In this document: piece after piece, positions 1-64,000 of the stretch
Numbering within the stretch: position 1 is the stretch's first letter
Layout: every line of letters starts with the position of its first letter
Origin: Octopus vulgaris
Lineage: Eukaryota
Assembly (NCBI GenBank): GCA_951406725.2
Contig: OX597827.1
Span: 47,492,001-47,556,000 of the forward strand
DNA: 64,000 nucleotides
Reading direction: 5' to 3'
Program-made: the position numbers and the translations under genes
Notes under the pieces: generated by a model
Databases searched by the model: none
Told to the model about the DNA's origin: nothing
Seen by the model: the letters and a program-made list of their open reading frames with translations, nothing else

Positions 1-110
1 TGAAAGCAAAGTCGGCCTCGGTGGAATTTGAACTCAAACGTAAGGACGGGCGAAATGACGCTAAACCTTTTTGACACGGTGTGCTAAAGATTCTGCCAGC
101 TCGTCACCTG
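1..110 (-). mobile_element. SINE family B, partial copy cut by the window edge
   Basis: Reverse complement of the family-B 5' part (gagctggcagaa...gagttcaaattc...gagg.cgactttgc) seen in full at 20111, 43344, 52036 and 60121. Confidence 0.8.
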
Positions 111-127
111 AAATTAAACACTAATAT

Positions 128-505
128 TTAATTCTTTATTGCCCACATGGGGCTAAACATAGAGAGCATAAACAAGGACAGTGCGTAACTGGTACATATT
201 TAATTGATCCCGAAAGGATGAAAGGCAATGTCGACCTCGGCGGAATTTGAACTCAGAACGTAGCGGCAGAAGAAATACCTATTTCTTTACTTCCCACAAG
301 GGGCAAAACACAGAAAGGACAGACAAGGATAGACAAACGGATTAAGTCGATTATATCGACCCCAGTGCGTAACTGGTACTTCATTTATCGACCCTGAAAG
401 GATGAAAGACAAAGTCGACCTCGGTGGAATTTAAACTCAGAACGTAACGGCAGACGAAATATGGCTACGCATTTCGCCCGGCGTGTTAACGATTCTGCCA
501 GTTCA
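128..505 (-). mobile_element. SINE family B head-to-tail dimer (full unit plus 5'-truncated unit)
   Basis: Two consecutive copies of the family-B body joined at gaaatacc|tatttctttac (about 278), the same junction as in 23167-23587. Confidence 0.85.
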
Positions 506-2383
506 CGGCAGGCAGGGTAAGATCGATGGACAGAATTTCTAGATTTTCCAGTATTTAATAACTTAAGAACAATGCCAGAAATTGCATAATGATAGGGAGG
601 GGTTTAAGTCGATACCATCGACACCAGTCCTTAGCTCGTACTTCATGTATTGAAGACGGTGTGCTGGCAAAAATGTTGATAAAATAAGTACCAATTGAAC
701 ACTAAGGTAGATTCACTTGACTTATTCCCGCTCCTAATATCGCTGCTCATATGCCAAAGTTTGAAACCAATATTTTTAATACATACAAATATAATACAAT
801 TCAAGATTGATAATATTTTAGAAGTAAACCAATATACCAAACTTTCAATACACCATTTCCGTCTTAAAAGATGAAGGAAAAACATAATGGATATACTAGT
901 ATATGGTGGTATAGATATACCATCATATCTGAGATCGTGTATCTTAGTATTCTAATGCGGTAGTTAGAGATCGAATTACATGGTTTATAGTTTCTGTTTG
1001 ATCCGAGCAAAACTAAGACTCGTTTTCCTCCTCTTTCCCTCCACATCATCATAATCAGCGTCATCTTTATCATAGTTCGTCCTCCTCCTAACCCGCCTCC
1101 TCATGAGAAAACCAATGTGAAAGCCAATGAAAAAGAAACGTTGCACAGTCACGTGACTTTCTAGAAAGACTGTGTAACGCATTCTATCCAGCTCGTAAAA
1201 ATTGTAAATAAATATTGGAGAATAAAGTCCTAGTTACAATATCACCGTAATAAGACGTAACAGTGTTGGGGCACTTTTATCATAGATATGGTCAATCAAT
1301 GCTGGTCGGGCCCAAATCACCAACAAGAAATATTCGCAGCAATTCTAAAGAATAAAAGTCGACATTCTAATAGAGTGTCTCGAACAACAACTCAACCGTT
1401 GGTATTTCCTGTAATCAGTTTCAGATGATTTCGAGGTCATCTATAATTATGAGCATCATCATCATCCTTAACACCACCACCGTCATCACCACCACCACCG
1501 CCACTACCGTCACAGTCACTAACACCACCACCATTACAATAATCAGCAGTAGCATCACAGACCAATGAATCAGAGAGAGAATGTGAGAAAGAGGAAGTGA
1601 GAGAAAGTGGGTGTGAGAGAGAGAACGTAAGGGAGAGAGAGTGTGTGTGTAAGAGAGAGATTCTGAGAGATATTGAGAAGCAGAGGGAGTGAGGAAAAGA
1701 TAGTGAGAGAGCTCCTTCATTCGGAAACGATCATTTATAATGAAGAACCAAATGTTCTTCAAATCACATCCCACAGACTTGAGAAAGATAAAAGGAAATA
1801 CGAATTACTGTCTTTTGCAGCATGCCTTAACATTTGGCAGGTGTTATATGTTATGAAATAGAACATCAACTTTAATTAGTTAAATGATAACCATTTTGTC
1901 TACTTGCAGAATTTGATTTCGTAACGTTAAAGGTTTGCGATAATACAAGGCATGTCATTTTGTCCGTAACCCTTTCATCTGAAGAATCGAGATGAAAGCA
2001 CACACACTTCATTCAATGAAATATTATTGGAAATCAGATATAATATAACAAATAAAACTTCTTTACACTCTAGGTATCCGAGACTTACTGCTTATCTATA
2101 AACGACATTTTACAAGCGGTTTCAATTTCCCTATTCCCCGATAATAGTTTCAAATTTTCTATATTTACCTTCATTTTATAGGAAACCTGCAGGATGCAAT
2201 ATTATATGAAAGACTATCAAATAAAGCCTGCTTGACGCATTTCAACTGACACCGCTTCAACATCATAACAGAGTCTCTCCATTCAAAGTGACGTATAATG
2301 TCTTGTTATCTCGTAAAGCACCATTTTGGTACAGCATATAGTGTGCTGGAGGAATTTTACGTGGATTCACAAGCCATTACACG

Positions 2384-2425
<42 letters not shown>

Positions 2426-2439
2426 ATTGTTGTATATAT

Positions 2440-2842
2440 GAATGGTCATTTTGCCAGTTTAGCCAATAAACACACACTCACTATATATTTGGTGTTACTT
2501 TGCTTCAGCGTTATTCATTGTTTACATTAATCTTAATCTTATTCCGGTCAGAGTTTTTTCGTCATACTCCTGTGACCGCATCAGTGGTCCTTTGCTTTCT
2601 TCTTTCTTATTTGTGTGTCTCTCCTTACTAACCGCCAGCCATTTTGTATTTCTATTGTATGTGTCGTCATCTGCGCATGCGCATATCTCTATGTGCGTCT
2701 ATGTATGTGTGACGAAAGAACTCTGGCCGAAATAAGATTAAGATTAATGTAAAAAATAAAAAAATAAATAACGCTGAAGCAAAGTAACACCAAATATATA
2801 GTGCGTGTGTTTTTATTGACTAAACTGGCAAAATGACCATTC
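2440..2842. repeat. Fold-back inverted repeat (~130-bp arms) beside (TA)n, with a degenerate hammerhead motif; Penelope-like terminus
   Basis: 2440-2567 is the reverse complement of about 2707-2842 (gaatggtcattttgccagtttag... / ...ctaaactggcaaaatgaccattc). The minus strand at 2545-2590 reads cca-CUGAUGC-g-guca..ugac-GAAA-aaac-UC. Confidence 0.8.
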
Positions 2843-2898
2843 CTAAATACAATATCTGTTTCAACACACGATTTCACATAAAAAATCTTGCAAAACAA

Positions 2899-2935
<37 letters not shown>

Positions 2936-4055
2936 ATGTAAACATAGTTAGCGATTATTAGTAACCGACAAAGGGATAAAATATCCCTATATACAATCGG
3001 TATCCGTTTGTATATATTATCTTCGAGCATTGGTGTGCAGGAATACATACACGTAGAGTGCAGATAACAACAGGCTAAACAAGAGCTTACCAGGAACCAA
3101 TGCAAATAATTAGAAACTGGGAAAAATAACAGATTAACAAACACATCGAATAGACCACATTTATAGCTTATTTTTTAATACAAAGCATGGCATAACAAAA
3201 ATAGGTTACGTAACGTATCTTACTGCCGTTACAGATCGGTTACCAAAATGCAGTTTATAAATAAATGCGAGAATAAAGTTATTCATCTTTATAGGGCATT
3301 CGAATTAAAGCAAAGGAGCTTCATCAAAGTAAACAAAAACAATAAAAAGATAAAACCACTGTCTACAATATAAACAACGGTAAGAAGAAAATAGAAAGAA
3401 ATATGTAGGATTTACTACATCCTACGATGAGCTCCAATATCTACTGCTCTTTATGAATGGTGAAGATGGTTACCATTTCGGCATAATACCAACAAACCCG
3501 AAGACTGCATCAATAAAGCAGTTTCCTGCATGGACTTCAGTATCAAAGCATATTCTTCAATTACTCCCACTAACCACACAGTAAGCTATTACGCCTTATT
3601 TTTCAAGTAATTCATTACTACATATTCTCATGTGACTGCATAGGTTCAGTTTATGTTTCTTCTTCTACAGCCACACCAGCAATCCAATGCCAACAATTTG
3701 CCTTCTGCAACATTTCAACAGTTCACTTCTCCGTTGCCGTCTTCCACTGTAGCCCTTTTGCATTACACCTACATTCATTCCACTGTTATCCAGACAATGG
3801 GTCGCGTTTGACGTAGCGCCGTCGGCCGCAAAAGAGAGTATATTCCCTGACAGATTTTCAGTGCATTAAAAAATCACATACATCCCATCCCATGACAGGT
3901 TAGGGCCTGGAAACCTCCAAATAGACGCCTGACATGTCTCTTAGTCGAATTAGCCTGTCATTTACTCCACAAATATTTTGTGGTCAATGCTACACTTGCC
4001 CGTATCACATGTTTCAACATAACTGTAATATATATACAAACTATGCCATTTTAAT

Positions 4056-4084
4056 CTCGAGCAATGCTGAGTGTCTCTACTAGT
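4056..4084 (+). mobile_element. Possible Helitron 3' terminus
   Basis: Short hairpin ctcgagc-aat-gctgag followed 8 nt later by CTAG|T, which is the canonical Helitron end geometry. 5' end not identified. Confidence 0.45.
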
Positions 4085-5015
4085 AAAATCTAAAAGGTAC
4101 AAATTATACTATTGAGAACTAAATCGCTCAGTAATAGAATTAATGGATTTTAAAATATGAAGGACATAAAATATCTTTTATAATTGTTAAACATCTAGTT
4201 TAATTATTGTTCTAATACGTTTCCTCTAAACTTGAGGTCCTCACAGTGCTGTCTCTACTACTTGAGAAATTAATGATCACAAGTCATTGATAATATCTTT
4301 TGAATGTATACATTTCCTGTTAAAATAATTACAATGACATAATGCTTTAAATGAAGAAGTTCTTAAGCTATTAATGGAGAGAAAATAGCCATGTGAGGTT
4401 GTCTTCATCCTTTTGCGGTCAATAAAATAAGTACCAAGCAATTACTGGGATCATTGTTAAAGCTAATCCTTTTTTATTTCAAACTTGATGGCCTTCTGCC
4501 AAATTTTGAAACAGTCCCATTCTTGAAAAATTCCTTTTACTTTTGAGACAGGGCTGTATTTGATTTCCACGTATTTAATTTGCTGTATTATTAGGTCAGC
4601 TACATATTGTGTTATATATCCAATATTCATATAATGGTATTCTGGGAACTGTAAAAGATTTAATCAATTGGATGCGCACAATTTTCTTATCTATTTTGCT
4701 GTCTTCCCTAAATTCTCAGTTGTTCAATAACTATTCATTACACACACAACAACTTCTTTCCATACACCCTCTGATTATTCGCTATGAAGTTATCATTTTT
4801 CAGGCGAACAACTAACCTCTTAGGCAGGATCATACACGCTTGTATATATTTTGTGTTAAATTGGTCAAACAGAGATTGCACTAGTTTCAAAGAATTAAAC
4901 CGAAATAACCAATTAGATATTTATTGTTGTTTATTTTGTAAGCATTGTCTGTAATATCTACATCTTCATCTATACTGTTTCAGTATATTAATTAGAATTT
5001 GATGATATTTATCAC

Positions 5016-5640
5016 TTATGAATTATTAGCCCTGATGTACCGCATAGTTCGCCTCTGTTTATCCTGACCGATGCTTATGCTTTTAGCTATGTATCTCCCC
5101 TGCTTTATATTTCTCATGTACTTAGAACCTTTGATGTGCAGCATATAATTATTCAATACGTTATGCAATATCAGTGGATTTATGCTAATACCAATATTCA
5201 CTTATCGATGTTGTGTTAGTATTTGTTTCAAATACATACTATGATCTAATGAGAGGCCACCGTTTTTATAGTAACTTGTTTTCATGCCAACACTAGCATA
5301 TATTGTTTCAAGCCTTCATTTCCTTCCAAATTTCTTTCGCTTTTTCATGTTTTTCTATATTCTTAATTTTACATACCTTCTTTCTTTCTCTTCAGTATAA
5401 TATTACACTTTATCCTCTTATATTTTTTTACAATAGAATAATTATTTTCTCTTCTCATTAGTGTTCCATATATTCTGTCGATTGTATTTCGATGGCGCTG
5501 TATAAGAAGAAGCTCAGTTCTCATAAATATTGCTACGACTAATCATTATATAAGCTTGTATAACATATTGATGTTCGTGTCTGCTTTTATGGAATAGTTT
5601 TCTTTAAGAAGATACGATGGTACATATGCTAGACATGTTT
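5016..5640 (-). pseudogene. Possible highly decayed Penelope-like RT-thumb/GIY-YIG remnant
   Basis: Broken minus-strand peptides SKYMRNIK...IAKA*A...ELC and KTIP*K loosely resemble the PLE motifs LSKYIWxLK...IIAKAxAY...CxLC and IIKQIP. Many stops. Confidence 0.3.
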
Positions 5641-5855
5641 GTTTATTCGAAAGTCAAAGTTGCCTTCCCGTGGGTCCATGCTTGCTGATTAATTATTTTT
5701 TAAAGCAATTTCTGAATCATTTCTTTTTCATGTTCCTTTTAATTTGGTTAGCATATTCGCTTTTGTAACGCGTGTTTATATTATATGTAATACCATGCGA
5801 ATAGAGAATATCTTTTTTCCGTAGTGTATTTTATAATCAAATTTCTCTTCGAATT

Positions 5856-6612
5856 TTCTTCTTCTTCTTCTTCTTCTTCTTCTTCTTCTTCTTCTTCTTC
5901 TTCTTCTATTTCTTCTTCTTCTTCTTCTTCTTCTTCTTTTTCTTCTATTTCTTCTTGTTCTTCTTCTTCTTCTTCTTCTTCTTCTTCTTCTTCTTCTTCT
6001 TTTCTTCTTCTTCTTCTTCTTCTTCTTCTTCTTCTTTTTCTTCTTTTTCTTCTATTTCTTCTTCTTCTTCTTCTTCTTCTTCTTCTTCTTCTATTTTTTC
6101 TTCTTCTTCTTTTTCTTCCTCTTCTTCTTCTTCTTCTTCTTCTTTTTCTTCTTCTTTTCCTTCTTCTTTTTCTTCTATTTCTTCTTCTTCTTCTTTTTCT
6201 TCTATTTCTTCTTCTTTCTCTTCTTCTTCTTCTTTTTCTTCTTCTTCTTCTTCTTCTTCTTCTTTTTCTTCTTCTTCTTTTCTTCTTCTTCTTCTTCTTC
6301 TTTTTTTCTTCTTCTTTTTCTTCTTCTTCTTCTTCTTCTTCTTCTATTTCTTCTCTTCTTCTTCTTCTTCTTCTTCTTCTTCTTCTTCTTCTTCTTTTTC
6401 TTCTTCTTCTTCTTCTTCTTCTTCTTCTTCTTTTTCTTCTTCTTTTTTTTCTTCTTATTCTCTTCTTCTTCTTCTTCTTTTTCTTCTTTCTCTTCTTCTT
6501 CTTCTACTTCTTCTTTTTTCTTCTTCTCTTCTTCTTCTTCTTTTTCTTCTTTCTCTTCTTCTTCTTCTTCTTCTTCTTCTATTTTTTCTTCTTCTTCTTC
6601 TACTTCTTCTTC

Positions 6613-6644
<32 letters not shown>

Positions 6645-6690
6645 CTTCTTCTTCTTCTTCTTCTTCTCCTTCTTCTTCTTCTTCTTCTTT
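5856..6690. repeat. ~835-bp (TTC)n/(GAA)n polypyrimidine tract with TTT, CTA and CTC interruptions
   Basis: Seen directly; it generates the poly-S/L/F/R/K ORFs in the track. Confidence 0.98.
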
Positions 6691-7020
6691 CCCCCAAAAG
6701 TTATTAACAGCACAAATTCTCTAATCGAATCTCCGAATTTCTGAAATGTATGTAAACAGAAAAATAGATTTAAATACACACAATAAAACATTAAATAAAC
6801 ATACATCTAGAAAACAGAGTGTCAAAAATTAACATGAAATGAAAACTTCAATGAGTATGAAAGCAGTCCCGACAACAACAGCGATCGATTCACCATGTAC
6901 CTGCGGTGCAAGTAAAAATGTAACACTAGCAATGAGTAAAAACTATGTAACAATAAAACTTTGTACAATATATTTTACAAAAGACAATGATACCTTTTGT
7001 GAAGAATTTATTCACAAGTA

Positions 7021-7191
7021 GGCGTAGGAGTGGCTGTGTGGTAAGCAGCTTGCTTACGAACCACATGGCTCCGGGTTCAGTCCCACTGCGTGGCACCTTG
7101 GGCAAGTGTCTTCTACTATATCGTGGGCTGACCAGAGCCTTAGCAGTGGATTTTAATAGACGGAAACTGAAAGAAGCCCGTCGTATATATG

Positions 7192-7222
<31 letters not shown>

Positions 7223-7427
7223 TTGTGCGTCTGTGTTTGTCCCGCCCAACATCTCTTGACAACCGATGGTGGTGTGTTTATGTTCCCGTAACTTAGTGGT
7301 TCGGCAAAAGACTCCAATAGAATAAGTACTAGGCTTACAAAGAATATGTTCTGGGGTCGATTTTCTCGACTAAAGGCGATGCTCCAGCATGGCCACAGTC
7401 AAATAATTGAAACAAGTAAAAGAGTAA
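7021..7427 (+). mobile_element. SINE family A (tRNA-like head, CORE-like segment, central (TA)n(TG)n microsatellite), full length
   Basis: ggcgtaggagtggctgtgtggtaag...gggttcagtccc (A/B-box-like), caccttgggcaagtgtcttc, central microsatellite, 3' tail aaacaagtaaaagagtaa; about 10 copies in the window. Confidence 0.92.
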
Positions 7428-10050
7428 GCAGACGATGAGAAAAGGGGATACTTCAATATGTTCCTTTTTTTTTTTAAAGAAAGAAACAGCTTTAAAAACC
7501 TGAGTTGGCCTAATATCTGACCGAGCTGCTACTCTATCAACCGCTGAATGGTATATGGAAATCCTAGAACAATATGAGGCACCATACGCCTGCTCTCATA
7601 CTTTTGCCTTCCGTAATTGGATGACTATATTACGAGGCTAGATTTATCGTAACTAACTTGGTATCTAGATTTTCGCCTTCACCAACAAAGAATTCTAAAA
7701 GTTAGTGAGTACGGAAATGATCTGCAACAAGTAGGGATGAACGCGTATTTGCATGGACAGTCAGGTTGTGATGACATTTGAAATTTACTGGGCAAGTATG
7801 ACCTATAAGATATGGCATCGGTGGAGTGGAGTGGAGAGTAATTAGGCTGTTGATAGAAAGACAGCAGAAAGATATTTGATACATGTGAGGTAGTAAGGTA
7901 GTAACAGTCGCTTGAGGCTCTTCCGTCCGGAAGTAGAAACAAGATCTCATTAACAGTAAGCTATTAGGAAAAGTATAAAAGACAGTTCGTGAGTTGAGGA
8001 TCGTAGATTTTTGGTTGTATTGATTCCACAACACAACAATTTGCGGCCCGGACGATAGCGAGTGTGGAAAGCGACGATATCAGCTCAGTCTTATTGTAAA
8101 GGTCACGTAACACCGATGATGAGGTCGGATAATGAATTGGTGAAAGGTTTTCAAATCTTGTCTAACAGACGACTTCCCCACTTACCAGAAATTGTTGGCC
8201 TTGCGTAAAAATCTTAAACCAGTATTTCTTCAAGCGATTTGAATTCTGAGAACACATTTGATCTCGCTGCCTTTGCAGAAATACATATCAGTCATACACT
8301 GGGATTCGTTTCTGTACACAATATTCCGCATCTTGAATTCAATGGCCATATACAAAATTAATTCCATCTCCCTCTATCTATTATGTTCCGGTCACACCGC
8401 GTTATGAATTACTTTTAGTATGTCCTGTTTCAATAAAATAATCGCAAGTTTTATATTGTGATAAATTCAAGCGAATGTCAGTCCTTATTTACAAAATGTT
8501 GGTATTGTTACTGAGATAAAAGCGAATAATACTAGTAAATGTCGTAAAATTGATTTCATTTCATTTCAGATAACTTTACAGGGAATTGGTAAAATCACAT
8601 AGTAACGTTCTAAATACGACGTAGGTAGATGTTGTAAAAGTTATTAGAGCAGCGACAATATCTAGTATTGTTGAAATTAATTAATTAATTTACTGGCCAA
8701 ATTTCCCTATGAAAAGTGACGAAGTCAGCCATATATATATATATAAAGAAAGATAGAGTAAGCGTTACCACGCTTGTTCTATCAAAACCATATATTTACA
8801 TACTTCTGTGTGTGTGTGTGTATGTTTGTGTGAGTGTCTGTGTTTGTATGTGTGCTTGCATTTGTGCGTTTCGTTTTGTTGGAACAAAGTAAACGAGTAT
8901 GTACTTTAAATAATATTTAATCGTCAGAAGCTGAAAGCGACTCAAGGGACGGGAGTTTCGTGTGTAACACTTATATATATATATATATATAAGATAAAAG
9001 AGAAAACAAGTAGATTGGTCGTGAAATGTGTCGACAAGACTTGTATTGTAACATTTGGAGACAGAAACAGAAAGTGCATTGATCAATTACCATCGAATGT
9101 ATGGGTAACCCATATGTTGGCCAGATAACTGCTTCAGCTTTAAGAGGACATGTGGAAAACAAGAAGGGCAGACATTTTATTTCGTTTATATTTGAGTCAC
9201 CTGCGCTAACCAAACACGATAATAGCTGGCGTAGGCGGGCGGGAAGTAGCGGAGGAGAGAAACTAGATAAGTAAGGGTGAAAGAAAGAAACGAAACACTA
9301 ATTTTGAATGCAAAGCCTATTTCCTTTCTTTTCTTTAAACTTGTGGGTCTATGTTCAACAGATGTTTATTTACATCGGAAAATGAGTAATGTAATCGGCA
9401 ATGTTATTGGAGCTCTTGGCGAATTGTGGGCCCGTAACAGTATGTTTCGAACTTGTTTATAAAAGAAAGCGGTAAAGTGTCGGACTGTATCCACAATGTA
9501 ATGTGTGCTGCAAAATTTTAATATGATGTAATATATGAAGTTATACGAAATGCGGCTGAAATTTGGTGAGATGGGTACTGTTCGTTAGGCCTGGTCATGG
9601 TTGTAATGTTACTGATGTAGGAACTGCTGTTGCGAGCGCACTTATTTGTGTCAGGTTGTGTATGGCTTGTCGCTGTGGATATTATAACAAGAAGATTAAC
9701 GAGTTTCCTATATTTCTTGAAGGCAAGGAAGAGTAGCGCATACAATATAGGGGTAGATGCGGAGTGAGGGTGTTGGACATGGAAGTTTCAAATGCATTTA
9801 TTATGAGAACTGACAGCAAGTAGGATCCGATTTAGAGAGAAATGTCGCATTCTCTCACATTCAGATTAATAATCCAAATAAATGCTGCACTGGTAACTAA
9901 GCCTGAAGAATTGAGAGAGCACCCACCAATCATAGCCGACCACATACGCCAACTTGTTATCTATTCATATCTTCGCTACAAAAACTGTTTTTGTGAATTT
10001 TTGTTGCTTTTTAATAAAGTATATACATATATAAACATATATGTATATCA

Positions 10051-10084
<34 letters not shown>

Positions 10085-10124
10085 ACACATACAAACACGC
10101 ACACACACACAGATGTTGGGGGGG

Positions 10125-10373
10125 GGGTCATCTTTACTTTGTTATCTCCCCTACTTTCCCTCTCGTGTGTGATCCTTCTGTCCGAAGTCAGTCGCCATTA
10201 TAGATCGTTAGCCATTACACACATATTTCTCTCCTTGTTTTTTCTGTGTCCCTTTCTATAGAAGAGCGTAGGCTCGAAACGTAAAAGACTTTTTCTATTC
10301 CTGAGCGTTATGCTAATACACCTATTTGATTTGTACACCACCTGTCTTCGTCTTTTGTTTTTCCGTAAACTCC

Positions 10374-10378
<5 letters not shown>
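10125..10378 (+). mobile_element. Short non-coding repeat (family H1) carrying a variant hammerhead motif, ending in (TA)n
   Basis: Homologous to 33947-34160 (-) and 57925-58198 (+); 10252-10287 reads cuuu-CUAUAGA-a-gagc-guag-gcuc-GAAA-cg-UA-aaag. Confidence 0.8.
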
Positions 10379-10404
<26 letters not shown>

Positions 10405-10529
10405 CGTTTGTAAATTTGTGTTGCAAGATTCCTTATGCGAAACCCTGTGTCGAAATATATGTAATTCGGGATAGTCATATTCCTTTTTTTTGGGGAAAAT
10501 TAACACACCTGTCCAAAAAAAGTGAACAT

Positions 10530-10968
10530 GGCGCAGGAGTGGCTATGTAGTAAGTAGCTTACTTCCTAACTACATGGTTCTAGGTTCAGTCCCACTATGT
10601 GGCAACTAGGGTAGGTATCTTCCACTAAAGCCTCGGGGTGACCAAAAATTTGTAAGGGGATCTGGTTTTCGGAAACTGGTAGAAAACCGTCGTATATCTA
10701 TGTATGTATATCCATGTGTGTGTATGTATGTATATATGTATGTATTTGCGTGTGTTTGAGTCTGCTTTTGGCCCCCCACCATGACTTGACAACCGATGTT
10801 GGGGGTGTCTACGTCCCCGTACCTTGGCGATTCGACAAAAGATTCTGATAGAGTAAGTACTAGGCTTACAAAAAATAAGTCCTTGGTTCGATTTGTTCGA
10901 CTGTAGGCGGTGCTCCACCATGGCCACAGTCAAATAACTGAAACAAATAAAAGTATAAAAGTAAAAAG
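10530..10968 (+). mobile_element. SINE family A, full length
   Basis: Colinear with 7021-7427. Confidence 0.9.
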
Positions 10969-10988
10969 AATAATTCCAAAGTAAAACA

Positions 10989-11114
<126 letters not shown>

Positions 11115-11399
11115 AACAGCTAAAAATAACAGCTGAAACTAATTAGTACATGGGTAATTATTTTATTTCGTATATTTTTCACTTGTTTATTGCTATGGTT
11201 TTGTGTTGAGTTTGATCTGAGAACATAATCTTTTGTGGTGAATGGCGATTTGACGTCTATATCTAGCATGTTGACTGTCCACTTTTCGTGTTCAGTCCTT
11301 AATTGGTATATATAAATATTTTAATCTTCGGATTCTTTTTTAATATGCTAGACCACTGGTCTTAATTGATAAATATCAATTTCTACCCTTAATTAATTT
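11115..11399 (+). mobile_element. Short repeat (family H2) embedded in (TA)n; begins with the 3' half of a hammerhead
   Basis: 11234-11399 matches the reverse complement of 34185-34350; 11118-11150 reads agcu..agcu-GAAA-cuaauuag-UA (palindromic stem III), with the 5' core lost. Confidence 0.7.
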
Positions 11400-11490
11400 T
11401 ATATATATATATATATATATGTGTGTATGTATATATATAAGTATATATATATATGTATATATAATATATATGTATATATATATATATATG

Positions 11491-11535
<45 letters not shown>

Positions 11536-11565
11536 TGTTGTACTTAGGAATTATTCTTTTTTCTT

Positions 11566-11597
<32 letters not shown>

Positions 11598-11624
11598 AAG
11601 GGGGTATGATTTTGTATAGGGGGA

Positions 11625-11820
11625 TATATATTATTCAAAGGAATTCCAACTCCCTTAATATTTGATATTCAGTATTGCATCTATTCAATAAGACAATACT
11701 TCATTTCATTTTACTATATATGCTATTTATACTATATACTCTATATTCTACATTAATATTATAAAGGATACAAATACAGCATAAAAACAGACAGAGTTGG
11801 AATTCCTTTGAACAATGTAT
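11625..11820. mobile_element. MITE-like element with ~27-bp terminal inverted repeats in TA-rich DNA
   Basis: atatattattcaaaggaattccaactc (11626-11652) versus gagttggaattcctttgaacaatgtat (11794-11820). Confidence 0.6.
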
Positions 11821-11821
11821 G

Positions 11822-11866
<45 letters not shown>

Positions 11867-12535
11867 GTATATGTATTTATATATATTATGTATATATACA
11901 ATATATATATACATATATCTATATGTATATATATTTATATATATCTGTATATGTATATATATATATATATATACACTTATAATTACACATGCATATATAT
12001 ATATATATATATATATACACTTATACTTACACACGCATATATTCATTCATGAGCTTTTCTAGATTTATAATACGTTAACTTGTAAGCACTAGCTTCTAAT
12101 TCTAACTATACTTTCTGCCTACGCATAATCTGTATAAGAGTTTCTTACTTCAACAAAATAGCATGCGTTTTACAATATACAAAAAGACAAAAATGCAAGA
12201 GAGTCTTAAAGGGTAAGATAGCATCATAGATGCAGCTGCATATATTTTCGTGCAATTGGGATCAGATATGTTTATGAAACCACTATATATTGATTTGCAC
12301 TCAGTACCAGCGCAGATGCATATTTAGACATATGAATACATACTACCATAGTTGAAGTGAATGATTTTATACTAACAATCAAACCTACCCCACATATATG
12401 TGTATGGATGTACATATGTATGGATATATCTAAATTATAGTTATGCGTCTACCTAAAGATATATGCAAACACAGATATATATATACAATTATATAAAAGT
12501 ATATATATATATATATATATATGTATAGCTATCTA

Positions 12536-12590
<55 letters not shown>

Positions 12591-12598
12591 TTCTACCC

Positions 12599-12634
<36 letters not shown>

Positions 12635-12826
12635 GTATTTGTACATATTCAGTGTGTTCACTGGTAATGCCCTATGAAAAAACTACCATTGATTTGACAT
12701 CTGTTATGATCTGAGCAATATAGGCCACATCTCATACATGCTGTGAGTAGGCACATAACCTGTATATTAAACGATGTAGGATTCACATGCACGCAAATAC
12801 AGACACTCACACACAGATGTATGTAT

Positions 12827-13065
12827 GTGTGTCTATCTGCTGGAAATAAAAGTCAAAACTCGTATTTAAATCGCCAAGATACACTGATGATAACTTCAGA
12901 AATCAACCGTCTGAATGCAAACGGTATAAGACACTCATCCAACGTACATTCAAGTATTTGCTTTAGCTCGTTTGCCCTCAGACGGTTGATTTCTGTAGTT
13001 ATCATCAGTGTATTTTGGCGATTTAAATAAGGGTTTTGACTCTTATTTCCAGCAGACAGACATAC
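12827..13065. repeat. Fold-back inverted repeat, ~97-bp arms, ~45-bp spacer
   Basis: 12827-12923 is the reverse complement of 12969-13065 with about 9 mismatches. Confidence 0.9.
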
Positions 13066-13272
13066 GTCTTATCTCCTTTGATTAATTTTAACCCTTCAGC
13101 TATCTAATGCCCGTTATGGGCCCCCAATTGCCTATATTATTGATTCTATGTTGTCATTTTAAATATTCGGTTCACTAGATAATATCAGAGTCAATGATAT
13201 CTTAGCAAATTAATTTTTTGTGAATTATTTTTCTCGTGAATTATTTGTTCCGTATTTACATACATACATATG

Positions 13273-13333
<61 letters not shown>

Positions 13334-13910
13334 TCTACTTGTTGAATCATTCATTCACAAATTCCTCCGCCGAGAACATATACTAAAATCTTAAAAAAAT
13401 ACGAAATTACAATAACTTCAATGTTATGATTATCAAAACAGAAACCGGTCGACAATATAAAAAATATACTAAAATATGTAAGCTGTGTTCATTTTCCTTC
13501 TTTTATTTTATATATATACATTTATTGCATTGCAGCTCACCACCTGGAGATGATCGAAATTCTCTTTCTCCCTTTTTTGTTTCTCCCCACTGTCTCTCTC
13601 TCTCTCTCTCTCTCTCACTATATATATATATACGTGTATACATAATGTGTGCACATCTATGTGTATATATATGTATATATATATGTATATATACATCTAT
13701 GTGTATATATATGTATATATATCACATATATATATCTCAATCTGTGGTAATTAAATTGTTGACGCTCGCATATATGCCTCTATGTTTTTTTATGTGTTTC
13801 TATGTTTGTAGAGGGTAAAAATATGGATGTTTTTCAAGCGTAAATGCTGAAGAATAATGACAACCTATTTCTTGAGACACTTATTTATCTATCTATCTGT
13901 CTATATATAA

Positions 13911-14034
<124 letters not shown>

Positions 14035-14039
14035 TAGTG

Positions 14040-14080
<41 letters not shown>

Positions 14081-14109
14081 GACTGCTGCGTGTAGCAGAA
14101 AAGTGTAAC

Positions 14110-14153
14110 CAGTACCGACGAAGAGCAATACCCAGAAACCAACTGGTCTACTG
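14110..14153 (+). ncRNA. Minimal type I hammerhead ribozyme motif (CCGACGA core variant)
   Basis: cagua-CCGACGA-agagcaauaccca-GAAA-ccaacugg-UC-uacug: 5-bp stem I, near-palindromic stem III, weak stem II. Confidence 0.65.
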
Positions 14154-14378
14154 TTTCTGTCAACGGTAGATGGGAGGTTTTCGCTCCCTAGAATGTAATA
14201 TAACGGACACGGTTTGTAGTTAACCAGCTGGAAGATATGTTCTCTTAAGGCTCACGAAGAAAAGTAACAGTGTTTTCACAAAATAACCACGTTGAGGTAG
14301 TAGCAGCCATTACTTTTCGGTAGAGTTACTACTTGCATCTCGTATTGAAAATTTTGGAACTAGCTACTTTACTTTCTC

Positions 14379-14379
<1 letters not shown>

Positions 14380-14410
<31 letters not shown>

Positions 14411-14530
14411 TGTATGTATGTATGTATGTATGTATGTATGTATGTATGTATGTATGTATGTATGCATGCATGCATGCATGTATGTATGTATGTGTGTATG
14501 CATGTGTGCTTTATACATACATACATACAT
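14380..14530. repeat. (TATG)n microsatellite
   Basis: Seen directly. Confidence 0.95.
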
Positions 14531-14560
14531 ACATACATATATGTATATATATATATATAT

Positions 14561-14869
14561 ATCACCGTGATCACCGTAACCGACCAGACTATCAGATGTT
14601 GCTGCACATCGCTGGTCACAATGCGCTTCGCATTGTTTTTAGACTTCGAAGGACGCCATCCCGCTGGCTAAGCGAGCAGGCCAACAGAAGAATGAGAGAA
14701 AGTTGTGGCGAAAGAGAACACCAAGGATCGCCCCCCCCCCACTGCCGGAGCATCGTGGAGCTTCGGGTGTTTTCGCTCAATAAACACTCACAAGGCCCGG
14801 TCTGGCAATCGAAACCACGATCCTACGACCGCGAGTCCGCTGCCCTAACCACAGGGCCAATGCACCTCC
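14561..14869 (-). mobile_element. SINE family C (tRNA-like head), tail type 1 ending in (cacggtgat)2
   Basis: Head ggaggtgcattggccctgtggttagggcagcggactcgcggtcgtaggatcgtggtttcgattgcc; homologous to 22366-22631 and, in its 5' half, to 37168-37543. Confidence 0.88.
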
Positions 14870-14881
14870 ACACATATATAT

Positions 14882-14914
<33 letters not shown>

Positions 14915-14915
14915 A

Positions 14916-14946
<31 letters not shown>

Positions 14947-16229
14947 CATATATATATACATATATATATATAATAAATATATATATACATACATACATAT
15001 ATAAGTATGTGTGTGTATGTATAGATGTGTGCCTGTGCATATGTAACCTCTTACTACGTTCATTCAGTGGGTCATAAGGCGCATAGAATATTAATGGTGT
15101 ACCAAGTGATAGGTTGATACTCTTCCCTAAAACTGGCAGCCAGAATACTTTCGTTTGTCCGTAATTGGAAATTAAGGATACTTATTATATATATTTTACG
15201 ATAAACTTTTATATTTGCAAATCCTCTCTTTAGGATGATTTGTTGATCCAAGTATATATTTATTTTCCATTAAATGCATTTTTCTTGTTTTGTGACGGTA
15301 ACAGACAGAGATAGCCCAGTGATATATCTGATAGGTATTTAATCTCTGTTTTTTTTTATACCAATTACCTGTAATATTTATGTACCAGCCTCCAGGAATG
15401 TGTTCTATATACCTAAAAGTGGTTCATCCAATAACGTTACACCGCTTATATTTAATGGTTTTTTAAAGCAATGAGTTCATAGATGGTTAATGGTTTGGAT
15501 GTGTGTTGATGAAGGAGCAAAGACGCCTTGAATATGTCATATACGTTCGTTCCCCATTTTCTATCTATCTCCTTGTTGTTTGCATAAATCTTTCGGCTCC
15601 GAAAGGCCTTAACAAACTCGGTGCTATAGAACATTTGTAGAGATAAAATTTACAAGTGATTTTTCTATACCATACATGCATAGATAATGGTATATAACTC
15701 TCATTGCACATATCTTTAAAATAACTTATTGTCGCCCATTTAGATGAATTTTCTAATTTTCCGATGTATGATACAAAATGGCGGTTAGTTTTATTTTATT
15801 TTCTATTATTTTAATCTCTAGAAGTACAGCATTCATTCCTACATTAGTCGTTCAACGGCACAGCAATTTGACAGCAATAGTTACTTTGCTTTTGACATTA
15901 ATTTACTCTGTAAGTAGGGTTCTTTTAAATGGGTTCCAATTTAACATCGCTATTACTGGCATATATGGCGTTTTGTGTAACTGATATTTCGAATAATATT
16001 ATTGTTGGTTAATTTGCGAATTTTATACTCTTTGTTGACACGCTTGTTGTAGTAGAAGATAAATTGCTCCTATGCTGATCATTTCTCAAACACATTTCCA
16101 ATAAAGATCGCCGTGCCAAAATAACGAAAGGAGATGTGATAAACCGTAATATATAAAAAAAAACGATATATTTTACGTAGACATCGTCATAAAGTATGCG
16201 CAGTGAGGACACATACAAAACAAGCAGCA

Positions 16230-16289
<60 letters not shown>

Positions 16290-16594
16290 TTACACACACA
16301 CACACACCACACACACAGACACACACATATATATATATATAAGCATACAGATAACCCATACAGTATACCTACACATGTAGATGTGTGTGTGTATGTGTAA
16401 ATATGGCTATACCTAAATATACACACATATGTATATATGCATATATATGTATATATGCCTGTATATATACATTATACACACATATCTCTATATGTGTGTG
16501 TATTATGTATGTATGTATGTATGCATGCATGCATGCATATATGTATGTATATATACATTTTTATAATTATGAGTATAATTATAATTAGTGTTCA

Positions 16595-16952
16595 GCAAAA
16601 ATTTGCTTCACCACATACCGAAATTTAGAAATAGCAGTTAAAACTAACTATTTCACTACCACAAGAAAATCTCTCAGACAGCAATACTCAACAACTCACG
16701 CAGGTAAAGAGAGAAAATAACGAATCGTCCCGGCTTTGATTAACTGTATACACGTTTCTGCGTTAGATGTGAAAAATGTAAAATCACATTTCCACTCTAT
16801 CATTCTCCTCTTCAAAGCCGGGTGGATTCGATATTTTTTCTCTTTACCTGCGTAGTAAAGTATTGCTGTCTGGGAGATTTTCTTATGGTAGTGAAATAGT
16901 TAGTTTTAACTACTATTTCTAAATTTCGGTATGTGGTGATGCAAATATTTGC
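16595..16952. repeat. Fold-back inverted repeat, ~140-bp arms, ~72-bp spacer
   Basis: 16595-16739 is the reverse complement of 16812-16952 (gcaaa..ccacataccgaaatttagaaatag.. / ..ctatttctaaatttcggtatgtgg..tttgc). Confidence 0.92.
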
Positions 16953-17412
16953 ATGTTAGATATGGATTTGCAAGATCTGTAAAAATCTGTAAAACTTACC
17001 AGTGTTGGGAAGTAGTTCATAAATCCCTATGTGAATCTGATAAACATAGACTTTAGAAGAGAGAGCGCAGATCCTGTTCAGATCTAAGGTCCCTAACTCT
17101 CTCTTGAACTCCAGGTGAGAGATCTTCAGTGGTTGCATGCATATGTATAAATATATTTTGAAGAATTTGAAAATTCTGCTTATTCCTGATTGACTTGATA
17201 TCTTTCCAGCCTTATTATTTAAGTTCTAGGGAGAATAACTACTTTATCTTTTTAGTTCATATTTTTTACATTTTAGCTTCTGTTTTTCCTTCTCCGTTCG
17301 GTGTTTTTCGTTTTCGGTTGTTTACTGTCTGGGTTTTCTTTGCGCTACCATCTCATTTTTTCCGCATTACTTCGATTATTCAATTTCTTCAGTTCGTTAT
17401 GATATGTGGTTT

Positions 17413-17463
17413 GCGCCTGAAGAATATGTTTGCCTTCTCAACATATGAAACTATTAGTAGCGC
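17413..17463 (+). ncRNA. Minimal type I hammerhead ribozyme motif, canonical core
   Basis: gcgc-CUGAAGA-auauguu(ugccuucuc)aacauau-GAAA-cuauuag-UA-gcgc: stem I 4 bp, stem II 7 bp perfect, stem III cua/uag; AATAAA about 25 nt downstream. Confidence 0.82.
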
Positions 17464-18012
17464 TTTAATACATATACTGTGACTTTTGAATAAATGATGT
17501 TTATCTCTCACCAGATGGAGTACTGTTTTTGTTGAATTTTCTCTCTCGGATCAGTTCCTACACACACACACACACCCACACACACCCACACCCACACCCA
17601 CACGTATTTGTGAATGAATCTATGTATAATATGCAATGGGATTAGTATTGGATTAAATAGCCATCTATGTATCATACTAAACGAAAATATCTCGTGAAAG
17701 TCAAATTTGCAATGATCTCCATCTCAAGTATATATATCGTATGTACGTGCTGTGGTTAAAACTCAAGATATAGATCGGAGATTTTTATCGTCGAAGCAGC
17801 GACCACCGTGGATGCCAGATGCCTTTCTGTCTCATTGAGCACTGTCAAAAGCGAGAACTCAGAGTTACCCACCCACTTGCATGAAATTTGTCATAAATAC
17901 ATAAATACACATATTGATACACACACAGACACTCATTTATACATGTATATCTATATCTATATACATATATACGTTTGTATATATGTGTATGTGTGTGTGT
18001 GTGTGTGTTTGT

Positions 18013-18190
18013 GGAGGCGCTTGGCTTAATGGTTAGGGTGTCAGCCTCATGATCGTAAGATTGGGCTTCCGATTCCTGGAATGTTGAGATGAAATGACGT
18101 CCCATCCAGCTGGGGAACATATATGCCATGGAAACCGGGAAACCGGGCCCATGAGCCTGGCTAGGCTTTAGAAGGGCGCATTTATTTTTT
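18013..18190 (+). mobile_element. SINE family D, internally deleted copy
   Basis: Head ggaggcgcttggcttaatggttagggtgtcagc...ccgattcctgg and tail ...gagcctggctaggcttta.aagggcgca match 26132-26388. Confidence 0.85.
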
Positions 18191-18857
18191 ATACACACAC
18201 ACGCACAAACACACACACACACACACATATATATGTCTCTGTGTGTGTGTGTGTGTATGTGTGAATGTGTATAGGGATATAATTGGTGCATGTGTAATTT
18301 TGGCAGGAGTATGTTTAGTAACTTTGTCAATAGCAAACCACGTTTCATGCTGCTATTTACGTACTTGGAAAGAACAATTTTTATAGGAATATTACCTAAT
18401 GAAACGACAGTTTGCTTTTCGAAGCAATATTTCTTGCTAGTCATCAACATAACCAATAAGAATGATATAAATGTCAGTTACTCACAGCGCCATCTATAGT
18501 AAAGAAAAATAATGGGAATACATCACCACACTCTATCATCCCCCTACTGGCAAACTGAATGAAATAGATGAAGATATAACTAGAATTGTCGAAAGAGTCG
18601 TACACTCGAGTGAATAATAAACAAATTATTATGGATCCAGGGTATTGAGACCTGGAAAACAACGGTTGTATTGTATTTTACCTCTCAAGAATTCTCGGAC
18701 ATGCGGGAATGTGTTCCGTTGTGACGGTAAAAACTTAAATTAGTCAGACCCTATAGATCAGAAAGCCTGTCTGTTATATTTCTGACAGAAGAAGTCTCTT
18801 GAGGGCTTTCTGACTCGAAATGCTGGAAAGGCAGAGAAAGAGAAATAGAGGGAAAAG

Positions 18858-18864
<7 letters not shown>

Positions 18865-18910
<46 letters not shown>
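18865..18910. repeat. (GA)n microsatellite
   Basis: Seen directly. Confidence 0.95.
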
Positions 18911-18912
<2 letters not shown>

Positions 18913-18989
18913 TGAAGAGTGACTGTGATAGCTGAGTAGAAGGGTGAGAGAGAAAGAGAAACATTAAGTGAGATTAGGGAAAGTTAGGT

Positions 18990-19212
18990 GGAGTTACCTT
19001 CTCGAGTCATAAGGGCCGGTGTCCCGCTTTCATGACGTACAAATTCTGGACGCCGGTCCACTGCAGGAGTACTTATTTTTGCTAGCTGGAGCAACGTGAA
19101 ATGTAGTGTTTTGCTTAATAAATAACACAACATGTCACCCGGTCCAGGAATCGAAACCACAATCTTACGATCATGAGTCCAACACCACTAACCACTAAGC
19201 CATATGTCTCCA
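18990..19212 (-). mobile_element. SINE family D, diverged copy with a different 3' end
   Basis: ccggtccaggaatcgaaaccacaatcttacgatcatgag..accactaagcca matches the reverse-strand head of 26132-26388. Confidence 0.8.
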
Positions 19213-19361
19213 TTATAGTGAGATTGCCTAGTCCTTGATCCTAGAAATGGATAATGCCAAACCCATCAATTTCTAGTAATGTTATACTATCAACATGCGC
19301 TGATGGGGAGACTGCAGGATGTTGCGGAACCTGGGTTCTCATTCCTAATGTAGTTTTTGAT

Positions 19362-19423
19362 GTTATTATTATTATTATCATTTTATTATTATTATTATTA
19401 TTGTTATTATTATTATTATTATT

Positions 19424-19465
<42 letters not shown>

Positions 19466-19478
19466 ATTATTATTATTA

Positions 19479-19541
<63 letters not shown>

Positions 19542-19558
19542 GTATTAGTATTATTATT
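19362..19558. repeat. (TTA)n/(TTG)n compound trinucleotide microsatellite
   Basis: Seen directly; it produces the poly-Leu ORF 19254-19592. Confidence 0.96.
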
Positions 19559-19776
19559 ACCCCACCATTCCGAGTTCGATTCCAGGCAGTGACTGAATCA
19601 TAATAATAATAATAATAATAACATCATCGAAAAAGATATACCTTAGGAATGAGAACTCAGATTCGCAATTTCCCCAAGACATCTGATGAAGGCTGGAGGG
19701 TGTATTAGCCGAAACGTTGTGTTAACAACAAACAAGATGAGGACAAATATTAGTCAAATGTAAATAACGTAAATAA
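19555..19776 (+). mobile_element. SINE-like element: tRNA B-box, (TAA)n, hammerhead ribozyme and (gtaaataa)2 tail; a partial inverted copy lies at about 19303-19400
   Basis: GTTCGATTCC at 19574-19583; acau-CUGAUGA-a-ggcug..uagcc-GAAA-cg-UU-gugu at 19679-19722; ttaggaatgagaac is mirrored by gttctcattcctaa at 19335-19348. Confidence 0.72.
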
Positions 19777-20110
19777 GAGAAATTATTATTGAAGATATTG
19801 TGCTGTATGAGGCATGGCACTGTCGGTTGGCATACTGGAATGTATAAAACGGAAACATCAGTATGACTATGGATTTTTTTTTTCATGGCGCCTATCACCT
19901 AACATGCTTCCAGAAGCTTTTTAATATGCCCTTTTCAATACAACGAATGCAAGCAGGGAGAATTGTGAATATGATCTGACACGACCGTGGCTTACCCGAA
20001 TTTCGCATCATGTTTTGAAACCATCAAGAAAATAAAGCATTATTCAAATACTAGGGCACGCCGAACAGATCGAATTCTTCCTCCATCTTTCAGTCTCTTA
20101 GCTCGTATTA

Positions 20111-20328
20111 GGCGGCGAGCTGGCAGAAACGTTAGCACGCCGGGCGAAATACGTAGCCGTATTTCGTCTGCCGTTACGTTCTGGGTTCAAATTCTTTGCC
20201 TTTCATCCTTTCGGGGTCGATAAATTAAGTAGCAGTTACGCACTGGGGTCGATGTAATCGACTTAATACCTATGTCTGTCCTTGTTTGTCCCCTCTGTGT
20301 TTGGCCCCTTGTGGGTAATAAAGAAATA
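20111..20328 (+). mobile_element. SINE family B (tRNA-like head, Meta-domain-like gcctttcatcctttcggggtcgataaa), near full length
   Basis: ggcggcgagctggcagaaacgttagc...gggttcaaattc; short TSD cgtattag at 20104 and 20329. Confidence 0.92.
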
Positions 20329-20608
20329 CGTATTAGCAACAATTACTATTGCTAATTTAGGACTTTCATTTAGCACAATTGTGAAAGTGTTACACAAAAT
20401 ACATCGCGGTACTTTGTTATGATGCAAAACATTATGAGTTCAAAACTAACCGATGTCAACATCGTCGTATCCCACCCGGGATAGAAAAAATCATGCATCT
20501 TTCAAGAACTGTATTGATTTTAAACTTGTAATCTCCCGACCAAACTTCTCGAATCATACACTTTTGTATCATATTTTCAATGCATATTCTCATCTTCCTT
20601 TAATATTT

Positions 20609-20830
20609 TGGCAGAAACGTTTGCTTGCCGGGCGAATTGCTTAGCGGTATTTCGTCTGTCTTTACTTTTTGAGTTCAAATTCTGCGGAGATCAACTTTGT
20701 CTTTCATCCTTTCGGAGTCGATTAAATAAGTAGCAGTTACGCACTGGGGTCGACATAATCGACTTAATCCGTTTGTCTGTCTTTGTTTGTATACTCTATG
20801 TTTAGCACCCCCTGCAGGCAATAAAAAAAG
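20609..20830 (+). mobile_element. SINE family B copy
   Basis: Colinear with 20111-20328. Confidence 0.88.
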
Positions 20831-20849
20831 AAAACCATTCTTATCTTTG

Positions 20850-21046
20850 CTTTTACTTGATTCATTCATTTGACTGAGGCCATGGTGGGGCACAACTTTG
20901 AAGAATTTTTGTCGAACGAATCGGCCCTCAGTATCATTTTTCTTTTTGGCTTGCTACTTATTCCATCGTTGTTGTTAGCCGAAACCATTACGCTACGGGG
21001 ATATGTAAACCAGCATCGATGATGAGGAACAAACATAGACACAAAG

Positions 21047-21093
<47 letters not shown>

Positions 21094-21190
21094 TGCAATA
21101 CATACAGGATGGCCATAAGTCACTTCACCCAATTCTTTATCAGTATTAGGAATGGGTAAATCGATCTTATTCATATTTATGTAGAAATTT

Positions 21191-21225
<35 letters not shown>

Positions 21226-21513
21226 TAGAAAAAAACACTTTTCATCAATTCAACAATGACAAAAATTTAATTATACCATATAGAAAAAAATTACATCATA
21301 TAGAAAATATTAAATATAAGATAAAAACATATACCAATGAGTAAGCAATATATATATATATATATACACGATGGGATTTTCAGTTTCCGCCTACAGAATC
21401 AACTTACAAAGCTTTGGACTGTCCGTGGCTACAGTAGAAAACAATTGTCCAAGGTACCGAGCAGTGGGACTGAACCAGGAAGCATGAGGTTAGGAAGCAA
21501 ACTTCTTATCGCC
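20850..21513 (-). mobile_element. SINE family A split at its central microsatellite by about 300 bp of other inserted DNA
   Basis: 3' half at 20850-21050, 5' half at 21367-21513; the insert includes tacaggatggccataagtcacttc (resembling a Tc1/mariner TIR) and an A-rich repeat also seen near 29120. Confidence 0.78.
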
Positions 21514-22266
21514 TATACGTTTACATATTCACATAATTTCCTACCAATAATTTCCTAACCATATGTGTATTAACGTATTTATATCAACATATCAACAATT
21601 GTTTCTTCGTTCGTTTGTTTTGTTCTTTTTTAATTAAAAGAAAAAACTCCGTTGCATTTATAAATATTGACTGTCTTTCTACAGCTGTAATGCTTTGTTT
21701 ATTCTCCTCTGTCATATGATTTTTTTGCAAATCCTTAATATATAGATTCGAAAATATTCCGTCGTTGTGTTTATGTCTTTGTGATATGACTAACGTCAAC
21801 GAGTAACGATTAGTTACGATGACAGAATAATCTCAGCTGGCATTAAAAAACAGGATATGTCCACTCACACGCACACACGCAGAGGCACATACAGAGATAC
21901 ACAGGGACACACACTCGCTCACTTTTATATGTGTACACGTATGTATAAATATGTGCAAGGAGATAAGGAGGAGAGAGTCAGAAAGAGAAGGAGAGACCGA
22001 GGGGAATTGCCAAGGGATTGTCCAAGAACAGATAAAATATAGAAGCGACAAAATTGAAGAATATTTCTCATTTATGTTATACACTGTCACTGTGTCCCTA
22101 CTTACACAAACACTCTCAGCCTACCACACACATATACAGACATTAACATACGTACATATGAATACATGTACATATATATATATCCTTGATCCTGAAGGCA
22201 GAAGTCTTGATATATAATTATTTTGATTCCACGGCATGATACGCTTTCTAGCTCATATTTAAACAC

Positions 22267-22631
<365 letters not shown>

Positions 22632-23166
22632 TAGGAGCATCCGTCAATATAGACAACAAAATTCTCGTAATACCGACGAGAGGCAAGAGAGGACAGATCT
22701 AGTTAAAGCCCAGGCTTTAACCACAATACAGAAATAGCATTGCTCAATTTGCGGCCAGTATACCTCCAAGGTCGTGAAAATTACAGTATTTGGGCACAAG
22801 CAAACTTTAAGTTATTTGAAATATGCTTGTGACATATTTCAAGTGTTGAAGGCAAATTCATTGCAGTTATATCATAGAGACTGTATTGTATTTCACACGA
22901 CTTTAATTAGGTCTGTCCAGAGTTACCTTACTTCGGTATTTCACACTAAAAACAGTTAAGAAGCTAGAAACATTGATATCTTGAAATCCAACAGGTGACA
23001 GTACTGGGCAGATATAGTGTTTTTACACCTATTTTTTAATCACAAGAGGGATCTTTTCTTTATGGTAACTGTAGTGAATTTGCCTTTTGCAGTTGAAGTG
23101 TCACAAGCATAACTTAATTCACCGAAATTTCGCTTGTGCCTAAACAATGCTGCTCATGTGATTATT

Positions 23167-23587
23167 TATTTCTTTATTACCCACATGAGGCTAATCATAT
23201 AGGGGACAAATAAAGACAGACAAATCGATTAAGTCGATTACATCGACCCCAGTGCGTAACTTGTACTTATTTAATCAGCCCTGAAAGGATAAAAAGCAAA
23301 GTCGACCTCGGCGGAATTTGAACTCAGAACGGGCGGCAGACGAAATACCTATTTCTTTACTACCCACAAGGGGCTAAACACGGAGGGGACGAACAAGGAC
23401 AGACAAACGGATTAAGTCGATTACATCGACCCCAGTGCGTAACTGGTACTTAATTTATCCACCCCGAAAGGATGAAAGGCAAAGTAAAGTAGACCTCGGC
23501 GGAATTTGAACTCAGAACATAACGGCAGACGAAATACGGCTAAGCATTACGCCCGGGGTCCTAACGTTTCTGCCAGCTCACCGCCCT
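23167..23587 (-). mobile_element. SINE family B dimer flanked by a 13-bp TSD
   Basis: TSD tcatgtgattatt at 23154-23166 and 23591-23603; internal junction gacgaaatacc|tatttctttac. Confidence 0.92.
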
Positions 23588-25591
23588 TGATCATGTGATT
23601 ATTGATATCTCTAAGTATTAATCATTTCAATTTCCTTTTCTTTTTCTCCCCTTTCTTTTTTTTTTTCGTTCCTCCCTCTCTTCTGATATTTTGCGCCTTC
23701 GTTATTCTCTGCTATTTTTCTTAAATTATAACACACAGAATAATAATTAGCTGTATCTCTTTTAATTAAAGCTAATACTCTATTAGTTCTGCAATAACTA
23801 ATCACTGCTCATTAATCAATATGAAGTAAGTAAATGAATAAGCGACGCTGGAATTTATTAACCATAACACTTCTTTGATGTACTAAACAATATGATACAA
23901 TAAATGTTTTTGTTTTCTTTTTGATATCAACATTGGCAACAGATTACAAAAATGTTTTAATAGGTTTAAAGGTCATTATTGGCTCCTGGTATCTCCTGGT
24001 ATGTAACCCTATTGTGCCAGCACAAGATTTTATAAGTTATTTCATTAATGATATACTTACGTTAAATATGACTCTTAAAACACCCTATAGGTTACATCCT
24101 GAATCTGTTATTCTCCCGTCGTCTTTCAGTTTCTTAAATTTTGGCAATTTAGATTCGAAATGTCACTTGCTGATGAACTGTTCTTTAATAAGTATATCAT
24201 AGGTAGTTTGTATATTTGGTAAGACTGCATCGTTGGGAGTTGCGTAACATATATATATTTATAGATGGCGCGCATACTGCATACTTAATTGTACCGTGAT
24301 TAAATAACTATAAAAACTCTTAACGAAGCAACTGTAGCAGTACCACATAATGCATTTGTCTGTTTTTATTATACTTACACACACATACACACACAGACAC
24401 ATACACACACACATGCATTTATATTTATATATATACGTACATACGTATGTATACATAGATACACACACACATATATGGACAAATATTCAGCAATTATATA
24501 GAAAATTTTCAGGCAAATAGTGAAATCAGCCAGATTTAGATATACAATATACCCAATGTTATATAAATGTATCTAGTAGTAATAGGAGACAATTCAATAT
24601 AATGTAAGGCTATCTTTTGAAATACATACAATTTCAATATAACCAATTTCTGTCTTTAATTTGAAATGTCACTTTTATTAGCTTTGCATACATACAAACA
24701 TACATACATACATATATATACATACATACATACACATGTACGCACGTACATGCTAAAATATATATATGCAAACACACACACTTATTGTTTCTCATATACA
24801 TGCATATACATGTGTATATACATATATTTATGTATGTGTGTGTGAGGGTACGTGTGTGACTGACTTCAGATATTGAGTTCTGTCTTACTTTGATCGTCGT
24901 TTAATCGAGTATGCAATATCGAATTCACGCTGCCACCAATGCCTGTATGTGTGTGTGTGTGTGTGTGTCTGTCTGTCTTTGTGTGTGAGTTTACAGAATT
25001 TTTCTGTATTATTCTCGATAGAAATACGATACCATTAATAGAAATTTTATAAAATTTTCCATTAAACTGTCAGATTAATATCTTACATTTGGTTAGGTAA
25101 GTGTTGATACGTTTTCTGCCCACTGGTCCTCATCGAATGTAATTTTTAGAAAGTCTTCCCAATTGATCATAACATTATAAGCGACATGTTTGCATAGCCG
25201 TTGCGCCAGAAGTGCAAAGACCATTCTAGTCAACTAAACATGTCATCTTTTTAAGGGTCGAGAAATTTAAGTTCCCGCCTAGAGCTGTGCATTGATTCTA
25301 GCTGTTGCCATTATGAACGCTTCTATGGTGGTATAAAATATATTTTCAACTAGATATTGATTAACTCTTGAGTAAACCTGAGCACGGGTATTATAGAAAT
25401 AGATTAAAACCTTCATCATAAAATCCAGATTAACGTTATGCTGGATACATGTGTATTCTCAAGTATTTAAAACGGTTAAGCTTCATTTGAATGTTATTAG
25501 GTCGGATAAGCTATTGAATAGCTGCCTTCACATAAGACTTGACGAGGTGCAATTAATATCGCTACTGCATTATTTTCTAATAACTCTATTT

Positions 25592-25840
25592 TAAAGTGAT
25601 AGTATGTTGTCAACTTAATGTGATAGTCCCATGAAAGGGAAGAATGCTACTGTTATTTAGCCCTAGGAAGCACCGTTTTCTGTTGGACTTGACACATTTG
25701 TGTCTGTATGTTTTCAAAGCACCTCCACCCACAAATGTGTCAAGTCCAACAGGAAACGGTGTTTCCTAGGGCTAAATAACAGTAGCATTCTTCCTTTTCA
25801 TGGGACTGTCACATTAAGTTGACAATATACTATCACTTTA
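25592..25840 (+). repeat. Near-perfect fold-back hairpin, 111-bp arms, 27-nt loop
   Basis: 25592-25702 versus 25730-25840: 106/111 Watson-Crick pairs, no indels; the 5 remaining pairs are G-U on the plus strand. Confidence 0.96.
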
Positions 25841-25964
25841 TCGTGCTGCTACTGAATAAATCTCTCTGAGAGATTTAGAAATGTATTATTTCAACACTAT
25901 TAAACTCTCTCAATATTAGACACTGGAAAATTTTGTTTAAAAAATATAAAACTATAACGTAGAT

Positions 25965-26131
25965 GCAGAAACGTTAGCATGCTGAGTAAAATACTTCACG
26001 TTGTGAATTCAAGATGGACTTTGCCTTTGACCATTTCGGGGTCGAAATGTTGACGGCTGGAATCGATATGATCGACTTAACTACCAATCTCTGAAATTGC
26101 TGGCGTTGTGCCAAAATTTGAAATCAGTATA
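25965..26131 (+). mobile_element. Old family-B-related SINE with tail aaattgctggc.ttgtgccaaaatttgaaa
   Basis: gcagaaacgttagcatgc..gactttgcctttg..tttcggggtcga; similar old fragments lie at about 600-770, 4400-4515, 8190-8225, 29350-29480, 37700-37745, 40650-40820 and 45240-45375. Confidence 0.7.
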
Positions 26132-26388
26132 AAAAATTAATGTGCCCTTTTAAAGCCTAGCCAGGCTCATGGGCCCGGTTTCTCGATTTCAATGGCGTAT
26201 GTGTTCCCCAGCTGGATGAGACGACAGTCCATCGCAGCGTTACTCATTTTTGCCAGCTGAGTGGACTGGAGCAACGTGAAACGAAGTGTTTTGCTCAAGA
26301 ACACAACTCGTCGCCCGGTCCAGGATTCGAAACCACAATCTTACGATCTTGATGCTGACACCCTAACAAATAAGCCACGCGCCTCCAC
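26132..26388 (-). mobile_element. SINE family D, full length, 14-bp TSD
   Basis: TSD ttgaaatcagtata at 26118-26131 and 26389-26402; tRNA-like head, CORE-like gttgtgttcttgagcaaaacact..ccactcagctg, then V-domain-like ctgcgatggactg. Confidence 0.92.
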
Positions 26389-26820
26389 TTGAAATCAGTA
26401 TAGCCACATCTATATTTTCAAATAACTTAGTTTTACTTTTGTAATATCAGAAACAGGATACTCGTTGTTTAAACAATCTGAAAACTGTATAATATATTCT
26501 AGATGCTTCATCGATTGAAAGTGTTATTTGGGTGACAAATTCAAGCAAAAGCGAAAGAAACGTTTGGTCATTTATCAAAAATTATTTAATTATATGTTAC
26601 TTATATTCATACACTTGTTAAAACCTATATTTTTATATTGACCGAAAGTTTGCTTATAATTATTTTCAACATGCACGTAAGTACGTCTAGTCTCCCTCCC
26701 TCCCCCCTTTCTCTCTCACTCTCTCACACACACACACTTAGTCGGGTGTGCATGTTTGTAAGGACTCTTCACTGTGTGTTAGCATGTTTTGGGGGATAAC
26801 CCCCGCCCCATATATTATTT

Positions 26821-26945
26821 TATTCTCTTACTTGTTTAAGCCATGATGGAGCACTGCCTTTAAGTGGAAGAAATCGACCCTTGGTTGTAATCTTTATAAG
26901 CCTGGTACTTATATTGGGGGGACAAACAGACACAAACACACAAGC
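26821..26945 (-). mobile_element. SINE family A, deleted 3' half
   Basis: ctcttacttgttt..gccatgatggagcactgcc..gggggacaaacagacacaaac. Confidence 0.7.
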
Positions 26946-27007
26946 ATATATATATGTATACATACATATATATATGTGTATATTTATATGTATATATATA
27001 TATATAT

Positions 27008-27080
<73 letters not shown>

Positions 27081-27084
27081 TGTA

Positions 27085-27680
27085 TTTTATCGATCCTGAA
27101 AGGATGAAAGTCAAAGTCAATCTTGTTAGCATTTGAAATTAGAACGTAGAGACCGACGAAATATCGCAAAACTCACCACCTACAGAAGCGGTAATATTGA
27201 TTTTCAAATGTTGGCACAAGGCCAGAAGTTTCGTAAGGAGGGTGTAACTCGATTACATTGATGCCCTTTTTCAACCAGTTCTTCTTTTTGTCGACCCTGA
27301 AATGCAAAGTCAACCCCGGCGGAATTTGAACTTAGAATGTGAAGACGGCCGAAATGCTGCTAAGCATCTCTTCTGGACTGCTAACGATTCTATCAGCTCA
27401 CCACCTTTTCACTTGCTATAATATCGGTTTAAGATTTTGGCACAGGACAGGCAAATTTGGTGAAAGCTGTAATCCGATAAATCAACCTCAGTGTTCAACT
27501 TGTCCTCCTTTTTATCGACTCCTAAAGGATGAAAAACAAAGTCGACCTCGACGGAATTTGAGCTTGGAACCAAAAGACGGACGAAAATCGCCACTCTCAC
27601 TTGCAGTAATGGCGGTTTAAAAATTTTGCCTGAGCAACAAAATTTGAACTCAGTACGTAGGGACGGATGATTCACTTGCA
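27085..27680 (-). mobile_element. Head-to-tail array of about 4 old family-B SINE copies
   Basis: Repeated aaagtc.acc.cg.cggaatttga and ttttggcaca.g segments separated by recurring tcacttgc..taat spacers. Confidence 0.78.
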
Positions 27681-28517
27681 GGAATACTGAATTAATTATT
27701 CAGCCTAAAGTAGTCTTCTACCTGTAAATGTAAATGTTCTGGTCTTGATGCAAATCTTAAATTTTTATGTCAAGCGTAACTTTTTTACAATGTAACTTTT
27801 TACAAACGTTTTTCGTTCATTTTGTTAGTTTAATTTTCATTTTTGTTGCTTCAATTCTATAAAACACATTGAATTATTCCAAAAGTAATATATTTTTCCA
27901 ACTTAATCAATTATTATGTAATTCATTTAACTTAATCATTAACATTTCCGTGTATCTTTATGGGTATTTGCTCTTTCCAGTAATACATAATTACGAAATA
28001 GGATTAACGTGTTTTATTTTTTACGTCGGAAAGATATTTCTCTTGTTTTTGTCTAGACTACCATAGTCTCCGAATATTATCATTTAATGCAATAATATTG
28101 ATATAGTAGAAATTATTTTTCGTAGTCTCTTAATAAAATTCGTTCACGATTGATAACCGATTTCGATGGCTTCCTTTTATAATTCACATTCACTTAATTC
28201 ATGATTTATTTCTCTCCTTCAAATCAATGTTGTCTTCTACTCTTTCTCTTTGTCTCTTTCTTCTTCGGTCACTTCATTTTTCCCTCGTTCAGTCATTCAT
28301 TCTTTCTTTCCTTCTATGTGTGAGCGAGTTTCTGCGTGAGCGCAGGTGTGGTGCGCGCATGTATGCACGTGCGCATATCACATTCATATTCATATATGTA
28401 TGCATAAATCACGAGCATTATTTAGATATCTGTACATAACGTGAAATTACGCGCGTATATATATATATATATATATATTGAACTCTACAATTTTCCTCTA
28501 TTTGACCATCTCACATC

Positions 28518-28565
28518 GTCTCTGATGAAGGGATATTCCTAATATCACAGAAACAGCTGTAAGAC
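28518..28565 (+). ncRNA. Minimal type I hammerhead ribozyme motif, canonical core
   Basis: gucu-CUGAUGA-agg-gauauu(ccu)aauauc-aca-GAAA-cagcug-UA-agac: stem I gucu/agac, palindromic stem III cagcug; lies in a ~160-bp island between (TA)n and (CA)n. Confidence 0.8.
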
Positions 28566-28685
28566 TTACTTTCTCTCTATAAATGTCCAGGAAATTCCAC
28601 ACGATCTTGGCTTATTTGTCTCATTTTATTTAACACACATACACACACACACATTATGTATAAGATCTAGATTTCCTCTCTGAAG

Positions 28686-28727
<42 letters not shown>

Positions 28728-28949
28728 GGGTGCATATTTTTGTTTTGGGGGAAGGTCATTTCATCTTTGCGACATGAAAACACGCACTATAAATTCGTTT
28801 TTTATTTCGTTTAATACAATTCTTATTTTAACTGATGTCCATTGCCCGGAAATTTTCCCTCACATTTCTTTGACCTATTCACCCACACTCTCTATCCTCG
28901 TGTGCGCTCTGTTCCATTTAGTCCATTCCCTTGTAACACAAATTTCACA

Positions 28950-29004
<55 letters not shown>

Positions 29005-30187
29005 GTATATATAATTATTAGTTGAGGGAGTATAAATCCAAACTTACAGGGGAAATAAATCCAATCTAGAAATACTAAATCAAATTTCACCCAATATAAT
29101 ATATATATATATATATATAAAATTTGAAAAAACCCACCTTTTATTCAAAATGAACAATTAAATTACACCATTTAGAAAATTACATATATATATATATATT
29201 ATAGGTGTGTGTGTGTGTGTATCACTTATATATGTATACACATATCTACATATAGCTCATAAATATTTAGGCATCATGCATATAAATATTTGTGGGGACC
29301 ATATGTGTGTGTGTGTGTGATTGAGGGAGAGAGTACATATTTCTATAAATTTGAGGCAGGGGACGAGTCGATTACATAGCCCCCAGTAAAATACACTGCT
29401 ACATATTTCATCGACTTGGAAAAGATCAAAGCAAAGTGGACCTTGGTGACATTTGAACTCTGAATGTAAAGACGGGTGAATATAAAAGAAATTACATTAA
29501 ACCGAAGAATTACTCTCAGTAGTATAATTTTCGTAGGACACACTTTTGTAAAGTACGTATATATTTGACTTTAACAAGGAAACTATAAATGAGATTTTTG
29601 CCGGAGCGAGCAAAACTATAAGCGCATATCATAGATACATCATCAATTATATCACTAACTCTTATAACAAAAATAGTTACATGGAAAAAAAAACAGGCGA
29701 CAGTAATTTACATGCTGTATATATGAGAGAGTAATGTAAAGAACTACGAGCCAAATCACTAAAATCTTAACTTTCAGACTTGTCATTTATCAATTATAAA
29801 CGTAATTTCCACACAGACTAAAAGTGATGAACCATAAAATTAATGGACAAGGGGTTCACCTGAGTATTTAACTGGTGTCAATAACAGCTATAATGCCATG
29901 TTTGAAGAATATCGTTTGTGGATTCGTGTTGTCACGAGGGGATATCGCTCAATTGTATCAATAAATCTTTTTCTCTTTACGTTGCCACGATACAAGATCG
30001 TTCAGCTTTATTAATCTCTTTCTTCTTAGTCTATCTTTCTTCTATTGGAAATAACTTAAAAACCAACTTGTTCCTGGTTTGTTATTTTGTTCTGTCAGTA
30101 TATTAGATGGATGAATAAGAAAGTAACTGCGAACAGTACGTAGCGAAAACAATTGTAATTTGATAAAAAAAAAATCATGCACATATA

Positions 30188-30365
30188 GGCGTAGGAGTTG
30201 CTGTGTGGTAAGTAGCTTGCTTACCAACCACATGGTCCCGGGTTCATTCCCACTGCGTGGCACCATGGGCAAGTGTCCTCTACTATAGCATCGGGCCGAC
30301 CAAAGCCTTGTGAGTGGATTTGGTAGACAGAAACTGAAAGAAGCCCGCCTTATATATGTATATAC

Positions 30366-30456
<91 letters not shown>

Positions 30457-30688
30457 TGTATGTATGTATGTATGTGTGTGTGTTTATGTGTTTGTGTTTG
30501 TTCCCCCAACATCGCTTGACAACTGATGCTGGTGTGTTTACGTCCCTATATCATAGCGGTTAGGCAATAGTGACCAATAGAATAAGTACTAGGCTTACAA
30601 AAGAATAAGTCCTGGGGGTCGATTTGCTCGACTAAAGGTGATGCTCCAGCATGGCCACAGACAAATAACTGAAACAAGTAAAAGAGTA
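30188..30688 (+). mobile_element. SINE family A, full length with expanded central microsatellite
   Basis: Colinear with 7021-7427. Confidence 0.92.
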
Positions 30689-31892
30689 TATATTCAATAG
30701 GTTATTCTATGCGCTTAGCTTTGATGGCTGCTCCAATGCGGGACCAGAATCGTTAGGATGCCTTCACTAAATTCATGCTGCATATCAGCTATTTCATGAC
30801 GCATATAAACTAAACCATAATGTAGTGAGTTTGTCGATTGTCAAGTATTCTCTGGCCAACCCAGACTAAGAGAACATTTTCCATTGCTGTTTTACTAAAC
30901 CGATAATAGCCATGGTCATCAAAATGGATGTCAAACATCCAAGAACTTATATATCGCTTGGCAGCGGAATGCATATGGATTTTCTAGTACCAGACACCAT
31001 CTTCATAAAACGGTTTATGTAAAATAAATAAAATGAAATAAAAGATGTTATGAGCGAATGATGTAGATATTTTTTAGTGAAAAGTGCTGTATATATAAAG
31101 GTTTTATTGATGTTTCATAAGGTGTTAAACTTATATATATCTCAGGAAAATCTAAGAAATAAATTTTCGGAATGAACAACAAAGATTACATAAATAGACG
31201 AAGACTTTTCTGAACCTTCCTCGATACGAACACAAATATAATTCAATTATTCATTCTATATGCATCTGCCCGCAAGAAAAACAAATATGTTATATAAAAC
31301 TAAACATGCATGTTCATCGTCTCTCTTAAGCTTTACGACCACTTACAAAAGCCTAATCAAATCAGCATACATAAAACTTAACCAGCGAGGACAAATAATC
31401 AATTGAAGTCCAGGTAAGAATTGATTATGCAATATATTGGCATGTATAACCCATAAAGAATGCTGGTAGTTCATTAGCACAACCTTTATGCAGACCCGAT
31501 GGATGTGGAAGCCAAATTAACTAAAACGTAAATAGGCATATTGAGAAAACTTTCTTGCTACCGTACAGGCAAATATGATAACAGTTTTATTGGAAATATT
31601 TTCAATGGGGAAAAGAGAAAAATGTCGTTAATTTTGACCACCACTACTACTAGCAATCCCTCACCGCCACCATATGTATGTGTGTGTATACGTGTGTGTA
31701 TGAGAGATTATATAATTCTGTTTACAACATATATGGTCCAAATACTAACTTTTTATCAATGATACCTGCTATTATTTTCCTTTGTGTTATTTTCTTCTGA
31801 TGAGGGAATTTTCCCCAGATATCCTTATCCAATGTGAGGTTGATTAATACGTACTTAAATGCTCTTCTTTTACTGCACCCACACTAATATTC

Positions 31893-32441
31893 TATTAGGT
31901 TGTCCGGAAAGTTTTGAGCGTTCTTTGATATACAAAATGGGATATACTTCATGAACCGTTGTTTTAGAAACTTCCAACTCTCTCCAAGTTCTCTAGTTGT
32001 GATACTTGGGTTTTTCGTCGATTTTTGCCGCCGTCAAAACATCTTCCTTTAAATTTGAATGTCTTCTCCTTCGACTGTCATCTTCCAAGCTAAACTCTCC
32101 AGTTTTAAATTTTGCAAACTACCTTCGAACAGTTCCTTCACCTACAGCATCATCACCATAAACTTCACAAAGGTTTTTGCAAGTTTTTGCAGTATTTTCT
32201 CCTTTTTTAAAAAAGAAAAGCATTACAATGCGAACATGAAAATTTTGGTTATCCATTTCAAATGTCGGTAAAGAATAATCAGAATGAAAGATAATTCTAT
32301 TTTTAGTCAGGAACAAAGGAGAGATGCACTACCACTTCAAGCAAAGCTAAAGTTTTAATTGTCTTACGTTGCAAGGTATGTTTAAGGAAGAGTTAAAATA
32401 TTTAGCTTAAATATGCGTAGTACTTTCCAGACAACCTACTA
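31893..32441 (-). mobile_element. Non-autonomous mariner element retaining the transposase N-terminal HTH
   Basis: TIRs tattaggttgtccggaaagt / actttccagacaacctacta; minus-strand MDNQNFHVRIVMLFFFKKGENTAKTCKNLCEVYGDDAVGEGTVRR*FAKFKTGEFSLEDD. Confidence 0.9.
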
Positions 32442-32507
32442 TCATGTTCCACACTTTATTGCATGTGAGTGCCAGCCTCTTTCCGATATGCGACGCCACA
32501 TAATAAA

Positions 32508-33083
32508 TATTGGGTTGTCTGGAAAGTTCGTGACCATTTATAGTAGCTTACCTTTCGACTTATTTTAGAACATAGCTGAGTTCATAAAATAGGATTTGAT
32601 TGCACCTCCATCTAGAGCATATGTTATGATATCCTTTTGTGGAAGAAGGTTTATGTTTATATAACCTGTGTTAATTTTGTAACCCTTTAAAATGGAAGAT
32701 AACAAAATTCATTTTCGGCACTTCATGCTTGGGGAACCAGACAAAAATTGCTGCAGCTCGGCTGGGATGTGTTACCCCACCCTCCATATTCACCGGATAT
32801 TGCTCCTTCGGATTTCCACTTATTTAGCTCACTGCAAAGTAGTCTTAATGGTAACAATTTCAATTCCTTGGATGACGTAAAAAGACACCTTCATCAATTC
32901 TTTGCCATGAAACCACCACAATTCTGGTATTTTCAAGAGGGTATTTTCAAGTTAAAGGAAAGATGGAGACGAATTGTGCAACAAAATGGTTCATATTTGG
33001 TTGATTAAGAATGTAATGGCAAGTATTTCTTGACCTTTGTCTTTCCTTTAAAAATCGGCACGAACTTTCCGGATAACCCAATA
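32508..33083 (+). mobile_element. Internally deleted mariner element retaining the transposase C-terminus
   Basis: TIRs tattgggttgtctggaaagttcgtg / cacgaactttccggataacccaata; MEDNKIHFRHFML joined out of frame to LGWDVLPHPPYSPDIAPSDFHLF...ERWRRIVQQNGSY (YSPDL-type mariner motif). Confidence 0.93.
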
Positions 33084-33759
33084 TATTTCCGAAACTTTAC
33101 GGTTCTTATTCTTCATTTTCCATTTGTCCTTCTTTCCTTAATTTTTCAGTATATGCAAGGTGCTGGTTTTGAAGTTCTTGAGAAGCCTCAAGAAATACGC
33201 ATCATTACAATTATCTCATTTATTCTTTTTTTTCTTTGTATTTTGTGTTACATATGTACTTTTACTGAAGGGCGAGTAATACAAATGAAATACTCTTCTC
33301 TTGGAAAATATTATCGAAAACACGCTTTAAATATTTATACTGTTTATTCCGGCAGGTCGTAAAATATTTAATATGACAACTTTTACTGTTAGATTCTAAT
33401 ATAGCAGCACGTAGACTATCGGCCTTGGTACATGATGGCCTGGTAAAGTGTAGAGACTGGCCTCAACAAAAGCCCCGCATTAAACAAATTATCCTTCTTG
33501 GCTCTGTTGATTTGGTATAAATGACCAAATCAACAGGGACCAGCATGAAGTCTGTTACAGTGATACATCATAGATTTGTATACATCTATAAGACACATTG
33601 TTTCACATTATATAAGATCTAAGGCTCTCGTTATTGAGGATTCAATGTCACGGAAACTGAACTTTAAGAATTCGGATCATTCTATAATTAAACGGAATGA
33701 CTGTTTACTCATTATCATATGTGTATGAATCGAAGTAACTATACATGTAAAGAATGGAT

Positions 33760-33835
<76 letters not shown>

Positions 33836-33894
33836 ATATCTATCTATCTATCTATATCTCCTTTCTCTCTCTCCCTCATTCGCTCTATCTCTGC

Positions 33895-33945
<51 letters not shown>
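33760..33945. repeat. (TCTA)n and (TA)n microsatellites
   Basis: Seen directly; a similar (TCTA)n(TC)n(TA)n tract lies at 61950-62150. Confidence 0.95.
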
Positions 33946-33946
<1 letters not shown>

Positions 33947-34160
33947 CGGGAAGCTTTATGAATATAAACAAAAGACGAAGGCAGGTGGAATACAAACAAA
34001 CAATTGTATTAGTATGGCGCTCATGAATATAAATAAAACAAGTCTTTTACGTTTCGAGCCTACGCTCTTCAACAGAAAGATACACAGAAAAGAAACACAG
34101 AAAGAAACAAGGAGAGAAAAAAATGCGTGCAGAGGCTAGCGAATCAACATGGCGATCTGA
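33947..34160 (-). mobile_element. Family H1 repeat with its best-preserved hammerhead variant, flanked by (TA)n on both sides
   Basis: Minus strand 34043-34080: ucuuu-CUGUUGA-a-gagc(guag)gcuc-GAAA-cg-UA-aaaga. Confidence 0.82.
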
Positions 34161-34184
34161 TATATATATATATATGTATATATA

Positions 34185-34434
34185 ATTAATTAAGGGTGGA
34201 AATTGATATTAGTCAATTAAAACCAGTGGTCTAGCATATTAAAAAGAATCCGAAGATTAAAATATTTTTATATACCAATTAAGGACTGAACACGAAAAGT
34301 GGACAGTCAACATGCTAGATATAGACGTCAAATCGCCATTCTCCACAAAGAGAACATACACTTTGTGGATCATGACGATTTGACGTCTATATCTAGCATG
34401 TTGACAGTCCACTTTACGTGTTCAGTCCTTAATT

Positions 34435-34442
<8 letters not shown>
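34185..34442. mobile_element. Family H2 repeat in fold-back form (~80-bp arms, 10-nt loop)
   Basis: 34269-34350 versus 34361-34442 inverted; homologous to 11220-11399. Confidence 0.88.
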
Positions 34443-34476
<34 letters not shown>

Positions 34477-34794
34477 AGCATCAATTGGACACATACCCTG
34501 TAAAGGGAAATTCGATATTTAGGAACAGTATAACGTCTCATCATATTGACTGTGTTTTCAATTCAAATTCGAAATTCGATGAGGAACTGTATGAAGCGTC
34601 CATATTACGCTGGCTGATGTTAAAGAGCATAAAAATTGTGCAACCCCTTACATGCAAATTTAATAAGCTGAACAATTCAGTTGATTAAACAACTGAAAAC
34701 TTAAAAAGAGAAATTTGAGGAAATCCGTCGATGTATATAACATAATCCAAAACAAACAGACATACACACACACACACATGTATATATGTGTGTG

Positions 34795-34855
<61 letters not shown>

Positions 34856-35201
34856 ATGTATGTATATATATATATCCCTTCACACAAAGGAAAATATTAC
34901 TCAGTAGTTTAATCGATATATACATGTATATATATAGATATATATGTCTATGTCTCTCTGTCTTTCTCTCTCCCTGTCTCTTTCTCTCTAGCTATCTATC
35001 CCTATTTGCTATCTCACTATTATACTGTTATCAAAGGTATGTTTATAACTCTATCGATAGGCGTCTATTTACAAGTAAATCATACATATACATATACAAT
35101 CATATAAACGGATATATAAATAAACACCCTTATATATATATGTATATATTTATATATAGAAATATATATATATATGTATATATTTATAGATACATATATG
35201 T

Positions 35202-35235
<34 letters not shown>

Positions 35236-36093
35236 ATAAATCTATTCATACATATATATATAAATGACTATATAAATCTATGTACATATATATGTGTGTA
35301 TATATATATATGTATATATTTATAGATACATATATTTTTATATATATATATATATACACACAGTCATATACACCGTTGTGCATATCTATATGTGCTACTC
35401 TCTGCACAGACTAACATACCGACGCAGTGTCCCTTGTGTGTGTATGTCACGAGATGATGCTATGTTTGTAAACTCTATAAGTTTGTATCATGTCGCATCG
35501 CCCGAACAATTCGATAACATCAATTGCTATACTATCTCATAGAAAACTCATTTGAAATGCTAATTCTTGATAGCTTCTAACGATTGTCAATGCTAATCAA
35601 ACCATTCAAACTTTAATCTGGGATTTCCATTTCTTTCCCCCTTCATATGTAGAATAGTCGTGTTTGTATTTACATTACTCACAAGATTAAGAGAAGGCGC
35701 TGTGATAATTGAGATACATGAGATTATAAAAGGAAGGCTTAGTGTCAGTGTTGTTCGTTATCTACTGGCGTTAGTGGTTAAGTGGGATTGTAATCTTTTG
35801 TGATTCGACGTTTTCAAATTTGCTTAAGATTTTGATATACGCAACTGTTATAGTTATTCACTCTTGATGTTAATGCAGTATTGATATCAATGATCTGGGA
35901 CGCTGCTCTCAGTTATGTTGCACCAGTGTTGGTGACGGTAATGCTGCTGGCTTCTCGTGGCACTTCTACTGTTAGCTTGTCTCATGTTATTAGTTTTGAA
36001 CTATTATTTAAATACTTTGCATAAACGTATGTACTGTACACATAATTTCAACACATACGTTCACACACAATCACTCATCTACCGCATTGTGTT

Positions 36094-36180
<87 letters not shown>

Positions 36181-36836
36181 CTACGTATTCGTGCCTTTAA
36201 TGTGGCATTCGAAATAAAGCAGGACAAAGAGCTATAAAGAATTCCTTTCTCGAGAAGTGTTAATGCGAAAACATCGATAGTTATATATTTGAGATATAGA
36301 CACTGTAGTCAAATGTATTGACAAAGTTATAAATACTACACACAAACACGGACACACACATACACACAAACATGCATACATACACTCAGAATCACAAACC
36401 CGTATACGTATATAATAGTAATTGTGTGTATGTGTGTATGTGTGTTTAATCAGTCATTTGAAATAAACAAGGCGTGCAGATTTAAGGAATATATAGTAAA
36501 AAGCCTGTAATGAGATACCATCGGCTTATATCTAAGATATAAACTTGTATTCATATATTTTGATGGAATAATGAATGCCATATATCTACGCATACACATA
36601 CACACGCACGTATGATAAGAGTATTTCATTGTTAGTGTCTGTGTGTGTGTGTGTATCTGAGTGTACTTCTGTTTAATGTATCATGTGAAATAAAGCAAGA
36701 CAGGAAGATACAACAAATATATTAAAACAGGTGGGAATGTAATAACTTTGGTGTGCGTTAAGTATGTAAACACGTTTGCCCCTCTAGAGCTGTATATACA
36801 TATAACCCGATTTTAGATGAAGTCACTCCAAAAGAC

Positions 36837-36882
<46 letters not shown>

Positions 36883-37167
36883 ATGGGCAGGGCGCGTAGG
36901 ATAATTGACGACAGATTTATGTTTATAAAATAATATATATATATATATATATATAACAACGTACTATTCAAATTGATGTGTAATTTGGACAAGCCCCTTA
37001 CGAGCTACATACTGACAGGGTGTGTCTTCTCTTTGTACACAACCGAAATATCCTATTTAATAGTTTCGAACCATAGGCCGGAACCACTGGTTTATCCAAC
37101 CTTACATGGTGCATATCTTTTCAAGTACTTGGTTCTATCTGAATCTTTATTTTATATCTATATATCG

Positions 37168-37543
37168 TGGCGCTTTATCCGTTACGACGACGAGGGTTCC
37201 AGTTGATCCGAGCAACGGAATAGCCTGCTTGTGAAATTAACGTGCAAATGGTGACTTCACAGTCACGTGTGCCCTTAACGTTTGTTCTCGGGGAGATTCA
37301 GCGTGACACAGTGTGTAACAAGGCTGGCGCATTGGAATACAGGTACAACAGAAACAGGAAGAAATAGTGAGAGAAAGTTGTGGTGAAAGACTACAGCAGG
37401 GTTCGCCAACCCCCCTGCCGGAACATCGTGGAGCTTTTAGGTGTTTTCGCTTAATAAACACTCACAACGCCCGGTCTGTGAAACGAAACCACGATCCTAC
37501 AACCGCGAGTTCAATGACCTTACCACTGGGCCATTGCGCCACC
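37168..37543 (-). mobile_element. SINE family C, tail type 2
   Basis: Same head and middle as 14561/22366 but an unrelated 3' region (...gcacgttaatttcacaagcaggct..caactggaaccctcgtcgtcgtaacgg). Confidence 0.88.
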
Positions 37544-39726
37544 ACATATCTATCTCTATATATATCTTTACACACACATATAATATGCTTCCATTCAGTT
37601 TACGTCTACCAAATTTTCTCTCGAGGCATTCATCCTAAATAGTAATATCCTAAAATAGCTGTCGCACAGTATCAAAATAAAGTCAGTGTTATAAATTGAA
37701 ACACCTCCTGTAAAATTGCTGGCTTTGTGCTGAAATTCGAAACCCTTTTGCTTGTGGAATACAAGTTATTGTAGAAATACTTTTGAGTGTCATTGTTTCG
37801 ATGCGTTGCTATTTTTACTGATTCACTTTGGTGGTTGTTGTATTAATTTTCTGCATTTTTTCTTAGGTCATTTCATTCGTTATTTTCTTTATGGTCTAAG
37901 CTTTATTCTAATAATGTAGCTTATCACTGTCATTCTGCCTTCTTGTAAACTTTCCGGAAGCCTCTAGCTAAATGATTCGCAAATATCTAATTCTGTCCTT
38001 TAGAAAAATTTCTTTTAGATTATTTTTATTATCATCTGATTTCTTCTCAGCGTTTCATCGTATTCTTTTCGATGTTTAGAATATTTAGTTTAAGAATATC
38101 ATTTTTCTTTGTACTTCATAATTTTGCGCCATTGTTTCGAATATTACTTGTTTGTTTGTTTTAAATTCTATCTTAAATAACTTTTCTGTTCTCTCTTTTG
38201 TCTGTTTTATTGCTTTCTAATTATTCCAGTATTCTCTTCATGTTTTTCTTTGACGATAGTTTTGCTTTTATTTACCTTTTTTTTGTTTGCTGGGCATGAT
38301 TCGCTGTTGTTGAAGTAGAATTTCGTATTGTTACAGTTACCTTATTTTTATGTTATTTCTGTTGTTCAAGTAATTGTACACGTTGAAGAACCCAGGTGCA
38401 GAAATAGCTAATAAGGAAACTAAAGAACAAAACAAGATCATGATGTTAATCTCAATCACCAAAAAATATAATTTATTCTAAAAAGTAGAAAATACTCAAC
38501 CAAGTTTGTGGCTGACACGCTAGGTAACGTATTAGACAACCAGCCTAGGTTCATATTCTGTCATCGGTACACGATATCGTAAAATGGTTATCATATGCTG
38601 TCACATGTAAATGGATGATGCAGGTGTTACGACAGTTGTAAAATTATAAGATATAAAATTAATGAAAACTACGTTGACCAGAATATATCTCTTAATTGAA
38701 ATCGATCTCAGATCAAATCTTACAATCTTAAACTACAGGACGGCACATTTCATGTTGTATAAATAATTGTATAGGGAGGTTACAGTCGGAATTCCTTCGA
38801 TCTTAAGATTACAAGATAAAGACCAACGAGATATTGATATTAACGCCACAGTCTATAATAAGAAACCCCCTTAGCAATCCTCAACGTGTCGGAAATAACA
38901 GTCAAAACTTACTTAAGCCTCTTAAAAATTGTTAGCCAAGTAAACTTAATCTGCAAACTAGTAGCGATTTTTTTTCGAATAGAAAGTTTTGTCTCTCTTA
39001 TCTAGCAAATACTATAAAAAACAGATTCAGGGCAAAAAATTATTGAAAAAAATATTAAAAGGTAATCAAAATTGATATCTAGAATATATACAGTGAAAAT
39101 TAGGGATCTGGAAAAGGTCAATGTGAGCAACGGGTGAATTGGATTCATAATAAAAATCAATTATTCAGGATAATATATTGAAAGTTTGTTACATTTGATG
39201 GTATATCGTTCTCGTTGCAATCAGCGAACGATATACGATTGCTTCTTGAGTATATACAATGTCTTTAAATAAAGGAGATAAACGAAATATAATTCTATAT
39301 TCTATTGATTGGTTTATTCTCTACCACCATTCTGAGAGTAGGAATAGATTTTTTTATATATGAACCAAAGATAGATTACTTTACACGTCGAACGAATTCA
39401 TGGATATAACCTTAAATTTTTCTGCATATAGTATCTTACAACCTGATAAGAGAATATTACATAAGACTACGTGGTCTTCTAATTTATTGAACCTATGATA
39501 TAGTCTGGCGGTTGTAATCAGAGCGAATTATTCCGATTTAATGACAAAACAAAAGAAACTTCTCTACGGAAGGACACATGAAAGAAGGAAAGGTCACTTG
39601 GTTTCAAAGTTCTAGTTGACACGTATTTTAATGTGTGAATGACCTGCCATATGTAGATGTCTCATTTCGGATACACACTCTCTTTTTATTTTCATCTTTC
39701 TCTCTGTCTCTCTCTCTCTCTTCCTT

Positions 39727-39769
<43 letters not shown>

Positions 39770-39943
39770 ACAAAAAAGTCGTCAGCATTTTATAGAAAAA
39801 TATTTTATTACTCTTTCCTTTTCTTTTTCTCTCTTTCCCTGTTCCTTTTTTCCTTTCTTCTTTCCTTCTTTCCCTTTTCCTCCTTTTTTTCTTTGTTGAG
39901 AATTTCAATTCTTTATTGCAAATGTCGCTCATCTTTACAAATG

Positions 39944-39984
<41 letters not shown>

Positions 39985-40019
39985 ATGTGTAGCATTGGGA
40001 TGTTCTAGCTTTACCTACA

Positions 40020-40076
<57 letters not shown>

Positions 40077-40111
40077 ATATGTATATATATGTATATATGT
40101 ATATATATGTA

Positions 40112-40166
<55 letters not shown>

Positions 40167-40234
40167 ATATGTATATATATGTATATATGTATATATATGT
40201 AAATGTATGTATATATATATGTATATACATATAG

Positions 40235-40275
<41 letters not shown>

Positions 40276-40865
40276 CGTATATATACAGAGAACATCATGA
40301 GAATATTTTTGTTTGCTTATATTTTATTATGTGTGGCTATAACATTATGTCAGTTTCAGTGACTCTTTGCACGCTACCTGAGAAAATAGTCTTGCGTCAT
40401 AACATTGCGAGCAACTTTTAATAAACTACATCTGAGCCGAAGTCCGTCGAATTCACAGCACCTCATCTTCTCTTGTACAGTTCGTGAGTGTCACGATGTA
40501 ACAGAACCGTCAGTGGAAAGTATTTGAATCAAGTATTTCGGTATGGAAACAATTGTATCATATGGAGCGGCACAATGAGACTGAAGCAGCCAATGTATTG
40601 AGGTTTAGCTTCCTGATTTGCATAGCAGTCTTCCAGCTTCACAAAACATCGGTTTGAAATTTTGTCATAAGGCGAGTATTTCTGAGGAGTGCAAACTGAT
40701 TACATCGAACCCAATCCTGAACTGATAGACAGCAAAAGCATGAAAAGCATAAGTCGGCTTTGGTGAAATTTGAACTAATGCCCGACCAAATACCGCTAAG
40801 CTTTTTGCCCGATGTGCTAACAGTTCAGCCATGTCGCCTCCTTACGAAATACCAGGGCTGTCAGA

Positions 40866-40991
40866 AGCTTACTTACCAACCACATGGTTCTGGGTTCAGT
40901 CCCACTGCGCGGCACATTGGGCAAGTGTTTTCTACTATAGACCAAATCCTTGCAAGTGGACTTGGTAGACGGAAACTGAAAGAAGCCCGGC

Positions 40992-41041
<50 letters not shown>

Positions 41042-41268
41042 ATGTGTGTGTGTATGTTTGTGTGGCTATGTTTGTACCCTCAGCATCGCTTGACAACCGA
41101 TGCTGGTGTGTTTACGTCCCCGTCACTTAGCGGTTCGGCAAAAGAGACCGATAGAATAAGTACTAGGTTTACAAAGAATAAGTCCTGGGGTCGATTTGCG
41201 CAACTAAAGACGATGCTCCAGCATGGCCGCAGTCAAATGACTGAAACAAGTAAAAGAGTGAAGAGTAA
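40866..41268 (+). mobile_element. SINE family A, 5'-truncated
   Basis: Colinear with 7048-7427. Confidence 0.9.
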
Positions 41269-41335
41269 ATGACATAGGTTTCAGCATGTATTTGTTGTAG
41301 TAAGGTGAGCGAAATGACAAAGCATATATTTTAAG

Positions 41336-41841
41336 GCAAAGTACACATGAAAACCCACAGACATGAACTAGCTAAGCAGGCACTGCAGCAGAATAAGACG
41401 CTTCAACCCCACAAAGTAGAAAACCATGCGATTGAAAATGCCGAACCTGAGGACAAGACTGATAATACATTAGTGACAAGTCAACCAGATGACAGTTCTA
41501 TAACTGTTACACAACCAGCAACATTGACCACTGCTGCGACACTTCAGAATGGAACTGTCAGCTCTAGCCTTAGAGATATTAACCAAAACGATCTGACTGC
41601 AACTAATGCAACTGTTTTGTCTCAAACAACTATTTCAGAAGCCTTATTAGAACAGGTATTTAACGTGCAACAGAATCTATTAGGAAACCAGCAAAATTTA
41701 TCTTTTAACCAAAGATCAATTACGTTACCCAGCTCGCAACAGTTAACAAATGTAATAGACGTAAGTCCTTTAAACACATCCTTTGCACCTACTTTGCCGA
41801 CCACTTCTCTAAAAAGCATACTCTACAAACCCACAGTATGA
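41336..41841 (+). CDS. Orphan coding-like segment: possible terminal exon or pseudogene fragment of a C2H2 zinc-finger-type protein (ZnF end plus T/S/Q/N-rich disordered tail)
   Basis: Only long ORF (164 aa from ATG 41347) not derived from a microsatellite or TE; begins KVHMKTH, like a C2H2 finger end (HxxxH); candidate acceptor tattttaag| at 41335; no partner exon recognised. Confidence 0.5.
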
Positions 41842-42408
41842 TGCCTTCCGCTCTCCAAAATATCCCTTGTAATTTATCGATGGTCTAAATTAGATTTCTG
41901 ATCGGAAAACAATAGTCCGCTTCTCAAAGAGAGCAAAGTAAAATCTTCTGCAAAATGTACTGTAGTTCAATCTAGCCCAAAGACAATCAGGAATTTCGTT
42001 CAACTTATCGCCGTGGGATACGAGTGGGAGAAAAACGAAAAAAAGATAAAAGTAAAAATTGGATAATTTCCAAAACATGTTAGGAATGTACTGAAACAAA
42101 TTCCTTTTGTGAAGAAAAATGCACTTTTATCATTATTCAGTAACTGAACAAGTGTATGTGCTTATTCGAGGCGACAAGAGATCAAGCAAGTTTAGACACA
42201 TGAATAGAGAATTGGTGGTAAGTTTCCTATTTTAGCTGTAATAACAACTGTCAGCTCAAAGACATTTATATCTGAACAGCTAAAGTGCAGTCGTTTATAA
42301 TCATAAATCTTCAGATATCAGTTTAATACTCTGTAGATTAGCAAATTTCTACCTTATGTGAAATTTTTATGTCTGAATGAACTTATGTATCTGTGTCGCT
42401 TTATGTCT

Positions 42409-42447
<39 letters not shown>

Positions 42448-42450
42448 TTT

Positions 42451-42483
<33 letters not shown>

Positions 42484-43343
42484 ATTCTACACCGCTTTCC
42501 TGTCCATACCACTCTCTTTTTCTGAGTCTGTCTATTTATATGTATGCATAAGTGTCTGTGTAAATGCGTATATGTGTGTGTGTATGCATGTGTGTATGCA
42601 TGCATGAATGTATGTATGTATGTATGTATGTATATAAGTATATATACATATATATATATATACACATATGAACATTTTTATTTATAAATGATGGTGCATA
42701 CGGCAAACTTTCACACAATTTCAGTCTAACAATCTCCTTCCCAATGCACTGGTTGGCTAGGAGCCACATAAAAGGAGGACATTTGGCAACGTTGCATCGC
42801 AATGGGATTGAACCCATATCATCACACAACCACATGATACACAGACGATGGCCTATCTAATTGCTACCTTTAAACATACTTAAGCCAATTTGGGTTGCTC
42901 TCAATATAATTAATTCCCTCGTGTAAATAGGCTCATTTTATTCAGCGTTCATAGAAACCTACTCTCATTTAAACCTCTTCATAGTTTCCTATCAAAAATT
43001 TAATCTATTTTCTCATTCTTCTTTCGCACACACTCTCTCTTATTAATTCATTCATTTATTCTTTCTTTCTTTTTTTTTTTACTTATCTCTTTATCCCCCT
43101 CTTCGTGTTCAGCAAGTCGAGACTAATATTATGTATGCAATATTTTCCCGAATATGTAATAAATTCCTCATTTCAAATTGATAACTCTAAAGATATATGT
43201 ACCGAAACAGTATTCCTGAATACTTACATCTTCATCCATTCTGTTATTCTTGTATTCTAATACTTTTTCCAGCCATTGGAATGCTGCCATTGGGAAAATC
43301 TTGAATGGTTCAGTTGAACAAATCGCCACCGGTACCATATATA

Positions 43344-43573
43344 GGCGGCAAGCTGGCAGAAACGTTAGTACACCGAGTGAAATGCGTAGCCGTATTTCGT
43401 CTGCCGTTACGTTCTGAGTTCAAATTCCGCCGAGGTCGACTTTGGCTTTCATCCTTTCGGGGTCGATTATATAAGTACCAGGTACGCACTGGGGTCGATG
43501 TAATCGACTTAATCCGTGTGTCTGTCCTTGTTTGTCCCCTCTGTGTTTAGCCCCTTGTGGGTAGTAAAGAAAT
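43344..43573 (+). mobile_element. SINE family B, full length
   Basis: ggcggcaagctggcagaaacg...gtagtaaagaaata; imperfect TSD ggtac(c/t)atata. Confidence 0.93.
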
Positions 43574-43749
43574 AGGTACTATATATTTTTGAAGTTTTGT
43601 ACTTATTGTGTCATTCCCATTTACAATTCGTGATGTGACATGTTGTACACAAACGCACATAGTTTGTGAAGCAGTGAAGAAACAGACACAAAAACAGGTA
43701 CACAGGTACACACAGATACACACCCCATATATATATATATATATATACC

Positions 43750-43940
43750 AGAGTAAGCAAATAAATGTGAAACAAGGTGGACAAATCAGTACTCGAATAC
43801 AGGAGGTAGAGAAATGTGCTTTATTAATAAAGCTGCAAATACATCACAAAAACTGTTACTCAACCAAAACTGTCTGACGAACGGGAACGCGAAACTCTGA
43901 GAAACAGCTTTTGTGATGTCTTTGCAGTTTTAAGAAAATG
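43750..43940. mobile_element. Fold-back short repeat carrying a hammerhead motif (43869-43908)
   Basis: cugu-CUGACGA-acg(ggaa)cgc-GAAA-cucugag-AA-acag; the inverted arm at about 43824-43862 preserves the intact gag-UA-acagu version of the cleavage site. Confidence 0.75.
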
Positions 43941-44061
43941 TATATACAGTAAGAGGAGGGATATACTATCCAGCAGATACCGAATAACTCTATGTAAAAT
44001 GCTAAGGCTGCTTCCTTCATGTATTTATGATAAGTGCAATATATTTATATATAAACATCTA

Positions 44062-44103
<42 letters not shown>

Positions 44104-46047
44104 TTGATATATATTTATAATAAGTATATAAAAAGTATAACCGCACTGGAAACGAACATCTCTAAATTAATGAATGGAGAAATGGAATAAATGGAATTAA
44201 AAATAATATTCACGTGGCAAAACGAACACCACTCAAAAATTATGAATGAAACAATGTAATAAAACAACCAACATCGAAAATAGACAAATTACCACGAATA
44301 CCCTAAAAAAAACCATGATAAACCAAAACTCTCAAAAACATATAACGATAAAATCTCCCTTTGCTAAACTCTATAACAAACCTATATAGCAATCCCCCTA
44401 ACCTAAACATTCACACACAAATACACACACGTAAACCACAGACCCACGACTTATACACATACCTATATATGGTTATATATATATATATATATACATGCAC
44501 ATAAAGTGACAAACGAAAGAAAGAGACCAAACTTTTAGTAGTAGTCCTCCAGTACATTCACAGAGCCACCTGCGAGGATGAATTCCGCCATGCGAACGGA
44601 CTATGCGGTCCTACTGGACACGGCTTCATAGTCTCCCTTGCAGCTGTCCATGTCACGTCTTACAGCATTTACAGTGTTCGCAGAACATTGAGCAGTTGTT
44701 GTGATATCTGCATTTTAAATCTGGGTGTGAAACATCATGATACAGGTAATTCTTTTCCAGTATTCAGATGGCTTCCAGTTCTCCATGTCAACTACAATTT
44801 GATCATTATTCTCTCCAACGCCGTTGACTGTTCACAAATACATCAATCTATCACTGAAAAAGGAGACAAATAACCATCAGATATAGTTCGAATGCTGAAT
44901 TTTTTTAACTCATACATTCACACACATTTGTTTCCCTTTAATCTTAAGTAATACATGACATTTTATGTTCCAAACACCACCATCAATATCATCAGCTCCA
45001 AAAGTTGAAGATTGTGTATGCTCAGTCGCTAAACGTCTCACAAATCAGGATAAACTTTGAGGTGATGAGCGCAGATCCCCCGGAACGAGCCTATAATCTC
45101 ACCAACGAACCAGCTATTAGATGTAATCCAAATGGTACATGGGTGAATACGTGTTAGCCATAAATGGGTTGCATAAATTAGGTGAGCATCCAAAGTCGTA
45201 ATAGCGTCGGAAGTCATTCCATCATTAGTTTCGAGATCATACCTTTTCAGTTAAAATCTCACCTAGGTCAGCTTTGCCAGTTATCCACATGAGGTTGATG
45301 AAATAAAGTATGATCCAAGTATAGCTGTTGATGTAATTGAGCAATCCCCTCTCGTTAAAATTACTTGCCTTGTGCCTGAAAGAATAACAATTGATTTGGC
45401 GAGTTTTCAGGACCGTTAGATCATGGAGGAAATGACATGCAGCATTTCTTTTGACACTTTTCAATCTCTGATCGAAAGAAGTAGAGATAGTGTTCTCTTC
45501 TATCTTCGTTTTATTGTTGAAGCAATAAATTATAGAATTAGTGTTTTAATGGTGACGGTTTAATCGAATAAACCTTTCTCCTGAAAATCGCTGGGCTTGC
45601 GCTTATATCAGAAACTGTTAACGAAATTTGGAGCCACCTTTAAGCTTTAAGCTGAAATCACATAATGTTTTCGTTGTCGTTCCGCTATGTGGCTAATTCA
45701 TTTAGTGTTGTGCAATGAGGTTGTTTACGGTCATATACCGTGAAGCGCAGAAAGAAATTTGGCATTTCGAGCCTTACCTTTCATTTGCTCATGCGAGAAC
45801 ACCATTTAGTTTTTTCTGAGTTTTACTGAATATTACTGAATATGGTTGTATAACTTCATAGATATTGGAGTGAAAAAATATATGCTTATTAGGGTTAGCC
45901 CTTAATTTGATCGGACGAGGAAAGAAGTTAACAACCGAAAACATATAATTTTACCGGGTTTGTTAGATGAAAAACAACTCAGAGAATAAAGGATTCTTCT
46001 CCAACAATCGACAGAGAAATGCCTCAAAAAGGTAGTGAAAGGTTTGC

Positions 46048-46084
46048 TGACCCGGGCCAGCACACGTGTCAACGGGCTTGTAGT
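46048..46084 (+). mobile_element. Possible degraded Helitron-like 3' hairpin
   Basis: tgacccgggccagcacacgtgtca imperfect GC-rich hairpin followed by ..gtagt. Confidence 0.28.
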
Positions 46085-46522
46085 TTGTTTCTTTTAATAA
46101 AAGATGTACATGGGAAAGAATAGGAAAAGTATGTGTTTTGGCATGAATACATCACTGTATGCACTCAAGAAAATCATCTTGGAATCGTGCCAATATGAGA
46201 AATCATAATAATTAAATCTTACTAAAACGCTTCAAAAATGGAAGAGACAGAATATATTGAATCGCTTTCAGAATACGTGACTAAAGCAAACAAAAAGCTG
46301 AATGATCTAAAATGGGAGATGAGGAAAAAAAAATATATAAGAAAGTAAAGTACTAAAATGAAAAGAAATAAAACGTGAAGGTCATGGAATCAGATAGCTG
46401 CAATTACCATAAATGTCACCAGTGAGAATATTAATTATATATCATATGTAGATTTATTATATTTATCACACAAATACCCATATATGTACATATATACATA
46501 TATAAAGAGAGACAGATATACA

Positions 46523-46616
<94 letters not shown>

Positions 46617-46707
46617 AATTCACATACATATGTATATATCGGTATATATATGCATATACATATATAGATAAACATATAGATATGTATATATTCAAGTATC
46701 CATGTAC

Positions 46708-46773
<66 letters not shown>

Positions 46774-46916
46774 GTGTGCGTGTGTGTGTGTATGTATATA
46801 TACGAATATGCATACATATTAAATATATAATCATATACATTTATTTACATACATGTATACACTTAGAAGACGTGAACACACAAACACTTATAATTGGTAT
46901 TTGCGTGTGTATGCGC

Positions 46917-46954
<38 letters not shown>

Positions 46955-47640
46955 CATATATATATATATATATGCATATATATGTATGTGCATGTGTTTT
47001 GTGCACCAATGAATCTATTGCGATAACAGCGTAACAACGTTTGGATGACGAACATTCTGTGATGCATTATATGTATATACATACACTCACACGCACATAT
47101 GTACACACACATAACTACACATATACTCAAGTACACAAACATGAATACACATATACACACTCACACACAGACGTATGCATACACATTAGGACTTTTGAAA
47201 AACAAAATTAAATATAACAGAAAATTTTCTCTCAATCCCTGTGTGTCACAGAACGTCTTCAGTTTCCAGTTTGATTAATATATAACATAAAGAGAAGCAA
47301 TTCACTCATTAATCTTTCTTTTTAATGCATTATTTTGTTATTTGCTTCTGTCTAAAATTTTTAGTTTAATAATTCAAATTCATTTATTATTTATTTATTT
47401 ATTTATTTATTTATTCATTCATATATTTCTTTGGTTATTCTCTTCGAAATAATTACTGACGTAGCAACAGTGAAAATTGGCGGAACAACGACTAAATGAT
47501 TACATAGAAGTTTTACATCGTTGGAAAGGAAATACCTTACTGTAGATGTAGATATGGGTGTGGGATGTTGTCATCGACCATATGTCCATCTTCTTCATCG
47601 TCGTCATTAGATTCTATAGTTGCTCGTATGTTTGTTATCT

Positions 47641-47990
47641 TATTTATTTCTTTACTGCCTACAAGGGGCTAAACACAGAGGGGGCAAACAAGGACAGACA
47701 CACGGATTAAGTCGATTACATCGACTCCAGTGCGCAACTGGTACTTAGTTTATCGACCCCGAAAGGATGAAAGGCAAAGTCGACCTCGGCGGAATTTGAA
47801 CTCAGGACGTAACGGCAGACGAAATACCGCTAGACATTTCGCCCGGCGTGCTAACATTTCTGCCAGCAATACCGCTAGACATTTCGTCCGGCGTGCTAAC
47901 GTTTCTGCCAGCAATACCGCTAGACATTTCGCCCGGCGTGCTAACATTTCTGCCTGCTCGCCGCCTTAGTTATGCCAGCTCCTCGCTGCC
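47641..47990 (-). mobile_element. SINE family B with its 45-bp head segment triplicated; 11-bp TSD
   Basis: aataccgctagacatttcg.ccggcgtgctaac.tttctgcc.gc x3 at 47823-47957; TSD gtttgttatct at 47630-47640 and 47991-48001. Confidence 0.9.
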
Positions 47991-48108
47991 GTTTGTTATC
48001 TCATTGTCGCTGCTATGCAATTCGTAATCGCAAAGGAGAAATGGACTATTTGTACTGATCAAACATGGCGTAACTTAACAACGACAAATATAAATGAGGA
48101 AACAATAT

Positions 48109-48287
48109 TCTCTTTTACTCTTCTACTATTTTAGTCGAGCAAATCGACCCCACTACGTATTCTTCTGTAAGCCTAGTGCTTATTCTACCGGTCACTTTTG
48201 CCGAACCGCTAAGTTACGGGGCCGTAAACACACCAGGATCAGTTGTCAAGCGATGTTGGAGGGACAAACACAGACATACAAACGTAA

Positions 48288-48386
<99 letters not shown>

Positions 48387-48548
48387 CGACGGGCTTCTTT
48401 CAGTTTCCGTCTACCAAATCCACACAACACTGTGGTCGGCCCGAGGCTATTGTAGAAGAGACTTTCCCAAGGTGCCACGCAGTGGAACTGAACCCGGAAC
48501 TATGTGGTTGGTAAGCAAGCTACTTACCACGCAGCCACTCCTGCGCCC
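48109..48548 (-). mobile_element. SINE family A, near full length
   Basis: Reverse complement of the family-A head and tail. Confidence 0.9.
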
Positions 48549-48649
48549 ATATCTACGTATTAAACACGTATATGTCATATATTTCACTTCAACGGAAGAG
48601 GAACAAAATCCCGATACCTTCTAGTAGCTTTTTTCATTCAACCGGTTGC

Positions 48650-49040
48650 AGGTCATACCGCAGTGGTATGATAAACATATTGAAACTTTAAAAAAATATA
48701 TGAAAACAGATTTAATAGTTTTTATGTTCTTACATAGCCACAAGTTGGTCTTTCATGTTATAATTGCTTCAGATCGAATAATCAATACGGATTTCAAACC
48801 AAACCATTTCTGCCGCAAATACGTTGTTATCGCAGTAAGATGGGCTGTCCACGTTACTAGGATGATGATGAAAGATTTCTGAAAATTCCCACTCAAGGCC
48901 AACTTCAAGAAGGAGTATGAAATGTAGGAAGACCTCTTCCTTGTTACATGGATAAGCTGAAGTATAAAATCAAACGTATTTGTTTGAACATAACAGGGTT
49001 TAAAGAATACGCTGCTGATAAATCTCTCAAAATGGTATCA
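48650..49040 (+). pseudogene. RTE-clade LINE ORF 3' remnant
   Basis: VRWAVHVTRM / DDERFLKIPTQGQLQEGV*NVGRPLPCYMDKLK...EYAADK matches the RTE C-terminal pattern LRWxGHVxRMxxxRxPKxxxxGxLxxGxRxxGRPxxRYxDxLK. Confidence 0.75.
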
Positions 49041-50894
49041 GAAATCATGTCAACACAAGAATAGATCATCAAGATGTTCCAGGGCAAGATCAAAAGAAAG
49101 AATTTTACTTTCAACTTTTGGTATGCCGAGGGTGCGGTGAGGTTACAAGAACGAAGAAAATCTAGTGTCTCACAGAATACAGAAGCAGTAAAATGTAGTA
49201 GATTAAGAAAAAAATAAACTAAAGCCATTGGCCCTAATGCGCCGAATGCGACGAGATATTCCACCTGATATATATATATGAAGATAACGTCTTCCTACTA
49301 TAACATGGATGGTTTATTAAGAACTACGTTATTATATTTTAACCACAGGAAAACGTCTTTTCCAACTGGTCAATGAGACACAATCTGTGTCCGATATATT
49401 GTGAGTAAGGGAGCGAATCAGTCCCCTCCATCTTGGCAAGTCCTGTAGATCATGGTTTTTCAGTCTTTACTCTTCATCGCTAATAGACATCTGCGTGCTA
49501 GAAATGGCAGTTAATATTCCTAAGGCACACAGCCGCTGATCCCGTAATGAGCATATTAATTATACTATACACTATACCGTATTCTTCAGACAATGACCGC
49601 CATTCAATTCATGCCAAACTTAACATGACAAAAAGAACTGCAAATGAACATCTTGTCAGGTCTTTGTCAACGTTTGCAATCTATAACGGAAAACAAAGCT
49701 TCGAGAAATTCTGTGTCCAGGAACTATAACAAAAAGAAAAAGAAAACAAATAAATGAATCGGATCTGAAGAAGATACTTTTCCACATTCTACCCCCAAAT
49801 AGTGAATCCTACCATGTCATACTCGAAAACATAACGTCACTGAAAAAGACCTCCAGCCTAAACCAGATCGTGCAAGGATATCATAAAGAGTAAAAAACGA
49901 TCCAAATCGATGAAAAATATAATCGGGAAATCAAGGAGCTGAAGCATTTCCATTAACAGAAGCTCCCCACCATCTTCAGTGTCAAATAGACGGCCTACCT
50001 AACGAGCAATGTCATCGAAGAAAAACAACAATAGTCGAAGCATGGAATTAAACTAAGTGAAATGCCAGCTACAATGCTTAGAATATGACATGCAGTTGGT
50101 ATTAAAAAAAAATAAACAAAGATTTCTTAGGCAAATATTGTTCAGTAAATTCTCCATTCGAAAAGACCCCAAATATAATCTTGTCGTAATGATGGATGTA
50201 TAGTTGTCTATAAATATCCATTCAAATATTCGGAGTACTTGCTAATAAGATGGTACGTTCGTCACATAATCCGGTTAAAGAAGTACCTGACAGCGTCGTT
50301 GTTGCCTTTTGCGGAATTCCATCTGCTGCGCGTATTCGTGCCAATCTGCAAGCTTTCAATACTGTCAACTTTTAAACTTCTCCATGATGTATAAGCCATA
50401 TACTCCCACGCCCATACACACACATTCATATACACACACATACACAAATACTTAAAGTAGAGGAGAAACAATAATTTATGTGCCATTCAAATATTCTCAG
50501 AAAGCTGAAAAATCTCTGAAAAATCAACAAAATATTTCTATATATAAATCTGAACAAGATTCAACATCTTTACATGATGTTCCGTCATGCTATAACGAAA
50601 GTCCGCTCGAGACACAAGTGTATTATTTGCCGTTCAATGGATGCTTTTATTAACTTATAATTTCTCTCGCGTGAATGACAACCGGAATTTTAACAGGAAA
50701 CAACATGACGTGTTTTATGTAGGAATTACCTGCTGCGCTAACATAAACTAACATCAAACTTCGTTAATAACGCGTTACGTCGTATTCGACAAAATGTCTT
50801 TAGCGCCGACATTTTGATGAGTTGATGTTGTGTTATGCAAAAATTACTATTCCTCAAAGCTTCCTCTATTTTCATACAGAAATGTGCATGCGAG

Positions 50895-50952
<58 letters not shown>

Positions 50953-51814
50953 TTCATATACATGCGTATGTACAAAGTACCACACACATCTAAAAACACA
51001 CACATTATGCGTACATAAACAGATACATATCTCTGTGTCGCTTTCTCTCTCTCTCTCTCTCCGTCTCTATTTATCTCTCTATTTCTGTGTATGTATATCG
51101 TAGTCTGTCTTTCTGCTTCTCTCAATCCCTGTCTTTTCTCCACATTGCGTGGGTGTGTGTATATATCTATGTGTATGTAAGCTTGTATATAAGTAAATCT
51201 TTGCGTGTATGGGTGCGTTTTGTTGCTCTGAATATCGAAAATTATCATAAGGTATTCAGCAACCAATTTTCTTTATCATACCACAAAAATATTAGATCGG
51301 CCGCAATATTTCGCATTCAGCAAGCATGCACAACAAAATTCTCTATTAAATATATTTATGTTAGTTTTTTTTTTTTTTTTTTTTTACCATAGAACCCAGT
51401 TTCTTGTAGGATATTATATATTAACAATGATAATATCAAATTATTGTTTTCCATTCTGTCAGATTCGTATCTCGATGCGTTTTATAGAATAAGGCATCAC
51501 TGTGTTTAGGAGAGAATAACGCGCAATTACTGTTGTCTTCTTAATCGAAACTAGCTGACGAACGACGTTTTGTTTGAATAAACACGACTTCTTCCACTGT
51601 GTCATCGATATTTTTCATATTTGTTTTATATAGCATCTTATTGTATGTACGTATCTGTTCGTTTCTTGTCTAATCAGACTCTCTGTCGTCTCAACATTGA
51701 ATATTCTACATTATTGGTGAATATATATCAAACGATTTGTTGTTTTGTGTTTAGAATAGATCATTCGGGATGAATTTCGTTCGACACGTTCTTATCTATA
51801 CGTACAGATGTACT

Positions 51815-53008
51815 TACGTGGGGGTACCAAAAAGAAACCGGAATTTTGCAATATTATTTTCTTCGCCTAGTTTTACATGTTTACGCTTTTATCGCCTTCA
51901 AAGTACCCTCCATTTGAAGCAATGCATCGGACCAGACGTGATTTGCAGTCTTCGAAGCAGTCCTGGGACTCTTACGAAGTGATGCATTTTAACGCCTCCG
52001 TCGCTGTTATTATTCTCTCCTATATCTGCAAAACTGGCAGCGAGCTGGCAGAAACATTAGCACGCCGGGCGAAATGCGTAGCCGTATTTCGTCTGTCGTT
52101 ACGTTCCGAGTTCAAATTCCGCCGAGGTCGACTTTGCCTTTCATCCTTTAGGGGTCGATAAATTAAGTACCAGTTATCCACTGGGGTCGATGTAATCGAC
52201 TTAATCCGTTTGTCTGTTCTTGTTTGTCCCTTCTGTGTTTAGCCTCTCATGGGTAGTAAAGAAATATATATCTGCAAAACTTTTTCCTTTAAGGATATTT
52301 TTCATTCGGGATAACAATAAAAGTCTCAGGGACGAAGATCAATTTCCAGTTGTTCTTTCAGGTCACGACACGCATTCAATCGTGACTACTTTTGATCTTC
52401 CGTGAGCAAGCGAGGCACAAATTTTGCTGCAATAACTCTGCTTATTCGCAATTCCTCACAAAAAATTCGTTGGCTGGAGCTTCCGGACACACCATTCATA
52501 TCAACAAGTTCGCAAATTGTTCGGCGACGACCCTCCAAGATCATTTTATTAATTTTCGTGACAGCCCTCCAAGTTCATTTCATGAATTTTTGTAATATTT
52601 TCATTCGTTCGGGGGACCGCCAGTTGCCCTGAGTGAGGTTGTTCATCAAGTGATGAATGAAAATTCCTAAAGCATGGAAACCACTCGTAAATTTGTGTCT
52701 TGTTCATGGCAGCGTCCTTGTAAGCTGTTTGAAGCATGACAAATGTTTCGACTGCTGTTTTCCCCAGTAGGAAACAAAATATCACGGAGGTACGCTGTTC
52801 TTTCGTATCAGCCATCACAAAAATCGACAGACATGGGAGAAGCACTGCAACACAAAAACGCACCACGTGGCAGTACGACTACAGCAGATGACACCGGTCG
52901 GAATATTGATGCCTGAATGTTGCCCGCCCCAAGGTATTTCTAGCGGCGGACGCCTGAACTGCAACGGGTTGGTTTATCTACAGAGAACGTTTTGGGCACT
53001 GCCTCGTA
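51815..53008 (-). mobile_element. Internally deleted mariner transposon interrupted by a family-B SINE
   Basis: Imperfect TIRs tacgtgggggtaccaaaa / ttttgggcactgcctcgta; N-terminus MADTKEQRTSVIFCFLLGKTAVETFVMLQTAYKDAAMNKTQIYEWF; C-terminus LKGKSFADI...CFEDCKSRLVRCIASNGGYFEGD. Confidence 0.88.
52036..52266 (+). mobile_element. SINE family B nested in the mariner, 15-bp TSD
   Basis: TSD tatatctgcaaaact at 52021-52035 and 52267-52281. Confidence 0.95.
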
Positions 53009-53158
53009 GAAGCATACATACATGCAAACACACACAGACACAGATGTAGATAGGAGCCCCATAAGACATCGTCTTAGTCTTATTTTCATTTGGAAAGGTT
53101 TATATATTTTATTAATGGACATATCTATGTTTCAGGTTCTATATGTGACTGCTTATCC

Positions 53159-54046
53159 ATGCCGCATACAAAAGAAGGCTTGGAACTCTCCAAATTTCAA
53201 AGAGGCTGTATTCTGAATCAATCCGAAGGTGGGTCTAGTCAGAGTAAAATCGCAGAAAACGTTTGGATCTCACTTTCTACATTTAATAGAGACATTGTGC
53301 AATGCATCATGGGGAGGGGGTAAGGAGTCCACATTACCTCATCAATGTCGACTAGGGCCTTCTGATAGGAGTCTTCGGATTAAGTGAAGTGTGGAGCGTA
53401 ATCTTCGTTGTAAGGCCTCTGATATAGCAGAACAAGTTGATGTCAATCCTACAACAGCTGTCAGGTATCTTAACAAACTTGGCTACTAAAGCAGAGCAGC
53501 AAAGAGGAGGCCAATTCTTTGACCAGCCGATATCAAGCGGAGAAACGATTGGACCAATAAGGTAGTGGAGAGACCTATTACTGGGACACTGTCTAAATTT
53601 ACAGCAATTTCTGACAGTGATCGAGTGTGGAGCTGGTGGAGTGTGAGGGAAATAGAAACTCAGATAAATAGGTATCCATATTGTAGAAAGGTCACCTACC
53701 AATCTTCTCCAGTGGTGAAATGCTTAAAGAAAACTCTTTATTTATGGATGATCGAGCTCCTTGTCACACAGCTAAAAAGACCCAAGGTTGGTGGGAAGAG
53801 AATGAGATTCAAAAGCTTCTATGGCCAAGCTATTAGCCAGACATGAATCCTATTGGACACCTCTGGTTCATAATGAACAGAACGCTTCATAAATTGAACA
53901 AGAAAGCATCTTCAAAACCAGATCTCTTGAAATTACTGCATGAAACTTGGAAGGAAATTCAAGAGAATATTTGTCATCTGATCAGTAGCATGCCTAACAG
54001 TATCCTTGCATTGAAAAATGTAAAGGAAGAATCTACTAAATATTAG
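53159..54046 (+). pseudogene. Decayed Tc1-family (DD34E) transposase
   Basis: MPHTKEGLELSKFQRGCIL...KIAENVWISLST (paired-like HTH); FMDDRAPCHTAKKTQGWWEENEIQKLLWPSY*PDMNPIGHLW...SSMPNSILALKNVKEESTKY; stops and frameshifts. Confidence 0.88.
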
Positions 54047-54456
54047 ATATTCACATTATATCAATTAATAAATAATTTAAATTTATAATTTCAGATTTAA
54101 ATTAATTTTAACGACTATAAGGTTATTTATTTACTTCTGTCATGCCTGTGTATATATACATGCAAGCAGGTGTGTGAATGCCTGTGTATGTGTCTGTTGA
54201 TGCGTGTGTATGTGTGTGCGTGTGTGTGTCTGTTAATGTAAGCATATATACTTATATATTTATCGGAAAAATTTGTTAAATAAGTTTGTCACTTTTTTAA
54301 CTCACATTTTACCTCAACAAAAATTGTGTATATATGTATGCGTATATCCACACACATACACACACACACATATTATATATATTTATATACACACACGCAT
54401 ACATATTATATATTTTTATATGCACACACGCATGCATACACACATTTATATATATG

Positions 54457-54500
<44 letters not shown>

Positions 54501-55004
54501 CATATATATACGAGTATGTGTGCGTAGTATATTTATCTTCAAAGTTAATAGTCTTTAATCTCCAGTGGTCATATACTTCGTCAACAATATACAATGAATA
54601 CACGTTTAATTAATTTTATAAAAGTAACAAGACCAACACTAAATTAGAGATAACTACGGTTAGTAACACTGATTAAATGTTTAATTAGTTTCAACATTTG
54701 TCTTTTGAAGCAGATCTAATTCTGGTTACTCACAAATGATTAAGATATCAACAAAACAATATGAAAAACTACAAAAGCAAATAAACAAAGAAATAACACA
54801 AAGTATTATTATGTGAGCAAAATCAGAATGGAAAACAAGGTGCCAATACCACATAATATGAACAAGAATCCTAGATAGAACAAGTAAACTGAAATTAACA
54901 AGATGTAATTAGTAGCAAGAACTTAAAAGATAAATCGACATTATTCTCTCGTAGGTATCAATATGTTTTCAATGTCAGTTATCTCCCATACATTGAAATC
55001 TCTG

Positions 55005-55492
55005 GGACGGCATCTGCCTTGATTGAAAGTAAAAAAAAAAAACAAAGGGCTTACTTTAAGCTAAGAAACTCCCAACAACACTCTGTGATAAAAAGATTAA
55101 AGATTTCGTTTATTTGAAATTGATATATAGACCCCTTTCTCAGGGACGGCATATGCCGTGATTGAAAGTAAAAATATTAACATATATCTGTGTTGACATC
55201 CTTAAAATTGGTATCTTTTTGCCTAGTGATGAAAATGCTATAGTGAGTCAACTTACTTGACGTATTTGCTGCTACAGAGCCATCAATCGTACCACGTTAA
55301 AAACAAGGATTGAACCATTATATAATGTATATCACAGTGTACAAAGATACGGTATGCTCATTCCCAGAAGGTCCTTGATCATAGGTGTTCTTTGTTAGGG
55401 CTTACCCTAAGATAAGAAACTTCCAACAACACTCTGTGTTAAAAAGATTAAATATTTCGTTTCATTGAAAATAATATATAGACCCCTTCTCA
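55005..55492 (+). repeat. Local direct duplications (~95-bp and ~30-bp units)
   Basis: gggcttac..aagaaact.ccaacaacactctgtg..atatatagacccct at 55047-55142 and 55398-55492; ggacggcat.tgcc.tgattgaaagtaaaa at about 55006 and 55144. Confidence 0.8.
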
Positions 55493-56967
55493 ATGATTTC
55501 TTTGACAATATAATTAATATTGCAACATTTGAAAGGAATTCCTGTACTATAGAGATGAAATTAAGTATCCCTTCAATCCCATAAAATAAGGAACTACTGT
55601 GAAGTATGTTTGCTCCGAAAGGCAAAGGAAACTGGAAAATTTTAATATATGGATATATGAATAATTCCGGTTTACTAAATCTATAAAAGAAAAGAAACGC
55701 TTCTTGCTTGGAAGTCTCCCCGTTAACAGCAATACCAGAAATATGAATCAATTATGCCGAAGTTACTTCTGCTACGTTTTGCTAACTTATTTCTTAATCC
55801 CACTTCAAAGAGGAAATGTGTGTAACTTTTGATGTTTTCAAATTAATTAGAAGCTGACGTAATCCCTTTTAAGCCTCGTTGGATGAAACGAAATAACAGC
55901 CTTCAACGCTAGCTGAGAACAAAGAGTCTGAAAATTTGAGAACCAGATAATATTCTTTGCTTCGCTTGCTTAAAGAACACTATGGAAATTCATTCAGCTT
56001 TGAAACATTCACTAACGTAATATTACTGTTCCACCAATTTACGTATCGTTGCTTTATATTGCATTGCAATTCATTTCTTGTCAATGAATTATACTTCGTA
56101 TAAATTAAATCATAATTTAATTTCTGCTACAATCACTTTCAGATTCCACGAAGAAAAGCGTTGCACCCCAAATTATGTGTGCCATATCCGGAACATTTTC
56201 AGTACGAGGATCACAGAGAATCAACTTACTGTGGACTCTATTGAGGCCCTCTATTGAGTATTCACACAAATAGCCCAAGAATAATTTTATGAATGCGTGA
56301 TCATCGCTTTTGAATTGTTGCCATATTGTAGGAAATAGTTCAGTTTGCATAGAGAGAAAGTTTTAGTGAGACGTACCGAGGAGAAAAAAATGCGATAGGC
56401 AGAACAAAAGAACTTCAACACAATTGTCTTTTCAGCAATGTTTTCATACACATATCATTGTGCCAGCATATATATTTGCATAATTGAAATATATTCATAT
56501 CTTTGATGTTAACAAATGGTCATATATTATGTGTGTGTGTGTGTGTGCGCGTGTGTGTGCGTGTGTGTGCATGTGTGTGCGCGTGTGTGTGTCGTGCGTG
56601 TGTGTGTTTACAAAGATACATGCATGTTGGAAACACGCTCATACGTAGATACATATATAACAGGAATATTTCTTATATATATATATTTGTATATGTATTT
56701 ATATATATGTGTGTGTGTGTGAGAGAGTGTGTGTGCGTGTGTGTGTGCGCAAATCACCAAACTGGAACACGTGCGCAGCAGACGACAATAAAACATCCGA
56801 TATGAAGATAAACAGGACAATATATATATGTATATATATATATATGTGTGTGTATATATATATATATATACACATACGATATTAGATATGTACATATATA
56901 TATATACACAAGGGTACTACATGAGGACCTATAAAGCTAAAATAACCTAGAAGTCGAAAAATATATC

Positions 56968-57406
56968 TCTTTCTTTACTCTCTTTACTCTCTTACATGTT
57001 TCAGTCATTTGACTGTGACCATGCTGGAGCACCGCCTTTAGTCGAGCAAATCGACCCCTGGACTTATTCTTTGTAAGCCCAGTACTTATTCTATCGGTCT
57101 CTTTTGCCGAACCGCTAAGTGACGGAGACGTAAACACACCAGCATCGGTTGCCAAGCAATGCTAGGGGGACAAACACAGACACACAAACATATACACACA
57201 CACTTATATATATATACATATATACGACAGGCTTCTTTCAGTTTCCGTCTACCAAATCCACTCACAAGGCTTTGGTCGGCCCGGGGCTATAGCAGAAGAC
57301 ACTTGCCGAACCACTAGGTTACGGGGACGTAAACACACCAGCATCAGTTATCAAGCGATGTTGGGGGCACAAACACAGACACACAAATATATACATACAT
57401 ACATAC

Positions 57407-57456
<50 letters not shown>

Positions 57457-57618
57457 GACGGGCTTCTTTCAGTTCCCGTCTTGCAAATCCACTCAGAAGG
57501 CTTTGGTCAGCCCGGGACTATAGGAGAAGACACTTGCCTCAGATGCCACGCAGTGGGACTGAACCCGGAACCATGTGGTTGGTTAGCAAGCTACTTACCA
57601 CACAGCCACTCCTGCGCC
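56968..57618 (-). mobile_element. SINE family A with an internal tandem duplication (two microsatellite cores)
   Basis: Junction at about 57301-57310 fuses the 3'-half ggttcggcaa to the 5'-half ggcaagtgtcttc through GGCAA microhomology. Confidence 0.9.
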
Positions 57619-57924
57619 TATATATATGTACATATCTAATATTGTATGTGTATATGTTATTAATTTGCGTGTACGGCTGATAATTCGCTTAGCACTCGTG
57701 ATGGTATTTTAATAATATGATCTCTATATAATTATATATATATATCCCAAGCTACCATACAACACATCACATCATAACACACCACCACGCACACATCAGC
57801 ACTAACCACCTCCCAGACCCACATTTTCACATCTACACATACACACCCGCACATGTCAAAACACCAGCCCATCCCACACACACATTAAAACTCTCTTATA
57901 CACATGCACGCGCACCTTCGTTTT

Positions 57925-58192
57925 GGGATCACCACCACTTTGTTATCTCCCCTTTCCCCTTCTCCCTATCTCTCCTGTGTGACCCTTCTGTCCGACCTTC
58001 ACCATGATAGATCGCTTGGCACTACACATTCTTTATTTTTACTCTTCTTGTTCCTTTCTGTGTTCCTTTCTTTGGAAGAGCGTAGGCTCGAAACGTTAAA
58101 AACTTTTTCACTTCCCAGGCGTTAAACTAATACATCTGTTTGTTGTCTACACCACCTGTCTTCGTCTTTTGATTTTTTTTTGCGAATTCTCC

Positions 58193-58198
<6 letters not shown>
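57925..58198 (+). mobile_element. Family H1 repeat with a degenerate hammerhead, ending in (TA)n
   Basis: Homologous to 10125-10378; 58066-58102 reads cuuu-CUUUGGA-a-gagc(guag)gcuc-GAAA-cg-UU-aaaa. Confidence 0.8.
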
Positions 58199-58255
<57 letters not shown>

Positions 58256-58958
58256 ATGTACACAGTGGCACACATACAAACTCGCGCACATAGGTATAAT
58301 TAGCATTAAATAACAAAATGTGTCCCGTATGTTTACTTGCTATCTATTTCATTTGGTGCTGCGCAAGTAATGTGTCGTTTGTAATACTTTCCGTCTTTAA
58401 AATGTAATCTTACGAAGTAAGTAGGCAGAGAACTACCGAATTATAGGATCGATAGTTCAACATTCCTAGAAAGGTTATCTAGTTTGGTTTAGCATCTCAG
58501 TATGATAATAGAATGTAGGTAAATAAACTGAATTCTCTGGCGCATTCTGACTCCCTTAGATTTAAAGACTACATCTTACTTATGTAAATTCGAAGTACAG
58601 GTTCTCTTGGCATCCAACACGGCAATACGTCAAAGGCCCACAAGGCTTCTGTCCCGTTTGTCCTCCGCCTACGTTAACCTAGTGGAAAACAAACAACTTC
58701 TGTCAGAAATATGCGTTCCTGACATTTCCATATTCGAACCAAGTTCGTGGTATAAAAATATACATATGTACATTTATATATAAATGTGTACGTTTATATA
58801 TGTACACATATATGTGTATGTGTGTTTATAAATTTTGTCTAGAACAATTCAAAGGAAAAATAATTTTCACCGGCATATAAATGTAACACCTTTGATTTGA
58901 AATCGGTAGAACTAACGAACAAAACTCTCAGCATTTTTGTGGCGTATTCTCTAACTTT

Positions 58959-58962
<4 letters not shown>

Positions 58963-59030
<68 letters not shown>
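58963..59030. repeat. (AAT)n microsatellite, possibly the tail of a minus-strand retroelement 3' end at about 59030-59310
   Basis: Repeat seen directly; the retroelement link is inference from a single copy. Confidence 0.8.
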
Positions 59031-60120
59031 TTGTGATGCACTACCAGGTAATGTCTCACTTGGCTTCTGATCCTAACGGATGAAATATGTTAATATGTAC
59101 ATGCATTGTTTTAGTGTAAAAGATGGCCTACAGCCAATATTCAGCTCAATACCGCAGATATACTTGTCAGTCACTTGAGCTTAACCAGTTTTGCATGTCC
59201 CTAAGTGGCTGACGATGTGTTCATCTCTGATCACTGGCAGAATTAGCGGGGGAGCATCATAACCAAGTGTTGAGAGGAATTCTTTGGAGTTTAAATAATT
59301 CACCTCTGGAAATTATTTTTATATTAATAAAACCTATTCTAAATCCATTTGAAATTCAGTTATCCAGGGTATCCGAGTCGGAATATGACCATTTTCAAGC
59401 TGGAAACTTCCAGATGATTGATTAGCAAATCTATGTGAAGTAAGGCTTGAGAAATAGCGAAATAATTGTAATATTCCGGCCAAGATAACCTGGATAGCCG
59501 AACTCCACATCGTTTTCGAATGTTTTTTTTTTATTGATATCTTTACCGTCTTAAATGATCGAGTGTCCTAGTACTTGTTGAACCTCATACTACACAGCAA
59601 CACACACACATATACACATACAAGCATACATACACATGCATATATATTCGCATATATATGCGGTAAGGAATGAGAACGATCTTAAAGTAGACTAGACATA
59701 AATGATCATAGTAATTGCCAATGTACCCAGTGAACCTTAACCTTCCGTATGCATTGTGTCATTTCTTATGTATGAAGCTGTGTTCCTCATCCACCGACAA
59801 GATAATGAAACAAAAATAAATATCCTCAGAGTTATTATATACTTTGCGTACTTATTGCTGATAGATGTGTATTTTGGCTCTGCCATATTGTTTAATTTCC
59901 TTTCTGCTTTAGAGTCCAATATTAATCGGAAATGGTTTTGATTATAATATCGTCATAAATATAGCTTTAGTTAACAGTATATGCTATAGTAATGACTAAC
60001 AACGGAACACGAAACCACTTTGCTGGTAATGATGCAAAGCATTATTTGCGAATGAATGTAAAAAGCTAACTTCTTCATAATTTCGTCAGAGCAAACTTGT
60101 TTAATGATTTTGTTCATTAA

Positions 60121-60354
60121 GGCGGAGAGGTGGCTCAAACGTTAGCACGCCGAGCGAAATGCTTAGCGGTATTTCGTCTGCCGTTACGTTCTGAGTTCAA
60201 ATTCCGCCGCGGTCGACTTTGCCTTTCATCCTTTCGGGGTCGATTAAATAAGTGCCAGTTACGCACTGGGATCGATGTAATCGACTTAATCCGTTTGTCT
60301 GTCATTGTTTGTCCTCTCTGTGTTTAGCCCCTTGTGGGTAGTAAAGAAATAGGT
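60121..60354 (+). mobile_element. SINE family B, full length, 12-bp TSD
   Basis: TSD atgattttgttc at 60104-60115 and 60355-60366. Confidence 0.93.
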
Positions 60355-60367
60355 ATGATTTTGTTCT

Positions 60368-60775
60368 TTTATTTCTTTTACTTGTTTCAGTCATTTGACT
60401 GCGGCCATGCTGGAGCACCACCTTTTAAGTCGAACGAATCGACCGCAGGAGTTACTCTATGTAAGGCTAGTACTTATTCAATCGGTTATCTTTTGCGGAA
60501 CCGCTAACTTACGGGGACGTAAACACATCAACATTGGTTGTCAAGTGATGGTTGGGGGACAAACACAGACACACAAAACATACACACATACACACACACA
60601 CGCGCACACACATATATACGACGGGCTTCTTTCAGGTTCCCTCTACCAAATCAACTCACAATGCTTTGGTCGGCCCAAGACTTAAGTAGAAAATACTTGC
60701 CCAAATTGCCACGCACTAAGACGGAACCCAGAGCCATATGGTTGGTAAGCAAGCACTTACCACACAGCCACTCCT
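60368..60775 (-). mobile_element. SINE family A, near full length
   Basis: Reverse complement of the family-A consensus. Confidence 0.88.
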
Positions 60776-60884
60776 AACATTAATAGAATATCGAAAATAC
60801 GACAACACTTCGACATACAGACATACTAGTATTTATCAGAGGAGCATGGTGCCTTTCTATAATATGATAGTTATCATCGACATA

Positions 60885-61010
60885 GCTTCGCTAACAACAT
60901 TGCTTCCCAATCACATGGTCCCGGAATCAGTCCTCGTACATGGCACTTTTGACTGCTACTATGGCCTCAGGACAACTGAAGACTTGTGAGTGGCTTTAGT
61001 GGACGGAAAC
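60885..61010 (+). mobile_element. SINE family A 5' half (a matching 3' half lies at 62155-62385)
   Basis: ttgcttcccaatcacatggtcccgg..tcagtcc..ggcacttt..cttgtgagtgg..gacggaaact. Confidence 0.72.
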
Positions 61011-61012
61011 TA

Positions 61013-61082
<70 letters not shown>

Positions 61083-61114
61083 TAGATAGATAGATAGATA
61101 GATAGTTAGATAGA

Positions 61115-61770
61115 TACAGAGTGGGGCAGAGTGTATGGACGTTTTGAAAAAAAATCCACAACATCATTCATTTTAGCAGCAAATATATTTTATTGACATC
61201 AATGTATTTGCATTGAATTAGCATTTGTTAAAATCAAATGTGGAAAAGAAGATTCCTCATGTGGTGTTTGTTTTCAATGATGCATTCTGAAGGCGCTCTA
61301 GGAAGTTGGCCTCCACTCTCTCCAGCATTGCCCTGTCGATTTGGGCGACTGTCACGCGAATAGGTTCCTTTAAATCATCCAATGTACAGGGCTTACGCAC
61401 ATACACACGTGCCTTGAGATTTTCCCACAAGAAATAAACACATATGTACAAATCAGGGCACGGTGGTGGTGATGGTGGGGCGAGGAATGTCAATAAATAT
61501 CGAACTGAGGCGGTCAACGAAGAGAGGGTGAAGAACGCCCATTGATGCTCTGGCAGTGTGGGCCACGGCCCCAACCTGCTGGAAACACACATCGAATAGG
61601 AATAAGTTTTCTTTGTAATTCAAGCACAAAGAGGTTATCAAATCGATGTAATGCTCGGAGTCCTCAGTAACAGCATTTCTATTACTCTCTTGAAAACCAT
61701 AGGGGCCAATGATGGCAGTGTTTCCAACAGAACACCAGACCGTCACTTTTGGGCTGTGAAGTGGTCTAAT
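61115..61770 (-). mobile_element. Truncated Tc1/mariner transposon, rosa (DD41D)-like transposase C-terminal half
   Basis: TVWCSVGNTAIIGPY..AVT..Y; FQQVGAVAHTARASM..LF.DRLSS; PDL...FLWENLKARVYVRKPCTLDDLK..I...MLERVEANFLERLQ; TIR-like tacagagtggggc at 61115 inside a (GATA)n tract. Confidence 0.82.
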
Positions 61771-61961
61771 AGAGCAAGAAGAGGGAAAGTGTTCATGTTG
61801 CTACTAATGTAACTAAGAATATACTACACTTCTAAGAACTGTATGATGTTTGTTAGGGTCTTAGCTTGTAAAGGATTGTGGTTCATTTTTAATTTATCAA
61901 CTACAAAATCAAAGGTTCGAGGATAGTGTCTGTTTAGAAAGGAGTGCTTATCTATCAATCA

Positions 61962-62385
<424 letters not shown>

Positions 62386-62469
62386 TAGGGAAATAAAAAA
62401 AAAATGTCTCGTATAGAAACAAACAGTAAAACAAAACTTAGGGCAAAAAATTACGATGACGAAATTTGT

Positions 62470-62686
62470 AAGAAGGGCTAAACACAGAGAGGACAAACAA
62501 TGACAGACAAACGGATTAAGTCGAATACATCGACCTCAGTGCGTAACTGGTACTTATGTAATCGACCCCGAAAGGGTAAAAGGCAAAGTCGACCTCGGCG
62601 GAATTTGAACTCAGAACGTAGCGGGAGACGAAATACTGCTGAGCATTCCGCCCGACGTGCTAACGTTTCTACCAGCTCGCCGCCTT
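62470..62686 (-). mobile_element. SINE family B
   Basis: Reverse complement of the family-B consensus, ending ccagctcgccgcc. Confidence 0.92.
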
Positions 62687-62789
62687 GGTACGCACATATA
62701 CCAAAATCGTGAAGAATTAGTAATATTATTTATAATTAGGAAAGTTATTTATTAAATTTCTAGCTATGGGGCTTGAGAAATCTTCCGGC

Positions 62790-63060
62790 TCATCCACCAA
62801 GAAGAAAAGAAAGCAAACAAAACACGTGGTTACAGAAGAAACAAAAAAAAACTTATAATTAAACTACAGAGCTACAAGTGCTCTTAGTCCCTCAGATTAT
62901 GAATAAACATGTCGTAAACCAATGTATTACTCGAAGAAGTTGCAAAAGCTTATGTGATTTTTACGATAACTTAGTAAGTAATCAACGAAGCTACAACCCA
63001 TAATTGCTGAAAACAAAGAAACATTTACGTAGTGCATGAATTAACCAAGAAAAAGATTGT
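62790..63060 (+). pseudogene. Possible decayed LINE ORF fragment (endonuclease-RT linker region)
   Basis: Broken peptides KANKT/VTEETKKL and VVHELTKK resemble RTE-type KxxKxWxTxETxxLI and YxxVxELT; many stops. Confidence 0.35.
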
Positions 63061-64000
63061 GCTCACCGTGCATACTTCATGAAAAAGTTACTAATAATTA
63101 TTTTAGTGCCAGTAATAAACAAGTCATAATTTAATGGCAAACGTCTACAGATATAAACAAAAATTATCCAAAATTTCTATTAGAAGAGGGTATATTTAAA
63201 AGCGCTCAGTCCACAACCCATTTCGGTCTTGCACAATAAGATTTCATTTGCCTAGCTTATTTAAATAGAATGAACTCAGACACAACTATTTGCAAAAACG
63301 TCAAGCCATCTTTTGGAATCCGACGACTCGACGTCAAGATGTATATTGTAGACGACTTATGACTAAAAACTTTACATTATTTCAAGTCGTAGAGTAACAG
63401 TCTAGCTGCAGAGAAACAATGAAACTGAATAGAAAAACATACTACGCAGGAAAGAGTAAAGTGATTAGCTATGATTAGTATCATTTTCGGATTAGAAAAA
63501 AAATGGCGATATCAGCGTCGAAGAGAGGAAAATTAATTACGAACGTTAATAGCATGATAATAAAACAGAGAGAGAATGAGAGAGAGAGAGCGAATTGCAG
63601 CAAACTCATATATACGGATAATTCGGAATCAATGAAACAAACAATGAAAGGAAAGATTAGGAAAGAATATTCTAGACGCAGTTGACTAATGTATAAAGCA
63701 ACCTAAATGCTAACATTTTAGTAAGCAGCGTATCAGTACTTCAGATGTTCCTTCAATGTTTGACAATAACAATATTTTCAGCTGGACGTTAATTGAAGTA
63801 AGAAGATTAATCAAAATAAAAGAAAAAGAATATGAAAATATTGATTGCATTTATAATAAACCACCCGAATTCTGGTATTGAAAGTATTTATTTCTTACGA
63901 ATACTGGGACCTGGGAGGTAATATGGGACTGTTAAAATAGCTTTGTTAAAATAGCCAGTGGTCAACAACAGAAACATCTATCATTTAAGAATTTTTTCAA

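Follow-up and report, generated by a model that had tools for sequence, protein, structure and literature searches.

A SINE-like octopus repeat with a tRNA-derived head and a hammerhead is probably the end repeat of an abundant Penelope-type retrotransposon

A short repeat of Octopus vulgaris, in which a Pol III B box is followed by a hammerhead, had been predicted to be a separate SINE that captured the terminal repeat of a Penelope element. We find that the copy is probably a worn pLTR (end repeat) copy of an abundant protein-coding Penelope-type retrotransposon (PLE), which itself carries the tRNA-derived head, rather than a separate SINE. On balance, the best reading of the family is that its many short members are solo pLTRs, copied from RNA that starts at the captured tRNA head of the Penelope element.

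RESULTS

The copy in the window

The window is a stretch of 64,000 nt (C14:47492001-47556000 of the 2.8-Gb genome), and the copy in it consists of two arms of opposite orientation (Table 1). The plus arm holds the B box GAGTTCGATTCC at 19572-19583, read from the sequence, and a (TAA)n spacer at about 19600-19622, both as originally predicted. The A box is gone from the window copy through 5' truncation, which had also been proposed, and a full tRNA-like head with A and B boxes is present in most copies, 5' of the portion kept in the window. The plus arm is closed at 19760-19776 by GTAAATAA-C-GTAAATAA; thus the (gtaaataa)2 ending of the original prediction exists, but what had been taken for a tandem tail is one of two PLE end points and is not of LINE type. 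The end point used here is the shorter one, without the tail of 25-35 nt. The inverted partial copy across the tract was likewise rightly seen, although its supposed reach to 19303 was not borne out; the family match inside this minus arm covers 19327-19370 at 91%. The tract at the junction is the expanded (AAT)n tract of the minus arm and overlaps the aligned part of that arm. Because the minus arm breaks off before the hammerhead and carries neither hammerhead nor tail, its outer end is lost together with any target duplication, and none was found near the ends of the copy.

Table 1. Parts of the copy in the window
Feature	Position	Strand	Basis
Inverted partial arm: (AAT)n tract and start of the pLTR coding part	19322..19382	-	blastn 81%, E 6e-11
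(TTA)n/(TTG)n tract, where the two arms join	19363..19559	.	Tandem Repeats Finder, 66 copies, period 3
tRNA-Arg-like head, 3' half (from about +38)	19559..19599	+	B box
(AAT)n spacer and short leader, from head to start codon	19600..19648	+	Sequence and alignment
First 43 codons of the PLE ORF	19649..19776	+	Translation; two in-frame stops in the window copy
Minimal type I hammerhead of the PLE kind, within the coding stretch	19678..19723	+	Sequence; predicted cut after U19718

Several other repeats lie in the window. A second, unrelated minimal hammerhead of the PLE type is located at 28522-28566 (+), with 1,473 first-look candidates in the genome; its family has a long pyrimidine-rich upstream region, scattered 5' limits and some inverted arms, and in 30 loci no ORF lay within 1.5 kb. 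A different short interspersed repeat, in many cases arranged as partial tandem dimers, occupies 1-509, 20109-20339, 20609-20833, 23167-23585, 43342-43581, 47641-47966, 52036-52277, 60120-60356 and 62475-62685, and members of a second repeat class, which contain internal (TA)n/(CA)n, lie at 7002-7427, 10530-10967, 40860-41269 and 56984-57620 as well as elsewhere. The stretch 41335-41838 (+) holds 168 Thr/Ser/Gln-rich open codons without repeat character and is possibly a host gene exon.

Family size and the hammerhead

A genome search with the window query gave 4,553 first-look candidates, and the best-scoring full-length copies were 85-90% identical over the entire head-to-tail stretch (40 scored, mostly full length). 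An exact 33-nt hammerhead pattern matched 2,819 times and an exact head pattern 5,037 times, compared with no matches for either reversed control. Hence the canonical hammerhead with its 5-bp stem II and ACGU palindrome, which the original prediction had described, is not a chance occurrence. Pattern counts divided by the observed match rates put the family at ∼10,000-25,000 units in the genome; the head was counted by exact patterns, and a head-only DNA search gave no candidates, probably as common words were skipped. Most of the sampled units come from the first 135 Mb of contig C1.

After CUGAUGA (19683-19689), the window sequence continues with one unpaired A and then with stem II (GGCUG/UAGCC) and the palindromic ACGU; CG and UU come after GAAA (19711-19714), up to the predicted cut. 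Stem I pairs G19678-U19682 with G19719-U19723 in five pairs, two of them G-U. These features match the minimal PLE hammerhead described in PMC4209133. An Rfam scan gave no hammerhead or tRNA model match at E<=10 over the window region, nor in five copies, and the monomer folds no better than shuffled sequences (z -0.59), as would be anticipated when a hammerhead lacks a helix III of its own. The same form of hammerhead is present downstream of the ORF of a distant relative (L355). No pile-up of reads at the ribozyme cut was seen in RNA-seq, and the same absence is reported for anole PAc (PMC11167929). Self-cleavage, as a dimer or aided by protein, is predicted from the presence of the motif.

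The tRNA-derived head

The full head that the window copy has lost is joined to the same hammerhead tail in 24 of 30 loci selected by the head pattern, and in most of the remaining six the (AAT)n tract is the site of an interruption. This tract of the pLTR is often expanded or broken by later repeat insertions (L107, L114, L117, L139 and L154); such interruptions split the head from the tail and create false 5' ends at +75. The closest host tRNA is tRNA-Arg(TCG) (L269; a small sample of 30 tRNA loci of six isotypes), with which the head scores 16 against a maximum of 14 in 1000 shuffles. The octopus SINEs OR1 and OR2 are linked to tRNA-Arg. ARAGORN found no tRNA in the window nor in 29 copies, and the head has no intact cloverleaf; its A and B boxes are kept only slightly better than the remaining head and no better than the tail. 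A near-perfect hairpin at -14..+10 lies across the first bases of the head in the ORF-linked form. Elsewhere in the genome, seven tRNA-Cys-like genes are clustered within 3 kb (L260).

Twenty lower-ranked ORF loci yielded no head-less sister family. Three almost identical loci, divergent at the stop codon, were considered as such a sister and set aside, as they resemble one truncated piece within a larger repeat. A repeated block in L236, L237 and L241 (contigs C31 and C7) contains a piece of a Poseidon ORF cut near the stop, with another hammerhead motif ∼400 nt beyond the ORF piece on the opposite strand. A metagenome scan gave nine loci, all distant, and the A-plus-B-box pattern was present in none of them, which says little about the timing of head gain.

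The head and tail belong to a coding element

Several of the hammerhead-pattern loci have the end of an RT+GIY-YIG frame just 5' of the head, and a search with that protein gave 7,400 candidates. The head directly follows the ORF in 23 of 30 ORF-selected loci, and in 23 of the 24 where the ORF match reaches the stop region; thus the PLE itself carries the head, and the proposal of a separate SINE is not supported. On the other side of the repeat, the pLTR reads straight into the ORF in 7 of 30 loci selected by the N-terminus, two of them starting at the head. Two single loci cover most of this order at 89% identity, of which L395 begins at -2, crosses the entire ORF and enters the next head, and L399 extends from +75 as far as the next end point; repeat, ORF and repeat stand together in these two of the seven loci that were extended, the other five being broken off or rearranged. 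The unit of 2.63 kb consists of the head with A and B boxes, (AAT)n, ATG, hammerhead, two end points, the remainder of the RT+GIY-YIG frame, stop codon, ∼30 nt and the next head. The majority frame of the copies has 833 codons, with the ATG at +103 and its end 29 nt before the next head. Moreover, pLTRs from partial tandems hold the start of the ORF and the minimal hammerhead.

The translation of 19649-19776 matches the N-terminus of an 847-aa homolog (P0003; 52% over 33 residues, E 1e-5, 120 proteins), and the peptide encoded by the hammerhead is clear in only 1 of 23 full-length homologs. A PLE terminal repeat matching 19620-19776, which the original prediction had expected, was found adjoining an RT+GIY-YIG ORF, but its capture by a SINE is not supported: the tail encodes the N-terminus of the PLE protein, and short and ORF-linked copies have their variants in common. 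The Penelope partner that had been postulated exists as well, not as a separate partner but as the same element.

A natural 569-aa open stretch of the family (L235) has 2,989 homologs, the listed ones with PF00078, PF26215 and/or PF28514 and some with PF01541. L235 itself has a weak RVT_1 match (E 3e-6), just under the cut-off; a GIY-YIG-type motif lies near the C-terminus of the family protein, in which no PF01541 profile match was found, and a PDB search gave RT matches only, which were weak. The CX2-5CxxC linker motif is absent from L235 and present in the host Neptune ORF L061; this zinc-finger linker between RT and EN is described from Neptune and Nematis (PMC8557442). We provisionally place the element in Penelope/Poseidon by domain order and motifs. 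The Neptune families, the only ones to emerge from the GIY-YIG family search, were considered as a partner and rejected, with other hammerheads and no match to the element. One of them is a young family (L061:1745-4087 and many other loci) with many intact 781-aa frames, a U3-A8 core variant of the hammerhead in its pLTR and an ORF-like stretch of ∼350 aa upstream of the RT frame.

Insertion footprint

The 3' ends of 233 units fall into two groups ∼25-35 nt apart, with 110 short, 102 tailed and 21 other ends. Among 91 head-to-head pairings, 76 joined one tailed and one short arm, 4 two short and 1 two tailed arms, and 10 were unclassified, so that 76 of 81 classifiable pairs were mixed (p 2e-17 against even odds). 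Direct repeats of at least 10 bp (10-16 bp, at most one mismatch) flanked 47 of 76 pairs, compared with 3.5% of 456 mismatched controls. This layout of head-to-head arms, an extra tail on one of them and target duplications of 10-16 bp is the Penelope footprint. It fits the two internal RT start sites described for anole Poseidon (PMC11167929), and the same insertion layout is described for Adineta Pen2a (PMC3846280).

Copies occur solo or head-to-head, with few direct partial repeats, and the short unit forms no tandem arrays. These facts bear on the reading of the repeat as an ordinary LINE-dependent SINE or a tandem retrozyme that carries a hammerhead by chance. The combination of a tRNA head with a hammerhead is known from schistosome Sm-alpha/Sj-alpha (PMC2770079, PMC6765202), but here the coding start of the PLE itself makes up the 3' part, insertions have head-to-head arms and obey the PLE tail rule, and the unit is not arrayed. 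Such a reading is largely refuted by the ORF linkage on both sides, and we regard it as extremely improbable.

5' ends and the role of the head

Of 91 units selected by the hammerhead, 54 extend at least into the first 20 nt of the head: 42 have their limit at -20..+20 (31 of them at -8..+8), the other 12 continue, and many head-stopping units are solo copies joined to unrelated flank. A k-mer 30 nt upstream of the head matched 781 times compared with the 5,037 matches within the head, the match rates being similar (16/39 and 18/41). In insertions with one arm running 30 nt or more beyond the head, 5 of 18 partner arms (two of the five ambiguous) end at the head, compared with 42 of 54 above (Fisher p 3e-4); these 18 partner arms were checked by hand, and the automatic counts (4/22 and 4/27) included short fold-back pieces. 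This partner-arm control indicates that the two arms share a template type, and that most short copies come from RNA beginning at the head.

The hairpin at the start of the head could by itself stop or fold back cDNA, and some stopping at the palindrome remains among the short copies. It is thus conceivable, though unlikely, that the head is a passive SINE fragment in a non-coding stretch of the PLE, that transcription is by Pol II or read-through, and that ends pile up at the head by fold-back or stalling at the palindrome. Many junctions are centred on the near-perfect hairpin of the ORF-linked form, the 5' ends of Adineta pLTRs are also palindromic (PMC3846280), the promoter of D. virilis Penelope is described as LINE-like, TATA-less and internal (PMC2377424), and RNA-seq shows no discrete ends. 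However, 13 of 18 long-template arms go beyond the palindrome, and 17 solo units that extend past the start of the hammerhead end at -8..+8 without any adjacent inverted arm. Moreover, the ends fall where a tRNA-type promoter would start, and the second, head-less hammerhead family has scattered 5' limits (30 loci, a rough measure). As a point against RNA starts at the head, part of the boundary may be due to the palindrome alone, and long-template arms still stop there above background.

Short copies and their possible masters

Short units outnumber ORF-linked units by ∼6:1. They retain head, hammerhead and end points, and pLTR sequences are described to have moved a host gene in trans in Adineta (PMC3846280); these observations would suit a true SINE, of which Pol III-transcribed solo copies are recopied in trans by the PLE protein while the ORF-linked form is a recombinant or the ancestor. 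A comparison of 118 short with 94 ORF-linked units, a sample of the family, revealed no diagnostic site and no private variants of the short form, which argues against this reading; polymorphic positions were shared and had similar frequencies in both classes. The two classes differed in CpG decay, in small deletions among the long units, and at position -8, the point of entry of fold-back sequence. Outside CpG sites, both diverged from the majority by ∼5%; the slightly lower value of the short copies (4.8% versus 5.6%, p 0.02) would favour a SINE, although these copies had been picked by exact patterns.

Two further points stand against a SINE. A template extending at least to the tailed end is required for 76 of 81 pairs, so that copies with the short end cannot act as masters. 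For anole Poseidon, a need for RNA that continues beyond the initiation sites (first 172 nt of the ORF) is described (PMC11167929), and solo copies lack this extension. Furthermore, the tail is PLE coding sequence, and the entire short unit, head included, belongs to the PLE, its 3' half being the PLE coding start. We thus consider a true SINE quite improbable and prefer solo pLTRs made from few masters over a self-propagating SINE, since the template must pass the start sites and solo copies do not.

Transcription

Textbook A and B boxes are located at the 5' end of the pLTR, where 5' ends of copies fall at -8..+8, and the promoters of Penelope (PMC2377424) and Chlamys (PMC8557442) are described to sit at this end of the pLTR. 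The tRNA-derived head with its Pol III boxes likely marks the RNA start of the element. In three RNA-seq runs of one study on organism B (∼6% of each run sampled), the two directions had equal depth, 87-89% of the reads ran on into unlike sequence, coverage of the ORF was thin, and no discrete start or end shared by many molecules was found. Equal strands, run-on reads and the lack of discrete ends fit read-through of embedded copies. Loose ends in the RNA reads of organism B show the spacer that precedes the head. RNA contigs of organisms B, C, D and E cover the end of the ORF, the head and the hammerhead; none of the contigs listed bridged the junction of ORF and head with 31 letters on each side, and no RNA records were found among the listed holders of the element.

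The sense strand of 2,634 nt contains one T4 and no T5, compared with 4-9 T4 in each of three Neptune ORF sets (1.7-2.3 kb). We considered this depletion of T-runs as a sign of Pol III read-through and dropped it, because the scarcity did not reach significance in a comparison with synonymous shuffles (p 0.165), and the nearest full-length homolog is likewise low in Phe.

That Pol III makes the short RNA is about evenly balanced, and that it makes the full-length RNA is rather doubtful. Under Pol III, the protein would need to be made from uncapped RNA or from another promoter. It is accordingly a tentative idea that the autonomous element is a Pol III gene, in which a captured tRNA promoter in the pLTR would yield a 2.6-kb, nearly terminator-free coding RNA that is translated without a cap, and the same RNA would give rise to thousands of SINE-like solo repeats; we think this less likely to be true than false.

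DISCUSSION

How the short copies may arise

The reading that we favour, solo pLTRs copied from head-started RNA, would work as follows. By analogy with in vitro work on anole Poseidon, the protein would cut the two target strands 10-16 bp apart and prime two cDNAs at two internal start sites. On a head-initiated RNA, priming close to the 5' end would let both cDNAs run off at the head and give solo SINE-like repeats of 230-260 bp; the RT start sites would lie ∼120-155 nt into the ORF, as we infer from PMC11167929, and priming in the first repeat would then yield exactly the short unit. Priming at the sites of the downstream repeat would instead produce ORF-containing copies. The palindrome across the first bases of the head would help to join the two cDNA ends, and short copies would be the products of few masters with no separate lineage. 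The strict pairing of tailed and short arms within one target duplication, together with the coupling of the arms in template length, fits two internal priming sites on one RNA, and this model is testable in the existing in vitro system.

Relation to known elements

Anole Poseidon PAc, Adineta Pen2a and D. virilis Penelope (PMC11167929, PMC3846280, PMC2377424) are described, like the element here, with a single ORF of ∼830-840 aa that encodes RT with GIY-YIG at the C-terminus. These EN+ PLEs further share a pLTR with the ORF start and a minimal hammerhead, partial tandems, inverted 5' arms, an optional tail of ∼30 nt, short target duplications (9-10 bp in Adineta) and a palindrome at the pLTR 5' end. 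They differ in the 5' part of the pLTR, which is a tRNA-derived head with A and B boxes here, whereas TATA/Inr-like motifs are described in Adineta (PMC3846280) and a LINE-like TATA-less promoter in Penelope (PMC2377424). Moreover, solo pLTRs that start at the head dominate the family here, unlike in PAc, Pen2a and Penelope as described.

The TRIMp3 elements Cassandra, Helenus and Ajax resemble the octopus element in having a small-RNA-derived Pol III promoter, probably from a SINE, in the terminal repeat (PMC10886601). These are short non-coding LTR elements, whereas here the coding PLE's own repeat carries the head, and their autonomous partners are argued to require Pol II (PMC10886601). 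Sm-alpha/Sj-alpha of schistosomes also combine a tRNA-related Pol III unit with a hammerhead, but they are non-coding, often tandem and processed by the ribozyme, with no coding partner named in the passages on them in PMC2770079 and PMC6765202; the hammerhead here, a minimal one as in PLEs, is contained in an ORF. Non-LTR retrozymes (bioRxiv 10.64898/2026.07.22.740005) and non-autonomous Chlamys such as MRC1 (PMC8557442) are similarly short, related to pLTRs and thought to be moved by PLE enzymes, but they are tandem, and no tRNA head is reported for them, the word 'tRNA' having no occurrence in the preprint. The octopus SINEs OK, OR1 and OR2 (Ohshima and Okada 1994), probably from the same host group, also have tRNA-derived heads. 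An octopus repeat annotation (PMC13282606) lists Penelope-like families and 893 unclassified SINE families and does not mention hammerheads in its main text; a repeat library entry may already contain the family. In the literature searched, largely open-access main texts, we found neither a PLE with a tRNA-derived pLTR nor a PLE-mobilised SINE.

Implications

Descriptions of terminal repeats with a Pol III head concern short non-coding LTR elements, and the case of a coding retroelement was not found in the literature searched. Few PLEs have known promoters or transcript starts; should the head function as a promoter, Pol III would be the source of a long coding RNA. Whether or not the head works as a promoter, the family offers extensive natural data on PLE insertion, and thousands of 'SINE' calls in genomes of this kind can be solo pLTRs. 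If the reading of the autonomous element as a Pol III gene were true, the family would be a snapshot of a SINE born from a Penelope element.
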